Of a stretch of DNA of 64,000 bases, positions 1 to 64,000 are shown piece after piece. The notes beneath the pieces were generated by a model that had not been told where the DNA came from, made no database searches, and saw only the letters and a program-made list of their open reading frames with translations. Numbering within the stretch: the first letter of the stretch is position 1; each line of letters starts with the position of its first letter. Origin of the DNA: Acetivibrio sp. (GTDB taxonomy: Bacteria > Bacillota > Clostridia > Lachnospirales > Lachnospiraceae); contig JAVBLX010000035.1 of assembly GCA_031553075.1 (NCBI GenBank), positions 560 to 64,559 on the forward strand, in the 5' to 3' direction. A program made the translations under genes and the position numbers.

Positions 1-762
1 GGAATTGATGGTCCAGGGATTTTTCTTTTTATTGATTTCTTTTAGCAGGTCCTGGTTGCCACAAATGGCATAGCCAAGACGAAGTCCTGGTGCGGCAAAA
101 AATTTGGAGATGCCACGGAGAATGATGATGTTGTTATAATAATTGGTCAGCGATACCGAGGTGATATCTTCCATATTGGTAGCGAACTCTACATAAGTTT
201 CATCTATCATGACGAAAATGTCACGTTCTTTGCAGATGTCCAGAATCTGACGCATTTCCTCACGGGTTATGTGGGAGGATGTGGGATTGTTGGGATTGCA
301 GATGACTAGCAGGTCGGTTGCGGAATCCATTTTTTCAAAAAGTGCGGGCAGCTCAAGGGAAAAGCCTTTGGATTCTTTTAGGGGGTAATAGTGGGAACGT
401 CCGCCACCCAGAGAGATTTCTCGTTCGTATTCGGAGTAGGTGGGGCCGATGATTAAGGCTTTTTTGGGGCTGCGTATTTGGATCAGGATGGAGATTAGCT
501 CGGTGGAGCCGTTTCCTACCAGAATGTTTTCGGTTTCGGTGTTGACATAGCTGGCGATGGCATTTCGCAGGGAGGTGTATTCTCGGTCAGGATAGGTGGT
601 TATGGCGTCGATGTGGGAGGCCAGGGTTTCCCGGAGTCTGAAAGATACACCAAGGGGATTTACGTTAGCCGAAAAGCTGGTAATGTCCTCTTTTTTGATT
701 CCGTAGATTGTTTCAATTTTTTCTAAGTCGCTTCCATGAAAATGATCTTTGTGTTTCAGCAT
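1..762 (-). CDS. PLP-dependent aminotransferase-fold enzyme (CobD threonine-phosphate decarboxylase / HisC-like); C-terminal part runs off the window
   Basis: Absent from the ORF track because no stop lies in the window. My reverse-strand translation from ATG (760-762) stays open for all 254 codons: MLKHKDHFHGSDLEKIETIYGIKKEDITSFSANVNPLGVS...LVGNGSTELI...LVICNPNNPTS...IDETYVEF...RGISKFFAAPGLRLGYAI. The N-P-x-N-P-T and S-K-x-F-x-x-P-G-x-R-x-G-Y (PLP lysine) motifs are typical of this family. Confidence 0.75.
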   Translation of the reverse strand, partial: MLKHKDHFHGSDLEKIETIYGIKKEDITSFSANVNPLGVSFRLRETLASHIDAITTYPDREYTSLRNAIASYVNTETENILVGNGSTELISILIQIRSPKKALIIGPTYSEYEREISLGGGRSHYYPLKESKGFSLELPALFEKMDSATDLLVICNPNNPTSSHITREEMRQILDICKERDIFVMIDETYVEFATNMEDITSVSLTNYYNNIIILRGISKFFAAPGLRLGYAICGNQDLLKEINKKKNPWTINS

Positions 763-1120
763 AATATTACCTAAATCCTCTCTTATAAGTGTTGAATATT
801 GTAAGCGTTATGTTTATAATTATTATAACTCTAATATAGACAGCATTGATATCGATTAACTGGTACATCGTTTTGCAAATTTAAAATGATAACATGAAGT
901 TGATTGAAATCTGTTATACAAGTTCTGATATTGGCGCATTATTTATTTCGATATCTGTTATAGAATGGAACTATCTGTAGTTGTCATTATAACGTTTTTT
1001 TTATAAATTGCCAATATTAAGAAAATACAAATATATTAAGAAATGTAAGTTTATATAAAATAAATGATTGAAATAGTAATACAAGTAAATATATAAAATA
1101 CCAAAACAGGTGGGGAACAC

Positions 1121-4100
1121 GTGAGAGAGAAGATAAAACGATTTGCTAATGAAAATTTCGAATATGAGTTACCGGAGATAATTCTATCCCAGGAAAAGAT
1201 TGAACTTTCGGTTGTTTCAGGAAGTATATTCCGGGGTACTCTTACCATTGAAAATCAGGCGGGTGTGGATATGCGTGGAGTGGTTTATTCCAATGACCGT
1301 TTTTTAAGAGTGGTGAATCCGATGTTTATTGGAGCTCATTCTTCAATTCAATATACCTTTATTGCCAAAACGATGGAGCCTGGTGAATGCTTTGCGGGAG
1401 CGCTTTACGTAGTGTCCAGTTGTGGGGAAGTGAGTATTCCGGTGACCGTATCGGTGGTAAAGCCATATTTTGAGTCATCAGTAGGAACGATAGCGGATTT
1501 ATTTCATTTTTCCAATCTGGCCCAAATAAATTGGAACGAGGCGGCAGGTTTTTTTGAAACAGAGGAGTTTGAGGCTGCATTACTAAAAAAAGAGGGTATT
1601 TGTAATGTTTATCGAAGCCTTAAAAAGAGTTATTCTTCCTCCATTGCGCTGGAAGAGTTTTTGCTTGCCATCCAAAAGAAGCTGCCTCTGGGTATCCGCT
1701 TGGAAAAGGAAAATCTTGTCTATGAGGAATGTAAGGAAAACTTTGTGGATAAGGTGGTGCTTATCAAAGATTCATGGGGATATGAAGAGTTTTCCATTGG
1801 GATAACAGGGGACTTCCTTTCCACTGAGAAAAAAGTGATTACAACAGAAGATTTTTTTGCCAGTCAGTGTGAAGTGGAATTTCTGGTGGATTATAGTCAG
1901 CTGGGAGCAGGTATTAATTTTGGCAAAATTGTGTTTACTTCGGCACTGCGGGAGATAACTGCCTGGATACAGGTGGAAATGGAACCATTACATGAGGGAA
2001 AGATACAGCGAAGAAAGAGGAAGGAAGATACGCTGTTTGCTATTCAAAATTATCTAAACCTTCGTACCAACCAAATATCTCATGATAAATATTGTCAGGA
2101 GCTGGATTTACTGTTAAAACATTCAAAAGCGTATTCATCTGATTTTGAACATCAGATGCTGGAAGCTCATTACTATATTATGGATAGACAAGCTGCGGCT
2201 GAGCCTGTTTTACAGACGTTGGAACAAAATCTGGAAACGCTCAAAAAGGACTGGATTATTGGGTATTGTGGGTATTATTATTTGAAAGCCTGTTATACCA
2301 AGAGTCCACAGGATGTGGAAGAGGCTCTTGCGAAAATCTGGGCTGTTTATGAAGAGGAGGAAAGCAACTGGCAGGTATTTTGGTTTATTCTTTACCTGGA
2401 TGAACAATATATGGACGAACCAAAGCGAAAGTGGAAAAAGTTGATGACTTTTTTGGAAGCAGGGGTGACCAGTCCGGTTTTATATTATGAAGTATGTCAT
2501 ATGGTAGGAGAGAATATCGAATGCCTGAAAACCTTGCCTGCAAATGCTCTCCGGGCATTAAACTGGGGGATTAAGATGAACTTCCTTTCCAAAGAGGCAA
2601 TGGATGTTTATTGTTTGCTGGCTTTAAAGGAAGAGGGGGCATTTAAGACCACAATTAAGAACCTGGAAGCAATATATGCTAAAAATCCAGGAAGAGACGT
2701 GCTGGCAACCATTTTGAAGATGATTATCCGGGCGCAGGATAAAAATCCTCGTTATTTTAAATGGTTTGCTCTTGGGGAAGCCGAAAAGCTAAAAATAGAA
2801 AATTTATATGAATATTATTTAGACACAGCAGGAGAGAACTTCGAAGAAAAAATTCCCTCTTCTGTTCTCATGTTCTTTTTGTATGATAATGAGCTGGGAT
2901 GGAAAAAAAAGGCTTATCTGTATGCTTATATTGTAAAAAACAAGGTCCGGGATATGGGGACTTACATAAGCTACGACAAGATGATGCGGAAGTTTACCAT
3001 GGAACAGGTTAGGGCAGGAAGGATTAATACAAATCTGGCTGTTCTATATGAGGAATATATTTCTCAGTCCAGCGTTGAAGAAGGGATTGCGATTGGGCTT
3101 TCCAAGGTTCTGTTCTGCCATGAAGTAATCTGCTGGAATCCAAAGATAACCGGAGTATATGTAAAACATAAGGAACTGGAAACGGAAAACTATGCTTCCT
3201 TTACCAATGGCAGGGCCTATGTGGACATTTCCACGGAAAATGCCGTACTTACCTTTGAGGATCGAAGAGGAAATCGTTATTTGGGGTCCATCGAATATTC
3301 TGTAAAACGGCTTTTACATATTCCTGGTCTGACCCAGGCCTGTTATCAGTACTGCAAGACAAATTCTTTGATGATTTTAAATCTGTTTGAGGGAATTGAT
3401 CATTATCAAAAGCAGGATGAAGATTCTATTTCCATACAGAGGCGATGTGTACTTATGCCTCATTTTAGTGGTTACTATAAGGGAAGATGCTACGAGCGCC
3501 TGATTGAACACTATTATAATGCGATGGAACAGGAGGCATTGGAGGAAATGCTCCGGGTTGTGGAGCTTAAGACCCTGAGTAAGAAATATCGGGGGCGGGT
3601 GTTGGAATATTCTATTATTCATGATTTGCGGGACAAGGTTAAAGCTGGGCTTATGGAATATGGCTTTGGACATATATCAGTAAAACGTCTGTTTATGTTT
3701 TGCAGTGATGAGATTAAGCAAAGTGAAGCACAGGAGAAAAATGGATTTCTTTTGGATTTGTCTTATCATGTTTTTTGTGGAGAAAAGTATGATGAACAAA
3801 TTCTGGGTTATTTGGAATGTTATTATAATGGTGATACGAAATCCATGATGAAGCTTTGGAAAAGTGTTAAAGATTTTGAGATAGAGACTTACCAGCTGGA
3901 GGAGCGAATTCTCAGTCAGGCATTGTTTGCTGAAAGCAGGGTAAGAAGAGCCTATGAAATCTTTCTCTCCTATTATGAAAAACGAGGAAACGAAAGACTG
4001 ATCCAAGCGTTTCTAAAGTATAATGCCTATAAATATTTAGTAAAGGATCGGATTTTAAAGGAAGATATTTTCCGTGTCATGCTAAAAGAGTTAAGCTATG

Positions 4101-4660
4101 AAGAGTGTACCATGAATCGGCTTGCAGTATTGAAATATTTAAGCGAAATACAAGGTCTGACCAAAGAGGAACTGGACTTCTGTGAACGCAGCATCTGGAA
4201 ATTATGGGAGCGTAATGTAGTGCTTCCATTCTTTAAAAAGTTTGAAGGAAGCATTACGTTACCACGAGAGATTACCAATTATTATTATGCTGAGTATAAA
4301 TGTAATCCAGACAAACAAGTGAAAATTCATTACTGTCTGGAAAGTGACCTGGAAGGTGGAGAGTATATTACGGAGATTATGGAAAACGTATATATGGGAA
4401 TTCACATCAAGACATTTCTTTTGTTCCAGGACGAATATCTGGTGTATTACATTTCGGAAAATGACGAAGAAAAAGCGGTTATTACACAAAGTGTAAAAGC
4501 AGAGATGGAGAATAATCCCGAAGCGGATGACAGCATGTTTGGCCTCATTAATCTTATGATTACAGCAAAAGAGATGCAGGATGAGAAAACACTGGTGGAA
4601 CTGATGGAGTATTTTGTAAAGCTAAAGTATTCCAGTGAAGTGCTGTTTGATATTTTATAG
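1121..4660 (+). CDS. 1179-aa cytoplasmic protein of unknown function: two N-terminal beta-sandwich-like modules followed by about 800 aa of helical repeats (a family I know only as a DUF, probably DUF5717-like)
   Basis: ORF track. GTG start lies 5 nt after AGGTGGGG. No signal peptide or TM segment. The N-terminal ~300 aa show alternating hydrophobic/polar strand patterns (e.g. LSVVSGSIFRGTLTIEN...EVSIPVTVSVV), and the remainder is Leu/Tyr/Lys/Glu-rich and helical. First gene of a tight 4-gene operon. Confidence 0.85.
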   Translation: MREKIKRFANENFEYELPEIILSQEKIELSVVSGSIFRGTLTIENQAGVDMRGVVYSNDRFLRVVNPMFIGAHSSIQYTFIAKTMEPGECFAGALYVVSSCGEVSIPVTVSVVKPYFESSVGTIADLFHFSNLAQINWNEAAGFFETEEFEAALLKKEGICNVYRSLKKSYSSSIALEEFLLAIQKKLPLGIRLEKENLVYEECKENFVDKVVLIKDSWGYEEFSIGITGDFLSTEKKVITTEDFFASQCEVEFLVDYSQLGAGINFGKIVFTSALREITAWIQVEMEPLHEGKIQRRKRKEDTLFAIQNYLNLRTNQISHDKYCQELDLLLKHSKAYSSDFEHQMLEAHYYIMDRQAAAEPVLQTLEQNLETLKKDWIIGYCGYYYLKACYTKSPQDVEEALAKIWAVYEEEESNWQVFWFILYLDEQYMDEPKRKWKKLMTFLEAGVTSPVLYYEVCHMVGENIECLKTLPANALRALNWGIKMNFLSKEAMDVYCLLALKEEGAFKTTIKNLEAIYAKNPGRDVLATILKMIIRAQDKNPRYFKWFALGEAEKLKIENLYEYYLDTAGENFEEKIPSSVLMFFLYDNELGWKKKAYLYAYIVKNKVRDMGTYISYDKMMRKFTMEQVRAGRINTNLAVLYEEYISQSSVEEGIAIGLSKVLFCHEVICWNPKITGVYVKHKELETENYASFTNGRAYVDISTENAVLTFEDRRGNRYLGSIEYSVKRLLHIPGLTQACYQYCKTNSLMILNLFEGIDHYQKQDEDSISIQRRCVLMPHFSGYYKGRCYERLIEHYYNAMEQEALEEMLRVVELKTLSKKYRGRVLEYSIIHDLRDKVKAGLMEYGFGHISVKRLFMFCSDEIKQSEAQEKNGFLLDLSYHVFCGEKYDEQILGYLECYYNGDTKSMMKLWKSVKDFEIETYQLEERILSQALFAESRVRRAYEIFLSYYEKRGNERLIQAFLKYNAYKYLVKDRILKEDIFRVMLKELSYEECTMNRLAVLKYLSEIQGLTKEELDFCERSIWKLWERNVVLPFFKKFEGSITLPREITNYYYAEYKCNPDKQVKIHYCLESDLEGGEYITEIMENVYMGIHIKTFLLFQDEYLVYYISENDEEKAVITQSVKAEMENNPEADDSMFGLINLMITAKEMQDEKTLVELMEYFVKLKYSSEVLFDIL

Positions 4661-4740
4661 CAGGAGTATTTGTGAGGGAAACAGGTCTTCACACTCACCT
4701 GAAGGATATGGTGCATTAAAGTGCACAGATGGGAGTTTAC

Positions 4741-6012
4741 ATGGAAGAAAACAAAAATCTGTATGTGGGATTTGATTTGTGCAATGAATATTCCCAGATC
4801 AGCTGTTTTCACCCAAAAACTGGTGAAGTCGAAACAATCGGGCTTAGGGGAGAGGAAAGCTACCACCTGATTCCAACGGTTTTAGGTGTAACAGAGATAA
4901 AAAAGGAATGGTTATTTGGAGAATATGCCCAAATGATGGCAGAACACAAGGATGGTGTTTTGGTCGATAATATTGTTGAGAAGATTATAATGGAGCAGCC
5001 CTTTGAAATCTATGGTGTATCCTTTGAACCAACGGTTATTCTGGCAAAGTTTTTTAAAAAATCACTGGTATTGCTAAAGCGATATTATCCCAATGAAACC
5101 ATTTTAAAACTGGTTGTTACGGTAGAACAGATGAATGGAACCTTGATGAAGTATATCTATAAAGCGCTTGAGCAGATTGGACTGATGAAGGATCGAGTAA
5201 CTGTGCTTCCTCATACCCAGTGTTATCTTTACTATGCCCTTAGTCAGAAACGGGAATTATGGCTTCAAGATGTGGGGATGTTTGACTATGGGAAAAGCGG
5301 ATTGGCTTTTTATCGGATCAATATCAATCGCAAAAACCACCCTATGGTAGTGGGCGTGTCGAAAAAAGATCTGAGTGACCAAATGCCATATGAGATGCTC
5401 CATTCAGGGCGTTTTGAAGAAAAGAAGCTGGCAAATCTTTTTTTTGACATTGCGGAAGGGATTTTATATAAGCAGAATATTTCTACGGTGTATATTACCG
5501 GCGAAGGATTTTATGATACCTGGGCAGATCATAAGATGCCGGAGCTTTGTGCTGGAAGAAGAGTGTTTAAGGGACCCAATATATATACAAGAGGGGCTTG
5601 CTATGGAGCCAGGATTCTTCATACCGGGGAATTTGATGAGACCTTCCTTTTCATGGGCGAAGATTGCATCGAAAGTGCCATATCAGTGCCTTTATATAAA
5701 GACGGTGTAGTGCAGAAATTCCAGCTGGCCAAAGCCGGAAGCTTATGGCATGAAGTGAATGAGACAGTGACCTTTATTTTTGACGGCGAAGAAGAAATTC
5801 CGGTTGAGGTGAAAAAGCTTACGGAAAAGGAAGGGACTACCCGGCTGATTAACCTGGAGGGCATACCCAGACGTCCCAATAAGATGGGGCGGTATGAGCT
5901 GAAGCTGACCTTTTTGGATACCAAAACCTGTTTATTTACAATTAGAGATAAAGGATTTGGAGAATATGCCTTGTCGAGCAGACGGGTATGGGAAAAGGTT
6001 ATTGAGTTGTAA
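4741..6012 (+). CDS. Hsp70/actin-fold (ASKHA) ATPase-like protein with a degenerate phosphate-1 motif and a C-terminal beta-rich domain (probably DUF5716-like)
   Basis: The N-terminus LYVGFDLCNEYSQISCF..GEVETIG....HLIPTVLG lines up by eye with DnaK IGIDLGTTNSCVAV...PS.VA. I prefer ATG 4741 (GGGAG 5 nt upstream) over the track start 4729, which lies inside the SD. Confidence 0.8.
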   Translation: MEENKNLYVGFDLCNEYSQISCFHPKTGEVETIGLRGEESYHLIPTVLGVTEIKKEWLFGEYAQMMAEHKDGVLVDNIVEKIIMEQPFEIYGVSFEPTVILAKFFKKSLVLLKRYYPNETILKLVVTVEQMNGTLMKYIYKALEQIGLMKDRVTVLPHTQCYLYYALSQKRELWLQDVGMFDYGKSGLAFYRININRKNHPMVVGVSKKDLSDQMPYEMLHSGRFEEKKLANLFFDIAEGILYKQNISTVYITGEGFYDTWADHKMPELCAGRRVFKGPNIYTRGACYGARILHTGEFDETFLFMGEDCIESAISVPLYKDGVVQKFQLAKAGSLWHEVNETVTFIFDGEEEIPVEVKKLTEKEGTTRLINLEGIPRRPNKMGRYELKLTFLDTKTCLFTIRDKGFGEYALSSRRVWEKVIEL

Positions 6013-6046
6013 GAAAATGTATAATGCGGACAGAGGAGAGCCGTTT

Positions 6047-6883
6047 ATGGGAAAGTTGATTTTATGTACAGGAAAGATAACGGAAGAGCCGTATTGCTTT
6101 CCACTCACCAATACAAAGGTTTATTCTATGGAGGAATTATGTTATTATATTTATAACAATATATATAGTATTGGCGAGGAGTTGTTTTATGAAAGTCTGG
6201 CACATTGGATTGGCAGCAACCTTGAGATGAAAGAGACTGAGGAAAAGCTGATTAAGATGATAACGGAAAAGCAGTCCAAAAAGGATTTGGTAGTAACCGT
6301 TCTTTGCAGTGGGGATTACTATGAAGAACAGGAAATCAAAGAACTGATTAAAGTTATGGATCAGCTGGAACAGATGACCGATTTCGAACGAAATAAACTT
6401 AAGGGAGATAATTTCCTTAAATTCAAGGATTATGGCAATGCCAAAAAGGTTTATGAATCCTTATTGAACAGTGAGGAAGCCAAAGCCTTATCAGACATGG
6501 AGAGAGGAAATATGCTCCATAACCTTGGGGTTGCCAAAATACATTCCTCCTCCTATGAAGATGCAGCCTCTAATTTTCGACAGGCATATGAAAAAAATCA
6601 AAATGAAAAGTCAATGTATTCCTGTCTGTTGGCATTAAAATTAGGAAAAAAGGACGAAAAATACAGAGAAATTTTAGAGCTTTTTTCGATTGGAGAAGAC
6701 ATGGCATCCCACATTGCCAATCAGTTGGAGATTGCCATGATAGAGGCAGAAGCTTTGAAGGACTATCAAAAAATCGAAAAGATAAAGGAACTGAAGGAAA
6801 ACGGTCAAGTAGAGGAATATTATATGCGTCTTAATAATACCGTGTCCAGATGGAAGGAAGAATATAAGAATGGGCTTCTTTAA
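6047..6883 (+). CDS. TPR-like helical protein, unknown function
   Basis: ORF track frame. ATG 6047 is preceded by GAGGAGAG with a 6-nt spacer. The C-terminal half (NAKKVYESLLNSEEAKALSDMERGNMLHNLGVAKIHSSSYEDAASNFRQAYEKN) has a TPR-like A/Y/L periodicity. Confidence 0.75.
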   Translation: MGKLILCTGKITEEPYCFPLTNTKVYSMEELCYYIYNNIYSIGEELFYESLAHWIGSNLEMKETEEKLIKMITEKQSKKDLVVTVLCSGDYYEEQEIKELIKVMDQLEQMTDFERNKLKGDNFLKFKDYGNAKKVYESLLNSEEAKALSDMERGNMLHNLGVAKIHSSSYEDAASNFRQAYEKNQNEKSMYSCLLALKLGKKDEKYREILELFSIGEDMASHIANQLEIAMIEAEALKDYQKIEKIKELKENGQVEEYYMRLNNTVSRWKEEYKNGLL

Positions 6884-8036
6884 TTGGTTTGGAAAAAAGA
6901 AAAGACAAAAAATCAGCTTGGAAGAGCTGGAAAACAGTGGGTTTCAAAGTGAAACCTATATAAGGCAAAGGCCGGACAAGTCGATTTCTTATGTGATTGA
7001 CCGGTGTGAGCAGATGGCCGAGTCAAAACGCCAGATTCGGGATATTAAGACAGAATATACAGCAGTTTCCCAGTACCTGGCAGATATTCAAAAAATTGAT
7101 TTAATGCCGCCAATGGAACGGGATAACTTGGAAATAGCAGCAAGAAATATTCTTACCTATACAAAAGAGCGGGAAAAGTATACCACCAAGGATGCCAAAC
7201 TGACGGATAGCCAGAGAAACAATCTGGAAAGGCATGAAGGAGATTTGGTTAGAGACTTAAAAAGGATGAAGGAAAATGAGAGCTATAGTGGCGTGGTAAA
7301 AAGCGACATGGGCTATCTGGAAGGGGAAAAACGGGCACTTTTCCATGAGCGAAAGGAAATAGTGAAAAGGCAGGCCTTCCTAAAGCAGCTTTCGGTGGGA
7401 ATGTCAGTTGTGGTAATTTCTTTGTTTGTGCTAATTGTATTGCTATTAGTTGCATTTGAAGCCAATTTGGCGATCCCTTTTATCCTTACCATCATTATGG
7501 CGGCTGGCAGTGCTACTTATATCTATCTGGAGGCTAACCGAAACCGTAAGGATATGAACCTGGCGGAGCGAAAGTTGGACAAGGCGATTGGTCTTTTAAA
7601 TAAGGTAAAGATAAAATATATTAACAACCAGAGTCTGTTTGAATATACCTGTGAAAAATATGGAGTGAACAGCTCGGATGAATTGGATTACATTTGGAAG
7701 CAGTATATTATTGTCGTGGAAAATGAAAGAAAATACCAGCAGAATACCGAACGTCTGGCAGAGAATAAAAGGCGTCTGATTGATGCGCTGGAGGATATTG
7801 GCGTGGCAGATACAGAAATTTGGACCCATCAGACGAATGCTATTCTGGAAAAAAGAGAGATGGTGGAGGTTCGTCATAATCTGAATGTAAGAAGACAAAA
7901 ATTAAGAGATAATCTGGATTATAATACAAAGGCCTATAACCAGAATCAGACGGAGATTGAGGGTTTCATCAAACAGAATCCGGAAATGCGGGATGAGGTG
8001 ATGTCAATACTCAGAAACTATCATATCGAATTGTAA
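6870..8036 (+). CDS. Membrane protein: central two-TM hairpin flanked by long coiled-coil regions, unknown function
   Basis: ORF track. The start overlaps the previous stop by 14 nt, with GGAAGGAAG upstream. Hydrophobic stretches are VGMSVVVISLFVLIVLLLVAF and IPFILTIIMAAGSATYIYL. The flanks are rich in charged heptad-like sequence. Confidence 0.8.
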   Translation: MGFFNWFGKKKRQKISLEELENSGFQSETYIRQRPDKSISYVIDRCEQMAESKRQIRDIKTEYTAVSQYLADIQKIDLMPPMERDNLEIAARNILTYTKEREKYTTKDAKLTDSQRNNLERHEGDLVRDLKRMKENESYSGVVKSDMGYLEGEKRALFHERKEIVKRQAFLKQLSVGMSVVVISLFVLIVLLLVAFEANLAIPFILTIIMAAGSATYIYLEANRNRKDMNLAERKLDKAIGLLNKVKIKYINNQSLFEYTCEKYGVNSSDELDYIWKQYIIVVENERKYQQNTERLAENKRRLIDALEDIGVADTEIWTHQTNAILEKREMVEVRHNLNVRRQKLRDNLDYNTKAYNQNQTEIEGFIKQNPEMRDEVMSILRNYHIEL

Positions 8037-8066
8037 GAAAACGACCCGATGGAATTTTAAAAAAAC

Positions 8067-8095
8067 TTGACAAGATAAGGGTTTTTAACTAATCT
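8067..8095 (+). promoter_or_regulatory. Candidate sigma-A promoter for valS
   Basis: TTGACA (8067-8072), 17-nt spacer, TAATCT (8090-8095), about 40 nt upstream of the valS ATG. Confidence 0.35.
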
Positions 8096-8136
8096 TGTAT
8101 AGAAGAGAATGAAAAGATGAAAGGCACGGTAAAAGC

Positions 8137-10797
8137 ATGAAAAAAGAACTTGAAAAAACCTACAATCCCCAAGAGATTGAAGATAGATTATATGGAAAGT
8201 GGATGGAAAAAAAATATTTCCATGCCAAAGTGGATAAGAATAAAAAACCATTCACCATCGTGATCCCCCCTCCAAATATTACGGGGAGGCTGCATATGGG
8301 ACATGCTTTGGATGAAACCATGCAGGATATCCTGATTCGTTTTAAGAGAATGCAAGGCTATGAAGCATTATGGCTTCCCGGAACAGATCATGCCAGTATT
8401 TCCACGGAAGTAAAGGTTATTGATCAGCTGAAAAAAGAAGGCATTGACAAGGCTGAGTTAGGTCGAGAAGGCTTCTTAAAAAGAACCTGGGACTGGAAGA
8501 AGGAATATGGTGGTGCCATTGTGGAACAGCTGAAAAAGCTGGGTTCTTCCTGTGACTGGGACAGAGAACGGTTTACTTTGGATGAAGGCTGCTCCAAAGC
8601 CGTGGAGGAAGTCTTTGTTAAGCTGTATGAGAAGGACATGATTTACAAAGGCTCTCGTATTATTAACTGGTGCCCGGTTTGTCAGACCTCGATTTCGGAT
8701 GCTGAGGTGGAGCATGAAGAGCAGGCCGGCCATTTCTGGCATATTAAATATCCAATCATGGGAGAAGAAGGCCGTTTTGTTGAGATTGCCACAACCAGAC
8801 CAGAAACCCTTCTGGGAGATACGGCGGTTGCTGTACATCCAGAGGATGAAAGATATGCTGATTTAGTTGGAAAAAAAGTACTACTTCCTTTGGTAAACCG
8901 GGAGATTCCGGTGGTCCAGGATACTTATGTGGATAAAGAATTTGGAACTGGTGTGGTAAAGATTACCCCAGCTCATGACCCTAACGATTTCGAGGTGGGA
9001 AAACGGCATAACTTGCCGGAAATTAATGTGATGAATGACGATGCAACCATCAATGAAAAAGGTGGAAAATATGCCGGTTTGGATCGCTATGAAGCCAGAA
9101 AGCAGATGGTTGAAGAACTGAAGGAGCTGGGTCTTTTCGTAAAAGTGGAGGACCATTCCCACAATGTTGGAACCCATGACCGTTGTGGTACGACTGTAGA
9201 GCCAATGATCAAACAGCAGTGGTTTGTTAAAATGGAAGAACTGATTAAACCAGCGGTGGAATCAGTAAAGAGCGGAGAAATCCGACTGATTCCGGAAAGA
9301 ATGGAAAAAACCTATTTCAACTGGACGGATAATATTCGTGACTGGTGTATTTCAAGGCAATTATGGTGGGGACATCGAATTCCGGCCTATTATTGTGATA
9401 AATGCGGCGAAGTAGTAGTAGCAAAGGAAAGTGAAAGACCTTCTGTATGCCCAAAATGTGGACATGACTCCTTGAGCCAGGATGAGGATACCCTGGATAC
9501 CTGGTTCAGCTCAGCACTTTGGCCATTTTCAACCTTAGGATGGCCGGAAAAGACGGAGGAACTGGAATACTTCTATCCTACCAATGTACTGGTGACTGGA
9601 TATGACATTATCTTTTTCTGGGTAATCCGGATGGTATTTTCCGGATTTGAGCATATGGGAGAAAAGCCTTTTGATACGGTATTATTCCATGGTCTTATCA
9701 GAGATGCTCAAGGACGAAAGATGAGTAAATCTTTGGGAAATGGAATTGATCCTTTGGAAATTATTCAGGAATATGGTGCTGATGCCCTTCGGTTTACCTT
9801 AACCACCGGAAATGCACCTGGAAATGATATGCGTTTCCACATGGAACGAGTAGAAGCCAGTCGAAACTTTGCTAATAAAGTATGGAATGCTTCCCGTTTC
9901 ATTATGATGAACCTGGAAAAAGGGGAAGCAACCGATTTTGATCCGGAGAATAAGGACAGCTTTACCCAGGCCGACAAGTGGATTCTTTCCAAAGTAAATA
10001 CACTAATCAAAGATGTAACAGCCAATATGGAAGACTTTGAACTTGGTATTGCGGTTCAAAAGGTATACGACTTTATCTGGGAAGAATTCTGTGACTGGTA
10101 CATCGAAATGGTGAAACCAAGGCTCTATAACGAAGAAGACCAGACCAAGGGAGCAGCCCTTTGGACTCTGAAGACTGTACTCATTCAGTCCTTAAAACTG
10201 TTACATCCATATATGCCATTTGTAACAGAAGAAATTTTTTGTACCCTTCAGGAGAAAGAAGAGTCAATTATGATATCTGATTGGCCGATATATAAAGAAG
10301 AATATAATTTTACAAAAGAGGAAGAGGCCGTGGAAATGGTGAAAACTGCCGTAAAGGGAATCCGAAATGTAAGAGCGGAAATGAACGTTCCTCCAAGTAA
10401 AAAAGCAACCGTAATCGTCGTAACGAAAGAAGAAAAAATTCATACGATATTTGAAAATAGTAAAGTCTTCTTTGCTACCTTGGGATATGCCAGTGAAGTG
10501 GTAATCCAGGCAGATAAAGAAGGGGTTCCTGAGGATGCTGTGTCTACTGTAATCAGCGGTGCAACCATTTATATGCCTTTTGCCGAGTTGGTAGATATCA
10601 GTAAGGAAATCGAGCGTCTGGAAAAAGAAAAGGAACGCCTGGATAGTGAGCTCCGCCGGGTAAATGGCATGCTGAATAATGAAAAATTTGTTAGCAAAGC
10701 ACCGGAAGCCAAGCTGAAAGAAGAAAGAGAAAAGCTTGAAAAATACACCAGTATGATGAACCAGGTAACAGAACGTTTGGAGAACCTTAAAAACTAG
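8137..10797 (+). CDS. valS: Valine--tRNA ligase
   Basis: 886 aa. HIGH-type motif ([15 protein letters not shown]), KMSKS motif ([10 protein letters not shown]), and the C-terminal coiled coil typical of ValRS. Confidence 0.97.
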
Positions 10798-10833
10798 TTT
10801 GAAAATAGGATTTGGGGAATGTGAGGTGGGTAT

Positions 10834-12219
10834 ATGGCAATTAATATTGAAAGAAATCAGTCTGTTGTCAAGATATCACAGGATAGTATGCGTGCTTATT
10901 TGAATCTTTGTGAACCTGACCCTGGACAGGAATACAATGTGACTGATTTAATCGAAATTTTAAATAAACACAATGTCCTGGAAGGTATTAAAAGAGATGT
11001 ACTCAGTCTTATACTTGAAAAAAAAGACTACTATATGGATTTTCTGGTAGCAGAAGGCACACCAGCCGTAGATGGAACCGACGGAAGCTTTGAGTTTCTG
11101 TTTAATCTTAGTAACGATACCAAACCAAGAATATTGGAGGATGGCTCCATCGATTACACCAGTATTCGGACCGTGGAAACGGTGGAAGCCGGCTCCGAGA
11201 TTGCCCGATATAGCAGGGCAACTCAAGGAAAGGATGGTATTGATGTTTGCGGGCGGATATTAAAGTGTCGACAGGGCAGGGAGCTGCCTCAATTAAAAGG
11301 AAAAGGGTTTAATCTGTCAGAGGATAAGCTTGTTTATAAAGCTGCCATTACAGGAAAGGCGGAATATGCCAATGACCGTTTGACGGTAAGTAATATTTTA
11401 ATCATTGAAGGCGATGTTAATAATATCTCTGGAAGCGTTGAATTTGCAGGAGACGTGGAGGTTAGAGGAAATGTTATTACCGGTATGACCATCAAAGCCA
11501 GAGGCAGCATTTTTGTCAATGGTCATGTGGAAAGTGCTCAGTTAATATCCGGTGGAGATGTAATCTTGAAAAATGGGATGCAGGGAGGCGGAAAGGGTGA
11601 AATCAGGGCAGAAGGTGAGGTTTCTGGTAAGTTCTTTGAGCAGACCACGATTTACACAAAAGGCTCTGTAAAAGCCAATGCCATTTTAAACTGCTATATT
11701 ATTGCTGAGCAGGAAATATTGGTTTCTGGTAAGCGTGGGGTTATAGTCGGAGGAGATATCAGAGCCATCCGGCGGGTAGAAGCGACCACCATTGGCAATG
11801 TGTCAGAGGTTAAGACAAAAGTATCGGCGGGCGTGGATATGGATACCCACAATCATCTGAATCTTGTTCACGATAAGTTAGACAGTGTCTTAAGAGAAAC
11901 CACCAAGATGGAAGAGGTTATGACCCTCATCAACCGGGCCTTGGAAAATGGCCCAAATCCAGAGCTTTCCGCACGCAAGATGGATATTATGCGTCAGAAG
12001 ATTGAAAAAGATTGTGTCATCAGCAGTTTGCAGCAGGAAGTAAGAAGCACCAGAATTAAAATTGATAATGCTGGTGATGCAAAGATTATAGTAAGTAAAA
12101 ATATTTATCGGGGCGCCAAAATTACCATAAATGGAGTTACTAAAATTTTAGAAACAGATAACTATAACGTATTCTATGTAAAAGAAGACGGGGAAATTGC
12201 CTGTAAACAGAACTTTTAA
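10834..12219 (+). CDS. FapA / DUF342 family protein
   Basis: 461 aa. The N-terminal region (VKISQDSMRAYLNL..P......V....I...L....V..GI) and the repetitive G-x-V/I beta-helix-like core (VEFAGDVEVRGNVITGMTIKARGSIFVNGHVESAQLISGGDVIL) are characteristic of DUF342. Confidence 0.75.
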   Translation: MAINIERNQSVVKISQDSMRAYLNLCEPDPGQEYNVTDLIEILNKHNVLEGIKRDVLSLILEKKDYYMDFLVAEGTPAVDGTDGSFEFLFNLSNDTKPRILEDGSIDYTSIRTVETVEAGSEIARYSRATQGKDGIDVCGRILKCRQGRELPQLKGKGFNLSEDKLVYKAAITGKAEYANDRLTVSNILIIEGDVNNISGSVEFAGDVEVRGNVITGMTIKARGSIFVNGHVESAQLISGGDVILKNGMQGGGKGEIRAEGEVSGKFFEQTTIYTKGSVKANAILNCYIIAEQEILVSGKRGVIVGGDIRAIRRVEATTIGNVSEVKTKVSAGVDMDTHNHLNLVHDKLDSVLRETTKMEEVMTLINRALENGPNPELSARKMDIMRQKIEKDCVISSLQQEVRSTRIKIDNAGDAKIIVSKNIYRGAKITINGVTKILETDNYNVFYVKEDGEIACKQNF

Positions 12220-12245
12220 TGTCGAAAAAGGGAGATAAACTATTA

Positions 12246-12275
12246 TTGACTTTTTTCCATGGTTACAGTTATGAT
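12246..12275 (+). promoter_or_regulatory. Candidate sigma-A promoter
   Basis: TTGACT (12246-12251), 18-nt spacer, TATGAT (12270-12275). It lies upstream of the small ORF / TPR gene pair. Confidence 0.35.
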
Positions 12276-12339
12276 AGAATGGTATTTTAAATAGCCCTAT
12301 TCATTTAGAAACGATGTATTAGAGGGACAGGAGGTACAG

Positions 12340-12480
12340 ATGATTAATTTCGAAGAAGAGTTAAAGAAGTTCCAACCAAGTCTGGAAGTTGATCAGGCAG
12401 AAGATGCCATATATAACAATGATTCCACGGATGTGACAGACATTATTCGTGATATGCTTAAAGAGATGAAAGGCAACTAA
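12340..12480 (+). CDS. Small acidic protein (46 aa), hypothetical
   Basis: Not in the track (under 60 aa). ATG follows GGAGGT with a 5-nt spacer. Translation: MINFEEELKKFQPSLEVDQAEDAIYNNDSTDVTDIIRDMLKEMKGN. It ends 39 nt before the next gene. Confidence 0.45.
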   Translation: MINFEEELKKFQPSLEVDQAEDAIYNNDSTDVTDIIRDMLKEMKGN

Positions 12481-12519
12481 TGGCAGTAATAAAACTGTCA
12501 GCAAAATGGGAGTAAAAAG

Positions 12520-13902
12520 ATGACATGTCCAATTTGTGAGAAAGAAATATCTTTTCAGGAAAAAATCTGCAGTGGCTGTGGACAAGACCTGACGATATAT
12601 CGAAGAATTATCAGTGTGTCCAACCACTATTATAACGAGGGACTGGAAAAGGCAAAGGTGCGTGATTTATCAGGTGCGGTGGATAGCTTAAAAAAGAGTC
12701 TGCGTTTCAATAAAAAGAACACGCAGGCCAGAAATCTCCTGGGCGTTATTTATTATGAAATGGGAGAAGTGGTTTCAGCTCTTCGGGAATGGGTCTTAAG
12801 TAAGAACTTTCAGGTGGAGGACAACCCGGCAGATGACTATATGGCAGCGGTTCAGGCCAACGCTACCAAGCTGGAAAACATTAACCAGACAATCAAAAAA
12901 TACAACAGTGCGTTGGGCTATGCAAAGCAGGGAAGTGAAGACCTGGCGATTATGCAGCTGGAGAAGGTAGTCAGCTTAAATCCTAAGTTTATACGGAGTC
13001 ATCAGCTTCTGGCATTGCTGTATATGAAAAGCGGGGAAGAGCGAAAAGCCGCCAAATGTTTGGCAAAGGCCAATTCGATTGATAAAAACAACACTCTTAC
13101 CTTAAAATATATGAGTGAGCTTCCTGATTCTTTGAAAGGAGAAAGCAAAGAAAGCTCTGCCATTCGGAGAAAGCTGCCGGAACAGGATTTAAGTCCCCAG
13201 GTATTTAACACGACTACCTATAAAGAGGACAAGGTGAACATCTGGCCTTATCTGAATCTTTTGATTGGCGCCGTACTAGGAATTGCTGTGGTATACTTTT
13301 TGATTGTCCCCACAGTAAAGAAAAATGTTGTTGCTCAATACCAGGATCAGCTTAAAACCTATAATGACCAGATGGCTTCACAGAGTATTACGGCCAATCA
13401 GCTTACCAACGAAAATGAACAGCTGAAAGATCAGGTGGAGAGCCTTACGAGTGAGATGGATGACTTAAAGATGAAGGCCTCGGATGAAAATCTGTATGAC
13501 AGTTTTTTTGAAGCCATTGATTTTTACTTAGAGGGAGAAAAGGATAAAGCTGCTGAAAAACTGGCTGAGGTAAAGGAAAGTGATATTGATAACCCGAAGG
13601 CAAAGGAAATTTACAGTATCATTAAGGAATCTACCTTCATTGATGCAGCAGAACAGCTTGCCGAAGAAGGACGAAATACTTATAACAGCGGCAAATATGA
13701 AGAAGCCATTGTGGCACTGGAACAGGCACTTAGCATGGATTCGAGTAATGTGAAAGCAATTTATTTTCTTGGTCGTTCCTATCATCGGCTGAAAGAATAT
13801 GACAAAGCAAGGGAATATTACAGTATGATTGTAAACGATTACCCGGATTCAGACCGCGTGTCTGATGCTACAAGGCGATTAAGAGAGATACCAGCAAGTT
13901 AA
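12520..13902 (+). CDS. Zinc-ribbon / TPR-repeat membrane-anchored protein
   Basis: N-terminal CPIC...CSGC zinc ribbon, TPR-like repeats on both sides of one TM helix (WPYLNLLIGAVLGIAVVYFLIV), and a coiled-coil segment. Confidence 0.8.
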   Translation: MTCPICEKEISFQEKICSGCGQDLTIYRRIISVSNHYYNEGLEKAKVRDLSGAVDSLKKSLRFNKKNTQARNLLGVIYYEMGEVVSALREWVLSKNFQVEDNPADDYMAAVQANATKLENINQTIKKYNSALGYAKQGSEDLAIMQLEKVVSLNPKFIRSHQLLALLYMKSGEERKAAKCLAKANSIDKNNTLTLKYMSELPDSLKGESKESSAIRRKLPEQDLSPQVFNTTTYKEDKVNIWPYLNLLIGAVLGIAVVYFLIVPTVKKNVVAQYQDQLKTYNDQMASQSITANQLTNENEQLKDQVESLTSEMDDLKMKASDENLYDSFFEAIDFYLEGEKDKAAEKLAEVKESDIDNPKAKEIYSIIKESTFIDAAEQLAEEGRNTYNSGKYEEAIVALEQALSMDSSNVKAIYFLGRSYHRLKEYDKAREYYSMIVNDYPDSDRVSDATRRLREIPAS

Positions 13903-13926
13903 TACATACTTACAAAAGAAGTCTAC

Positions 13927-13969
13927 AATCACAGAATGTAATGGATTCTGTGATTGCCGGACTTTTTTT
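13927..13969 (+). terminator. Intrinsic terminator after the TPR gene
   Basis: 11-bp stem AATCACAGAAT / ATTCTGTGATT with a 7-nt loop. A T7 run follows 7 nt downstream. Confidence 0.55.
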
Positions 13970-14081
13970 GTGGCATTGGTATTCATAGGAGGAATGAGAA
14001 GAGCGATTCTTTCCCGACTCTTGTATGAGGGTAGAAATGGGAAAGGAGCAGTAAAAAGCTTAATATGGAAAGGAGATTTAT

Positions 14082-14417
14082 ATGGATACAAACTATGAGG
14101 TTTATGAACGCTGTCTTGTAATTTATATGAATGATGATTTGGATCATCATTATGCTGTTCGTCTGCGGGAGGAGTCAGACCGCCTGATTGATTCTAAAAA
14201 TATTAAAAATATTATTTTTGATTTTAATGGTGTAGATTTCATGGACAGCTCAGGAATTGGGGTCATTATGGGAAGGTATAAAAAAGTAATCTTTACTGGC
14301 GGGAAAGTGGCGGTTACTTCTGTAAATGGACCGGTTGACCGAATCTTCAAAGTTTCGGGGCTTTATAAGATTATTGATAAATATAATACAGTGAAGGATG
14401 CCTTAGGGGCATTTTAA
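14082..14417 (+). CDS. spoIIAA: Anti-sigma F factor antagonist (STAS domain)
   Basis: 111 aa. STAS pattern with DFNGVDFMDSSGIGVIMG (phospho-serine motif DSSG). First gene of the spoIIA operon order. Confidence 0.9.
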   Translation: MDTNYEVYERCLVIYMNDDLDHHYAVRLREESDRLIDSKNIKNIIFDFNGVDFMDSSGIGVIMGRYKKVIFTGGKVAVTSVNGPVDRIFKVSGLYKIIDKYNTVKDALGAF

Positions 14418-14432
14418 CAGGGGAGGATAAGT

Positions 14433-14870
14433 ATGGACAGAAGTGAAATTTTTTTGGAATTTGAAAGTGATTCAAGAAATGAGAGCTTTGCCAGGATAGT
14501 GGTAACGGCTTTTGTTGCAAGATTGGATCCTGACATGGAAGAGATAGCGGATATTAAGACTTCTATTTCGGAGGCAGTTACCAATTCGATTATTCATGCG
14601 TACCCGGAAGAAAAGGGGAAAATTCAGCTGCGGTGTGTCGTGGAGGGAAATCAGGTGTTTTTTGAAATTACTGATTTTGGTATTGGAATTGCTGATTTGG
14701 AAAAGGCCAGGGAGCCCCTTTATACGTCCAAGCCTGGTTTTGATCGGGCAGGAATGGGTTTTTCCTTTATGGAAAGTTTTATGGATAGTCTTACGGTAGA
14801 ATCTAAAGTTGGTGAAGGAACCAAAGTACACATGATAAAGAAGATAGGAGGAGAAAAGAAGGGAATGTGA
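14433..14870 (+). CDS. spoIIAB: Anti-sigma F factor (serine kinase)
   Basis: 145 aa. GHKL N-box (SEAVTNSIIHAY) and G-box (GMGFSFME). Sits between spoIIAA and sigF. Confidence 0.92.
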   Translation: MDRSEIFLEFESDSRNESFARIVVTAFVARLDPDMEEIADIKTSISEAVTNSIIHAYPEEKGKIQLRCVVEGNQVFFEITDFGIGIADLEKAREPLYTSKPGFDRAGMGFSFMESFMDSLTVESKVGEGTKVHMIKKIGGEKKGM

Positions 14871-14880
14871 CTGGCATAAC

Positions 14881-15594
14881 ATGAAAGAAGTTCGGGATTT
14901 GATAATAGAGGCTCAGGGTGGAGATAAAGAGGCCAGAGACGAGCTGATTACCAGCAATCTGGCTCTGGTATGGAGTATTGTAAAACGCTTTGCCAACCGA
15001 GGATATGAGTCACAGGATTTGTTTCAAATCGGAAGCATTGGTTTGATTAAAGCAATTGATAAATTTGATATAAGTTTTGATGTAAAGTTTTCTACCTATG
15101 CAGTTCCCATGATTAGTGGGGAAATCAAGAGATTTCTTCGAGATGATGGAATGATAAAGATGAGTCGTTCTATTCGGGAAAATGGCTGGAAAGTAAGACG
15201 GGCAACGGATCTTTTGTGTTTTTCTCTGGGAAGAGATCCTACGATTGAAGAAATTGCAGTGGAAGCAGAGCTTTCGGTAGAAGACGTGTGTATGGCACTG
15301 GAAGCCAATGTAGAAGTAGAATCCCTTCATAAGACGATTTATCAGGGCGATGGAAATGAAATAACGCTGGAGGACAAACTGCCTTCTAATGTAGATGAAA
15401 GCGAGGCAATTTTAAATCATATGCTGATGAAACAGCTGATGGAGTCTTTGGAAGAGGAGGAACGGGAGCTGATTACTCTTAGGTATTTTGAAGATAAGAC
15501 TCAGACGGAAGTGGCCAAGCGGCTGGGGGTGTCACAGGTGCAGGTGTCACGACTGGAGAAGAAGATATTAAGGCGTTTGCGTAGTAAGCTTTAA
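14881..15594 (+). CDS. sigF: Sporulation sigma factor SigF
   Basis: 237 aa. Region 2 sequence GLIKAIDKFDISFDVKFSTYAVPMISGEIKRFLRDDGMIKMSRS and a region 4 HTH (TQTEVAKRLGVSQVQVSRLEKK). Confidence 0.93.
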   Translation: MKEVRDLIIEAQGGDKEARDELITSNLALVWSIVKRFANRGYESQDLFQIGSIGLIKAIDKFDISFDVKFSTYAVPMISGEIKRFLRDDGMIKMSRSIRENGWKVRRATDLLCFSLGRDPTIEEIAVEAELSVEDVCMALEANVEVESLHKTIYQGDGNEITLEDKLPSNVDESEAILNHMLMKQLMESLEEEERELITLRYFEDKTQTEVAKRLGVSQVQVSRLEKKILRRLRSKL

Positions 15595-15616
15595 TGGTTT
15601 AAATAAATGTACAGAA

Positions 15617-15680
15617 ATAAAAGAATAGAAAAAAGAATAGAAATAAAAAGAATAGAAATAAAAAGAATTGAGATAATAAG
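15617..15680. repeat. A-rich short tandem repeat (GAATAGAAA core, 12-15 nt period, about 4 copies)
   Basis: GAATAGAAA occurs at 15623, 15635 and 15650, with a GAATTGAGA variant at 15665. Located in the spacer between sigF and the spoVA operon. Confidence 0.8.
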
Positions 15681-15705
15681 GTTAAGCTAATAAAGAGGTG
15701 ATCAT

Positions 15706-15843
15706 GTGAGAAAACGGAATGTTGCAGTAATCACAGCCATGCTCGTATTAATTTGCCTTATTTTTTTTGTAACAAAATCGGGTGGAAAGCAGGCTGAGTA
15801 TGAAGGAATACTGGTGAAAAGGGAGTGTGAAGTAAATCTATGA
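15706..15843 (+). CDS. Possible 45-aa single-TM protein translationally coupled to spoVAA
   Basis: GTG lies 5 nt after GAGGTG. Translation: VRKRNVAVITAMLVLICLIFFVTKSGGKQAEYEGILVKRECEVNL. Its TGA overlaps the spoVAA ATG (ATGA). Confidence 0.35.
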   Translation: MRKRNVAVITAMLVLICLIFFVTKSGGKQAEYEGILVKRECEVNL

Positions 15844-16472
15844 CCCCAAGGAATGTATTATATTTAAAAGCGGAGCAATGTACAACCATTTCCAATAAAA
15901 AGATATTTGTGGAAGATGTTGTGAAGATATATGGGGAAAACAAGAATTTGGTAAAGGATGTATCCCGCCAAATCTTTATGACGATTAAAAAGGATGCTGA
16001 TATGGATTATATTGTTTCCATATTAAAAGTGATGGAAGTAATTCATAGTACGGTGACGAATGTGGAGTTGATCAATCTGGGAGAGACCGATTTTGTCATT
16101 GAATATCGAAGTCCAAAACCAGAGAGAAAGGTTTGGGAATATGGAAAGTCCGCATTTATTTGCCTGATTGCATTCTTTGGAGCAGCGTTTACCATTATGA
16201 CCTTTAATACGGATGTCGGTGTAAGCGATGTGTTTGATAAAATATATAAACTGGTTCTAGGGAAGGATGCTCTGCGAAATGGTGTAGTGGAAATTGGCTA
16301 TTCCATAGGCTTGGTTACTGGGGTTCTGATTTTTTATAATCATCTTCTTCGTAAGCATATTCAGTCGGATTTAACGCCCATACAGATTGAAATGCGTAAA
16401 TTTGAAGAAGAGAAGAATCGAGCAAAGATTATGACTGCATCCAGGGAGGGAAAAAGCATTGATGCTGATTAG
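15840..16472 (+). CDS. spoVAA: Stage V sporulation protein AA
   Basis: 210 aa. The soluble N-domain plus C-terminal TM helices, and its position at the head of the spoVA operon, match SpoVAA. Confidence 0.85.
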   Translation: MTPRNVLYLKAEQCTTISNKKIFVEDVVKIYGENKNLVKDVSRQIFMTIKKDADMDYIVSILKVMEVIHSTVTNVELINLGETDFVIEYRSPKPERKVWEYGKSAFICLIAFFGAAFTIMTFNTDVGVSDVFDKIYKLVLGKDALRNGVVEIGYSIGLVTGVLIFYNHLLRKHIQSDLTPIQIEMRKFEEEKNRAKIMTASREGKSIDAD

Positions 16473-16875
16473 AAGCCTTTTTGGCGGGTTTCTGGGGATT
16501 TGTGGTGGTGCCGTAGTAGGAGCGGGTGTTTTTGGTTTTATTACCTTAATTGATATTTTCCCAAGACTGGCTGACCGGACCAATACAGCATCCCATATTA
16601 AGATCTATGAATGGTGCATTATATGGGGTGGTGCCGTAGGAAATATGATTTCTGTTTTTGACACAAAAATATGGGGCGGAAATCCTATTCTAGGCATTTT
16701 TGGCTTGTTTTCGGGTATGTTTGTGGGATGCCTGGCACTGGCCATTGCAGAGACCTTACGAGTCATTCCCATATTTGTTCAAAGAAGTAAACTTAAGTAT
16801 GGGCTGGTATGGATTATCTTATTCCTTGCCTTGGGAAAAGGAATTGGTAGCTTCTACCAGCTATATATTCATTAA
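16459..16875 (+). CDS. spoVAB: Stage V sporulation protein AB
   Basis: 138 aa polytopic membrane protein overlapping the spoVAA stop. Operon position supports the call. Confidence 0.85.
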   Translation: MMLIRSLFGGFLGICGGAVVGAGVFGFITLIDIFPRLADRTNTASHIKIYEWCIIWGGAVGNMISVFDTKIWGGNPILGIFGLFSGMFVGCLALAIAETLRVIPIFVQRSKLKYGLVWIILFLALGKGIGSFYQLYIH

Positions 16876-16969
16876 TGCACAATAAGCGTGCAGATGGGAG
16901 CATGGAGAGAGAAGATGCTTCACTTTCCCCTTATTTAAACGCACGTCAAAGCGTGCAGATAGGAGCTAA

Positions 16970-17458
16970 ATGGAAAAAGATAAAAAGAAACCTGGGATAT
17001 CGGATGTATTGAAGGAAACGGACCAGACAAAGCGAAATGAAAAATATAATGAATACGTTAAGGAAGTAACGCCAACTCATAACTGCTTTGTTAATTTATT
17101 GAATGCCTTTTGGATGGGCGGACTTATTTGTACCTTGGGACAGGTCATCCTTAACTGCCTGATTGGTACGGGAATGGATAAAGAGGTTGCAGGCTTTTAT
17201 AATGTCATAATCTTGATTCTGTTAAGCGTGCTTCTTACCGGACTCCAGATATATCCTAAGCTGGCCAAGCTTGGTGGTGCAGGAACGGTAGTGCCAATTA
17301 CGGGATTTGCTAATTCTGTGGCTGCACCGGCAATTGAATATAAGACCGAGGGACAGGTATTTGGAATTGGCTGTAAAATCTTTACCATTGCGGGGCCGGT
17401 TATTTTATATGGTATTTTAAGCAGCTGGATATTAGGAATTATTTATTATGTGTTTTAA
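16970..17458 (+). CDS. spoVAC: Stage V sporulation protein AC
   Basis: 162 aa. Conserved GGAGTVVPITGFANSV segment and 4 TM helices. Confidence 0.9.
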   Translation: MEKDKKKPGISDVLKETDQTKRNEKYNEYVKEVTPTHNCFVNLLNAFWMGGLICTLGQVILNCLIGTGMDKEVAGFYNVIILILLSVLLTGLQIYPKLAKLGGAGTVVPITGFANSVAAPAIEYKTEGQVFGIGCKIFTIAGPVILYGILSSWILGIIYYVF

Positions 17459-17496
17459 GAAGTATATACGCGCGAAAGCGCAGATGGGAGCCTGCC

Positions 17497-18534
17497 ATGT
17501 CAGAGAAAAATATACAAATGGGAGCGCAAAGTGTAATATTTGAAAATCCTCCGTTCATTATGGAAGGAAGCTCCATTGCCGGAAAAAAAGAGGGAGAAGG
17601 TCCGCTGGGTGATTATTTTGATGAAGTAGAAGAGGACCCAATGTGTGGTGGACAGACCTGGGAAGAAGGGGAAAGCAGGCTTTTAAAGCGGGCTATTCAG
17701 AAGGTGTTAGATAAGGCAGAGCTAAAAGCCCAGGATATCCGATACCTTTTATCTGGAGATTTATTAGGACAGCTGATTGCTACTTCATTTGGCGTGTTAA
17801 ATTTTGAAATTCCCATGTTTGGATTGTTTGGAGCTTGCTCTACCATGGGAGAATCCATGTCTTTAGGTGCACTTTTGGTAAATGCTGGTTATGCTGACAA
17901 AGTAATTGCCCTGACCTCAAGTCATTTCGGAAGTGCGGAAAAGCAGTTTCGTTTTCCGCTGGATTTTGGAAACCAAAGACCTTTAAGTGCTACCTGGACA
18001 GTAACTGGAAGTGGTGCGGTCCTCATCAGCTCGGATGAAGCTAAAAAATGTGAAGGAAATAATATAGTGATTGCGGGAATTACGACAGGAAAAATTATTG
18101 ATTTTGGGGTAAAGGACTCTCTTAATATGGGAGCCTGTATGGCACCTGCCGCGGCAGAGCTGATCTGTCAACACTTTAAAGATTTTAATCGTCAGCCCTC
18201 TTACTATGATGCCATCATTACCGGTGACTTAGGGTATGTTGGCAAGGAAATATTAATAGAACTTTTAAGAGGAAAAGGCTATGAGATAAAAGACAATCAT
18301 AGAGATTGTGGTATTGAAATTTTTGACCGTGAGAAGCAGGATACGCATTCAGGAGGAAGCGGCTGTGGCTGCAGCGCCATTACCCTTACCGGATATATTC
18401 TTCGTAAAATGCGAAAAGGTGAATGGAATAAGGTGCTGTTTGTCCCGACCGGGGCTTTACTTTCGCCTACCAGCTTTAATGAAGGAAATTCAGTGCCTTC
18501 CATTGCTCACGGAGTTGTATTGGAGGTGAAATAG
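17497..18534 (+). CDS. spoVAD: Stage V sporulation protein AD (thiolase-like fold)
   Basis: 345 aa. Condensing-enzyme-like sequence (FGACSTMGES..., HSGGSGCGCSA). Confidence 0.92.
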   Translation: MSEKNIQMGAQSVIFENPPFIMEGSSIAGKKEGEGPLGDYFDEVEEDPMCGGQTWEEGESRLLKRAIQKVLDKAELKAQDIRYLLSGDLLGQLIATSFGVLNFEIPMFGLFGACSTMGESMSLGALLVNAGYADKVIALTSSHFGSAEKQFRFPLDFGNQRPLSATWTVTGSGAVLISSDEAKKCEGNNIVIAGITTGKIIDFGVKDSLNMGACMAPAAAELICQHFKDFNRQPSYYDAIITGDLGYVGKEILIELLRGKGYEIKDNHRDCGIEIFDREKQDTHSGGSGCGCSAITLTGYILRKMRKGEWNKVLFVPTGALLSPTSFNEGNSVPSIAHGVVLEVK

Positions 18535-18536
18535 AT

Positions 18537-18893
18537 ATGGACTATGTAATTGCTTTTTTAGTAGGTGGTGCCATTTGTGGGGTAGTACAGCTGCTAATGG
18601 ACAAAACCAAATTAATGCCTGGTCGAATTATGGTAATTCTGGTATGCCTGGGAAGTCTCTTAGGTGCTGTTGGAATTTATCAGCCCTTTGCAGATTGGGC
18701 CAAGGCGGGAGCAACGGTACCGCTGATTGGATTTGGTAATGCGTTATTTCAAGGTGTAAAGAAAGCAGTGGATGCTGATGGCTTTATTGGCATTTTTAAG
18801 GGAGGCTTTACGGCTTCAGCCGTGGGAATTTCAGCAGCCCTCATATTCAGCTATATTGCTTCTTGGATATTCAAGCCAAAATTGAAAAAGTAG
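18537..18893 (+). CDS. spoVAE: Stage V sporulation protein AE (AEb-type)
   Basis: 118 aa membrane protein with GATVPLIGFGN, paralogous to SpoVAC. Operon position supports the call. Confidence 0.9.
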   Translation: MDYVIAFLVGGAICGVVQLLMDKTKLMPGRIMVILVCLGSLLGAVGIYQPFADWAKAGATVPLIGFGNALFQGVKKAVDADGFIGIFKGGFTASAVGISAALIFSYIASWIFKPKLKK

Positions 18894-18915
18894 CACTTAA
18901 TGAGCACTAACAATT

Positions 18916-18937
18916 GAAGCTAGCCGGCAGCTTTTTG
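18916..18937 (+). terminator. Weak intrinsic terminator after spoVAE
   Basis: AAGCT / AGCTT stem around a GC-rich 7-nt loop, followed by a T run (18932-18936). Confidence 0.4.
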
Positions 18938-18946
18938 AGATAAATA

Positions 18947-18968
18947 AAGGAGCGCAGATGCGCTCCTT
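18947..18968. terminator. Hairpin terminator between convergent spoVAE and the PBP gene
   Basis: Perfect 9-bp stem AAGGAGCGC / GCGCTCCTT with an AGAT loop. On the minus strand it is followed by TTTATTTAT. Confidence 0.6.
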
Positions 18969-18994
18969 ATACATAAGCTTTATCGGGCTTATTT

Positions 18995-21700
18995 TTATTG
19001 TTGTATTGGTAGTTCTGGATTATTCTCCGGCTCTGTGCTTGGTGGAGTTGGTAGCAGGGAGTCGTCTGGCGGCAAGAACGGGTCAATATCCGGTGGTAAT
19101 GTAGGGAGCGTTGAAGGATCTGGCTCCTGTACCGGTGGGGATGTATGAATATGGCACACGTCCACAAAAGCATCGGATGAAATGCAAATACTGGAATCTG
19201 CTGTATGACCAGTTTCTTCTTTAAGCAAAAAGACCTTTTCTTCCACAGAGGATTCCGGACAGTACTCGCCGGCCAATTCTCCTGATTCTGTACAAATCTT
19301 GTATTTTACGTGACGATCGCACTTCTCGGTGGGAACCGTTGTAATATCAAAGTATTCTACCTTGGAAGTTGCATCACACAGGCCATCAACGGCAAGCTTA
19401 CCGGATTTGGTACAGATTCTGGCAGTCGTAATTGACTTTGGCATTTCAAATTCAGTATATTCTTTCTTTAATTGATTATGAACTTCTTCCATGACCGTTC
19501 GCCAAAGAACTTTATGGTAGCTGGTGTCGGACTGTTTTTTATTATTGTCATAACCGGACCAGATACCGGCGGTAAAGTAAGGTGTAAATCCAACAAACCA
19601 AAGATCAATATCATTAGAGGTTGTTCCGGTTTTACCGGCTATTGGCATTTTGTAGTCGCTAAAGCGGGTCTTGGTTCCGGTACCCACCTTTACCACATCC
19701 TCCATGGCATTGGTTAATAGCCATGCGGTAGATTCTTTCATAACCTGATTGGTGGAGGCTTCCTTATCAATTAAGAGATTACCATCATGATCCACAATCT
19801 TGGTATAAAGGACTGGTTCGGTGTAAACCCCTTTATTTGCTATGGCAGCATAAGCGGCGGTAAGCTCCAGATTGGTAACCCCCTTTGTCAGGCCACCAAG
19901 AGCCATAGGGTATTGGATATCGGAATATACTTTGCCATCCGCACCTACATAGTTATCATAAACAGTAGAAAAGTTCAGTTTTTTCAGATAATCATAGGCT
20001 ACCTGAGGAGTTACATCGACAAGAGTCTTAACCGTAACAACGTTCATGGAGTTGATGATACCCTGTCTTAAAGTGGTGAGCCCTTTGTATCCGCTTTTGT
20101 CCCAGTTCTGTACCTGCTTGGTGGTGCCAGGATAGTAGAACTCACTGTCATCCTGAACGGAGGCTAAGGTTAGTCCCTTAGTATCCAGAGCGGGGAGATA
20201 AGTGGAAATTACTTTAAAGGTGGAGCCGGGCTGCCTTGGAGAATCAGTTACCCGGTTAAGGGTTCGACTGGCCGTCTTCTTATCTCTTCCTCCTACCATT
20301 GCCAGCACCTTGCCATTGTATTGGTTCATCAGAACAAAGGAAATCTGCGGCTGAATAACATAATTAATCACTTCACCGCTGATTTCATCTCCTTCCTTTA
20401 AAAGGTGGCTGCGATATTCTTCAATATAGGGAGTAGCGTCATCTTTTTCATTAAAATATAAATCAAAGTTTTTCTCTTTTTTATCATAGATAAAATAATT
20501 TTCCAGGTTTCGCTCGGAATAATGATGTTCTTCCCCGTCTTCGGACATAATGGAAAGGCGATAGGTGAGCGCAAACTCGGAATTGGACGGATAGAGGGAC
20601 TCATCACTTAATATTTTGTCACAGATTTTCTGGATTCGTTTGTTTTGAGTCGTGTAAATCTGCAGACCACCCCGATATAAAAGATTTACAGCCTGTGCCT
20701 CACTATAGCCCAGCTCCTTTTGCAGGTCTTCAATGACATCATCAATTAGTGCATCATCAAAATAGCTGTTTACCGATGTGGTAACATCGGAATACTGTTC
20801 ATCATTAATCTGGTGAATCCGGGAATATACATCGTCAGCCAAAGCAATTTCTTTTTCGGCAGTGGTAATATATCCTTGCTCTTCCATGTAGCTCAGGACA
20901 ATTCTTCGCTTTTCTTCATTGTTCTCCGGATGAATAATCGGATTATAAGCGGAAGGTTTTTGGGTAATGCCGGCAATGACGGTTGCTTCGGAAACGGTCA
21001 GTTCGCCTACGTCTTTGTTAAAATATCGCTGGGAAGCGGCCTGTATGCCTAACGTGTTTTGCCCAAGGTTTATTGTGTTCAGGTAATATTCTAAGATTAG
21101 TTCTTTGACCTGTTTTTTGGTAAGGTTTTCAGAAAGCTTTTTTTCCAGCTTTACGGCTAAAAACTGTTCTTGAAATTTTCGCTCCAATTTGTCGCCAAAT
21201 GTTTTTTCGGCACCGCCGTCAAAGACCTGATTTTTAAGGAGCTGTTGGGTCAGAGTACTTCCCCCGCCATCAAAGGAACCAGCGGTTACAATGCCGGAAA
21301 AAGCACGGAGGATTCCTTTGATATCAATTCCATTGTGTTCCCAGAAACGTTTGTCTTCTATGGCAATGAAGGCGTTATAAACATGCGCTGGAATCTGATC
21401 CAGGGTCACGTATACACGGTTAGCGGCAGAACCCACAAGTTGTTGGCTTTCATCGCCGTTGGAATAATACAAAGTGGTAACGAACCCACTTGGTGCAACG
21501 TCGATGGAATCTATACTGGGAGCATTGTCAACGATACCTTTAATGATACCTACGCCGGCAAAGGCTCCAATTACGCATACAGCCAGAATGCAGATGATAA
21601 ATACCCGGAAGAAGGAAACGCCTGCTTTGGAAAGCAGTTTACTCTTTTGGGATTTTAACTGTTTTTGCTTTCTGGTAGTATCTTTTTTACTATAATTCAT
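18995..21700 (-). CDS. Class A (PBP1A-type) penicillin-binding protein, glycosyltransferase + transpeptidase, with a Pro-rich C-terminal tail
   Basis: GT51 motif (AIEDKRFWEHNGID), transpeptidase STFK, SMN and KTGTT motifs, and an N-terminal TM anchor. I use the start at MNYSKK (AGGAGG 6 nt upstream) rather than the track start 21718. Confidence 0.93.
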   Translation of the reverse strand: MNYSKKDTTRKQKQLKSQKSKLLSKAGVSFFRVFIICILAVCVIGAFAGVGIIKGIVDNAPSIDSIDVAPSGFVTTLYYSNGDESQQLVGSAANRVYVTLDQIPAHVYNAFIAIEDKRFWEHNGIDIKGILRAFSGIVTAGSFDGGGSTLTQQLLKNQVFDGGAEKTFGDKLERKFQEQFLAVKLEKKLSENLTKKQVKELILEYYLNTINLGQNTLGIQAASQRYFNKDVGELTVSEATVIAGITQKPSAYNPIIHPENNEEKRRIVLSYMEEQGYITTAEKEIALADDVYSRIHQINDEQYSDVTTSVNSYFDDALIDDVIEDLQKELGYSEAQAVNLLYRGGLQIYTTQNKRIQKICDKILSDESLYPSNSEFALTYRLSIMSEDGEEHHYSERNLENYFIYDKKEKNFDLYFNEKDDATPYIEEYRSHLLKEGDEISGEVINYVIQPQISFVLMNQYNGKVLAMVGGRDKKTASRTLNRVTDSPRQPGSTFKVISTYLPALDTKGLTLASVQDDSEFYYPGTTKQVQNWDKSGYKGLTTLRQGIINSMNVVTVKTLVDVTPQVAYDYLKKLNFSTVYDNYVGADGKVYSDIQYPMALGGLTKGVTNLELTAAYAAIANKGVYTEPVLYTKIVDHDGNLLIDKEASTNQVMKESTAWLLTNAMEDVVKVGTGTKTRFSDYKMPIAGKTGTTSNDIDLWFVGFTPYFTAGIWSGYDNNKKQSDTSYHKVLWRTVMEEVHNQLKKEYTEFEMPKSITTARICTKSGKLAVDGLCDATSKVEYFDITTVPTEKCDRHVKYKICTESGELAGEYCPESSVEEKVFLLKEETGHTADSSICISSDAFVDVCHIHTSPPVQEPDPSTLPTLPPDIDPFLPPDDSLLPTPPSTEPENNPELPIQQ

Positions 21701-21836
21701 AATGCACCTCCTGCACACTACATTATAACAAATGTTCCAAGTGAAATAAAGATAAAATTCGTAGAAACAACTTTGCTATCATATGTAGGTTTGTTATAAT
21801 AGTTAGTAGTGTGTTTATTGAAAGGATTGACAAAAT

Positions 21837-22502
21837 ATGGATGAAAAATACAGAATCGCCTATAAAGGTGGCGAAGGGGAGGTCATAGAGAAAAAATCCC
21901 GGTTCATTGCAACCGTTTTTCCCGTAGATACAGAGGATGACGCCAATACATTTATTCAGGCTATGAAGAAAAAGTACTGGGATGCTTCTCACAATTGCTT
22001 TGCCTACCTGATTGGAGAAAAGCATCAGACTCAACGGTGCAGTGATGACGGTGAGCCCTCCGGTACAGCCGGACGCCCGATGCTGGAGGTACTTTTGGGG
22101 GAGGATATCCATAATGTTTTAGTGGTGGTGACCCGATATTTTGGCGGAACTCTCCTTGGCACTGGCGGTCTGGTACGTGCTTATTCCAAAGCATGTAAGG
22201 AAGGCATTGAAAATAGTGTCATACTGGATAAGTACAAAGGCAGAAAATATATTATAGGAACCGATTATGGCGGCCTTGGGAAGCTACAGTTCCTAATCGG
22301 GCAAAGAGACCTTACCTTGCTGGATACCCTGTATACGGATATGGTAGAGCTCCATGTAATGGTGCCCTCAGGGCAATGTGAGACCTTTGAGCTTGAAGTG
22401 ACAGAAGTAACCGCCGGAAAGGGAACGATAGAAGCAGGCAATGAAGTGGAATATGGAATTGTTAAGGAAAGCGTAACCATTTTTTCAGAGAAACCAAACT
22501 GA
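21837..22502 (+). CDS. yigZ: YigZ / IMPACT family protein
   Basis: 221 aa. EKKSRFIATVFPV and SDDGEPSGTAGRPML motifs. Confidence 0.85.
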   Translation: MDEKYRIAYKGGEGEVIEKKSRFIATVFPVDTEDDANTFIQAMKKKYWDASHNCFAYLIGEKHQTQRCSDDGEPSGTAGRPMLEVLLGEDIHNVLVVVTRYFGGTLLGTGGLVRAYSKACKEGIENSVILDKYKGRKYIIGTDYGGLGKLQFLIGQRDLTLLDTLYTDMVELHVMVPSGQCETFELEVTEVTAGKGTIEAGNEVEYGIVKESVTIFSEKPN

Positions 22503-22583
22503 ATTATTTAGATAGAAATTGAATTTTATTTATTATATATTTATTATTAATTGAAGTTGAATGAGAAATAAATGCCTAAATAA

Positions 22584-22760
22584 TTAAATAAACTGATTTG
22601 CGTTGGCATCATAAAAGTAATCAATTGACTTTAAGGTATCCGCTAAAGTAGTTGGATTTAAGTCCAATGCTTTGCAGAGTTCCTCCAAGGTAGGGTAAAA
22701 GTCTCTTAATTTTGTGTTGATAAAGCTTAATAGGATTACAGGATCGTTGGGAATTGACAT
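22584..22760 (-). CDS. DUF4250-like small protein (58 aa)
   Basis: Not in the track (under 60 aa). Reverse-strand translation: MSIPNDPVILLSFINTKLRDFYPTLEELCKALDLNPTTLADTLKSIDYFYDANANQFI. AAGGAG lies 7 nt upstream. The sequence pattern matches the DUF4250 family as I recall it. Confidence 0.65.
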   Translation of the reverse strand: MSIPNDPVILLSFINTKLRDFYPTLEELCKALDLNPTTLADTLKSIDYFYDANANQFI

Positions 22761-22916
22761 AATTAGACTCCTTTCAAGTATCGGTAGTTAGTATTTGCAA
22801 AACGATGTTCTGATTTTCGAAATATTGTATCACAATAAAATCAATTTTACCAGAGTGGAATAAAAATGCGTATTCCATTCCTTAGAAGAGCGTGTCGCAG
22901 CGCAGGCAGGTATGAC

Positions 22917-24236
22917 ATGGATTTGTTTGAATATATGAGAGAAAGTAAAATGGAAAAAGAGTCACCTTTGGCCAGTCGTTTAAGGCCTTCCACCCTGGAA
23001 GAGGTGGTGGGACAAGGTCACATTATCGGAAAGGATAAGCTGTTATATCGGGCAATCAAAGCGGACAAGCTGAGCTCCATTATTTTTTATGGTCCTCCCG
23101 GTACTGGGAAAACAACCCTGGCAAAGGTAATTGCCAATACTACCAGTGCTAACTTTACCCAGATTAATGCTACTTCATCCGGGAAAAAGGATATGGAAGA
23201 GGTAGTACATCAGGCGAAAGAAACCATGGGGATGTATAGTAAGAGAACCATTCTTTTTATTGATGAGATTCACCGTTTTAACAAAGGGCAGCAGGATTAT
23301 CTGCTTCCCTTTGTGGAGGACGGCACGATTATTTTAATTGGTGCTACGACAGAAAACCCTTATTTTGAGGTGAATCGGGCGCTAATTTCCAGATCTATTA
23401 TTTTTGAACTGAAATCGTTGGAAAAGGATGATATAAAACAGCTGATTAATCGAGCCCTTACTGATGTGGAAAAAGGTCTTGGTGCTTATCAGGCTGTGAT
23501 TGGAGGGGAGGCCCTTGAGTTCCTTTCTGATATTTGCAATGGGGATGCACGCTCGGCTTTAAATGCCGTTGAACTGGGAGTATTAACCACTGGCAGGAGT
23601 GAGGATGGCTTGATTCATATTACCACTCAGGTAGCATCGGAATGTATCCAGAAGAGGGTTCTGGGATATGACAAGAAGGGCGATAACCATTATGACACCA
23701 TTTCCGCTTTTATTAAAAGTATGCGGGGCTCCGATCCGGATGCTGCGATTTATTACCTGGCCCGAATGCTTTATGCGGGGGAGGACATTACGTTTATTGC
23801 CCGTAGAATCATGATTTGTGCCTCTGAGGATGTTTCCAATGCCGATCCGAATGCGATTGTGGTGGCAACAGCAGCAGCCCAGGCAGTAGAGCGGATTGGG
23901 ATGCCGGAAGCACAGATTATTCTGGCACAGGCGGCATCTTATGTTGCTTGTGCACCTAAGAGCAATTCAGCCTGTAATGCTATTTTTGCGGCAATGAAAG
24001 TAGTGGCGGAGGAAAAGACTGGTGGGATACCACCTCATCTGATGGATGCTCATTACAGCGGCGCAGATAAGCTGGGGCATGGATTGGACTACAAATATGC
24101 CCACAACTATGAAAATCATTATGTAGAGCAGCAATACCTGCCCGATGAACTGGTTGGCAGAACTTTTTATTACTTATCGGACAATGGACACGAAAAAGAA
24201 ATAAAAGAGTGGTTTAAAAAAATAAAAGGAAAGTGA
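22917..24236 (+). CDS. rarA: Replication-associated recombination protein A (AAA+ ATPase)
   Basis: Walker A GPPGTGKTTLA, Walker B/sensor FIDEIHRFNK, and a MgsA C-terminal domain. Start chosen at MDLFEY; the track start 22866 adds an Arg/Cys-rich extension. Confidence 0.92.
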   Translation: MDLFEYMRESKMEKESPLASRLRPSTLEEVVGQGHIIGKDKLLYRAIKADKLSSIIFYGPPGTGKTTLAKVIANTTSANFTQINATSSGKKDMEEVVHQAKETMGMYSKRTILFIDEIHRFNKGQQDYLLPFVEDGTIILIGATTENPYFEVNRALISRSIIFELKSLEKDDIKQLINRALTDVEKGLGAYQAVIGGEALEFLSDICNGDARSALNAVELGVLTTGRSEDGLIHITTQVASECIQKRVLGYDKKGDNHYDTISAFIKSMRGSDPDAAIYYLARMLYAGEDITFIARRIMICASEDVSNADPNAIVVATAAAQAVERIGMPEAQIILAQAASYVACAPKSNSACNAIFAAMKVVAEEKTGGIPPHLMDAHYSGADKLGHGLDYKYAHNYENHYVEQQYLPDELVGRTFYYLSDNGHEKEIKEWFKKIKGK

Positions 24237-24306
24237 TTTTGTAATTGTTTTTTATTTGACATACTGATACAATAATGGATAATAATGTAATTGCGGAGGT
24301 GCAGGC

Positions 24307-24702
24307 TTGAAAAACTGTAAATTATTAGTAAAAGGAATCGTAAGATGTAATGATAAATATCTCATCGTTGCAAAGTGGTATGACGATTGTATTAATGAAC
24401 CGGTACGCTGGCAATTTGTGGATGGAGAAGTGGAGCATGGGGAAGCACCGGATGCTGCAGTCGTTCGACTGATTGCAGAACAGACAGGGATTGCGGCAGA
24501 AGTGAACCGGATTATATATACCTGGTCCTTTATGGTAGGCGACACCCATAAGGTAGGAATTGCCTATGAATGTCTGGCTGAGCAGGATACCGTTATCTTT
24601 TCTGAGGATTTGAATGATTCTAAGTGGATTACCAGGGAAGAATTCGAAGGATATATTTATGATGAAAGGGTACTAAAAGACATCGGACGAGTAGAATATT
24701 AG
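24307..24702 (+). CDS. NUDIX hydrolase
   Basis: 131 aa. TTG start after GGAGGTG. Nudix-box-like GEVEHGEAPDAAVVRLIAEQTGI. Confidence 0.75.
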   Translation: MKNCKLLVKGIVRCNDKYLIVAKWYDDCINEPVRWQFVDGEVEHGEAPDAAVVRLIAEQTGIAAEVNRIIYTWSFMVGDTHKVGIAYECLAEQDTVIFSEDLNDSKWITREEFEGYIYDERVLKDIGRVEY

Positions 24703-24711
24703 GAGTAGACA

Positions 24712-25989
24712 ATGAAGATTTTAATTAAAAATGGACATATTTTGGACCCTGAATCGGGACGTGACGGAAGCTATGATTTGCTGATAAAGGATGGCATAAT
24801 TGCAGCAGTCGAGCCATCAATTGTAGTGGATGCGGATGAGATAATTGATGCAGAGGGTCATTTTGTTATGCCGGGATTTATTGACTTGCATGTGCATTTG
24901 CGGGAACCTGGTTTTGAGTACAAGGAGACCATTAAGACCGGATCTATGGCAGCAGCAAGGGGAGGTTTTACTTCTATTTGTCCCATGCCCAATACCAAAC
25001 CGGTGATTGATACGCCGGAGATGATTACCTATATTTTGGAAAAGACCAGAGAAGATTCTGTGGTGAATATTCTTCCGGTTGGAGCGGTTACCATTGGTCA
25101 GATGGGAGAAGACATAACGGATATCAAGGCCATGGCCAGGGCCGGGATGAAGGCCATTAGTGAGGATGGAAAGTCTGTTATGAATGCGGAGCTTTACCGC
25201 AAAGCGATGAGAGAAGCAAAAGAGGCCGGTATTGTAGTGCTTGCCCATTGTGAGGATAAGAATATGGTTGCTGGTGGCGCTATGAATGCTGGCAAGAAGG
25301 CAGAGGAGCTTGGAATTCCAGGGATTAGTAATAGTGTGGAGGATGTTATTGTGGCAAGAGACATTCTTTTGGCTAAGGAGACTGGTGTTAGGCTTCATTT
25401 GTGTCATTGCTCGACCAAAGACAGTGTAAGCCTGGTAAAATGGGCGAAAGAGCAGGGACAGGAGGTTAGTGGTGAGGTGTGTCCTCATCATTTTGTACTG
25501 TCGGATGAGGATATTCTTACGGATGATGGAAATTATAAAATGAATCCGCCTCTTCGCAGCAAAGAAGATGTGGAGGCTCTTAAGCAGGGATTGAAGGATG
25601 GCACGATGACAGCGATTGCTACGGATCATGCACCCCATAGCCGTGAAGAGAAAGAAACTTCCATAAAGGAGGCGGCGTTTGGTATTGTCGGTCTGGAAAC
25701 GGCCTTTGCGCTTACCATGACGGAGCTGGTGACGAAGGGGTATCTGACACCAATGGAGATGGTGGACCGGTTGAGTGTTCAGCCGGCGAAGATTATTGGA
25801 ATCGACAGGGGAAGTCTGGCCGTTGGGAAGGTTGCGGATATTACGATTGCGGATGAAACTGCCAGGTATGAGATTGCGGTGGAGGATTTTGTGTCAAAGG
25901 GGAGGAATACGCCGTTTGATGGGTATCCGGTTGTTGGGAAGGTGTTGCTGACCATAGTGAATGGAGAGGTGGTTTTTAGGGGGAAATGA
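24712..25989 (+). CDS. pyrC: Dihydroorotase
   Basis: 425 aa. DLHVHLREPG metal-binding motif and the amidohydrolase pattern. Confidence 0.95.
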   Translation: MKILIKNGHILDPESGRDGSYDLLIKDGIIAAVEPSIVVDADEIIDAEGHFVMPGFIDLHVHLREPGFEYKETIKTGSMAAARGGFTSICPMPNTKPVIDTPEMITYILEKTREDSVVNILPVGAVTIGQMGEDITDIKAMARAGMKAISEDGKSVMNAELYRKAMREAKEAGIVVLAHCEDKNMVAGGAMNAGKKAEELGIPGISNSVEDVIVARDILLAKETGVRLHLCHCSTKDSVSLVKWAKEQGQEVSGEVCPHHFVLSDEDILTDDGNYKMNPPLRSKEDVEALKQGLKDGTMTAIATDHAPHSREEKETSIKEAAFGIVGLETAFALTMTELVTKGYLTPMEMVDRLSVQPAKIIGIDRGSLAVGKVADITIADETARYEIAVEDFVSKGRNTPFDGYPVVGKVLLTIVNGEVVFRGK

Positions 25990-25994
25990 TTTAA

Positions 25995-26052
25995 AGAACC
26001 TAAAAACGAAACTTAAGGGCAAAACTTAAAAATAAGAACCTAAAAATGAAAC
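25995..26052. repeat. Direct repeat AGAACCTAAAAAYGAAAC x2 in the pyrC-pyrF spacer
   Basis: Copies at 25995-26012 and 26035-26052 differ at one base. Confidence 0.8.
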
Positions 26053-26116
26053 GAAAAGTTAAAGCTAGAAGTATCTAAGGTAAAACATAAAATAAATATA
26101 GAAGGATGGTAGGAAG

Positions 26117-27034
26117 ATGATTAACAAATTGATAAAGCAGATTGAAGCGACAAAGGCACCGATTGTGGTTGGGTTGGACCCGATGATGTCTTATATTCCG
26201 AAGTGGATTCAGGACAAGGCGTTTGAGGAATTTGGTGAGACGCTGGTGGGTGCGGCAGAGGCAATTTGGCAGTATAATAAAGGGATTGTGGATGCTATTT
26301 ATGATTTGATACCGGCGGTTAAGCCTCAGGTTGCCATGTATGAGCAGTTTGGTATTCCGGGGATGATGATTTTTAAGAGAACGGTGGATTATTGTAAGGA
26401 AAAAGGTTTGGTGGTAATTGGAGATATTAAACGTGGTGATATTGGCTCTACATCGGCAGCTTATGCGGTTGGTCATTTGGGAAAGGTACAGGTGGGGTCT
26501 AAGATTTATACACCATTTGATGAGGACTTTATTACCGTAAATCCATATTTGGGCAGTGATGGAATTAATCCATTTTTAGAGGAATGTAAAAAGGAAAATA
26601 AGGGAATTTTTGTGTTAGTTAAAACTTCGAATCCTTCCAGTGGAGAGTTTCAGGATCAGCTGGTGAATGGCAGACCGCTTTATGAACTGGTTGGTGAGAA
26701 GGTAGCTGAGTGGGGCGAGGCTTGCATGGATGGAGAGTACAGTAATGTAGGTTGTGTGGTTGGTGCGACTTATCCGGAGATGGGTAAGATTTTGAGAAAG
26801 ATTATGCCTAAGCAGTATATTCTGGTACCTGGATATGGTGCTCAGGGTGGAAAGGCTTCAGATTTGGCACCATATTTTAATGAAGACGGACTTGGTGCAA
26901 TTGTAAATTCTTCCAGAGGAATTATTGCGGCTTATACGTTGGCAGGTTATGAGAAGTTTGGTGAGGCTAATTATGCGGATGCTTCCAGACAGGCTGTTAT
27001 TGATATGAGAGAAGATTTAAGAAACGCATTATAG
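26117..27034 (+). CDS. pyrF: Orotidine 5'-phosphate decarboxylase (long, type 2)
   Basis: 305 aa. VGLDP..., KPQVAMYE and GDIKRGDIGST motifs. Confidence 0.93.
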   Translation: MINKLIKQIEATKAPIVVGLDPMMSYIPKWIQDKAFEEFGETLVGAAEAIWQYNKGIVDAIYDLIPAVKPQVAMYEQFGIPGMMIFKRTVDYCKEKGLVVIGDIKRGDIGSTSAAYAVGHLGKVQVGSKIYTPFDEDFITVNPYLGSDGINPFLEECKKENKGIFVLVKTSNPSSGEFQDQLVNGRPLYELVGEKVAEWGEACMDGEYSNVGCVVGATYPEMGKILRKIMPKQYILVPGYGAQGGKASDLAPYFNEDGLGAIVNSSRGIIAAYTLAGYEKFGEANYADASRQAVIDMREDLRNAL

Positions 27035-27045
27035 AGGAGACTGGA

Positions 27046-27822
27046 ATGGCAGATAAATTTATGAAAAAAGCAATCATTTCTCAGATTGATAGATTGAGTG
27101 ATGATGTTGTGGATATGTGGATTGACGAGAAAGAAATTGCTCTGGCGGCTAGACCGGGACAGTTTGTATCTCTTTATTGTAAAGATGGTAGTCGTCTTTT
27201 GCCAAGACCTATTAGTATTTGTGAAATAGACCGGGGAGCAGGGAAGCTGCGTCTGGTATATCGGATTGTGGGTGCTGGAACCAAAGAGTTTTCTGACTTT
27301 GCCCAGGGGGATACCATTGATGTGATGGGACCGTTGGGAAATGGGTTTACTTTAGAAGGTGAGAAGGTTCTTTTGATTGGTGGTGGAATTGGAATTCCGC
27401 CGATGCTGGAGCTTTCTAAAGCGCTTTCGGGACAAGGGAAAGAAGTGCAGATGGTTTTAGGCTATCGGGATGCCTTGTTCTTAAATAAAGAGTTTGAGTC
27501 TTTTGGCAAGGTTTATATTGCTACGGAAGATGGCTGTGCGGGATGCAAGGGCAATGTCATTGATGCTATAAATGAAAACAAGCTGGAAGCAGATGTGATT
27601 TTTGCTTGTGGGCCAACACCGATGCTTCGTGGTGTGAAGGCTTATGGGGAAGAAAAGAATATTAAAACGCAGATTTCCATGGAGGAGCGGATGGCATGTG
27701 GTATTGGTGCTTGTCTGGCTTGTGTATGTAAATCAAAAGAAGTGGACCATCATACCAATGTAAACAATAAGCGCATCTGTAAAGACGGACCGGTTTTTTA
27801 CATTGATGATGTGGAATTATAG
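27046..27822 (+). CDS. pyrK: Dihydroorotate dehydrogenase electron-transfer subunit
   Basis: 258 aa. FAD/NAD-binding pattern and a C-terminal 2Fe-2S motif (MACGIGACLACVC). Confidence 0.93.
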   Translation: MADKFMKKAIISQIDRLSDDVVDMWIDEKEIALAARPGQFVSLYCKDGSRLLPRPISICEIDRGAGKLRLVYRIVGAGTKEFSDFAQGDTIDVMGPLGNGFTLEGEKVLLIGGGIGIPPMLELSKALSGQGKEVQMVLGYRDALFLNKEFESFGKVYIATEDGCAGCKGNVIDAINENKLEADVIFACGPTPMLRGVKAYGEEKNIKTQISMEERMACGIGACLACVCKSKEVDHHTNVNNKRICKDGPVFYIDDVEL

Positions 27823-27840
27823 AAAGGAGCCAATTGATTT

Positions 27841-28746
27841 ATGGGTAAAATGTCAGTGAACATTGCTGGTGTGGATTTTGCCAATCCAGTTATGACTGCT
27901 TCCGGGACCTTTGGCTCTGGAAGTGAGTACAGCGAATTTGTGGATTTAAACTGTTTGGGTGGAGTGGTAACCAAAGGTGTGGCTAATGTACCATGGCCGG
28001 GGAATCCGACACCAAGAATTGCCGAGACTTATGGTGGAATGATTAATGCAGTAGGACTGCAAAATCCGGGGATTGATGTGTTTATTCAGCGAGATATTCC
28101 TTTTTTGAAGAAATATGATACCAAAATAATTGTGAATGTATGCGGAAAAACAACAGAAGATTATGTTGCAGTAGTAGAGCGCCTGGCTGACCAGCCAGTG
28201 GATTTACTGGAAATAAATATTTCTTGTCCTAATGTAAAAGAAGGCGGGATTGCTTTTGGTCAGGACCCAAAAGCGGTGGAGGCAATTACAAAAGAGCTTA
28301 AAAAATATGCAAAGCAGCCAATTGTTATGAAGCTTAGTCCTAATGTTACTGACATTACGGAGATGGCAAGAGCAGCAGAGGCGGGAGGCGCTGATGCGTT
28401 ATCATTAATTAATACATTAACAGGAATGAAGATAGATATTCATAAAAGAGCATTTGCTTTGGCGAATAAGACAGGGGGATTATCCGGCCCTGCGATAAAG
28501 CCTGTGGCTATCCGAATGGTTTATCAAGTAGCCAATGCGGTAAAATTGCCATTAATTGGAATGGGCGGAATTATGACTGGCGAGGATGCCGTTGAGTTTA
28601 TGATGGCAGGGGCAACCGGAATTTCGGTTGGTACAGCTAATTTTGCAAATCCTAGAGCTACTCTGGATATATTAAATGGTATGGAACGTTATATGGAGCA
28701 ATATGGTGTGACGGATATTAATGAGTTAATTGGATGTGTAAAGTAA
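27841..28746 (+). CDS. pyrD: Dihydroorotate dehydrogenase 1B catalytic subunit
   Basis: 301 aa. EINISCPNVKEGG and GGLSGPAIKP motifs. Confidence 0.95.
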   Translation: MGKMSVNIAGVDFANPVMTASGTFGSGSEYSEFVDLNCLGGVVTKGVANVPWPGNPTPRIAETYGGMINAVGLQNPGIDVFIQRDIPFLKKYDTKIIVNVCGKTTEDYVAVVERLADQPVDLLEINISCPNVKEGGIAFGQDPKAVEAITKELKKYAKQPIVMKLSPNVTDITEMARAAEAGGADALSLINTLTGMKIDIHKRAFALANKTGGLSGPAIKPVAIRMVYQVANAVKLPLIGMGGIMTGEDAVEFMMAGATGISVGTANFANPRATLDILNGMERYMEQYGVTDINELIGCVK

Positions 28747-28910
28747 TAAGAGAAAGCTTTCTTGGATAAAAATTGTGGATAACTATGATACGATAGTGGT
28801 AACTTGGAAAGATAATAATGTTATTTCCTTACACGAGTTGATTGAGATGCCTGATAATGAACAAGTTATTTTTTGATAATGGATAGATAAAGACAGGAGG
28901 ATATGATAAA

Positions 28911-29585
28911 ATGGAACAATACAAGCAGGAGTTTATTGAGTTTATGGTGGACAGTGAGGTTCTCAAGTTTGGCGAGTTTACCTTAAAAAGTGGAAGAAAA
29001 TCTCCATTTTTTATGAATGCTGGTGCGTATGTGACGGGGAGCCAGTTGACCCGATTGGGAGAGTACTATGCCAAGGCGATTCATGACAACTATGGTGATG
29101 ATTTTGATGTTTTATTTGGACCAGCGTATAAGGGAATTCCTTTAAGTGTGGCAACGACTATGGCTTACAGCCGTTTATTTGGAAAAGAAATCCGCTACTG
29201 CTCCAACCGGAAAGAAGAAAAAGACCATGGCGATGCCGGGATTTTACTGGGAAGCAAGATTAAGGATGGGGATCGAGTAGTAATCATCGAAGACGTGACT
29301 ACTTCGGGGAAATCCATTGAGGAAACCTTCCCAATCATTAAGGCTCAAGGCAATGTGGAAATCATTGGTCTCATGGTATCCCTTAACCGGATGGAACGGG
29401 GCAAAGGGGAAAAGAGTGCATTGGAGGAAATCAAAAGCACCTATGGATTTGATGCAAATGCCATTGTTTCTATGGCGGAAGTGGTAGAACACTTGTATAA
29501 TAAGGAGTATAATGGTAAAATAATAATAGATGATACCATAAAATCAGCTATTGATACGTATTATGAACAATATGGTGTAAAATAA
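28911..29585 (+). CDS. pyrE: Orotate phosphoribosyltransferase
   Basis: 224 aa. PRPP-binding motif VVIIEDVTTSGKS. Confidence 0.93.
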   Translation: MEQYKQEFIEFMVDSEVLKFGEFTLKSGRKSPFFMNAGAYVTGSQLTRLGEYYAKAIHDNYGDDFDVLFGPAYKGIPLSVATTMAYSRLFGKEIRYCSNRKEEKDHGDAGILLGSKIKDGDRVVIIEDVTTSGKSIEETFPIIKAQGNVEIIGLMVSLNRMERGKGEKSALEEIKSTYGFDANAIVSMAEVVEHLYNKEYNGKIIIDDTIKSAIDTYYEQYGVK

Positions 29586-29602
29586 AAAGGGAGGCCCGAT
29601 GT

Positions 29603-29755
29603 ATGGGAGAAAAAATCTATACCACGATGAAATCAGTTGGAACAGCAAATTTAGTACTGGGGATTGTGATTATGCTTGTGGGCATCGGTACCGGGGTAGC
29701 AGTTATCGTGAGCGGAGCAAAGCTACTGAATAAGAAAAAGGATTTGCTATTCTAA
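29603..29755 (+). CDS. Small single-TM protein (50 aa), hypothetical
   Basis: Not in the track. ATG lies 8 nt after GGGAGG. Translation: MGEKIYTTMKSVGTANLVLGIVIMLVGIGTGVAVIVSGAKLLNKKKDLLF. Confidence 0.5.
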   Translation: MGEKIYTTMKSVGTANLVLGIVIMLVGIGTGVAVIVSGAKLLNKKKDLLF

Positions 29756-29809
29756 ATCAGGATTTTGGAAAAGACAAAATTTGTAAAAAAAATTGTTTAC
29801 AAAAGGCAG

Positions 29810-29850
29810 GATATGTTGTACCATGTAAAAAACAACATATTCTGTTTTTT
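29810..29850 (+). terminator. Terminator-like hairpin between the pyr operon and the Tad-like locus
   Basis: GATATGTTGT (29810-29819) pairs with ACAACATAT(T) (29832-29841), followed by TCTGTTTTTT. It lies only about 26 nt upstream of the TTG start at 29876. Confidence 0.4.
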
Positions 29851-29875
29851 ATTTGTAAAAAGGAGGGGGTTATAT

Positions 29876-30685
29876 TTGGTAATTGCTTTTTGGAGCAATG
29901 TAAAAGGAAAAGGAGGAGTCACCAGTAATTTAGCTTGCATCAGTGTACAGGCGGCTTTAGAAGGGCGGGATTCCATCCTCTTTGAAAATCATTTTAACAT
30001 TCATTCAATGGGTGATATTCTGGAGGGAGCAGCAAAAAATCATTATTTAAAGGAGGAGTACAGTTATCAAAGGCGTGGTCTGGAACCATTAATACGACAG
30101 TTTCAATGCGGATACGCCGTGGGGAATATTAAGGAAAGCTACAGCGTCTCATATTTACAGAAAGGAATTTCCTATCTGCCCCAAAGTCAGTGGATGAATC
30201 AGGAACTATTTGATTATGAATTCTGTCAGGTAATCAGACCGATGCTTAAAGAGCTTAAAAAGGTCGCCGGAACCATTTATATTGATACCAGTCCGGAGGA
30301 TTTACTTAGTACCAGAAGCATTTTAGAAGAGGCCGATGTCATCGTAGTAAATTTAAATCAAGATCCTCATGTGGTGGATCATTATTTCAAAAATTATCAT
30401 TCTTATATGGAAAAATCCATATTTCTGTTAAGTCATTATGAAGAAGAATCTAGGTTTAATCGAAAATTAATCTTTAAAAAATATCCAGTTGGAAAAGAAA
30501 AGATTGCAGTAATACCTTATTTTGCGCCGTTCAAAGAGGCTGTAGGAGAGGGGAGAGTGATTCGTTTCTTTGAAGAAAATAAGAAAGGGAGTAGAAAAAA
30601 AGAGAGTACTTACTTTTTTGAAGAAGTAAAGGAAGCATCGGATATGATTTGGGAGTTTGCAAAGGGGAGGGAAAAGAAGGATTGA
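29876..30685 (+). CDS. ParA/MinD-fold protein with a degenerate P-loop (TadZ/CpaE-like position)
   Basis: TTG start lies 8 nt after AAGGAGGGGG, so the track start 29765 is probably an artefactual extension. Beta-strand plus loop VIAFWSNVKGKGGVTSNLA, compared with the canonical KGGxGK[ST]. Walker-B-like TIYIDTSP, then ADVIVVNLNQD. Confidence 0.65.
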   Translation: MVIAFWSNVKGKGGVTSNLACISVQAALEGRDSILFENHFNIHSMGDILEGAAKNHYLKEEYSYQRRGLEPLIRQFQCGYAVGNIKESYSVSYLQKGISYLPQSQWMNQELFDYEFCQVIRPMLKELKKVAGTIYIDTSPEDLLSTRSILEEADVIVVNLNQDPHVVDHYFKNYHSYMEKSIFLLSHYEEESRFNRKLIFKKYPVGKEKIAVIPYFAPFKEAVGEGRVIRFFEENKKGSRKKESTYFFEEVKEASDMIWEFAKGREKKD

Positions 30686-30687
30686 CA

Positions 30688-32316
30688 ATGGAACACTTGC
30701 GGGAAGGAGTTATGGAAACTTTTAACCAGCTGCTGCGGGAAAATCCGTATGAACTTAATTTAAGTGGAGAGGAATTAAAAAGTCGGCTTGAGAGCAAAAA
30801 AGAATTGAGAAAGGCTTTAAAAAGCTGCATTTTCGGGGATAAAGAAGCAAAGCTCTTGGTAAAGTCCTACATCAGGGATATCCTGGTAAAAAAATATAAA
30901 ATAAATAAGGACAACATTGAGGAATACGTTTGCTTTGATAATCCTTTGGGATTGTCTGCTCAGGATAAATTTGGGATTTTACTGTATATATATCAAAAGG
31001 AATCAAAGGAACTGGCATTAGAACGTTTGATTGAAGCGTATCAGCTGGATCAGCCAAGAAGAACACCAGCGGGGATGCTTTACTATGAAATCACGGCGGC
31101 AGATATCCATGACGTTTATGAAGAAACCCCATGTATCCTGCTTAATTTTATAGATAAGCTAAACATTCTTTCGCAAAAGATTTATGAAAATTATAAGGGG
31201 AATGGGGCGATAGACGAGATACGGGATATGAAAATTGATGGAGTAAGTGCCGGAGTGTCGGGGATTCCGGAGGACTTTCAACAGGAAAAGCTGGAACAGC
31301 ATACGTTACCTTCTGCTTATGACAGTATCTGGCTGTTTTATCATGGAAAATCCATTTCCTTATCATTCTTAAGCTTTTACAGTTACAAAGAGCTTATCCG
31401 TGTCTGCCGGAATATCTATCGGTATAATAATCCGGGGCAGCTTTCGGAAACCAAAGGATACATTGTCAATGAGATGAAAGATGGCTCCCGTGTAGCAGTG
31501 GCAAGACCACCTTTTTGTGAATCATGGGTTTTATTTATCCGAAAGTTTGACACTGTGCTTCAGGAGAGTATTTACAAGTTGCTTACGGACCGGAATGCAG
31601 ACCTGGCGATTGAGTGGATTAAGTGGTTGATAAAGGGCTGTATGATAACGGGGATAACTGGCCAGCAGGGAAGTGGTAAGACGACTCTTTTAATGGCACT
31701 GATTGGATTTATTTCTCCTGCGTATAATTTACGGATTCAGGAACTGTCCTTTGAGCTTCATTTGAGAACAATATATCCGGAGCGAAATATTGTTTCATTT
31801 AAGGAAACGGGGAATATTTCAGGGAAAGCAAGCCTTGATTTCATGAAGAAATCGGATGGAACGGTGACGATACTGGGAGAGGTGGCTACGGATGAAGTAA
31901 GTGTCTGGCTGATTAAGGTGGCTCAAGTGGCCTCTTTATTTACGCTGTTTACCCATCATGCTAAAACAACCGAAAACCTGGTGATTTCCATGCGGAATTC
32001 TTTATTGATGGAAGGGGGCTTTCAAAATGAACGCATTGCCGAAGAACAGGTGGTAGAAGCGATTAACTTTGACATCCATATGAAAAAGGACAATGACGGG
32101 CACCGTTACATTGAACGGATTACAGAGATTATACCAGAGAAGGAAAGGGGATTTCGGACCAGAAACATTGTGGTTTGGGAGGATGGCGAATATCATATGG
32201 CAAATCTTGTTTCAGAGGAACGGCTGGAGCAGCTTAAAAGTATGCTGAGCAAAGAGGAACTGCTGCAATTTGATGGGTTTGTAAAGGCACAGTGGGCTGA
32301 GGCAAAGAGAGGGTAA
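30688..32316 (+). CDS. CpaF/TadA/VirB11-class secretion (type IV filament) ATPase, divergent
   Basis: Walker A ITGQQGSGKTTLLMAL, Walker B/catalytic Glu TILGEVATDE, and His-box-like TLFTHHAKT. ATG 30688 lies 2 nt after the previous stop. Confidence 0.8.
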   Translation: MEHLREGVMETFNQLLRENPYELNLSGEELKSRLESKKELRKALKSCIFGDKEAKLLVKSYIRDILVKKYKINKDNIEEYVCFDNPLGLSAQDKFGILLYIYQKESKELALERLIEAYQLDQPRRTPAGMLYYEITAADIHDVYEETPCILLNFIDKLNILSQKIYENYKGNGAIDEIRDMKIDGVSAGVSGIPEDFQQEKLEQHTLPSAYDSIWLFYHGKSISLSFLSFYSYKELIRVCRNIYRYNNPGQLSETKGYIVNEMKDGSRVAVARPPFCESWVLFIRKFDTVLQESIYKLLTDRNADLAIEWIKWLIKGCMITGITGQQGSGKTTLLMALIGFISPAYNLRIQELSFELHLRTIYPERNIVSFKETGNISGKASLDFMKKSDGTVTILGEVATDEVSVWLIKVAQVASLFTLFTHHAKTTENLVISMRNSLLMEGGFQNERIAEEQVVEAINFDIHMKKDNDGHRYIERITEIIPEKERGFRTRNIVVWEDGEYHMANLVSEERLEQLKSMLSKEELLQFDGFVKAQWAEAKRG

Positions 32317-32325
32317 GGGGGAAAA

Positions 32326-33966
32326 ATGTATTTATTTCTATCTGAAAACAAAATAACCCGCAGATATGTTAGACGCTTAAGTAAACTATATGGAATCGTG
32401 AGTCCATCCAGCCAGGCGGTAAATGAAAGGCGTGTCCTTGAGATCCTTCTTCTCCAGCTTATATTATCTGGCATTTTATTGCTGTTTCCACTGAGGTTTG
32501 GAGCTTTTAATATGTACTATTATTTATATTTATTGCCCATGTGTTATCTGGTAAATCGCCAATTGGTTATGGCAAGGCTTGAGAAGGCAGAGTATGGATT
32601 GTTAAAGCAGATGGAGCATTATCTGGGAGAAATCCGTCATTTTTATCATTTGAACGGGACAGTAGAGGAAGCAGTCTATGAATCACAAGAGCAGGCACCA
32701 GCCCAAATTCTTGCTCACATAAATACTATTTATGACATTTTACTTCTTGGAGATGATGGGGAGGTAGAAAAGTATAAAGAACAGGCACCCAATAAGTTTC
32801 TTGTAACTTTTCTGGCACTTTGCTGGTTAACTGTTAAGTATGGCGATACCTACGAAGATGGCAGCTCACTATTTCTGGCAAATCTCAACCATCTGAAAAC
32901 GGAAATTCATCTGGAGCTGTTAAAACGGGAGAAAGTGGCACATACCTTTGCGGGACTTCTATTTATTACCATAATCCCCATGTTTTCCTTCAAACCAATT
33001 GAAAAATGGGGAATGACGAATCTTCCAGAGCTGACGGACTATTATCAAGGGAGCTATGGGCTGGGGGTTACGGCACTGATTTTTGCGGCGACAGTCATTG
33101 CGTATTTGGTAATTAGTCAATTAAAAGAGGAGCGGGAATATCTGAGAAGTACTCATGAGTGGTTGGACTGGCTGGGAGAAGTTGGTTGGATAAAAAAGTT
33201 TTTGTGGGGGTGGGGAAATCAGAATACAAGGCTGGTTTATCAGTTACATAAGGTAATAAAGCGGACTGGGGAAGGCATATCGGTGAATCAGTACATTCTA
33301 AGGAAGCTGATGTTGGGGTTGGGGAGCTTTGGCTTTCTGGTGGCTTTGCTGGAGCGGATGACCTGGCTATCCAGTCATGGAAGAAGCTTCTGGTTTCACT
33401 TTATGTGTGTGCTTCTGGCAGGTATGGGTGGCATCATAGTTTCTGGAATCCCCAGGTTTGTAATGGAAATCCGGGGGTTTTTCCTCAAGCAGGATAAGGA
33501 GGATGAGGTGATGCAGTTTCATTCCATTCTGCTTATGCTTATTCATATCGAAAGAATGAATATAGAAACCATACTGGAATGGTTGGAGATGTTTTCTAAT
33601 ATCTTTCGGACCTCTCTTCAGGCCTGCGTGGACCAGTATCCCTATGATGGGGAGGCGGCTCTTGAAAAATTGAAAGGGGAAGAACCTTTTCCACCCTTTT
33701 TAAGAATTGTGGAAAATTTGGAGGTCAGTGATCGGACGGGGATACGGGTTGCCTTCGAGGAAATTGCATCACAACAAAAGTATTACGAAGAAAAAAGAAA
33801 ACAGGACAATGAGATTCTAATTACCAACAAGGGAGTAATTGGAAAGGTAATTGCCTATGTTCCCTTGATTCTGACGCTTGGATTTTACCTGATTGTGCCT
33901 TTTGTTCTGGAAAGTATTACGCAGCTGGCTGGATTTATGGAACAAATGAACGTGGTCGGCAAATGA
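32326..33966 (+). CDS. Polytopic membrane protein (about 8 TM), probable TadB/TadC (GspF-like) platform, single large polypeptide
   Basis: 546 aa. AAGGGGG RBS. The C-terminal part (cytoplasmic helical bundle ...LEWLEMFSNIFRTSLQACVDQ...FLRIVENLEVSDRTGIRVAFEEIA... followed by a terminal TM helix) resembles a T2SS-F domain. It sits immediately after the ATPase gene. Confidence 0.6.
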   Translation: MYLFLSENKITRRYVRRLSKLYGIVSPSSQAVNERRVLEILLLQLILSGILLLFPLRFGAFNMYYYLYLLPMCYLVNRQLVMARLEKAEYGLLKQMEHYLGEIRHFYHLNGTVEEAVYESQEQAPAQILAHINTIYDILLLGDDGEVEKYKEQAPNKFLVTFLALCWLTVKYGDTYEDGSSLFLANLNHLKTEIHLELLKREKVAHTFAGLLFITIIPMFSFKPIEKWGMTNLPELTDYYQGSYGLGVTALIFAATVIAYLVISQLKEEREYLRSTHEWLDWLGEVGWIKKFLWGWGNQNTRLVYQLHKVIKRTGEGISVNQYILRKLMLGLGSFGFLVALLERMTWLSSHGRSFWFHFMCVLLAGMGGIIVSGIPRFVMEIRGFFLKQDKEDEVMQFHSILLMLIHIERMNIETILEWLEMFSNIFRTSLQACVDQYPYDGEAALEKLKGEEPFPPFLRIVENLEVSDRTGIRVAFEEIASQQKYYEEKRKQDNEILITNKGVIGKVIAYVPLILTLGFYLIVPFVLESITQLAGFMEQMNVVGK

Positions 33967-33974
33967 ATTGATGA

Positions 33975-34080
33975 TAACAGTGCTGCGAAGCTGGTAAATG
34001 GTTTGAGGAGTAACAGTGCTGTGAGGGTGGCAAATGATTTAATGATGAATGAATAACAGTGCCGTAGGTACGGTAGAGGG
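33975..34080 (+). repeat. Three direct repeats headed by TAACAGTGC in the spacer before the 150-aa gene
   Basis: TAACAGTGCTGCGAAGCTGGTAAATGGTTT (33975-), TAACAGTGCTGTGAGGGTGGCAAATGATTT (34011-) and TAACAGTGCCGTAGGTACGGTAGAGG (34054-). Periods are 36 and 43 nt. Confidence 0.8.
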
Positions 34081-34088
34081 GAGTTTAA

Positions 34089-34541
34089 ATGGATAATAGT
34101 TTAAAAGGATTAATATTGGCCGCAGGCACAATCATAACCTGCATAGTTGTGGGATTGGGCTTTTTCATTGCCAGAGAGGCAAGGGATACGGCTGCCAGTG
34201 GAGCGGGACAGATATCAAAGCTTAATGCGGAATTTAATGAAAGTGATAAAGTGATGTACGATGGTCTTTCCGTATCAGGGAGTGAAGTAATCAATGTAAT
34301 TAATAAGTTTAAAAATCAGGATTTATCAATAAAGGTAACCACGGGGAAAGGAACGTTTTACTACAATCATACATTGAATGGTGATGGAAATAGTTTGGGC
34401 AGTGGTAGTGGCACATCGGTGAAGGAAGCTCAAAAAACCACCAGTAGCAATTATATAAATCCCAACGCACAGTTTATGGGAGCGGTTGTCCGAGATGCTA
34501 ATAATGCCATTATTGGTCTGGCATTTGCTCAGGAGGCCTAA
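34089..34541 (+). CDS. Pilin-like protein (150 aa): short leader ending in Gly, hydrophobic helix, soluble beta-rich domain
   Basis: MDNSLKG-LILAAGTIITCIVVGLGFFIA-RE.... GAGGGGA RBS 7 nt upstream. First gene after the platform gene, where major pilins sit in Tad loci. Confidence 0.55.
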   Translation: MDNSLKGLILAAGTIITCIVVGLGFFIAREARDTAASGAGQISKLNAEFNESDKVMYDGLSVSGSEVINVINKFKNQDLSIKVTTGKGTFYYNHTLNGDGNSLGSGSGTSVKEAQKTTSSNYINPNAQFMGAVVRDANNAIIGLAFAQEA

Positions 34542-34650
34542 AGCGATTCTCTTCATACGGAAAGATGCAAAAGACGTATTCTTTACAGAGTGTTTGCCGC
34601 TGGTAGCGGTATTAAGTGAAAGTGTGATGCAGAAAGAGGGAGATGAGAGA

Positions 34651-34815
34651 ATGGAAAATGGATTGGATTTAATGTTTGAAACATTGGGGGTATTTTTATT
34701 TTGTCTGGCACTTACCCTCACCATAGAGCTATTTCATAATCTGGAGCAGCTGGAAAACCAGACCATGGATAATTTATATGATTCCCATGTGTTTTACAGT
34801 GTGGCAGTAGAGTGA
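34651..34815 (+). CDS. Small (54 aa) hydrophobic-helix protein, possible Flp-like or minor subunit
   Basis: ATG lies 8 nt after GAGGGAG. Translation: MENG-LDLMFETLGVFLFCLALTLTIELFHNLEQLENQTMDNLYDSHVFYSVAVE. The upstream part of track ORF 34486.. overlaps the previous gene and lacks an RBS. Confidence 0.5.
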   Translation: MENGLDLMFETLGVFLFCLALTLTIELFHNLEQLENQTMDNLYDSHVFYSVAVE

Positions 34816-34824
34816 GGTGATGGA

Positions 34825-35322
34825 GTGGATTCCTTTGGAAGAATGATTGAAATTATCATTACGGTAATTCTTTTGTTTTTGGTTCCTATTCAGTATATGG
34901 CTATCCGACAGGACAGCATTTGTCAAAGCTATGTTACCACAGAAACGGCTTACTTCGTGGATTCGGTGCGAAACACAGGATTTGTGACGAAAGGGATGTA
35001 CCAGACCTTTCTTAGAAAATTGAGCGGAACCAGTCAAGTCTATGAAGTAGAGTTGAATCACTACCGACGTGTAATTGACTTGACCGACGAGAATTACTCG
35101 GAATATTATCAGGGCATTTATACACAGGATATTATCGAAGGTATGGAGGAATTGGGAAGGGAGGGGTATCTCTTCGGACGTGGTGATTTCTTTTCTGTTA
35201 AGGTGGTAAATGTGAATAAGACACTGGGAACCAGAATGCAGGAGTTGTTTACAGGACGTGCTTTTCCCGGCGGGGAAATTTGTGTTGTATATGGAGGTGC
35301 CATACGGGATGAGATTCGTTAG
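34825..35322 (+). CDS. Pseudopilin/TadE-like N-terminally anchored protein (165 aa)
   Basis: GTG lies 5 nt after GAGGTG (an alternative ATG is at 34843). VDSFG-RMIEIIITVILLFLVPIQYMAI-RQD..., then a soluble domain. Confidence 0.55.
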   Translation: MDSFGRMIEIIITVILLFLVPIQYMAIRQDSICQSYVTTETAYFVDSVRNTGFVTKGMYQTFLRKLSGTSQVYEVELNHYRRVIDLTDENYSEYYQGIYTQDIIEGMEELGREGYLFGRGDFFSVKVVNVNKTLGTRMQELFTGRAFPGGEICVVYGGAIRDEIR

Positions 35323-35390
35323 TACAGTGAGTGTATACGGGATTAGATTCATTCGTACATGGAGGAGCCATTTGGGATGAGATTCCATAA
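35291..35390 (+). repeat. Tandem triplication of the 3' end of the 165-aa gene
   Basis: Copy 1 is ATGGAGGTGCCATACGGGATGAGATTCGTTA (35291-35321, includes the stop). Copy 2 is GTGAGTGTATACGGGATTAGATTCATTCGTA (35327-35357). Copy 3 is CATGGAGGAGCCATTTGGGATGAGATTCCATAA (35359-35390). Confidence 0.8.
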
Positions 35391-35462
35391 CACATGAGGT
35401 GGTAAAAGGAGAAGTGATGGGGATTAGATGGATATGAGTGCAAATATGGAAGGGGATATGAA

Positions 35463-36317
35463 ATGAAGTTTGCTAATTATGGAATTTTATTTGGTGCGCT
35501 ATTTCTTGGTCTGATGATCATGGATCATATCCGTTCAGAAGCTGTTTCTAAAATGACCGCTCTTTCCGTACAATATAATAATGCGGTAGACAATAGTGTA
35601 GAGGCGGCCATGGCGGAAGCGGTTGAACTGGATACTGGGCATTTTGTATTTGTGAACAAGGAAGAAGTGATGGAGCGCTTTTTCACTGCATTATATGTGA
35701 ATTTTGATAGTATGGAAAATCCAGGGAAAAAGAAGCTTCTGGAGGCTTGTGTACCAGTTGGTGTCTTTGTGGACCGTGATAGCATGACCATCACTTATAA
35801 GAATCAGGAAGGGCGAAAGTGGGATACCATACCATTTATCCAAGAGTATGGGGATTATCGAATATTTTTTACGCTTTCAGATTATATTATAATTGAAGAA
35901 AAATCAGGACAATTTCGTCTGGAGGGCGACTATCACGATGTGAAAAGAGAACTTTTGCGGAAAGAAGCAGTTCCAGAAGAAGCAAGACTTCTTCCTTTTG
36001 AAAAAGCAATTCTTATGGAAGTACTGGGGGATTTGGTCTTTGAGGAGGAAAGGCGCAGGGTGATTATTGACACTCTGGAGGTGAACTTAACCAAAGCCGT
36101 AAAAGAGCATAATCACTATGCTAAGAAAATGGGGGTGGAGTATGAGTTTCAGTTTCCTGTGATTGAGCGGGAGGAATGGTATCAGACAATGGATGATATG
36201 AGTTTTTTTGTTCTATTCCAAGGATATCCTTATGGAGGATTTGGGACAAAATGTTTCAGTAAGGTTGCATTTGGTGGCGCACAGCTAAAAAAGACCAGAT
36301 TTGCAGATAAAAGCTAA
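35463..36317 (+). CDS. N-terminally anchored protein (284 aa), unknown function, in the Tad-like locus
   Basis: MKFANYG-ILFGALFLGLMIM-DH..., then a soluble domain. Same strand and operon. Confidence 0.6.
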   Translation: MKFANYGILFGALFLGLMIMDHIRSEAVSKMTALSVQYNNAVDNSVEAAMAEAVELDTGHFVFVNKEEVMERFFTALYVNFDSMENPGKKKLLEACVPVGVFVDRDSMTITYKNQEGRKWDTIPFIQEYGDYRIFFTLSDYIIIEEKSGQFRLEGDYHDVKRELLRKEAVPEEARLLPFEKAILMEVLGDLVFEEERRRVIIDTLEVNLTKAVKEHNHYAKKMGVEYEFQFPVIEREEWYQTMDDMSFFVLFQGYPYGGFGTKCFSKVAFGGAQLKKTRFADKS

Positions 36318-36364
36318 CAAATAAAATAGTTATAATGCGCGGAGGGGCGCAGAAGGGAGTATAG

Positions 36365-37582
36365 ATGAATTATCGTTGGATACAAATATCATTACTAATC
36401 AGCATTTTATTTTTTGTCATATTAGCACCGAGAGCTTATGCAGCTGATAAAAAGCAAAGTAAAATGAAAGAGGTTGAGTTTCTTACCACATTGGAGCAGA
36501 CAATTGGAGAAGAGAACATGAAGATAGTCTTAGGTGAAGAGGTAAAGAAAAAGGGAATCATTACTAAAGAGCGAGCAGCTTTTTTTCTTGCCCGCGCAGA
36601 GGAGGTCTTTTATGAAACGTCGTTCGAGGAGGAATTTTATAAAATATGTATAAAAAAGAAACGGATTTATGATTATTTCAAGATACAGGAAAGATACAAA
36701 GCGGGTGTTTTAAAAGTTTATATGAAGGGAATTATGGTAGGGGACTCTAATGGGATGTTTTCAGGCAGCAGGACCTTTTCTCCCAAAGCGTATTTGACAA
36801 TAGGAGAAAGTGAAGAAGTTTTAAAACGCTTTGCCAATCCGAAAAGCAGGAAGAAGCTGAGTCCAGATGGACAGCTTCTCCGTACTACCAATCTCCCTAA
36901 AAATGATAAGCTATTTCCTTACATTCTGGCTAGTTTTCCCAATAGCTACTATGAGGCAGGGTTTGCCTATGAAGGTTATGAACCGGCTTTGAAGGAAGGG
37001 CGGGACTACACCAACCCGATAAATGTGAAGGATATAAAAATTACTAAGATTCCCGGTAAAGTAGTACCTATGAGCTGGGCTATGGAACAATATCAAGACC
37101 AGTGGGTGAAAAAAGTAAAAAATAATATGGAAGCACGTTTTAATGTGGATTACCGAACGATTGACAAGGATCATAAGTGGTATAATAAGCTTCACGACTC
37201 TTATTATTTTTATAAGAATGACCCGGACAATTACATTGACAAAGTAAATGTTAAAGAGATGAAAGATTACATAAAATGGGTTAAAAAGAATCATCTTGTG
37301 ATGAAAGGAATTGTTCGACTTGATAAGTCCAGTTTTTATACCTGCCAGGGTGGATATTATTTTCGGGTGTATGTGAAGTTTAAAGTAGCATCTATTGACC
37401 AGATGCCTAAAAAGACGGAAGATTTATTTTACTCCTGTTCTCATTTAGTGGTATTGCGGCCTTTTAAAAAGGGTGTCTGGATAGAAAAATATTTTGATAT
37501 TGCAGTAGGTAGTCCGAATGGGTATTCTCTAGGGGAAGATTATGCCTTGTGTGATGATGCCTTAGTTGATTCAGCATATTAA
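36365..37582 (+). CDS. Secreted protein (405 aa), unknown function
   Basis: Signal peptide MNYRWIQISLLISILFFVILAPRAYA|ADKK. AGAAGGGAG RBS. Lys/Tyr-rich mature part. Confidence 0.7.
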   Translation: MNYRWIQISLLISILFFVILAPRAYAADKKQSKMKEVEFLTTLEQTIGEENMKIVLGEEVKKKGIITKERAAFFLARAEEVFYETSFEEEFYKICIKKKRIYDYFKIQERYKAGVLKVYMKGIMVGDSNGMFSGSRTFSPKAYLTIGESEEVLKRFANPKSRKKLSPDGQLLRTTNLPKNDKLFPYILASFPNSYYEAGFAYEGYEPALKEGRDYTNPINVKDIKITKIPGKVVPMSWAMEQYQDQWVKKVKNNMEARFNVDYRTIDKDHKWYNKLHDSYYFYKNDPDNYIDKVNVKEMKDYIKWVKKNHLVMKGIVRLDKSSFYTCQGGYYFRVYVKFKVASIDQMPKKTEDLFYSCSHLVVLRPFKKGVWIEKYFDIAVGSPNGYSLGEDYALCDDALVDSAY

Positions 37583-37592
37583 GAGGTGTGCT

Positions 37593-40500
37593 ATGCGGTA
37601 TTTCAAGGTTTTTGTGATTTTTGTGATATTTGGAATTGGCATAGGTATAGGAACTAATAAGGGCATGACGGCAACAAAACCCAAATTAGAGGATGACGGA
37701 AATATTGTTTTTGCAACTACAGATACTATAGCAACTACAGGTATCACGTGGAGTGAGGTTGGGTTTACAATAAGAAGAGATGAATCAGATGGAAGCCCTA
37801 TGAAAGACAAAAAGTATGCAATTCTTTTGTTAAAGGACTCTTATCGCACCAAAAAGGATAATGGAAATGGTAAATACACGGTAACCTTTCGAATCCCCAA
37901 GGAGGATGTGAATGCTGCAATGACAAAGGCTGGCATTTCGGCCATTGAAGATGAGGATATCATTTATCTCAACGGAATTTTCAAAGTCACTCGAAACGGT
38001 GTGGCAGACAAGAATTATTATTATACATTGAACGGGATAAGAGGTGCGGCGGACTGGAGAAATAAGAATGATTTTAAAGAGCTGTTTGATCTTAAGATGC
38101 CCTTTGAAAGCACAAAATATCCAGTAACGATAGAGTACTATACCAGCCAGAACCAGCTGATTGCCACAAAGTCGCTGGGAGAGTATAAGGAAGGTGAAAA
38201 GGTAAGCGTCACGTTGGATACCAGTAAGCGCTTTGATGGTAATTCGTATGAAATATATCGGAGCTATCTGGTTCACCTTAAGAATGAAGGGAAAAAAGTA
38301 GAGGATTATCGCACTGCTAATGGAAATACCCTGACAGAAATTACCAATCGTCAGTTTAAGGCGGGAATGGGCGGAACAAAGATAATCGCATTGATGAAAA
38401 AGGAAAGCGACCCTAAGACAATAGAAGAGGATGTTGGAAGTATAGGAGATGAGCTTCCTGATAAGGTAGAAAGTTTTGGTGTGATGAATGGGGATGACAG
38501 GGGCAACGAGGCTTATGAGGCTACAGATGGAATTCCAGTCATGGAAAATTTATATGCCAATGGCTTTTGCGAGGACTACATTAGGGAATATGAATTTAAG
38601 AAAAAAGAAGGAGTAAAAACATATCCAGTGGTGGTCAGACGGACGTATATCCTTACTTGGACGGAAACTTCCAGTGTGTGGAATCAGAAGACCAAGAAAA
38701 TGGAGACCACATATAGGAACCAATCCTATTCGACAACGGTTATGCAAACCATTTCAATAAAGCGAAATTATGCTTACTGGCAGATTGAGCGGCTTGGATT
38801 ATACCTGCCAAAGCAGATGATGATTCAAAATGGAGCCTTGCCGGGAGGACTTATTTATCTGGAGGGAAGGGAACCGAGGAAGCCTGTCGTTTTATACCAG
38901 CAATGGGGAGCAGAAGAAAACCATATTAAGGACCCTGTCTATCCTAAAACTATAACACTTTCCTCGGTAACCATATCTGGTGGCAGCAGCATGCCATCGG
39001 TTCCATCGGAGGACTTTTCCAGCTATGCAGAACACCAGGTTTCTGAAATTATGGTTCGCAATGACAGCCTTTCATGGGAAGGGAAGGAAATCATGAATGG
39101 GGAATATACCACCAAACAAGGAAAGAAGCCGAAGGAAATTCCTGGCAGCAGTCAGTTAATTGGTGAAAATGTATTTTATGAAAAAGGGATTGCAATTGAG
39201 AAAACAAGAATGAATGGAACTTATAGTTCATCTGGAAAAGTAGTATATGAAGCAATGCTTCGTTTGGGAAAGGGAACGGAAAAGCAAGTCAGCTATGTGG
39301 TGGAAGATATTAATCCAGTCACGGTGCATACTCCAGTAGTATGTAATGGCATGGTAGAAGATAAGTACCGGGATTGTCAAATGCTTTTTCCAGATACCAA
39401 TCGGTGCTCCCTGGTTTTGGGACTGGAATTTAAGGTGCGAATGGAAACAGAAGGGCAACATCGATTGATTAAGGGTTATGGTTATAACGATTACCAAAAA
39501 TATATGAGTTTGCGTCAGGTTAAATTCCCCTTTGATGTTGTCAAGAATGGAGTACGAAAACCAGCAGATCAGTGGATGGATGCGGAAGTGGAGGAGACCT
39601 ATTTTCTGCCTTGTGATGTCATGGAAGGTCAGTACGAAATCGAATTTCGAACCGTGGCAGTAAATAATGCGGGCAGCTTGGAGAACGGACAGCCATATGC
39701 AAATGAAGATCTGGACTATTATGTGGCGGTAAACCAGGTTCCGGTGGAAGTAAGTGGGCGTTTATATCAGCTTAAGGTCTTTGATATTTCAGACTATCCA
39801 CTTTGGAAAAGAGTCTTCCGAAAAGAAAATTCGTTGGAAAAAAGCGGATTCTCCTTTTCGGTTCTGGATTTTCCAATAAGAAAGGGAAAGCATCCTCTTT
39901 ATCCAGCAGAAGGTTCGTTAAAACCCGGATATATGCTGCGAATGTCTCTTATTACCAGTGGAAATATGGAGGGAGAAAAGTGCTGTCTGCGAGTTATACC
40001 CAGGTTTTATCATATAAACAAGGTCTATGACAACCCGGTGGAGGTAGAGGTATACTATGGAGAAACCATAGAAAATCGATACTATCCTTTTGTTGAAATG
40101 GGAAGTTTGGTAGATGAGAAGAATCGAAAGCTACTTAAGCTTTCCGATATAAACCTGGCCATTGCTCAAGAGGAGCTTGACTTTACAGCAAAGAAAAAGT
40201 CATTGACGGTGGAGGAATTAAAAATTCTTACATTTCAAGCATACCAGTATAATCAAATTCTGATTCCGTCTATGGCACAGATATTGCAGGAAACGCAAGG
40301 AATGCAGAAATGGTATTTTGAATATAGCCTCCCTTCTAAGATTTATGTAGTGGAAAAGGGGGTTGATGTAAAAGACTATTGTCAGAAAAATACACTGACC
40401 TTCCGAGAGGATTTCTGGAAAAAAGAGGGGTATTTAGTTGTGAACTTTGACATTGAAACCATAAAAGATGGGAAAAGGCATTTAAGCTACATAAATGAAA

Positions 40501-40640
40501 CGATGTCACAAATCGGGTATTGCAATATGTGGAAAAAGGAAGGATTTCTTTATGAATATGTATTCCGAGATGGAGATATGGGATTATTTGAGTTGAAAAA
40601 ATCCGCAGCCTTGGATTATCAGAGCCGAGGTACTCATTGA
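37593..40640 (+). CDS. Large (1015 aa) N-terminally anchored extracellular protein, unknown function
   Basis: ATG follows AGAGGTG. MRYFKVFVIFVIFGIGIGIG TM/signal anchor. Beta-rich throughout, e.g. a MucBP-like stretch YPVTIEYYTSQNQLIATKSLGEYKEGEKVSVTL. No LPxTG motif. The track start 37566 overlaps the previous gene. Confidence 0.75.
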   Translation: MRYFKVFVIFVIFGIGIGIGTNKGMTATKPKLEDDGNIVFATTDTIATTGITWSEVGFTIRRDESDGSPMKDKKYAILLLKDSYRTKKDNGNGKYTVTFRIPKEDVNAAMTKAGISAIEDEDIIYLNGIFKVTRNGVADKNYYYTLNGIRGAADWRNKNDFKELFDLKMPFESTKYPVTIEYYTSQNQLIATKSLGEYKEGEKVSVTLDTSKRFDGNSYEIYRSYLVHLKNEGKKVEDYRTANGNTLTEITNRQFKAGMGGTKIIALMKKESDPKTIEEDVGSIGDELPDKVESFGVMNGDDRGNEAYEATDGIPVMENLYANGFCEDYIREYEFKKKEGVKTYPVVVRRTYILTWTETSSVWNQKTKKMETTYRNQSYSTTVMQTISIKRNYAYWQIERLGLYLPKQMMIQNGALPGGLIYLEGREPRKPVVLYQQWGAEENHIKDPVYPKTITLSSVTISGGSSMPSVPSEDFSSYAEHQVSEIMVRNDSLSWEGKEIMNGEYTTKQGKKPKEIPGSSQLIGENVFYEKGIAIEKTRMNGTYSSSGKVVYEAMLRLGKGTEKQVSYVVEDINPVTVHTPVVCNGMVEDKYRDCQMLFPDTNRCSLVLGLEFKVRMETEGQHRLIKGYGYNDYQKYMSLRQVKFPFDVVKNGVRKPADQWMDAEVEETYFLPCDVMEGQYEIEFRTVAVNNAGSLENGQPYANEDLDYYVAVNQVPVEVSGRLYQLKVFDISDYPLWKRVFRKENSLEKSGFSFSVLDFPIRKGKHPLYPAEGSLKPGYMLRMSLITSGNMEGEKCCLRVIPRFYHINKVYDNPVEVEVYYGETIENRYYPFVEMGSLVDEKNRKLLKLSDINLAIAQEELDFTAKKKSLTVEELKILTFQAYQYNQILIPSMAQILQETQGMQKWYFEYSLPSKIYVVEKGVDVKDYCQKNTLTFREDFWKKEGYLVVNFDIETIKDGKRHLSYINETMSQIGYCNMWKKEGFLYEYVFRDGDMGLFELKKSAALDYQSRGTH

Positions 40641-40798
40641 TCATGCATTTCACCTTAAGTTATGAACAAAATATGACGAAAGATTAAACTTTTATTTTCC
40701 CAGTATATTTTGCTTGCAGAAATACAAAGTTAAGAGTAGAATAGGTAAGGTAGGCATAGGGCGTAGGACCTATTTAAAGGTAGTTATAGATTGGAGTC

Positions 40799-41395
40799 AT
40801 GACATTGAGGAAGAAATCTCATATTTCGGTTGCAAATTATTTGTTAAACAGTCACGGCATGGAATATTTGCAGGGACATAAGAAGTCGTTTTATCTGGGA
40901 AGTATCCTTCCCGATTGTGTACCATCGTTTATTACCCGCAGACATTGTATAGAAGACACCATTGACATACTGAAAAAGGAAATAGACAAGGTAACCGAGC
41001 ACTATGATGCAACCCAGGGGCTTACACCTTATTTTTGCAGACATCTGGGTGTTATTACTCATTACGTAGCGGATTATTTCACCTTTCCTCACAATGAAAC
41101 CTACCCTGGTAATATAAAAGATCATTGTGTTTATGAAGAAGATTTAAAACATGCTATCAGAGCATATGTAAAATCAGAAGATGCTATGCGAGTACGGGAA
41201 AAAAATGGCTTATTCGCCAATTCAGACGAAATTATTTCCTTTATCCGAAGGGCTCACGATGAATATTTGAAGCTGATTAACCAGGTAAAGCTGGATTGCA
41301 TGTATATCGTGGAGCTTTGCCACAAGGTAGTGGATGCCATTCTTCAGTTGTTTGAAATGGAACTTGGCAGACATGGCATTTTAGTTATGGAATAA
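40799..41395 (+). CDS. Zinc-dependent phospholipase C-like family protein (putative)
   Basis: 198 aa. His/Asp pattern (KSHISVANYLL..., GSILPD, HYVADYFTFPHN) recalls the small PLC-like family. Assigned by eye only. Confidence 0.5.
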   Translation: MTLRKKSHISVANYLLNSHGMEYLQGHKKSFYLGSILPDCVPSFITRRHCIEDTIDILKKEIDKVTEHYDATQGLTPYFCRHLGVITHYVADYFTFPHNETYPGNIKDHCVYEEDLKHAIRAYVKSEDAMRVREKNGLFANSDEIISFIRRAHDEYLKLINQVKLDCMYIVELCHKVVDAILQLFEMELGRHGILVME

Positions 41396-41412
41396 AGTAT
41401 ACCAATTACATA

Positions 41413-41462
41413 AGAAGGTATCACAACTGATATGAATAAGTCTGTGATACCTTCTTTTATTT
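41413..41462 (+). terminator. Intrinsic terminator
   Basis: 13-bp stem AGAAGGTATCACA / TGTGATACCTTCT followed by TTTTATTT. Confidence 0.75.
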
Positions 41463-41506
41463 AGAACGTCTTTTATTTAGAACATCTTTTATTTAGAAAA
41501 GAACAT
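41454..41506. repeat. Tandem repeat CTTTTATTTAGAACRT x3
   Basis: Copies at 41454-41469, 41470-41485 and 41486-41506 (the last carries a 5-nt insertion). They lie between convergent genes and abut the ABC-F stop codon. Confidence 0.85.
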
Positions 41507-41507
41507 C

Positions 41508-43142
41508 TTAATCTTCCTCTTCTTCCAACTGAACGCTAAGAACCTGTCTCTTTCTGGCCATTTCATCACTATCCAAGTACTCATCATAAGTGGTAATCTT
41601 ATCAATCAAGCCACTTGGAGTGAGTTCCATAATACGGTTGGCAATCGTCTGAATGAACTGGTGATCCTGAGAAGTAAACAGCACAACACCGGAATATTTC
41701 ATAATACCATTATTTAATGCGGTAATTGATTCCATATCCAAGTGGTTAGTAGGTTCATCCATAATCAGGACATTGGCAGCCATTAACATCATCTTAGACA
41801 GCATAACACGAACTTTTTCACCACCGGAAAGAATATTTACTTTCTTCATACCGTCATCGCCGGCAAAAAGCATTCTGCCCATAAATCCGCGGACATAAGT
41901 AACATCCTTTTCAGGAGAATAAGGCATTAACCAGTCCACAATGGTTTCACTTCCAGAAAACTCCTTTGTATTATCCTTAGGGAAATAAGCCTGGGTAGTG
42001 GTAACGCCCCATTTATAAGAACCTTCATCCGGTTCCATTTCTCCAGACAGAATTTTAAAAAGAGTAGTAGTAGCCAGCGTATTACTACCTACAAAAGCTG
42101 CTTTATCCTCACGATTTAAAATAAAGGAAATGTCATCCAATACCTTAACACCATCAATGGTTTTAGACAAATTAGTTACGGTCAGGACTTCATTACCGAT
42201 CTCTCTGCTTGGTCTGAAATCAATATATGGATATTTACGACTGGAAGGACGAATATCATCCAGCTCAATCTTTTCCAGAGCTCTCTTACGGGAAGTGGCC
42301 TGTTTAGACTTGGAAGCATTGGCACTGAAGCGCTGGATAAAATCCTGCAATTCCTTAATCTTTTCTTCCTTCTTCTTATTCGCTTCCTTCATTTGTTTTA
42401 CCATTAACTGACTGGACTCATACCAGAAGTCATAGTTTCCGGCATACAACTGGATTTTGGCATAATCAATATCCGCCGTATGAGTACAAACCTTATTTAA
42501 GAAATAACGGTCATGGGAAACCACAATAACCGTATTATCAAAATTAATCAGAAATTCTTCCAACCATCGAATTGCTTCCAAATCCAAATGGTTAGTAGGT
42601 TCATCCAACAGAAGAATATCTGGATTACCAAACAAAGCCTGAGCCAGTAACACTTTAATCTTCTGAGAACCATTCAAATCCTTCATCAGATAATAATGCA
42701 AATCTGTTTCAATACCAAGACCATTTAAAAGAGTAGCGGCATCCGATTCTGCTTCCCAGCCATTTAAAGTTGCAAACTCGCCTTCCAGCTCGCTGGCCTT
42801 CATACCGTCCGCTTCTGTAAAATCCTCTTTGGCATAGATGGCATCTTTCTCTTTCATGATATCGTAAAGTCTTTGATTTCCCATAATAACCGTATCCAGT
42901 ACCGAGAACTCATCATACTTAAAGTGATCTTGCTTAAGGAAAGAAAGTCTTTGCCCAGGTGTAATAATAACATCTCCCTGTGTAGGCTCCAATTCTCCGG
43001 TCAAAATCCGCAAAAATGTAGATTTTCCAGCGCCATTCGCACCAATCAGTCCATAACAGTTACCTTCTGTAAATTTAATGTTTACCTCTTCAAACAGAGC
43101 CTTTTTGCCCAAACGAAGAGTGATATTACTTGCTTGAATCAT
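41508..43142 (-). CDS. ABC-F family ATPase (YbiT-like, no TM domains)
   Basis: 544 aa. Two ABC cassettes (GANGAGKST; LSGGEKVR). The N-terminus closely resembles E. coli YbiT as I recall it. Confidence 0.88.
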   Translation of the reverse strand: MIQASNITLRLGKKALFEEVNIKFTEGNCYGLIGANGAGKSTFLRILTGELEPTQGDVIITPGQRLSFLKQDHFKYDEFSVLDTVIMGNQRLYDIMKEKDAIYAKEDFTEADGMKASELEGEFATLNGWEAESDAATLLNGLGIETDLHYYLMKDLNGSQKIKVLLAQALFGNPDILLLDEPTNHLDLEAIRWLEEFLINFDNTVIVVSHDRYFLNKVCTHTADIDYAKIQLYAGNYDFWYESSQLMVKQMKEANKKKEEKIKELQDFIQRFSANASKSKQATSRKRALEKIELDDIRPSSRKYPYIDFRPSREIGNEVLTVTNLSKTIDGVKVLDDISFILNREDKAAFVGSNTLATTTLFKILSGEMEPDEGSYKWGVTTTQAYFPKDNTKEFSGSETIVDWLMPYSPEKDVTYVRGFMGRMLFAGDDGMKKVNILSGGEKVRVMLSKMMLMAANVLIMDEPTNHLDMESITALNNGIMKYSGVVLFTSQDHQFIQTIANRIMELTPSGLIDKITTYDEYLDSDEMARKRQVLSVQLEEEED

Positions 43143-43361
43143 ATCAAAAATCCTTTCTATTTAAAAAAACAAACAGGTTCATAAATAAGTACATAAATAA
43201 TATGTAACAAATAAGTACAATATTTTGAACATACCAAACATCATTTTACCTCAAATTCCATATTTTGCAAGGGTTTTTACAAAAAAATTAGAAAAAGATT
43301 GGAACTGAAATCAGAATTGTTCAGAATGATCAAAATGTCAATGGGCAGAAATTGAGAATGT

Positions 43362-43425
43362 TTCGTAATTATTCGTAATTATTCACGAATAAAACTTGTA
43401 TTCCACCCACATTTCGTGCTATGAT
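43362..43425 (+). promoter_or_regulatory. Candidate operator plus extended -10 promoter for the downstream ABC-F gene
   Basis: Direct repeat TTCGTAATTAT x2 and inverted repeat ATTCGT-N8-ACGAAT (43371-43390). TTGTAT (43396-43401) and TGcTATGAT (43417-43425). Confidence 0.35.
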
Positions 43426-43502
43426 AAAGAATAAACCTGTTCAATTAAAGTAAATATTTGGAAGCCAAGCAAAACAAAAAAGCGGAAATATAAGGAGTTA
43501 CC

Positions 43503-45293
43503 ATGAACTTATTAACAGTAGAAAAGCTAAGCAAAAGCTATACCGATAAAGTCTTACTAAAGGAAGCAACCTTAGGAATCAATGAGGGTGACCGCATTGG
43601 CGTCATAGGCATCAATGGCACCGGAAAATCAACCCTTTTAAAAATAGTAGCAGGAATCGAACACCCAGATCAGGGAACCGTAACCAAGGGCAATAAAGTC
43701 AAGGTAGAATATCTACCCCAGAACCCGGTTTTTGATGAAAATCTCACCATACTGGAAAATGCCATCAAAGGAAAACAGGCAGAAGAAAGCCACTGGAACA
43801 TCGAAGGTCAGGCAAAATCCATGCTGGAGAAGCTGGGAATTATGGATGTCAATGATTCCATCTCACATCTCTCCGGTGGTCAGAAAAAGCGTGTCGCCTT
43901 GGTTCGAACCCTTCTCACACCAGCCGAAATTCTGGTATTGGATGAGCCCACCAACCATTTGGATAATGAAATGGCAGAGTGGCTGGAAAATTATCTCAAC
44001 CAATGGAAGGGTGCCTTTATTATGGTTACTCATGACCGCTATTTCCTGGACAAGGTAACGAATCGAATTGTGGAGATTGACAAGGGAAAATTATATACCT
44101 ATTCCACCAATTATATGGGATTTCTGGAGCTGAAAGCCCAGCGGGAAGAAATGGAACTGGCAACCGAACGAAAAAAGAAAAGCCTGTACAAACAGGATTT
44201 AGAATGGATGATGCGGGGGGCCAGAGCACGTTCTACCAAACAGAAGGCTCACATTCAACGCTTTGAAGAACTAAGAGATCGAGAAAAGCCCAAGGAAGAC
44301 GGATCGGTGGAGGTAAATGCCCTGTCTTCCCGTCTGGGCAAGAAGACCTTGGAGCTTCAACATATATCCAAGGCATTTGGCGATAAAAAGCTGATTGCTG
44401 ATTTTAACTATATTTTCCTGAAAGGCGAACGGATTGGCATTGTTGGACAGAATGGTTGTGGGAAGTCTACCTTACTGAAGATTATCAATGGTGTCGTGGA
44501 TGCAGATGAGGGAGAAGTTATCCTCGGCGAAACCGTAAAAATCGGTTATTTCTCCCAGGAAAATGAATATATGGATGAGAGCCTTAAGGTTCTCGATTAT
44601 ATAAAAGAGACTGCCGAATATATAAAAACGACAGAAGGTGAACTGTCAGCCTCGGCTATGTGTGAACGCTTTTTGTTTGACGGTACGTTGCAGCATTCTC
44701 TCATTGGGAAGCTGTCCGGTGGGGAAAAGAGAAGGCTTTATTTGTTGAAGGTTTTAATGGAAGCACCTAATATTCTGATTTTGGACGAGCCTACCAACGA
44801 TTTGGACATTCAGACTCTTTCTATTTTAGAGGACTATCTTTTGGATTATGACGGGATTGTGATCGCAGTATCCCATGACCGTTATTTTCTCGATAAGCTG
44901 GCGACTCGGATATTTGCCTTTGAAGGTGGAAGATTAAAACAGTATGAAGGCAACTACAGCGATTATGCCAGTGCCAGAGGAGCGTTTCCCACAGGCGAAA
45001 CTCAGCCAGTAGAAACAAAGATGAAAACGGAGAAAGTAAAAGATAAAAAACGAAAGTTCAGTTATTTGGAGCAAAAGGAATTTGATGAGATAGACGATGT
45101 GATTGGTGGATTAGAAGCAAAAATTGCAAGTCTGGAACAGGAAATGGAACAGCAAGCAACCAACTACGGAAAATTAGCCAAGTTGACAGAAGAAAAGGCA
45201 AATCTGGAAGAACGGTTGGAAGAAAAAATGGAGCGCTGGGTATATTTAAATGATCTGGCTCAGCAGATGGAGAGTGAAAATGCAAAGAACTAA
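43503..45293 (+). CDS. ABC-F family ATPase with a C-terminal coiled coil (Uup-like)
   Basis: 596 aa. Two ABC cassettes (GINGTGKST / GQNGCGKST; LSGGQKKR / LSGGEKRR) and a Lys/Glu-rich coiled-coil tail. Confidence 0.88.
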   Translation: MNLLTVEKLSKSYTDKVLLKEATLGINEGDRIGVIGINGTGKSTLLKIVAGIEHPDQGTVTKGNKVKVEYLPQNPVFDENLTILENAIKGKQAEESHWNIEGQAKSMLEKLGIMDVNDSISHLSGGQKKRVALVRTLLTPAEILVLDEPTNHLDNEMAEWLENYLNQWKGAFIMVTHDRYFLDKVTNRIVEIDKGKLYTYSTNYMGFLELKAQREEMELATERKKKSLYKQDLEWMMRGARARSTKQKAHIQRFEELRDREKPKEDGSVEVNALSSRLGKKTLELQHISKAFGDKKLIADFNYIFLKGERIGIVGQNGCGKSTLLKIINGVVDADEGEVILGETVKIGYFSQENEYMDESLKVLDYIKETAEYIKTTEGELSASAMCERFLFDGTLQHSLIGKLSGGEKRRLYLLKVLMEAPNILILDEPTNDLDIQTLSILEDYLLDYDGIVIAVSHDRYFLDKLATRIFAFEGGRLKQYEGNYSDYASARGAFPTGETQPVETKMKTEKVKDKKRKFSYLEQKEFDEIDDVIGGLEAKIASLEQEMEQQATNYGKLAKLTEEKANLEERLEEKMERWVYLNDLAQQMESENAKN

Positions 45294-47316
45294 AATCGGA
45301 ACCCCATTTCCTTTGGGAGTGAGTCAGACGGTGGATGGAGTTCAATTTGCACTATATCAGCCTTTTGGGAAGACGTGTAAATTGCATTTATATAAGAATG
45401 GATTGGAAGAGAACAAGGAAACCTATGTCTTGACGGATTACCGAGTGGGCGATGTTTTTTCCATTTGTTTTATTGGCAAAAAACTGTCAAACTTTAAGGG
45501 CTATGAATATAGTTTTCAGGCAGAGAATTCTTTTGTTCTGGATCCTTATGCGAAAAAGATATCCGGCCGTGAAAAGTGGTCCGTCCGCCCACAGGACCGG
45601 GAGGGCGATGAAATCCGCGGCGTTGTCCATTGGGAAAAGTTTGACTGGGAAGAGGACAAAAAGCCTAATATTAAATACTCGGATTTATATCTTTACCAGC
45701 TTCATGTAAGAGGCTTTACCAGACATACATCCTCTAAGGTCAAGGCAAAAGGAACCTACAGTGGCATTGTGGAGAAGATTCCATATCTGAAGGAGCTGGG
45801 AGTAAATGGTCTATTTTTGCTTCCTTGCTATGACTTTGACGAGATCCTGGAGGAAGACATTCGTGAAGTGACCCGTAAATATTTGGAGAGTTACCGATAT
45901 AAGGAAAACAATCTGGAAAAGGTGGTGTCGGAAGCTAAGGCCATGTCAGAAGCTAAGGCTATGCCAGATGCTCGGGTCATGTCGGAGGCGAAAGCCATTT
46001 CAGAAGCTAAGGTCATCTCAGCGGTTAAGGCTGCCAAAGGGAATGTAACCGAGTTAAATATGGACCAGGGCAGAGACGAAAAAATAGAAGAAAAAGAGAT
46101 TTTAAAAATAAATTATTGGGGATATACCAAGAAGGCGGCTTATTTCACACCGAAAGCTTCTTATGCAAAGAACCCTAAAAATCCCCAGAAGGAAATGAAG
46201 GAATTGGTTCGGGCTCTTCATAAAGAAGGCATCGAGATTATTTTGGATATGTTTTTTGACCGGGGGACCAACCCAAATCTGATCTTGGATTGTTTCCGTT
46301 ACTGGGTTTTGGAATACCACGTAGATGGCTTCCGCGTGAATGACAATGTGGTTCCGGTTCAGATTGCGGCACTTGATCCGATCATTGGCAGTGTTAAGCT
46401 CTTGGCTTCCCGTTGGGATGGGAAAGAAGAAAACCAACCAGTAAATTCCCGCCTGGCAGAGTACAGTGAAGGTTTTTTAACTTCCGCCAGACGTTATTTA
46501 AAAAGTGATGAGAGCCAGATTAATGAATTTATGTATCGAATGAGGAGAAATCCCAAGGAGCACGGAGTTATTAATTTTCTTACTTCGGTTAATGGGTTTA
46601 CCCTTATGGATCTGGTATCTTATGATATTAAGCACAATGAGAAAAACGGCGAAGCAGGACGGGATGGTACAGACTTTAATTACAGCTGGAATTGTGGTGT
46701 GGAAGGAAAAACCAAGCGCAAGAATATTCTGGCATTACGCCGTCAGCAGATATGGAATGGATTTATCATGATGTTCTTTAGTCAGGGAACCCCTATGCTC
46801 CTGGCAGGAGATGAATTGGGAAATTCGCAAGAAGGAAATAACAATGCGTACTGTCAGGATAATGCCATAACCTGGATTAACTGGGACAATTTAAAGCAAA
46901 ATGGGGATATCTTTCAGTTTGTAAAAGAACTGATTGCATTTCGCAAGAGCCATCCGGTGCTTCACCGGGAGGAAGAGTTTAAAGGAATGGATTATCTTTC
47001 TTCCGGAAGTCCGGATATCTCCTATCACGGAACCAGGGCATGGTATGTGGACAATTCCAATTACAGCCGGATTCTGGGGGTTATGCTAAACGGAGCCTAT
47101 GCCATGAAGGATCAGGAGCAAGCAGATACCAACTTTTATATCGGTTATAATATGCATTGGGAAGCCCATGCGTTTGACCTGCCAGCACTGCCGGAGGGAC
47201 GGAAGTGGAGCATCCTGATTGATACCTGTAAAGGAAAGGTAGAGGAAGTAGAGGTTGAGAATCAGAAGAACTATGTGATTCCACCACGTACCGTAATCGT
47301 GTTTATTGGTAAGTAG
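45280..47316 (+). CDS. glgX: Glycogen debranching enzyme / GH13 isoamylase-type (GlgX-like) with an inserted hexapeptide repeat
   Basis: NYWGY, VDGFRVN and GTPMLLAGDELGNSQEGNNNAYCQDN motifs. Start chosen at MQRTKIGTPFPLG (GGAGAG RBS), overlapping the ABC-F stop by 14 nt. Confidence 0.88.
   Translation: MQRTKIGTPFPLGVSQTVDGVQFALYQPFGKTCKLHLYKNGLEENKETYVLTDYRVGDVFSICFIGKKLSNFKGYEYSFQAENSFVLDPYAKKISGREKWSVRPQDREGDEIRGVVHWEKFDWEEDKKPNIKYSDLYLYQLHVRGFTRHTSSKVKAKGTYSGIVEKIPYLKELGVNGLFLLPCYDFDEILEEDIREVTRKYLESYRYKENNLEKVVSEAKAMSEAKAMPDARVMSEAKAISEAKVISAVKAAKGNVTELNMDQGRDEKIEEKEILKINYWGYTKKAAYFTPKASYAKNPKNPQKEMKELVRALHKEGIEIILDMFFDRGTNPNLILDCFRYWVLEYHVDGFRVNDNVVPVQIAALDPIIGSVKLLASRWDGKEENQPVNSRLAEYSEGFLTSARRYLKSDESQINEFMYRMRRNPKEHGVINFLTSVNGFTLMDLVSYDIKHNEKNGEAGRDGTDFNYSWNCGVEGKTKRKNILALRRQQIWNGFIMMFFSQGTPMLLAGDELGNSQEGNNNAYCQDNAITWINWDNLKQNGDIFQFVKELIAFRKSHPVLHREEEFKGMDYLSSGSPDISYHGTRAWYVDNSNYSRILGVMLNGAYAMKDQEQADTNFYIGYNMHWEAHAFDLPALPEGRKWSILIDTCKGKVEEVEVENQKNYVIPPRTVIVFIGK
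45928..46035 (+). repeat. Six in-frame 18-nt tandem repeats inside glgX (SEAKAM-type hexapeptides)
   Basis: TCGGAAGCTAAGGCCATG, TCAGAAGCTAAGGCTATG, CCAGATGCTCGGGTCATG, TCGGAGGCGAAAGCCATT, TCAGAAGCTAAGGTCATC, TCAGCGGTTAAGGCTGCC. Confidence 0.9.
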
Positions 47317-47348
47317 ATTTACCGAGGATTCAACGTTTGAAACAAATG

Positions 47349-47408
47349 AATGGAGTTGTAACAGTCATTGAGTAATCAATTGATTTGTTACAACTCCATT
47401 TTTAATTT
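47349..47408 (+). terminator. Intrinsic terminator after glgX
   Basis: 15-bp stem AATGGAGTTGTAACA / TGTTACAACTCCATT followed by TTTAATTT. Confidence 0.8.
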
Positions 47409-47525
47409 AACCGGATATTTGATGGAAAGAGTATCGTTACTGTTTACAGACTTACCTGTAATTCGCGAGAGAATATAGTCTGGCAAGTCAGCCTCTTTGT
47501 TTGTTTAGATGGCATCTACGTTTGT

Positions 47526-47717
47526 TTAGATGCCATCTACGATTTTGTCATAAAGATCCAGTACACAATAATGGTCATCATCAAAGTGATTGCAGTTTAC
47601 ACAACTGGTTTCAACAGAGTCACCAGTAGAATTTGTAAAGGAATCCTCCCTATCCGTCTTGGAAAACTCACTGCACCTTTGTGCCACTTCTTTGTATGTT
47701 TTCTTATCAGCTCTCAT
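47526..47717 (-). CDS. Small Cys-containing protein (63 aa), hypothetical
   Basis: ORF track. Strong RBS (AAGGAG 7-8 nt upstream on the minus strand). CVNCNHFDDDHYC motif. Downstream of, and co-oriented with, the aminopeptidase gene. Confidence 0.65.
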   Translation of the reverse strand: MRADKKTYKEVAQRCSEFSKTDREDSFTNSTGDSVETSCVNCNHFDDDHYCVLDLYDKIVDGI

Positions 47718-47777
47718 AAAATATCTCCTTTCCGCGAAAAAGTATTTACAGGCTTATTATGGCGGAAAAAAGAAATA

Positions 47778-49109
47778 TTATGCACAAAAGAAATATTTTA
47801 CCAAATTATTTAATGCTTTCTGGTCTTTGGTACCCATTAACTCTCTTGCTGAATGCATGGCAAGAATGGGAACGCCTAAATCCACGGTTTTCATCGGCAG
47901 CCAGGAGGAGGAAAGGGAACCTAAGGTGGTTCCGCCAGCCATATCGGAACGGTTTACAAATTTCTGACAGGGGATATCATATGCCTGACAAAGCTGCTGA
48001 ATGGCTCCAATGGCTTCTGTGTCAGTGGCATATCTCTGATTAAAGCTCATTTTCAAGGTAACACCCTGATTTAGCTGGGTGACATTTGTCGGATCATTTT
48101 TTCCAGGATGATTGGGGTGTAGGCCATGGGCAACGTCGATGGAAATCATATGACTTTTCAAAATGCTGTTATAAACATCAGTGCGGCTAAGTCCCAATCC
48201 CTCGTAGATTTTTTCCAGAAGGAGATTACTGACAATGGAATCAGCGCCCTGCTTGGTCCGACTACCAACCTCTTCGTTGTCAAAAAGTGCAATAACATTG
48301 ATCTGAGAAGGGTTTGGAATCTCAGAAAAGTTAGTGGGGCTTGATATTCCAACGGAACCAAAAGGAGAACTGATTCCGTAGAGGCAGGCAAATACGGAGG
48401 TAAGGTTATCCAAACGGGGAGAGGAAATAAATTCATCCTTCATACCAAGGGTACAGCCTTCTTCGGCCACATATACATATAAATCAAAATCCAGGATTTC
48501 TTCTTTTGCCTTTCCTAATTCGTTTGCCAGGAAATCGATAAAAAAGGAATCTTTATTTAGCGTCTCATCTAATGTAGCAAACAGCGGAATCATATCAATC
48601 TGACCATTCAATTCCACACCCTTGTTTAATTCGGGATTCATGTGAATAGCAAGATTAGGTATGGTAAGCAGAGGGCGCTTCCAGTCAATTAGAACCGTTT
48701 CAGGGTGAAAAATATCATTGCTTTTTAATGCTACTTTTCCTGCAATGGATAAAGGTCGATCTAGCCAGGTGCATTTCGTTACGCCGCCATAAACTTCAAT
48801 ATTAAGCTTAAGATAGTTTTTTTCGGAAAGCTCTGCTTTAGGCTTAATTCGTAGACAAGGGAAATCGGTATGTGAGGATGCAACCCGAAAAGTGGGTGTT
48901 TCAGAAATATCTTTGCCAATGGTGAAGGCAAACAAAGTGGTGTCATAAACCGTGGTGTAGTAACGTCCTCCTTTTTCCAGAGACCAGGGGGTATCAAAGG
49001 GAAGTGATTGAAAACCCTGTGCAGTGAGGAACTGTTGGCTTTCCTTAATGACGTGGAAGGGGGAGGTTGCACTTTTTATAAAAGATATTAAATCTTGTGG
49101 TTCGTTCAT
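47778..49109 (-). CDS. M18 family aminopeptidase
   Basis: 443 aa. SSHTDFPCLRIKP and other M18 (aspartyl aminopeptidase-like) signatures. Confidence 0.88.
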   Translation of the reverse strand: MNEPQDLISFIKSATSPFHVIKESQQFLTAQGFQSLPFDTPWSLEKGGRYYTTVYDTTLFAFTIGKDISETPTFRVASSHTDFPCLRIKPKAELSEKNYLKLNIEVYGGVTKCTWLDRPLSIAGKVALKSNDIFHPETVLIDWKRPLLTIPNLAIHMNPELNKGVELNGQIDMIPLFATLDETLNKDSFFIDFLANELGKAKEEILDFDLYVYVAEEGCTLGMKDEFISSPRLDNLTSVFACLYGISSPFGSVGISSPTNFSEIPNPSQINVIALFDNEEVGSRTKQGADSIVSNLLLEKIYEGLGLSRTDVYNSILKSHMISIDVAHGLHPNHPGKNDPTNVTQLNQGVTLKMSFNQRYATDTEAIGAIQQLCQAYDIPCQKFVNRSDMAGGTTLGSLSSSWLPMKTVDLGVPILAMHSARELMGTKDQKALNNLVKYFFCA

Positions 49110-49301
49110 GGTAATTCATTCCTTTCATAATAACTCAAGAATATACATGGCTAATTTTACATACTTGATTTTGATTTTTTCTATTAATTGGTTATAGTAT
49201 TGTTTCGCATAGGTATAGATTATACTATTTTGCCTGTGTTGTAAACGAATAAAAACATTCTTTTGGTGTTATGTTCTGCAAAATAATGGACATAATGAGA
49301 G

Positions 49302-49466
49302 CTAGTACATCGTATTTGAAATTCTTGTGTATATTACTGGTCTATTTTTCCGAGAGCACATCGTAAAAAGCCTCAGCGTAGCCCGCTACGCCTACGTTTT
49401 TTACAATGCACTCTCAAAAAAATATCCTCAGTAATATACACAAGAATTTGCAAAACGATGTACTAG
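49302..49466. repeat. 165-nt imperfect palindromic (long hairpin) element in the divergent aminopeptidase / hydrogenase intergenic region
   Basis: Arms 49302-49339 and 49429-49466 are complementary at 35 of 38 positions by my count. An inner imperfect pairing is GAGAGCACATCGTAAAAA / TTTTTTACAATGCACTCTC. The central hairpin is GCGTAGC-CC-GCTACGC (49376-49391). Confidence 0.85.
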
Positions 49467-49497
49467 TACAGTGTATCATAAGTTCATGTACTAGTAC
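49459..49497 (+). promoter_or_regulatory. Repeated palindrome TGTACTAGTACA (candidate operator) upstream of the hydrogenase operon
   Basis: Perfect 12-nt palindrome at 49459-49470. A second copy, TGTACTAGTAC, is at 49487-49497, and a half-site CTAGTACA is at 49302-49309. A TTGCAA -35-like hexamer lies at 49448-49453. Confidence 0.35.
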
Positions 49498-49542
49498 CTC
49501 GAATAAGTAATTGCTTAGGAAGCATGAAAGGATGAAAACATC

Positions 49543-50055
49543 ATGGTATTGGATGAAAAACGTATGGATGAGTCGGGAGCTTGGAAAGAAGCTTTGAAAA
49601 TAGATGAACTGGATAACTATATTAATCAACTTCCGACAAAAGAAGGAAAACTAATACAGGTTCTTCACTTAGCACAGGAATTGGTTGGTTATTTGCCGGA
49701 GGAATTACAGCTTCACATTGCTGAAAAGATGGAAATTCCCCCTGCAAAGGTATTTGGTGTGGTTACCTTTTATTCTTTCTTCAATAGGAAGCCCAAGGGA
49801 GCCTATAAAATCAATGTCTGTCTTGGAACAGCCTGCTTTGTGCGAGGGTCTCAAGAGGTTTATAATGCTTTTCGCGATAAGTTAAAGGTCGACAGCGGAG
49901 AGATTACAGAGGATGGATTGTTTTCGTTGGATGGAATCCGTTGTGTGGGTGCCTGTGGCCTTGCTCCGGTGGTTTCTGTAAATGGGAAGGTATATGGCCG
50001 GGTCACTTTGGAAGATGTGGATGAGATTATTAATGAGCATATGGAAAAATCTTAG
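49543..50055 (+). CDS. hndA: NuoE-like 2Fe-2S subunit of the NAD(P)-dependent [FeFe] hydrogenase (HndA/HydC-type)
   Basis: 170 aa. Thioredoxin-like 2Fe-2S pattern CLGTACFVRG...CVGACGLAPV. Confidence 0.88.
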   Translation: MVLDEKRMDESGAWKEALKIDELDNYINQLPTKEGKLIQVLHLAQELVGYLPEELQLHIAEKMEIPPAKVFGVVTFYSFFNRKPKGAYKINVCLGTACFVRGSQEVYNAFRDKLKVDSGEITEDGLFSLDGIRCVGACGLAPVVSVNGKVYGRVTLEDVDEIINEHMEKS

Positions 50056-50125
50056 GCTAAATCCCTTAATGACAGCGAGTAGAAAACAAACATAGGTTAA
50101 TATTTATGCAGAATGGGAGTGCAGA

Positions 50126-50521
50126 ATGAATAAAATGAAATCGCTAGAAGAACTGAAAGCCATCAGGGAAAGGGCGAAGCAGGATACGGAGCTTCGGACC
50201 ACGGGGGAAGATAAGGAACGGATTGTGGTTGCTGTTGGAATGGCGACCTGTGGGATTGCTGCGGGTGCAAGAGAGGTTATGAGTGCTCTTTCAGAAGAAA
50301 TCGGGGTAAAGGAGTTGGGGAATGTTTCGGTTGTAGCCACTGGATGTCTGGGATTTTGTTACGCAGAACCTATGGTTGAAGTGCGTACGCCGGGGAAGGA
50401 ACCAATTCGGTATGGAAATGTAAACAGGGAGATTGCCAGAGCGATTATCGATATGCATATTTGCGAAGGAAAATTTGTGGAGGAAGCTATTTTTACAAAG
50501 GGGGTGCCAAAGAATGAGTAA
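50126..50521 (+). CDS. hndB: Small 2Fe-2S ferredoxin-like hydrogenase subunit (HndB-type)
   Basis: 131 aa. Thioredoxin-like ferredoxin fold (VGMATCGIAAG...GCLGFCYAEP). Operon position supports the call. Confidence 0.8.
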   Translation: MNKMKSLEELKAIRERAKQDTELRTTGEDKERIVVAVGMATCGIAAGAREVMSALSEEIGVKELGNVSVVATGCLGFCYAEPMVEVRTPGKEPIRYGNVNREIARAIIDMHICEGKFVEEAIFTKGVPKNE

Positions 50522-52307
50522 ATTCAGGATGCATATATTAGTATGCGGTGGTACTGGCTGTACTTCTTCCGAGAGTCTGGAGGTATATGATACATTTCAA
50601 AAGGTGATAGAAGAACAGGGACTTGGTGAAGAGGTACAGATTTTGAAAACCGGATGCTTTGGGTTTTGTGAGCAGGGACCAATTGTGAAGATTTATCCGG
50701 ACAATATTTTTTATGTTAAAGTATCTGCCCATGATGTGGACGAGCTGGTTTCAGAACATGTAATCAAAGGACGGAGTGTAAATCGGCTTCTATACGTTGA
50801 CCCGGAAGATGGAGAGCATGTGGAGGAGTTTCATGACATTCCCTTTTATCAGTCACAGGTACGGGTGGCACTTCGAAATTGTGGTATCATTGACCCGGAG
50901 AAAATTGAGGACTATATTTCTGTCCGAGGGTATGAGGCTTTGGGAGAGTGTATTTTCCATAAAACGCCAGAAGAGATTATTAATATAGTAAAGGAAAGCG
51001 GGCTTCGAGGCCGGGGAGGCGCGGGATTTCCCACTGGCTTAAAATGGGAATTTGCAAGAAATTATCAAAGCGAGAAAAAATATGTAGTCTGTAACGCCGA
51101 TGAAGGTGATCCGGGTGCTTTTATGGACCGTTCCATCTTAGAAGGTGATCCCCATTCCGTTCTGGAGGCAATGGCGATTTGCGGGTACTCCATTGGCGCA
51201 GACGAAGGGATTGTGTACATTCGGGCAGAGTATCCTCTGGCTGTGGAACGGCTGCGGATTGCAATTAAGCAGGCAGAAGAATATGGGCTTTTGGGAGAAG
51301 AGATCCTTGGTTCAACGTTTCGTTTTAAAATTTCCCTGAACCTTGGTGCAGGTGCCTTTGTTTGCGGCGAAGAAAGCTCTCTGCTTAATTCATTGGAGGG
51401 TGGGCGCGGAGAGCCCAGGACGAAGCCACCCTTTCCAGCAGAAAAAGGATATTGGCAGAAACCTACCAACATTAATAATGTGGAGACCTTTGCCAATATC
51501 AGTCCAATCATTTTAAAGGGAGCGGAATGGTTTCGTTCTATGGGAACAGAAAAATCCAAGGGTTCCAAGGTATTTGCCCTGGCTGGCAAGATAAACAATG
51601 TAGGGTTGGTTGAAGTCCCAATGGGAATCCGATTAAGAGATATTGTTTATAAGGTAGGTGGTGGAATCCGAGACGGAAAAAAATTCAAAGCAGTGCAAAC
51701 CGGCGGTCCTTCCGGTGGCTTCATTCCAGCAGAGGAGCTGGACTTACAGATTGACTTTGATACCCTTTCGGCAGCTGGTTCCATGATGGGATCCGGTAGT
51801 ATGATTGTTCTGGATGAAGATGACTGTATGGTGAATATGGCCAAATTTTATCTGGAATTTACCATGGAAGAAAGCTGTGGCAAATGTACCCCTTGCAGGA
51901 TTGGAAATGTGCGGATGTATGAAATTCTGGAGAGAATCACCAAGGGTGATGGGACGGAAGAAGATTTATCCGCTTTAGAGGAAATTGGTAATTTTGTAAA
52001 AGGTTCTTCTCTGTGCGGGCTGGGACAGTCGTCGCCGAATCCGGTTCTTTCCTCCCTAAAGCATTTCAGGAAAGAATATATGGCTCACATTCGGGAAAAG
52101 AAATGCCCGGCAGGTGCCTGTAGCGACTTACTTCAATATGTGGTTCTTGACGATAAATGTATCGCCTGCACCAAATGTGCCAGAAATTGTCCGGTAAACT
52201 GTATTTCAGGAGCCCCCAAAGTTGTCCATCACATTGACCAGGGAAGATGTATCCGGTGCGGTGTTTGTGCTTCCATTTGCCCGGTTGATGCAATTACTAA
52301 AATGTAG
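50514..52307 (+). CDS. hndC: NuoF-like NAD(P)H-binding FMN/Fe-S subunit (HndC/HydB-type)
   Basis: GRGGAGFPTGLKW, the CGKCTPCR 4Fe-4S motif, and C-terminal 2x[4Fe-4S] ferredoxin motifs. Start at MSKFRMHILVCGG overlaps the hndB stop by 8 nt; the track start 50433 is an out-of-context extension. Confidence 0.93.
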   Translation: MSKFRMHILVCGGTGCTSSESLEVYDTFQKVIEEQGLGEEVQILKTGCFGFCEQGPIVKIYPDNIFYVKVSAHDVDELVSEHVIKGRSVNRLLYVDPEDGEHVEEFHDIPFYQSQVRVALRNCGIIDPEKIEDYISVRGYEALGECIFHKTPEEIINIVKESGLRGRGGAGFPTGLKWEFARNYQSEKKYVVCNADEGDPGAFMDRSILEGDPHSVLEAMAICGYSIGADEGIVYIRAEYPLAVERLRIAIKQAEEYGLLGEEILGSTFRFKISLNLGAGAFVCGEESSLLNSLEGGRGEPRTKPPFPAEKGYWQKPTNINNVETFANISPIILKGAEWFRSMGTEKSKGSKVFALAGKINNVGLVEVPMGIRLRDIVYKVGGGIRDGKKFKAVQTGGPSGGFIPAEELDLQIDFDTLSAAGSMMGSGSMIVLDEDDCMVNMAKFYLEFTMEESCGKCTPCRIGNVRMYEILERITKGDGTEEDLSALEEIGNFVKGSSLCGLGQSSPNPVLSSLKHFRKEYMAHIREKKCPAGACSDLLQYVVLDDKCIACTKCARNCPVNCISGAPKVVHHIDQGRCIRCGVCASICPVDAITKM

Positions 52308-52311
52308 ATTT

Positions 52312-52365
52312 AATTGAAAAGCGAAATTGAAAAGCGAATTTGAAAAGCGCTAAATGAAAAAGCGA
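52312..52365. repeat. Four tandem 13-15-nt repeats (AATTGAAAAGCGA) in the hndC-hndD spacer
   Basis: Copies at 52312-52324, 52325-52337, 52338-52350 (ATTTGAAAAGCGC) and 52351-52365 (TAAATGAAAAAGCGA). Confidence 0.9.
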
Positions 52366-52415
52366 ATTTAGCTGAGTTGGATAAGTGCGCAGCGCAGCGT
52401 ACAGATAGGATTAGA

Positions 52416-54164
52416 ATGAGGGAAATAACCGTAACGATTAATAATATAGAACTAAAAGCGGATGAGGGAATTACGATTTTGGAGTGTGCAAGGAAAGCAG
52501 GTGCTTACATTCCAACCTTATGCCATATGAATTTTCACGATGCCGGAATGGTAAATCAAGTAGCCACCTGCCGGGTCTGCATGGTGGAGATAGAGGGCAG
52601 AAGAAACCTGGCAACCGCCTGCAATACATTGATTACAGATGGCATGAGAATACACACGAATTCCATAAAAGCCATCCAGGCCAGAAGACTTTCTTTGGAG
52701 CTGCTATTATCCAATCATCCCAAGGACTGTCTGGTCTGTGACCGAAACCTGAACTGTGAGCTGCAGCGGCTTGCGGCCAGACTTGGAGTTACAGAAATAA
52801 AATATAAAGGCAAGCAGTGGAATTTTGAGAAGGATGAATCCAGTCTGTCCCTCATTCGAGACCCCAATAAATGTATCCTTTGTCGCCGCTGTGAAACGAT
52901 GTGTAATACCATTCAAACAGTAGGCGTCTACTCCACCGTAAGCAGAGGCTTTAATACCATCATGAGCACAGCCTTTGGTAAGCCCATAATGGACACCAGT
53001 TGTACCTTTTGTGGTCAATGTGTATCCGTATGCCCCACCGGTGCCCTGACGCAGAAGGATAATGTAACAGCCGTATGGGATAAAATAAACGACCCTGACA
53101 AATATGTCATAGTTCAGACAGCCCCAGCAGTCCGTGTTGCCTTAGGCGAAGCGTTCGACTTACCTCTTGGTACAAGAGTAACCGGAAAGATGGTAGCAGC
53201 TTTACGGCGTCTGGGTTTTGATAAAGTATACGATACTGATTTTGCCGCTGACCTGACCATCATGGAAGAAGCCGCCGAACTAATCGATCGTCTAAAAAAC
53301 AATAAGCCTCTCCCCATTCTCACCAGCTGCTGTCCAGCCTGGGTAAGATTTATTGAGCACCAGTTCCCCGAACTTCTGGAGGTCCCCTCAACCTGCCGTT
53401 CCCCCCATGAAATGTTTGGAGCCATTGCAAAAACCTACCTGGCCCAAAAGCTGGGCATCAGCCCAGAAAAAATGGTAGTCGTCTCCATCATGCCATGTCT
53501 TGCCAAAAAATACGAAGCAGCCCGCCCAGAGCTTTCCTATGAAGAATACCAAAATGTAGACTTTGCCATATCTACTCGGGAATTAGCCAAAATGATAAAA
53601 GAAGCAGGCTTATGCTTTGCCGATTTGCCAGAAGAAGATTTTGACTCCATTATGGGAGCCTCCTCTGGGGCAGGAGTTATGTTTGGTACCACAGGAGGAG
53701 TAATAGAAGCCGCAGTAAGAACCGCCTATACCTGGCTTACCGGAGAAAAGCCACAGGAAGTAGAGTTTACCGACTTAAGGGGCTTGGAAGGACTTCGTGA
53801 AGCTTCCTATGATATAAACGGGCAAAAGATAAACATTGCAGTAGCCCACGGCTTGGGAAATGCCAGACGACTCCTGGAAGAAATCCGCGACCAGAAATCA
53901 AAATACCACGCAATTGAAATTATGGCCTGCCCTGGAGGGTGTGTAGGTGGCGGCGGGCAGCCATATCATAACAACAATCCGGAAATCTTAAGAAAAAGAG
54001 CAGAAGCCATTTATGAAGAAGACCGTTCCAAAGAAGTGAGATACTCCCATGAAAACCCGGAGATCAAGCTTCTATACGATGAATTTCTGGGAGAACCCTT
54101 TGGTGAAAAAGCCCATGAACTTCTCCATACCCACTTCACTAAAAATGGGGGACTTGGGAGTTAG
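52416..54164 (+). CDS. hndD: [FeFe] hydrogenase catalytic subunit (HndD/HydA-type)
   Basis: N-terminal 2Fe-2S and ferredoxin-like Cys clusters. H-cluster motifs TSCCPAW, MPCLAKKYE and EIMACPGGCVGGGGQP. Start chosen at MREITVTIN. Confidence 0.95.
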   Translation: MREITVTINNIELKADEGITILECARKAGAYIPTLCHMNFHDAGMVNQVATCRVCMVEIEGRRNLATACNTLITDGMRIHTNSIKAIQARRLSLELLLSNHPKDCLVCDRNLNCELQRLAARLGVTEIKYKGKQWNFEKDESSLSLIRDPNKCILCRRCETMCNTIQTVGVYSTVSRGFNTIMSTAFGKPIMDTSCTFCGQCVSVCPTGALTQKDNVTAVWDKINDPDKYVIVQTAPAVRVALGEAFDLPLGTRVTGKMVAALRRLGFDKVYDTDFAADLTIMEEAAELIDRLKNNKPLPILTSCCPAWVRFIEHQFPELLEVPSTCRSPHEMFGAIAKTYLAQKLGISPEKMVVVSIMPCLAKKYEAARPELSYEEYQNVDFAISTRELAKMIKEAGLCFADLPEEDFDSIMGASSGAGVMFGTTGGVIEAAVRTAYTWLTGEKPQEVEFTDLRGLEGLREASYDINGQKINIAVAHGLGNARRLLEEIRDQKSKYHAIEIMACPGGCVGGGGQPYHNNNPEILRKRAEAIYEEDRSKEVRYSHENPEIKLLYDEFLGEPFGEKAHELLHTHFTKNGGLGS

Positions 54165-54192
54165 TTATTAAACTAGGTTGGGAAAATCGGAC

Positions 54193-54462
54193 GCAACCCA
54201 GGAAAGGTTCGGCGGGAACGTGGGGGATGAGATGAAAAAAATCCACCTCCGCAGGGCAAGAAGGTCTAGGGCAAAGCATCTGGACTGTGGCTGGTTACGG
54301 GGCGGGCTCCAAGGTGCATCCGTGCACCAATCGCCCTGTCTCGGCATCCGTGCCTCGACTCCCTACGGTATCGAAGCTTTGCTTAAGACCTTCTAGCCCC
54401 GCTACGGAATGGATTTTTTTCATCTCATCCCCCACGTTCCCGCCGAACCTTTCCTGGGTTGC
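54193..54462. repeat. 270-nt GC-rich element closed by a perfect 53-bp inverted repeat (unclassified structured RNA or MITE-like element)
   Basis: 54193-54245 is the exact reverse complement of 54410-54462. Pairing continues inward: 54259-54267 with 54386-54394, and 54271-54277 with 54376-54382. The core has two hairpins on the same 10-mer GCATCCGTGC (54316-54325 and 54344-54353). Confidence 0.9.
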
Positions 54463-54706
54463 TGGTATTCTCAGCCGGTAGGTTTTATGACTAACGGGTG
54501 GCGTGTATGTATGTGGATACCCGGAAGTTTCTGAAAGCTTTTGGAGTAAAAAGATGGTTTTTGCTTTTTTTTGTCTGCAATTGGGAAGTGCTTCCAAACC
54601 CGTAGACAAGACTATCTTTTGCATTTAAAATCAAGGCAGTTAGTATATATGGATTGGTATTTTGTTGAATGGAAAGGGGTCCTTTAAGATGAGGAAAGGA
54701 AATACT

Positions 54707-56749
54707 ATGTTAAGAGGAATTAAGGTAAAGTTAATTGGAAGTTTTTTAATACCGATTGGTGCGATTATCATTCTTGGGGTAATGACATATCAAAATGCGG
54801 CACAAAATAATCGGAAGCATTATGAAGAAGCAACTCAATCGAATGTGGGTACGGTAGCAGGATATTTTGAAATGGGATTGAATGCCGTATCCTCCCAATC
54901 TCTGCAAATTGCAGAGACAGATGTCATAAAAGCATATTATGCCGGTGCATATGCAAATGATCCGCAAAAAGAAGAAAGTGCCTACAATGAATGCTATGAT
55001 GCCCTTTATTCCAGTGTGGTTTCCAATGATTTGGTCAGTGCCGGTTACATTGTGGGGCGATATGGGAAGAGTGTTTCATCCGTTACGAAGGGAGACTTCT
55101 TTAAAGGAAATAGCGATACTTTTTATCAATCCAAAGAATGTGAAGCATTTAATAACGCTGGTACGTTAGCGTACTGGGTAGGGTCACATCCCAGTATTGA
55201 TGGACTGATTGATCTTAATCGGTATGGATATTCTGTTTCTGTTATAAGAAATCTGCTGACCAATGCCAATCAAAAATGCGGCTATGTGATTTTAGACGTA
55301 AAAAAGGATTTGGTAGAGTCTATTTTAAATGATACTCAGCCAGAAGGCGGAACCACACTGGCTTTTATTACCAAGGACGGAACGGAAATTGTTGTTGGAA
55401 CGGAAGGGGAGGAGCCACTTCGTTTTTCGGATCAGGCTTTTTACCAGGAAGCTTTAGGCAGTGAAGAAGCAGATGGTTTAAAATACATAACCATGGATGG
55501 CAAAGAATATTTATTTACATATAGCCGGGCAGATGCCTATAATATCATGGTATGCAGTCTGGTGCCCAGTACGTTGATAATGGAATCCAGTGCTCAGGTT
55601 AAGAATATGACGGTGATTATTGTAGTGATTGCCTGTATCATTGCGTTTCTTACCAGTACTATTTTAGCAAACGGCATAGGTGGTGCTATTAAACGAACCA
55701 ATCGCGTGCTGGCAAAGGCAGCGGAAGGGGACTTGACGGTAGTATGTGACCTGAAGCGAAGGGATGAATTTGCCCGGCTGGGACATGGTCTTACGGATAT
55801 GATTAAAAGTATGGGAAATTTGATTCGTAAGATTACCGATTTGGGAAGTGAAGTGTCTACTTCGGCCCATTTAGTTTCTGAAAGCTCTCAGATTGTTCTT
55901 GTTTCTGTTCAGGAACTAAACGATGCGATTGTGGATATTGAGCGGGCTGCGGTGGAACAGGCTGAAAATTCGGATGTTTGCCTGACAAAGATGAATTATC
56001 TTTCGGAAAAAATCAGCAGTGTATCTCAAAATGCCAAGGATATGATTGTAATTGCCAATCAGACTAAGGATGCCGCAGTTACGGGAGAAAATGCAGTAGG
56101 CGGCCTGGAGGAAAAGGTAGAGGATACCACCAGAATAACCGAAAGTGTCATGGTTGCTATGGCAGGACTAATTGAAGAAACCAGATCCATCGAATCCATT
56201 GTGACCAGCATTAACGATATTGCCGAGCAGACCAATTTACTGTCGTTAAACGCTTCGATTGAGGCGGCCAGGGCAGGTGAGGCTGGCAAAGGATTTGCCG
56301 TGGTTGCGGATGAGATTCGAAAACTGGCAGCTGGATCTGGTGAGGCAGCCAGCCGAATTGTGGAAATTATTGAGCGGATCGAAAAGAAGACCCAAGCTAC
56401 GGCTAAAACAGTAGAAAATGCCAGAGGAATTGTTATGTCTCAGAAGGAGACCCTTGGAAACACAGTGGAATCCTTTCATTATGTAAATGAGTGTGTAGAA
56501 AATCTGGTGAGGAATCTTACGGTTATCGACGAAAACCTTGATAATATGGATAAAACCAGACTCAGTACCCTGGAGGTTATTCAGGACATTACCAGCTCAT
56601 CGGAACAGGTTGCGGCAACGGTAGTACAGTTAAGCGCAACGGCCTCCAATCAGTTAGGTGCCGTGGAGAAGCTTAATAATGCTTCCGAAACCCTGGGAGA
56701 AAAAGCAGGGGATATGGAAAATACCATCTCTGTTTTTAAGGTAGAATAG
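54707..56749 (+). CDS. Methyl-accepting chemotaxis protein with a large extracellular sensor domain
   Basis: TM, about 290-aa periplasmic-type domain, TM, HAMP, then the highly conserved signalling hairpin [35 protein letters not shown]. Start at MLRGIKVKL (GAGGAAAGGA RBS); an alternative ATG is at 54689. Confidence 0.92.
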
Positions 56750-56842
56750 GTAAAATTTAATGGAAAATAATTTGTAATTTTTTGGGATTTTCAGAGGCTT
56801 TTTAGTTTTTTTATGATTTTACCATGATTTTGAAAAAAGTCA

Positions 56843-56871
56843 TTGACATATACCTGTCTATCTACTAAAAT
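56843..56871 (+). promoter_or_regulatory. Sigma-A promoter for rpsT
   Basis: TTGACA (56843-56848), 17-nt spacer, TAAAAT (56866-56871). This leaves a leader of about 90 nt before the rpsT start. Confidence 0.6.
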
Positions 56872-56965
56872 AATAGAGTATGTTTGCATCGGAACGAACC
56901 GTGTCTCCGGATCTGGTGCGACAAAAATATTAAATGAACATATTTATAAATTGGAGGTGTACAGA

Positions 56966-57229
56966 TTGGCAAACATTAAATCTGCAAAAAAGAGAATTCT
57001 CGTTAATCAGACCAAAGCTGCAAGAAATAAATCAATCCGTTCTGCGGTTAAGACTGCATGTAAGAAAGTAGACGCAGCGATCGCTGCAAATGACAAGGCT
57101 GCTGCTACAGCTGCTTTAGTTGCTGCTACAACCGTGATTGATAAAGCTACCAGCAAAGGTGTATATCATAAAAATACAGCTTCCAGAAAAGTATCTCGCT
57201 TATCACTTGCTGTAAACAAACTTGCGTAA
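56966..57229 (+). CDS. rpsT: 30S ribosomal protein S20
   Basis: TTG start lies 7 nt after GGAGGTG. (M)ANIKSAKKRILVNQTKAARNKSIRSAVKT... is 87 aa. The longer track ORF (56843) is an upstream artefact. Confidence 0.95.
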   Translation: MANIKSAKKRILVNQTKAARNKSIRSAVKTACKKVDAAIAANDKAAATAALVAATTVIDKATSKGVYHKNTASRKVSRLSLAVNKLA

Positions 57230-57255
57230 TTATATAAATTAAGTATTAACCCATG

Positions 57256-57282
57256 AAAAAACACGCTTAGGCGTGTTTTTTT
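57256..57282 (+). terminator. Intrinsic terminator after rpsT
   Basis: AAAAAACACGC-TTAG-GCGTGTTTTTT: a perfect stem with A and T tracts. Confidence 0.9.
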
Positions 57283-57466
57283 GTTGACATATTTTTATAG
57301 AGAAATTTCTGTGGTTAAATTGCTTTTGAGATGTTCGACATTGTATTAGACAATTAGGCAAAAGTTTTTATTAAAATGATAAATAGGAAAAGCAAGATAA
57401 TTAGTGGTTTTTCTGAATTGCGTTAAATTTTTCTTTGAATTTTTTCTAAATAGTTTTTTTCTTGGG

Positions 57467-57495
57467 TTGACAATCTTTGACAGTACTGGTATTAT
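57467..57495 (+). promoter_or_regulatory. Sigma-A promoter heading the surface-protein / EPS region
   Basis: TTGACA (57467-57472), 17-nt spacer, TATTAT (57490-57495). Confidence 0.5.
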
Positions 57496-57694
57496 AAGAA
57501 AAAAGAGACGGCTATTTGTTCATTTGTTGAATTGTAAATAGCTGTGATATTTTTTATCAAATTTTCTTAGAATAACTGTTATACGAAAATTCTTGTAAAC
57601 AGGCGGTATTTCAACGTTTTTCACAGGCATTTAGTGTTGTCGAATATAATTTCCCACTTTTAAAGAATAAAATATCATATTTTTTCCAATAATA

Positions 57695-57719
57695 GAGCCC
57701 TTTTGCGGGCTTTTTTTTG
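57695..57719 (+). terminator. Terminator-like hairpin inside the leader, about 50 nt before the Big_2 gene
   Basis: AGCCC-TTTTGC-GGGCT followed by T8. A second hairpin, TTCGTAGAA-N7-TTCTACGAA, lies at 57724-57748. Confidence 0.45.
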
Positions 57720-57771
57720 TGCTTTCGTAGAACAGTTATTCTACGAAGTTTATTATCAAGGAGGAAGAGAT

Positions 57772-59433
57772 ATGTTCAAAAAGTCAGAAATGAAAAGCCT
57801 GCTGAAAAAAAGCGCAGCGCTTCTCTTAGCATCTGCAGTCGTATTGAGCGGAATTCCTGCCCAAAGTGCAAATGCAGCCACCGCAGTAAAATCCATTACG
57901 GTAAGTGCTAAGGATAAGAAGACTGTCCTTACAAAAGGCAAGACTTATCAGCTATCAGTGGCTTATAAGCCAACTGGGGCAAAAGAAAAGGTTACCTATA
58001 CCACCAGCAATAAAAAAGTTGCTACGGTATCAGCGAAAGGTAATGTAAAGGCAATTAAATCAGGAAGCGTTAAGATTACTGCAAAAACAGCAAGTGGAAA
58101 ATCGGCTTCTGCTAATTTCCTGGTAGTGGATGCAAACGGAACCGTTTCAACACAGACCAATCTGAATAAGATGTTAGCGGCTAAAAATGTGAAAAAAATC
58201 ACAATTAAAAGTGCCAAGGAAGCAACCTATACCATTAAAAAAGGTACCTATACCGGCAAAGCATTAGTGGTAAATGCGCCACTCGCTGATGTGACTAATA
58301 ATGGTAATTTCAAAGCGATTACTATCCAGGATGTTAAAAATGGTACTTGGAAAGAAGTTGGTAAAAACAACAGCTTTAAGATTACCGATAAAGAGTTTTC
58401 CTTTATTGCAGATGCTAAAGCGGTAGTTAAAAATATCGTGGTTTCTGCTAAAAATGCAATTGCCAATTTTGAAGTGAAAGGAAAAGTTACAGCATTCTCC
58501 ACGACAGGAGCGAATGCGCATGTAACTTTGAATACAGCGGTAGGAAGCTCTGTTGGAACCATTAAGATTGAAGGTGACGGAACTGAATTTGCCGGACAGA
58601 TTAACGGTGCTGCAGATAAAATCGTCATTGATAGTAAGTCAGATGTTCTGATTACTGGTACTGCAGATATGATTCATGTTGAAGTAACGAAAGAGGCAGA
58701 GGGCGCTAAGATTGAAACAGCGGTTCCTGTGGAAATCGTTTCAGCAGCTAAGGTGGAAATCGTTGTAGATAAAGGGGCAGAAGGTACTACGATTGAGAAG
58801 GCTGATTCTAATGTGAAATTGGATGTAACCAATAACAGCTCAACTAAAGTAGAAGTTGGTGTGGTTGGATCGGATGCAAAGGAAGTAATTGACGCAGCGC
58901 CTGTAAGTAGTGGCGGCGGTGGTGGAAGTTCAGATTCTGGAAACAATACGCCTTCAAATCCTGTCACAGAGACAGTAAGTGGTACTGATTCAGGCAATTT
59001 TGTATTAACAAAAAGTCTTAGCCAGGTTTCATCAATTGCAGTGAAGATTGATACAACAAAAAATGGAAGCTTTGGCAGTGTTACACCGAAGACGGTTAAT
59101 AGTACCATGTTAGGTGTGCTGAAACTTTATTTGGATAGAGATCCGTTACTACAGTCCAGTTGGGATAATATTACAAGCAAAACAATAACAGGAGGTCCTA
59201 CTGGTGATGTATCTATTAGTTCAACTGGAACAGCAAACAAAAAAATTGTTACAGATAACACAGCAATATCGTATGAAGTAACAGTTAATTGTACAGCAGG
59301 TACTGTTTCTATTAAAAAGGATGGTTCGTCTATAACTTATACATTAAGTAAAAGTGGTGACAATACATTAAGCATTACTGCAAGTGATGGTAGTAAAGCA
59401 AACAAATTAGTTCAGTTTGTAGTAACCTACTAA
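57772..59433 (+). CDS. Secreted surface protein with an N-terminal Big_2 (bacterial Ig-like) domain
   Basis: ATG follows AGGAGGAAG. Signal peptide ...LLASAVVLSGIPAQSANA|AT. Big_2-like KSITVSAKDKKTVLTKGKTYQLSVAYKP...YTTSNKKVATVSAKGNVKAIKSGSVKITAKT. Contains a Gly/Ser linker. Confidence 0.8.
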   Translation: MFKKSEMKSLLKKSAALLLASAVVLSGIPAQSANAATAVKSITVSAKDKKTVLTKGKTYQLSVAYKPTGAKEKVTYTTSNKKVATVSAKGNVKAIKSGSVKITAKTASGKSASANFLVVDANGTVSTQTNLNKMLAAKNVKKITIKSAKEATYTIKKGTYTGKALVVNAPLADVTNNGNFKAITIQDVKNGTWKEVGKNNSFKITDKEFSFIADAKAVVKNIVVSAKNAIANFEVKGKVTAFSTTGANAHVTLNTAVGSSVGTIKIEGDGTEFAGQINGAADKIVIDSKSDVLITGTADMIHVEVTKEAEGAKIETAVPVEIVSAAKVEIVVDKGAEGTTIEKADSNVKLDVTNNSSTKVEVGVVGSDAKEVIDAAPVSSGGGGGSSDSGNNTPSNPVTETVSGTDSGNFVLTKSLSQVSSIAVKIDTTKNGSFGSVTPKTVNSTMLGVLKLYLDRDPLLQSSWDNITSKTITGGPTGDVSISSTGTANKKIVTDNTAISYEVTVNCTAGTVSIKKDGSSITYTLSKSGDNTLSITASDGSKANKLVQFVVTY

Positions 59434-59527
59434 TTTAAATTAAATAACAGGAAGTTTAATGGATATCTTTTGTTCATTAAACTTCCTAAAATATGACTCT
59501 ATTGCCAAAACAAAAAAGGGAAATAAC

Positions 59528-61066
59528 ATGAAAGCAAGTCAACGAATTTTTTTTGTCCTGATATCAGCAATCTCATTTATACTTTCATCACAGATGATCA
59601 ATGCGGGTAGCATTAATAGCAACGAAGCAGGAATTGTATCGGCTGTATCAGGGGCATTTGAACTGGATGGTGAGACCTATCAGGCAAAAAGCTCCTACAT
59701 CGCCGAGGTAAAAAGCTTCCTGGCATCTGATGAAGTGGATTTGACCGAGGAGCAGGCGCAAAGACTTATAGGAGAAATTCGTGGTAGTGTAGGGGACGCA
59801 ATTGCCAGTGGATATCTGATTCCGATTGAGAGAACCCCAGAAGGGTCAAAAGGAAAGGATGAAATAAGTTCAGAGACAGGCTCAAAATCCAATAATGGAT
59901 TAGTTGAAAAACCAATGGACCCAGAGAATGCTTCAAAGCCGAATTCGAATACCAATATAGTAAATGAAAATGAAGCCAGCAATACAGAGGTTCAGGAAAT
60001 TAGTGAGGGAGAGTTTGATTCCGAAATACATAATTCTGAAGGCACTATAAGCGATCAGGAAAACATGATAGTAAAGGACGAAGATTTGTCAGAATCGGAC
60101 GAAGCTTCGACTGAAAGATCTTCAACAGAAGGAACTCTGGTAGAAGAGAGCAAAAAGAATGATGCATCAGCATGGGCACAGCTAACCAGTGAAGCAGCAA
60201 AAACAAAAAAGGAAGAAAGAAATTCTTTTATGTTAAAGGTACTTTTGATTACAGTGGTAGCGGGTTCTACTACAGTTACAACGGTGTTCATAATACATAA
60301 AACGATACAAAAAACAAAAATCGCAGCAAGTTTACGCAAAATAGAGAATGGATATATTGACATCCATACACACATTTTACCCAAGGTAGATGATGGTTCC
60401 AAGAATATGGAGCAAACGATAGAAATGCTGAAAATGGCCCATTCACAAGGGGTAAGAGCAATTATTGCAACACCGCACTATGACTTGGGTCGAAGGATAA
60501 CGGTGGAAAAAATACAGGAAATTACCCAACGTGTCAGGGAAGAAGCGGAGAAAATTGATTGCAATTTTAAGATATATTCTGGTTGCGAGATATTTTACGA
60601 AGATGGATGTGTCCAGGCACTTAAGGAGAAGAAAGCCATGACCATGGCAGGGAGCCGCTATGTATTAGTGGAGTTTGGCATAGGAGAGGCCTACGACAGA
60701 ATTTACGCCGGAATGAAGGAAATGATTGCGGAGGGCTATATCCCTATTATCGCTCATATTGAGCGCTATGAATGCCTGCAAAAGAAAAGGGGGCGTGTAG
60801 CAGAACTAATCGAGCTGGGGTGTCTGATGCAGGTAAATCTAAAAAGCCTCCAGGGGAGTCCGTTTCAAAAGCCAGCAGCAAGCGCCAGACGGTATATAAG
60901 GGAAAATCAAGTGCATTTTCTGGCATCCGATTGTCACAATATCAAGACAAGAGGACCTCAGATTGAGGATATGCTGCGAAAAGCAAAAATTCATATTAAC
61001 GAAAATAACATAAATCAAATGTTATATATAAATCCAAGTAAAGTAATTGATAATAAGTACATTTAG
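59528..61066 (+). CDS. Membrane-anchored CpsB/YwqE-type (PHP) tyrosine-protein phosphatase fused to a long N-terminal extracytoplasmic acidic region
   Basis: N-terminal signal/anchor FFVLISAISFILSS, a roughly 220-aa Ser/Glu/Asn-rich region, the TM helix LKVLLITVVAGSTTVTTVFII, then YIDIHTHILPKVDDGS...ATPHY..., the canonical CpsB motifs. Confidence 0.8.
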   Translation: MKASQRIFFVLISAISFILSSQMINAGSINSNEAGIVSAVSGAFELDGETYQAKSSYIAEVKSFLASDEVDLTEEQAQRLIGEIRGSVGDAIASGYLIPIERTPEGSKGKDEISSETGSKSNNGLVEKPMDPENASKPNSNTNIVNENEASNTEVQEISEGEFDSEIHNSEGTISDQENMIVKDEDLSESDEASTERSSTEGTLVEESKKNDASAWAQLTSEAAKTKKEERNSFMLKVLLITVVAGSTTVTTVFIIHKTIQKTKIAASLRKIENGYIDIHTHILPKVDDGSKNMEQTIEMLKMAHSQGVRAIIATPHYDLGRRITVEKIQEITQRVREEAEKIDCNFKIYSGCEIFYEDGCVQALKEKKAMTMAGSRYVLVEFGIGEAYDRIYAGMKEMIAEGYIPIIAHIERYECLQKKRGRVAELIELGCLMQVNLKSLQGSPFQKPAASARRYIRENQVHFLASDCHNIKTRGPQIEDMLRKAKIHINENNINQMLYINPSKVIDNKYI

Positions 61067-61075
61067 GAGAATCCC

Positions 61076-61816
61076 ATGAACACAATGGATAACGACGAAA
61101 TTGAAATTGACCTGAGAGAGCTGTTTGGCCTTCTGCTTAATCGCCTGTGGCTGATTTTGCTGGTTGGAATACTTACAGCGGCGGCTGCCGGAGTGGGAAG
61201 CAAACTGTTGCTGACGCCTATCTATACTTCTGAGACACAGCTGTTCATTTTAAATAAAAGTGCATCCTTAACGTCCTTATCCTTAAGCGATTTGCAGATG
61301 GGAAGCCAGTTGACAAAAGACTATATGGTATTGGTGAAAAGCCGTCCTGTGTTGCAGCAGGTGATTGCAAATCTGGAGCTGAAAGAGATGGAGTATGAAG
61401 ATCTTCTGGAAATCATTACGATTACCAACCCAGCGGATACCCGAATACTCAAAATAGCAGCGGATTATCCTGACCCGGTGATGGCAAAAAGGATTGTGGA
61501 TGAAATTGCCGATGTGTCAAGAGAACGAATTGCTACCATTATGGATATGGAGCAGCCTAATATTGCTGAGGAAGGTTATGTGGCGAAAAACCAGACGAGT
61601 CCTAATATTTTGAAGAATACGGCAATTGGTGGGTTGATTGGAGCGGTGCTTACTATTTTCATTATCTGTATACTTTTCATACTGGATGACACGATTAAGT
61701 CGTCAGAGGATATTGAGAAATATTTGGGAATCAATACGATCGGCTTGATTCCGGTGGAAGACAGTGAGCTTCAGTCACCAGGGAAAAAGAAGAAGGCAAA
61801 GAAGAAAAAGAGATAG
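61076..61816 (+). CDS. Wzz/CpsC-type chain-length determinant (tyrosine kinase modulator)
   Basis: 246 aa. IDLRELFGLLLNRLWLILLVGIL N-terminal TM, a periplasmic-type domain, a second TM, and a Lys-rich tail. Confidence 0.88.
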   Translation: MNTMDNDEIEIDLRELFGLLLNRLWLILLVGILTAAAAGVGSKLLLTPIYTSETQLFILNKSASLTSLSLSDLQMGSQLTKDYMVLVKSRPVLQQVIANLELKEMEYEDLLEIITITNPADTRILKIAADYPDPVMAKRIVDEIADVSRERIATIMDMEQPNIAEEGYVAKNQTSPNILKNTAIGGLIGAVLTIFIICILFILDDTIKSSEDIEKYLGINTIGLIPVEDSELQSPGKKKKAKKKKR

Positions 61817-61945
61817 AGTTAACAAAAAAATGAGTCAAAAAATAGAGTCAAAAAATAGTGTCAAAAATAGAGTCAAAAAATAGAGTTAAAGAAAATAGAG
61901 TTAAAGAAAATAGAGTGAAAAATAGAAATCAAAATAGTAAAAAAT
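61812..61945. repeat. About ten tandem 12-15-nt A-rich repeats (ATAGAGTYAAAAA) filling the wzz-kinase spacer
   Basis: ATAGAGTTAACAAAAAAA, TGAGTCAAAAA, ATAGAGTCAAAAA, ATAGTGTCAAAA, ATAGAGTCAAAAA, ATAGAGTTAAAGAAA x2, ATAGAGTGAAAA, ATAGAAATCAAA, ATAGTAAAAAA. The array starts at the wzz stop codon. Confidence 0.9.
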
Positions 61946-61986
61946 GTGATGATATATATAAAATTAATGCTTTAGGAGAAAAGAGC

Positions 61987-62724
61987 ATGAAAAAGGTAAA
62001 TTTTGATACGGTACAAGAACTGGATTATCGCAGCAATGAATCTTACAAAAAGCTTCGAACCAATATACAGTTTTGCGGAGATGAAGTAAAAGTAATTCTT
62101 GTGACCAGTTGTACTCCAAACGAAGGAAAAAGTAGTGTTTGCTTTAATCTGGCAAGGTCTCTTTCGGATAATGGAAAAAAGGTGATTTTAATTGATGCAG
62201 ATTTAAGGAAATCCGTGTTGATTGGGCGGTATAAGGTAGATCAGGTGGTGTTTGGTTTTTCTCATTATCTGTCTGGACAAAAAAAGCCGGAAGAGGTCAT
62301 TTACAATACTAATGTAAATAACATGGACATTATATTTGCGGGAACAGTACCACCGAATCCTGCAGAATTACTGGGACATAAGCGGTTTGATATGATGATT
62401 AACGCATTAAGAGAGGCTTATGATTATGTGATTATAGACAGTCCGCCGTTGGGTTCTGTTATTGACAGTGCGGTTATCGCACCGAAGAGTGATGGCGCAA
62501 TTTTGGTGATTGAAAATAATAGTATTAGTTATAAATTTGCGCAGGATGTAAAGCGACAGCTGGATGCAACAAACTGCCGGGTTCTGGGCGCAATTTTGAA
62601 TAAGGTATATATGGGCAAAAAAGGGTACTACGGTAAATATTATGGTAAGTATTACGGTAAGTATTATGGCAAGTACTATGGTAATTACGGGGAAGATACG
62701 TCACCAGTTGGTCTGGATGTTTAG
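61987..62724 (+). CDS. CpsD/CapB-type BY-kinase (tyrosine autokinase)
   Basis: ATG follows AGGAG. Walker A TPNEGKSSV, Walker A' ILIDADLRKS, Walker B VIIDSPP, and a C-terminal Tyr cluster YYGKYYGKYYGKYYGKYYGNYG. The track start 61858 would translate the repeat array. Confidence 0.9.
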   Translation: MKKVNFDTVQELDYRSNESYKKLRTNIQFCGDEVKVILVTSCTPNEGKSSVCFNLARSLSDNGKKVILIDADLRKSVLIGRYKVDQVVFGFSHYLSGQKKPEEVIYNTNVNNMDIIFAGTVPPNPAELLGHKRFDMMINALREAYDYVIIDSPPLGSVIDSAVIAPKSDGAILVIENNSISYKFAQDVKRQLDATNCRVLGAILNKVYMGKKGYYGKYYGKYYGKYYGKYYGNYGEDTSPVGLDV

Positions 62725-62867
62725 CAGGCTGGTGGCTGATTTATAACAATGCGGTGTATTTTAAAAGGGCAAGGAAAGAAAAAGAGCCGCTTTTACATAA
62801 AAGTGAACTGGTTAGATAAGACGGTTAATGGACATGTAGATTGTGATTATAAGGGTGGTAGAGTGTA

Positions 62868-63605
62868 ATGAAAGAAAATCGTGTTTTACAGTTGGATTCT
62901 GGTCTGTGTGAAGATGGGTATGCAGAATATCTGAAAAATGGAAAGGCTGTTTCTAATATTGCAGGGATATATTCATATGAAACGGTGATTAGTGGAAAAG
63001 GTTTGTTTTACTTTGCGGGAAAACGGTTTTTTGATGTTGTTTTTTCTTTGCTGGCATTGATTGTGCTTGCACCGGTAATGGGAATTGTGGCAGTTGCTAT
63101 TAAGATGGATAGTAAAGGGCCGGTAATTTTTAAGCAGAAGCGGGTGGGAAAAGACGGGAAAGAGTTTATGTTTTATAAGTTCCGGTCTATGGAGCTGGAT
63201 GCGGAATCCAGGCTGGAGGAACTGAAGGAACTCAATGAAATGGATGCGGTGGCGTTTAAGATAAAGAATGATCCGAGGATTACGAGGGTTGGGAAGGTTA
63301 TCAGAAAGACCAGTATTGATGAGCTGCCGCAGTTGGTTAATATATTGAAGGGCGAAATGAGCTTTATTGGACCCAGACCGCCGTTGCCTGGTGAGGTGGC
63401 GCAGTATAGCTGGTATCAGAGGCAGAGGCTGATGGTGAAGGGCGGACTGAGCTGCTATTGGCAGATTGGTGGGAGAAGTAATGTTGGGTTTGATGAGTGG
63501 GTTGAGTTGGATTTGAAGTATATGCGAGAGATGAGTTTTTGGGTGGATTTGAAGATTGCAGTGAAGACGATTGGGACGGTTGTTAGAATGACTGGGGCTG
63601 CATAG
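62868..63605 (+). CDS. Undecaprenyl-phosphate sugar-1-phosphate (priming) transferase, short WbaP/CpsE-type
   Basis: 245 aa. N-terminal TM, KRVGKDGKEFMFYKFRSM and DELPQLVNILKGEMSFIGPRPPLP motifs. Confidence 0.9.
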   Translation: MKENRVLQLDSGLCEDGYAEYLKNGKAVSNIAGIYSYETVISGKGLFYFAGKRFFDVVFSLLALIVLAPVMGIVAVAIKMDSKGPVIFKQKRVGKDGKEFMFYKFRSMELDAESRLEELKELNEMDAVAFKIKNDPRITRVGKVIRKTSIDELPQLVNILKGEMSFIGPRPPLPGEVAQYSWYQRQRLMVKGGLSCYWQIGGRSNVGFDEWVELDLKYMREMSFWVDLKIAVKTIGTVVRMTGAA

Positions 63606-64000
63606 AAGTATAGGTCTGTGAGAGTGTGAATATAGAAAAAACGAAAGTCCTTTTAATAATATGAAGATGTTGGAAATGACGGCATCTACTTCCACCACGA
63701 ATAAGGTGACTTTAGAAATCATGATGTCGTCTATTTACGTGCGAAGGAATCTACCAATTGGTGAGAGGAAATTAAACTTATTTTGTATAAATAAAAATTA
63801 AAAAATAGAATAATGACATGGTATAAAGATACATAATAAGGATACGGCATAATATGAATACGGCATAATAGGGACGATACAGGGAGCGAAAGTTTGGTAT
63901 CTGAGTTCATATTTTCTTGCCCGAGAAAATGATTGGTTCTTAGCTTGTGAGTTCTGGTAAGTCATTGTGTTCAGAAGCGCCCAAGTGGTGCACTGAGGGA

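What the first reader, a model, noticed from the sequence alone, without database searches (positions are those of the whole stretch)
29876..40640. Nine-gene divergent Tad / type IV filament-like assembly locus whose filament and accessory subunits are unrecognisable
Seen in the sequence: nine same-strand genes with gaps of 2-140 nt lie between pyrE and an unrelated gene.
- (1) A 269-aa ParA/MinD-fold protein.
- (2) A 542-aa CpaF/TadA/VirB11-class ATPase (Walker A GQQGSGKTTLL, Walker B TILGEV).
- (3) A 546-aa, roughly 8-TM protein whose C-terminal third resembles a GspF/TadB/TadC platform domain.
- (4-7) Proteins of 150, 54, 165 and 284 aa, each with a short polar N-terminus, one hydrophobic helix of about 20 residues, and a soluble part.
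- (8) A 405-aa signal-peptide protein.
- (9) A 1015-aa N-terminally anchored protein.
Established knowledge: the order ParA-like / ATPase / platform / small N-terminally hydrophobic proteins is the tadZ-tadA-tadBC-flp-tadE-tadF layout of Tad pili.
Inference: this is a type IV filament-class machine, but several expected features are missing.
- No putative subunit carries the Flp G/xxxxEY or the GFxxxE prepilin motif.
- No A24 prepilin peptidase is present in the window.
- The ParA P-loop is broken.
- I cannot place genes 4-9 in any family by eye.
The fibre (or secreted cargo) and its role therefore look undescribed.
Basis: partly seen in the sequence, partly recalled or inferred. Interest (0 to 1): 0.85.

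Follow-up and report, generated by a model that had tools for sequence, protein, structure and literature searches.

The report
Unannotated Tad-like pilus locus in Firmicutes
The nine genes are real and form a very divergent relative of the Tad adhesion-pilus machinery. Its motor is recognisable, its fibre subunits match no described family, and the same cluster is conserved but unstudied in many gut Lachnospiraceae and on large plasmids of Bacillus-like and Clostridium species.

Summary
Nine same-strand genes with good ribosome-binding sites lie between pyrE and a phospholipase-C-like gene, and a public gene caller made five of the calls identically.

**Motor**
- g2 is a CpaF/TadA-class ATPase (PDB CpaF E 4e-14; next best hit 2e-4).
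- g1 is a short TadZ-like ParA-fold protein. Its "broken" P-loop is the family's normal atypical motif.
- g3 is a TadB-TadC fusion. The N-half matches a PF00482 TadB (E 4e-6) and the C-half matches TadC-position proteins (E 5e-5). The top Foldseek hit is PilC.

**Fibre and accessory proteins**
- g4 models as a pilin-style lollipop: a 54-residue N-terminal helix plus a β head.
- g4 has a near-invariant N-terminus with K-G (K-A in other Firmicutes) just before the hydrophobic helix.
- g4 to g7 match no Pfam, NCBIfam, Flp, TadE or ComG family.
- g8 carries one weak SLH-like repeat, and g9 carries DUF5704.

**Distribution**
- No prepilin peptidase is encoded in the window or in about 50 related loci.
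- The g1-g7 order recurs in 42 Lachnospiraceae genomes.
- On 100-540 kb Firmicute plasmids it recurs with a SAF/CpaB-like gene, an SLH protein, a DUF5704 protein and often a GGDEF gene.

I found no functional study. Verdict: a new variant of the type IV filament/Tad kind.

The parts
29876..30685 (+). g1: short TadZ/CpaE-like ParA/MinD-fold protein (269 aa) with an atypical Walker A that lacks the GK[ST] lysine. Probably a localisation or assembly factor.
   Evidence: The family profile A4 matches the TadZ-position proteins of two canonical Firmicute Tad loci over nearly their full length (hhalign E 1.6e-5 and 5.6e-5). There is a weak CooC (MinD-fold) hit in PDB (E 0.24). The gene is conserved in 39 of 42 loci. 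The P-loop motif is shared across the family.
30688..32316 (+). g2: CpaF/TadA-class secretion ATPase (542 aa) with a family-specific N-terminal region of about 210 aa.
   Evidence: PDB CpaF scores E 3.7e-11 with the single sequence and 4e-14 with the family profile; the next best hits are VirB11 at 2e-4 and FlaI at 3e-4. Pfam T2SSE scores E 1e-4, below the curated cutoff. TIGR03819, a TadA-family model, scores 2e-7. The Walker A, Walker B and His-box residues are invariant in 40 sequences.
32326..33966 (+). g3: polytopic inner-membrane platform (546 aa), a single-chain TadB-like plus TadC-like fusion.
   Evidence: There is no Pfam or PDB sequence hit. In hhalign the N-half matches a PF00482 TadB family at E 4e-6 (reversed control 0.047). 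The C-half matches TadC-position proteins at E 5e-5 and 6e-4 (controls 0.2-0.5; cross pairs not significant). The AlphaFold2 model has pLDDT 91 and pTM 0.85. The top Foldseek hit is PilC in 3jc8 (prob 0.85; all others at or below 0.18).
34089..34541 (+). g4: candidate major fibre subunit (150 aa). A short polar leader ends in K-G, followed by a hydrophobic helix and a small β-rich head.
   Evidence: The AlphaFold2 model has pLDDT 84.6, with a helix over residues 2-55 followed by a β-sheet head. Residues 1-38 are almost invariant while the head varies. After the ATPase it is the best-conserved protein of the locus (47-72% identity in most loci). There are 618 homologues, all unnamed and without a Pfam domain. 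The residue at -1 is G in Lachnospiraceae and in Butyrivibrio, and A in the Bacillales and Clostridium plasmid copies.
34651..34815 (+). g5: 54-aa single-helix protein, a truncated copy of a second pilin-like gene.
   Evidence: A protein of about 50 aa occupies this position in nearly all loci. The 118-138 aa forms in Anaeromicropila, Anaerocolumna and the plasmids are g4 paralogues (hhalign E 6e-5 over the head domain). Its N-terminus resembles the g4 leader (MENxLK...).
34825..35322 (+). g6: 165-aa N-terminally anchored protein, a candidate minor-pilin-like or assembly subunit.
   Evidence: It is conserved at this position (30 of 42 loci by tblastn; 49 family members by iterative blastp) and has plasmid orthologues at 25-28% identity. 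It has no Pfam hit and no similarity to DUF4320 or TadE-like proteins.
35463..36317 (+). g7: 284-aa N-terminally anchored protein, a candidate minor subunit or anchor. No conserved Gly precedes the helix.
   Evidence: The family has 40 members across the loci and plasmids, with 20-28% identity to the plasmid orthologues. It has no Pfam hit. The N-terminal alignment shows MK[LIF]xD[FL] with no conserved G.
36365..37582 (+). g8: secreted 405-aa protein with a signal peptide and one degenerate SLH-like repeat. Probably a cell-wall-associated accessory protein.
   Evidence: Pfam SLH scores E 0.006 at residues 111-136. That repeat aligns with the SLH repeat of the plasmid-borne protein at the same position (hhalign E 1e-3). 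The plasmid copies carry three clear SLH domains (E 6e-36). Homologues occur only in 6-7 related loci.
37593..40640 (+). g9: 1015-aa N-terminally anchored surface protein with a DUF5704 domain. Candidate adhesin, cargo or wall-spanning component.
   Evidence: Pfam DUF5704 scores E 3e-41 at residues 309-491. It shares 30-31% identity over about 750 aa with the 'DUF5704 domain-containing protein' that ends the plasmid clusters. There is no PDB sequence relative.

Best explanation
The locus is a chromosomal copy of a conserved, so far uncharacterised Firmicute branch of the Tad-like type IV filament machines.

Shown:
- g2 is a catalytically intact CpaF/TadA-class ATPase.
- g3 is a single-chain platform whose two halves are remote homologues of TadB and TadC.
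- g1 is a TadZ-like ParA-fold protein.

Inferred mechanism:
- The g2 hexamer docks on g3 and uses ATP to lift g4 out of the membrane. g4 has a pilin-like N-terminal helix and a small β head.
- g4 subunits stack into a helical fibre through their near-invariant N-terminal helices.
- g5, g6 and g7 act as low-abundance priming or tip subunits, or as membrane anchors.
- g1 positions the machine.
- The secreted SLH-like g8 and the giant DUF5704 protein g9 sit in or on the thick cell wall, as a conduit, anchor or adhesin.

No peptidase gene is linked to the cluster in any genome examined. If the K-G/K-A site is cleaved, a prepilin peptidase encoded elsewhere must do it.

The most likely output is a surface adhesion or aggregation fibre. 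On plasmids the cluster often carries a neighbouring diguanylate cyclase gene, which points to c-di-GMP control there.
For: ATPase class.

Platform: the N-half matches TadB and the C-half matches TadC, with reversed and cross-pair controls; confident model, PilC as top hit.

TadZ-like g1.

Pilin-like g4: a 54-residue helix plus a β head; N-terminus invariant, head variable, which is the usual pilin pattern; K-[GA] before the helix across Bacilli and Clostridia; long g5 is a g4 paralogue, as expected for major/minor pilin sets.

Gene order: ATPase, platform, major subunit, then smaller N-terminally hydrophobic proteins, as in tad and comG operons (established knowledge).

Conservation: the g1-g7 order is kept in 42 Lachnospiraceae genomes. 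The full set, from the SAF gene to the DUF5704 gene, is found on plasmids of Alkalihalophilus, Thermobacillus, Lysinibacillus and Paenibacillus, and variant sets on Clostridium, Butyrivibrio and Cytobacillus plasmids. The platform family has 1,244 clusters at 50% identity.

CpaB-like partner: a SAF-domain protein heads the plasmid clusters, in the position CpaB/RcpC holds in Tad loci (compare).

c-di-GMP link: a GGDEF gene directly follows 5 of the 8 plasmid clusters inspected.

Precedent for an unlinked peptidase: MSH loci lack one and borrow it from another system (PMC6668835).
Against: No fibre has been seen, and nothing here shows that g4 leaves the membrane.
- Foldseek found no pilin match for g4 (best E 0.48). 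A lollipop model alone does not separate a pilin from an ordinary bitopic membrane protein.
- g4-g7 have no Flp, TadE or ComG signature.
- There is no Glu near +5. Gly at -1 is replaced by Ala in several of the plasmid copies and is not conserved in g5 or g7.
- No prepilin peptidase is encoded in the window or within about 10 kb of any related locus.
- The remote homologies for g1 and g3 are modest (hhalign probabilities 66-87%). Pfam T2SSF misses all 50 divergent g3 members tested.
- The window copy lacks the SAF gene and the neighbouring ~230-aa gene, and its g5 is truncated, so this particular copy could be a reduced version.
Confidence: 0.6

Rival explanations
1. The machine is a short pseudopilus-type exporter that works like a type II secretion piston. 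g4-g7 form a transient periplasm- or wall-spanning stub that pushes specific cargo through the wall instead of making a long fibre. The cargo would be the large DUF5704 protein g9, g8, or unlinked proteins.
For: The motor parts are the same as in the best explanation. A large surface protein always ends the full clusters: DUF5704 in most, and a leucine-rich-repeat protein of about 3,700 aa in Cytobacillus. Four different N-terminal-helix proteins in a row resemble a pseudopilin set. The Roseburia-type loci keep g1-g7 but not g8 or g9, so the core could serve other cargo.
Against: g8 and g9 have their own Sec-type signal or anchor and need no special exporter. Monoderm bacteria have no outer membrane to cross, and no Tad-class system is known to act as a T2SS (established knowledge). 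The strong conservation of g4 relative to g5-g7 fits a major structural subunit.
Confidence: 0.15
2. The cluster is a conjugation or mating accessory of large Firmicute plasmids. The fibre, or the adhesin it displays, would bring donor and recipient cells together, or take part in DNA transfer. The Lachnospiraceae chromosomal copies would then be domesticated or relic versions.
For: Full-length homologues sit on 35 plasmids of 61-543 kb. They often lie in the backbone next to replication, ParM or replication-relaxation genes, and in Thermobacillus near a VirD4-type coupling protein. Cell-wall hydrolases lie inside or beside the Clostridium and Butyrivibrio clusters. pPPM1a encodes a TraG-like coupling protein (PMC4117785). 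The best NCBIfam model for g2 is a 'conjugal transfer-associated' TadA family.
Against: All 35 plasmids are typed non-mobilizable, and pBsph did not transfer or mobilise in mating tests (PMC4363355). The window and 9 related genomes carry the locus at a fixed chromosomal site next to pyrE, with no transfer genes nearby, which indicates vertical inheritance and a host function. VirB4, VirD4 and relaxase genes are not part of the conserved set.
Confidence: 0.12
3. The window copy is a decaying remnant that no longer assembles anything, because it has lost the SAF and ~230-aa genes and has a truncated g5.
For: The SAF gene and the ~230-aa gene upstream of g1 are absent here, although they are present on plasmids and in Anaerocolumna. 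g5 is 54 aa here against 118-138 aa elsewhere. Some Catonella MAG copies have fragmented g2 and g3.
Against: All nine ORFs are intact and have strong ribosome-binding sites. The catalytic residues of g2 are intact. The short g5 is the norm in about 35 Lachnospiraceae loci, and the reduced g1-g7 set is itself conserved across genera at 40-60% identity. That pattern reflects purifying selection, not decay.
Confidence: 0.08

Closest known systems
Tad / Flp (type IVc) pilus systems, in particular the monoderm Firmicute Tad loci such as those on Thermoanaerobacterium pMU3262 and Alkaliphilus pB6464
   Same: The ATPase is CpaF/TadA-class. A short TadZ-like ParA-fold protein with the same lysine-less P-loop sits directly upstream. 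The platform sequence is related to both TadB and TadC. A SAF/CpaB-like protein heads the complete clusters. The system is encoded at a single locus and is often plasmid-borne.
   Different: The platform is one fused 546-690 aa protein rather than two genes. There is no Flp pilin (50-75 aa, G/xxxxE[YF]); the candidate subunit is 150 aa with a globular head. There is no TadE/TadF/DUF4320 pseudopilin signature. No TadV/CpaA peptidase is linked in any of about 50 loci. The ATPase has an extra N-terminal region of about 210 aa and scores below the Pfam and TIGRFAM cutoffs. SLH and DUF5704 proteins are added.
Archaeal type IV pili (the Epd-like and other archaeal T4P from which Tad is thought to derive; PMC6668835)
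   Same: The platform is a single long protein with two domains, as in most archaeal T4P. The leader has a basic residue at -2 and Gly or Ala at -1 with no Glu at +5, which resembles archaeal class III signal peptides (own knowledge). The pilin has a β-rich head. There is a TadZ-like partner.
   Different: The ATPase is much closer to bacterial CpaF than to FlaI or archaeal GspE (4e-14 against 3e-4 and 3e-3). The domain order in g3 follows the bacterial tadB-tadC gene order, whereas the archaeal proteins are reported to align TadC-like first. This favours a secondary fusion, but the TadB and TadC labels here rest on gene position and annotation only. The family was found only in Firmicutes in these searches.
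ComG competence pseudopilus of Firmicutes
   Same: The operon order is ATPase, platform, major subunit, then several small N-terminally hydrophobic proteins. A Lys-Gly precedes the helix. The host is monoderm, and the peptidase (ComC) is encoded elsewhere.
   Different: The ComGA model scores only E 0.07. There is no KGFTLxE motif and no ComGB or ComGC-GG family hit. The ParA-like, SAF, SLH and DUF5704 partners are foreign to com operons.

Membership tests
Type IV filament superfamily (generic) | A PilB/GspE/TadA-superfamily hexameric secretion ATPase with Walker A, Walker B, Asp and His boxes | tested here: met
   CpaF scores E 4e-14 with the family profile, and the alignment covers NTD2 plus the CTD. 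The catalytic residues are invariant. The Pfam T2SSE hit is below the gathering score (21.6 against 24.9 bits).
Type IV filament superfamily (generic) | A polytopic platform protein of the GspF/PilC/TadBC (T2SSF, PF00482) family encoded next to the ATPase | tested here: met
   The homology is remote only. hhalign against a PF00482 TadB family gives E 7e-6 and probability 84%. The N-half scores E 4e-6 against a reversed control of 0.047. The C-half scores 5e-5 and 6e-4 against TadC-position proteins. PilC is the top Foldseek hit. Direct Pfam and PDB sequence searches were negative.
Type IV filament superfamily (generic) | Subunits with a class III signal peptide (short basic leader, Gly at -1, hydrophobic helix) that polymerise into a fibre | tested here: inconclusive
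   g4 has M-x5-K-G followed by a 20-residue hydrophobic stretch, and its model has a 54-residue helix plus a β head. However, Gly is replaced by Ala in several plasmid orthologues, there is no Glu at +5, and Foldseek found no pilin match. Cleavage and polymerisation cannot be tested with these tools.
Type IV filament superfamily (generic) | An A24 prepilin peptidase | tested here: not met
   None is present in the 64-kb window, none lies within about 10 kb of the roughly 50 related loci, and none is annotated in the 8 plasmid clusters. The rest of the host genome could not be searched. MSH systems set a precedent for borrowing a peptidase.
Tad / Flp pilus (T4cP) | Two separate platform genes, tadB and tadC, each with one T2SSF domain | tested here: not met
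   A single 546-aa gene (up to 690 aa on plasmids) carries both halves.
Tad / Flp pilus (T4cP) | An Flp-family pilin (PF04964; about 50-75 aa; G/xxxxE[YF]) | tested here: not met
   No protein of the locus gives a Pfam or NCBIfam hit to this family. The g4 and g5 profiles against the Flp-like proteins of two Firmicute Tad loci give nothing beyond a 23-residue leader/helix match at E 0.0017.
Tad / Flp pilus (T4cP) | TadE/TadF-type pseudopilins (PF07811, or DUF4320 in Firmicutes) | tested here: not met
   There is no Pfam hit for g6 or g7 or their plasmid orthologues. hhalign against DUF4320 and the neighbouring proteins gives E of 0.007 or worse.
Tad / Flp pilus (T4cP) | A TadZ/CpaE ParA-like protein with an atypical Walker A | tested here: met
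   hhalign gives E 1.6e-5 and 5.6e-5 over about 220 columns against the TadZ-position proteins, which share the lysine-less P-loop. g1 lacks the N-terminal receiver-like domain of long TadZ proteins (own knowledge).
Tad / Flp pilus (T4cP) | A CpaB/RcpC SAF-domain protein | tested here: not met
   It is absent from the window. A SAF protein is present at the head of the clusters on plasmids (SAF E 5e-7) and weakly in Anaerocolumna.
Conjugative type IV secretion system (VirB11-type ATPase with VirB4, VirD4 and a relaxase) | VirB4 and VirD4 ATPases and a relaxase in the conserved gene set | tested here: not met
   None is present in the window locus or in the conserved core of the related loci. 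VirB11 scores far below CpaF. All plasmids that carry the cluster are typed non-mobilizable.
SpoIIIA sporulation channel | The spoIIIAA-AH gene set (SpoIIIAA ATPase, SpoIIIAB to AH families) | tested here: not met
   No SpoIIIA family appears in the Pfam results or among the 25 NCBIfam models listed for any of the nine proteins. The gene order and sizes differ. The cluster also occurs on plasmids.
ComG competence pseudopilus | ComGA, ComGB and ComGC-GG families, with a KGFTLxE leader | tested here: not met
   ComGA scores E 0.07. There are no ComG pilin hits, and the leader lacks the F+1 and E+5 residues.

The most novel reading that the evidence does not exclude
Gram-positive conjugation is thought to work without pili. 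On the most novel reading, this family is the first pilus-type mating or aggregation apparatus of large Firmicute plasmids.
Probability: 0.12. Interest if true: 0.9.

Novelty: new variant of a known kind. Interest (0 to 1): 0.6.

Why it matters
Lachnospiraceae are dominant gut commensals, and how they attach to mucus, fibre or each other is poorly understood. This work identifies a conserved seven-gene core, which no current family model names and which generic annotation labels almost entirely 'hypothetical'. The core is a candidate surface-fibre machine in dozens of Lachnospiraceae genera.

The same cluster, extended by SAF, SLH, DUF5704 and often GGDEF genes, sits on megaplasmids of Paenibacillus, Lysinibacillus, Alkalihalophilus and Clostridium, including C. 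botulinum and C. argentinense. That offers genetically tractable hosts in which to test it.

For the evolution of type IV filaments it adds three things:
- a lineage in which the TadB/TadC split is undone or never happened;
- a lineage in which the Flp pilin is replaced by a globular subunit;
- a lineage in which no peptidase travels with the system.

It also gives DUF5704 a first functional context.

Tried and rejected
1. Foldseek of the g4 model against PDB gave no pilin or any other significant match (best E 0.48, NTF2-like noise).
2. The g3 family profile against PDB sequences gave nothing at E up to 10. A Pfam scan of 50 divergent g3 homologues gave no T2SSF hit. A whole-library profile search returned only close family members among its top 150, so it gave no bridge to known platforms.
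3. An internal-repeat test of g3, N-half against C-half, was weak (E 0.016).
4. The ~230-aa protein upstream of g1 in many loci looks ParA-like by eye. hhalign against g1 or TadZ-like proteins is not significant (E 0.011-0.2), so I do not call it ParA-like.
5. g8 against the plasmid SLH proteins shares only one SLH-like repeat (E 1e-3), so orthology is not shown.
6. g9 against PDB sequences gave nothing.
7. I considered SpoIIIA, ComG and conjugative T4SS identities and rejected them (see the membership rows).
8. Literature searches for DUF5704, pBsph, pPPM1a, pBpOF4-01, and Tad or type IV filament terms with Firmicutes or Lachnospiraceae found no study of this cluster. The library is incomplete, so a description elsewhere cannot be excluded.
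9. I did not build an ATPase phylogeny, because the tools do not return reference sequences. Clade assignment rests on E-value ranking only.

Full report
**1. Observation**

The nine + strand ORFs are present exactly as described. The gaps between them are 2-140 nt. Each start codon has a GGAGG-type ribosome-binding site 5-10 nt upstream, including the TTG start of g1 and the GTG start of g6. The products of g2, g3, g4, g8 and g9 exist as identical sequences in a public protein collection, called from an NCBI contig of 65,797 bp. A Logan contig carries pyrE, a 50-aa ORF and g1 to g4 with the same gene calls.

Upstream lie the pyrimidine genes ending in pyrE. Downstream lies a Zn-dependent phospholipase-C-like gene and then an ORF on the opposite strand. 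The host is a spore-forming Lachnospiraceae-like organism. The window also carries an anti-sigma-factor-kinase-like gene, a sigma-70-family sigma factor gene and the spoVA genes, an arrangement that resembles spoIIAB-sigF-spoVA. All close homologues of the ATPase come from Lachnospiraceae.

**2. The motor**

g2 is a secretion ATPase of the CpaF/TadA class.
- The single sequence hits Caulobacter CpaF structures at E 3.7e-11 over residues 220-510.
- A 40-member family profile raises this to 4e-14. VirB11 (2e-4), FlaI (3e-4), PilT (4e-4) and archaeal GspE (3e-3) are ten orders of magnitude weaker.
- Pfam T2SSE is hit only below its curated cutoff. The best NCBIfam model is a TadA-family model at E 2e-7. 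This shows how divergent the family is.
- The Walker A, Walker B and His-box residues are invariant.

g1 has no Pfam hit. Its family profile aligns over about 220 columns with the proteins in the TadZ position of two ordinary Firmicute Tad loci, on Thermoanaerobacterium pMU3262 and Alkaliphilus pB6464 (E 1.6e-5 and 5.6e-5). Those proteins have the same lysine-less P-loop ([FL]WSxxxGxxGxT[ST]). The 'broken' P-loop is therefore a family trait, not decay.

g3 gave nothing with Pfam, NCBIfam or PDB sequence searches, and none of its homologues carries a Pfam annotation. Three further lines of evidence identify it:
- A 60-sequence alignment gave a confident all-helical AlphaFold2 model (pLDDT 91, pTM 0.85). 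Its top Foldseek hit is PilC in the type IVa pilus machine model 3jc8 (probability 0.85, all other hits at or below 0.18).
- Profile-profile comparison with a PF00482-annotated TadB family from the Alkaliphilus-type Tad locus gives E 7e-6 over 181 columns.
- Split in two, the N-half matches TadB (E 4e-6; reversed-sequence control 0.047). The C-half matches the TadC-position proteins of both reference loci (E 5e-5 and 6e-4; reversed controls 0.2-0.5). The cross pairs are not significant.

g3 is therefore a single-chain TadB-like plus TadC-like platform. Denise et al. describe TadB and TadC as the products of a fission of a two-domain archaeal-type platform (PMC6668835). Here the two halves are joined, in the bacterial tadB-tadC gene order.

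**3. The candidate fibre proteins**

g4 (150 aa) is the best-conserved protein of the locus after the ATPase (47-72% identity in most loci).
- Its first 38 residues are almost invariant (M-[ED]-N-S-L-K-G-L-I-L-A-A-G-T-I-I-T-C...), while the rest varies. This is the usual conservation pattern of type IV pilins.
- AlphaFold2 (pLDDT 84.6) gives a continuous helix over residues 2-55, followed by a small β-sheet head.
- In plasmid-borne orthologues from Bacilli and Clostridium the residue before the hydrophobic stretch is Ala instead of Gly, still preceded by Lys. A basic residue at -2 and Gly or Ala at -1, with no Glu at +5, resembles archaeal class III signal peptides (own knowledge).
- Foldseek finds no pilin, or any other significant match.
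- The 618 homologues are all unnamed and have no Pfam domain.

g5 is about 50 aa in nearly every Lachnospiraceae locus. It is 118-138 aa in Anaeromicropila, Anaerocolumna and on plasmids, where it is a g4 paralogue (hhalign E 6e-5 over the head). The window's 54-aa g5 is the helix-only form.

g6 and g7 are separate conserved families (49 and 40 members), each with an N-terminal hydrophobic helix. Neither they nor g4 or g5 resemble the Flp-like, DUF4320 or TadE-like proteins of the reference Tad loci. Gly before the helix is frequent in g6 but absent in g7.

**4. Accessory proteins**

g8 has a cleavable signal peptide and one degenerate SLH-like repeat (E 0.006). That repeat aligns with the SLH repeat of the protein at the same position on plasmids, where three clear SLH domains are present (E 6e-36).

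g9 carries DUF5704 (E 3e-41). It is 30-31% identical over about 750 residues to the 'DUF5704 domain-containing protein' that closes the plasmid clusters.

**5. Distribution**

A scan of one genome per species with g2 found 42 loci, all Lachnospiraceae. They include Anaeromicropila, Velocimicrobium, Anaerocolumna, Catonella, Bovifimicola and Roseburia-like MAGs.
- g1-g4 are in the same order in about 40 of them. By position, g5 to g7 follow in nearly all.
- g8 and g9 are restricted to a subclade. In that subclade the locus sits next to pyrE in 10 genomes, which argues for vertical inheritance.
- Elsewhere g7 is followed by unrelated housekeeping genes.
- The platform family comprises 1,244 clusters at 50% identity.

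Unexpectedly, full-length homologues (36-48% for g2) also occur on large plasmids. The hosts are Thermobacillus, Alkalihalophilus pseudofirmus OF4, Paenibacillus, Cohnella, Cytobacillus, Sporosarcina, Lysinibacillus (pBsph), Clostridium botulinum, C. argentinense, C. beijerinckii and Butyrivibrio.

The annotated plasmid clusters share this order:
- a SAF-domain protein;
- a ~230-aa protein;
- g1, the ATPase and g3;
- g4, a long g5, g6 and g7;
- an SLH protein and a DUF5704 protein.

In 5 of the 8 clusters examined a GGDEF gene comes next. Apart from the ATPase, SAF, SLH and DUF5704 labels, these proteins are nearly all annotated 'hypothetical protein'.

**6. What is missing**

No A24 prepilin peptidase is encoded in the window. 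Apart from g3, the ORFs there with three or more TM segments that are real genes are SpoVA proteins, and no GxGDxK motif occurs. None is encoded within about 10 kb of any related locus, and none is annotated in the plasmid clusters. There is no Flp, TadE, TadF or ComG family hit, and no secretin, as expected for a monoderm.

The window copy also lacks the SAF gene and the ~230-aa gene.

**7. Interpretation**

The three motor parts place the locus in the type IV filament superfamily, nearest to Tad. The fibre side is inferred from four observations:
- the gene order, with ATPase, platform, a highly conserved 150-aa subunit and then further N-terminal-helix proteins;
- the pilin-like model and conservation pattern of g4;
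- the paralogy between g4 and g5;
- the wall-binding and giant surface proteins at the end of the cluster.

I consider a g4-based surface fibre for adhesion or aggregation the most likely product (confidence about 0.6). On plasmids it is probably under c-di-GMP control. If the leader is processed, the peptidase is encoded elsewhere, as in MSH systems.

Rivals are:
- a secretion-type pseudopilus (0.15);
- a conjugation or mating accessory of the plasmids (0.12), suggested by the backbone position and by neighbouring coupling-protein, relaxase-like and hydrolase genes, but weakened by the fixed chromosomal site in Lachnospiraceae, the non-mobilizable typing and the negative mating tests with pBsph (PMC4363355);
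- a decayed remnant (0.08), contradicted by intact ORFs and by conservation across genera.

**8. Novelty and limits**

I found no paper that treats this cluster. DUF5704 occurs in none of the searchable papers. The plasmid papers mention at most 'a pilus assembly ATPase'. The system fails several defining features of Tad: split TadB/TadC, an Flp pilin, TadE/F pseudopilins and a linked peptidase. It shares the Tad motor, so it is best described as a new variant of a known kind.

The remote homologies are modest (probabilities 66-87%), and no experiment supports fibre formation. The ATPase clade rests on score ranking, not a tree. The host genome outside the window could not be searched.

Noticed in passing
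window 29603-29755 (+): A 50-aa single-TM ORF with a strong ribosome-binding site lies between pyrE and g1. A public pipeline calls it as a gene. It is conserved (50-64% identity) at the same place in the four closest pyrE-linked relatives (L001, L002, L006, L037) but is absent from the plasmid clusters. It is unclear whether it belongs to the pilus-like operon or to the pyr side.
   Followed up: partly
L044, L046, L048, L051, L053 (plasmid loci), directly after the DUF5704 or last large gene: A GGDEF diguanylate cyclase gene follows the cluster in 5 of the 8 plasmids inspected. An HD-domain phosphohydrolase gene is also nearby in Thermobacillus and C. botulinum. In the two Clostridium plasmids a type I signal peptidase gene (lepB) lies two genes further on. 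This suggests c-di-GMP control and perhaps a dedicated signal peptidase. Nothing comparable flanks the window locus.
   Followed up: partly
L048 18220-18981 and L053 14968-15726 (Clostridium plasmids): In the Clostridium botulinum and C. beijerinckii plasmid clusters a 'cell wall hydrolase' gene occupies the position of g5. Butyrivibrio pCY186 has NlpC/P60 and cell-wall hydrolase genes just upstream of the SAF gene. Peptidoglycan remodelling may be part of assembly through the thick wall.
   Followed up: no
L006 14819-19504 (Anaerocolumna aminovalerica): A 1,561-aa ORF is inserted between g5 and g6 in this genome only. The same locus also has a weak SAF/ChapFlgA (CpaB-like) protein upstream at 7459-8421. 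It is the only Lachnospiraceae locus examined here with a SAF-like hit.
   Followed up: no
L032-L035 about 14650-15150 (Catonella); L036, L040: Catonella loci carry an extra g4 paralogue after g7. Two Catonella MAG loci have g2 and g3 broken into several ORFs, which could reflect pseudogenes or assembly errors.
   Followed up: no
L052 17315-27614+ (Cytobacillus solani plasmid): Here the SLH plus DUF5704 pair is replaced by a single giant leucine-rich-repeat protein (over 3,400 aa, cut by the stretch). The terminal surface protein of the cluster therefore appears to be exchangeable.
   Followed up: no
window 14433-18890 (+): This stretch holds an anti-sigma-factor-kinase-like gene, a sigma-70-family sigma factor gene and spoVAA, AB, AC, AD and AEB-like genes, an arrangement that resembles spoIIAB-sigF-spoVA. 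The host is therefore an endospore former. These are also the only real polytopic membrane proteins in the window besides g3.
   Followed up: yes
window 40799-41395 (+): The 198-aa gene after g9 is a Zn-dependent phospholipase C family protein. It is conserved downstream of the locus in Velocimicrobium (76% identity) and in MAG L037 (56%).
   Followed up: partly
many Lachnospiraceae loci, about 600-700 bp ORF immediately upstream of g1 (e.g. L010 8526-9227, L004 8583-9188, L001 8148-8942): A conserved protein of about 200-260 aa precedes g1 in at least 15 Lachnospiraceae loci; a gene of similar size sits at this position in the plasmid clusters, but its homology to this family was not tested. 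It is absent from the window. It has no Pfam hit, and its eye-level resemblance to a degenerate ParA/MinD fold is not supported by hhalign (E 0.011).
   Followed up: partly
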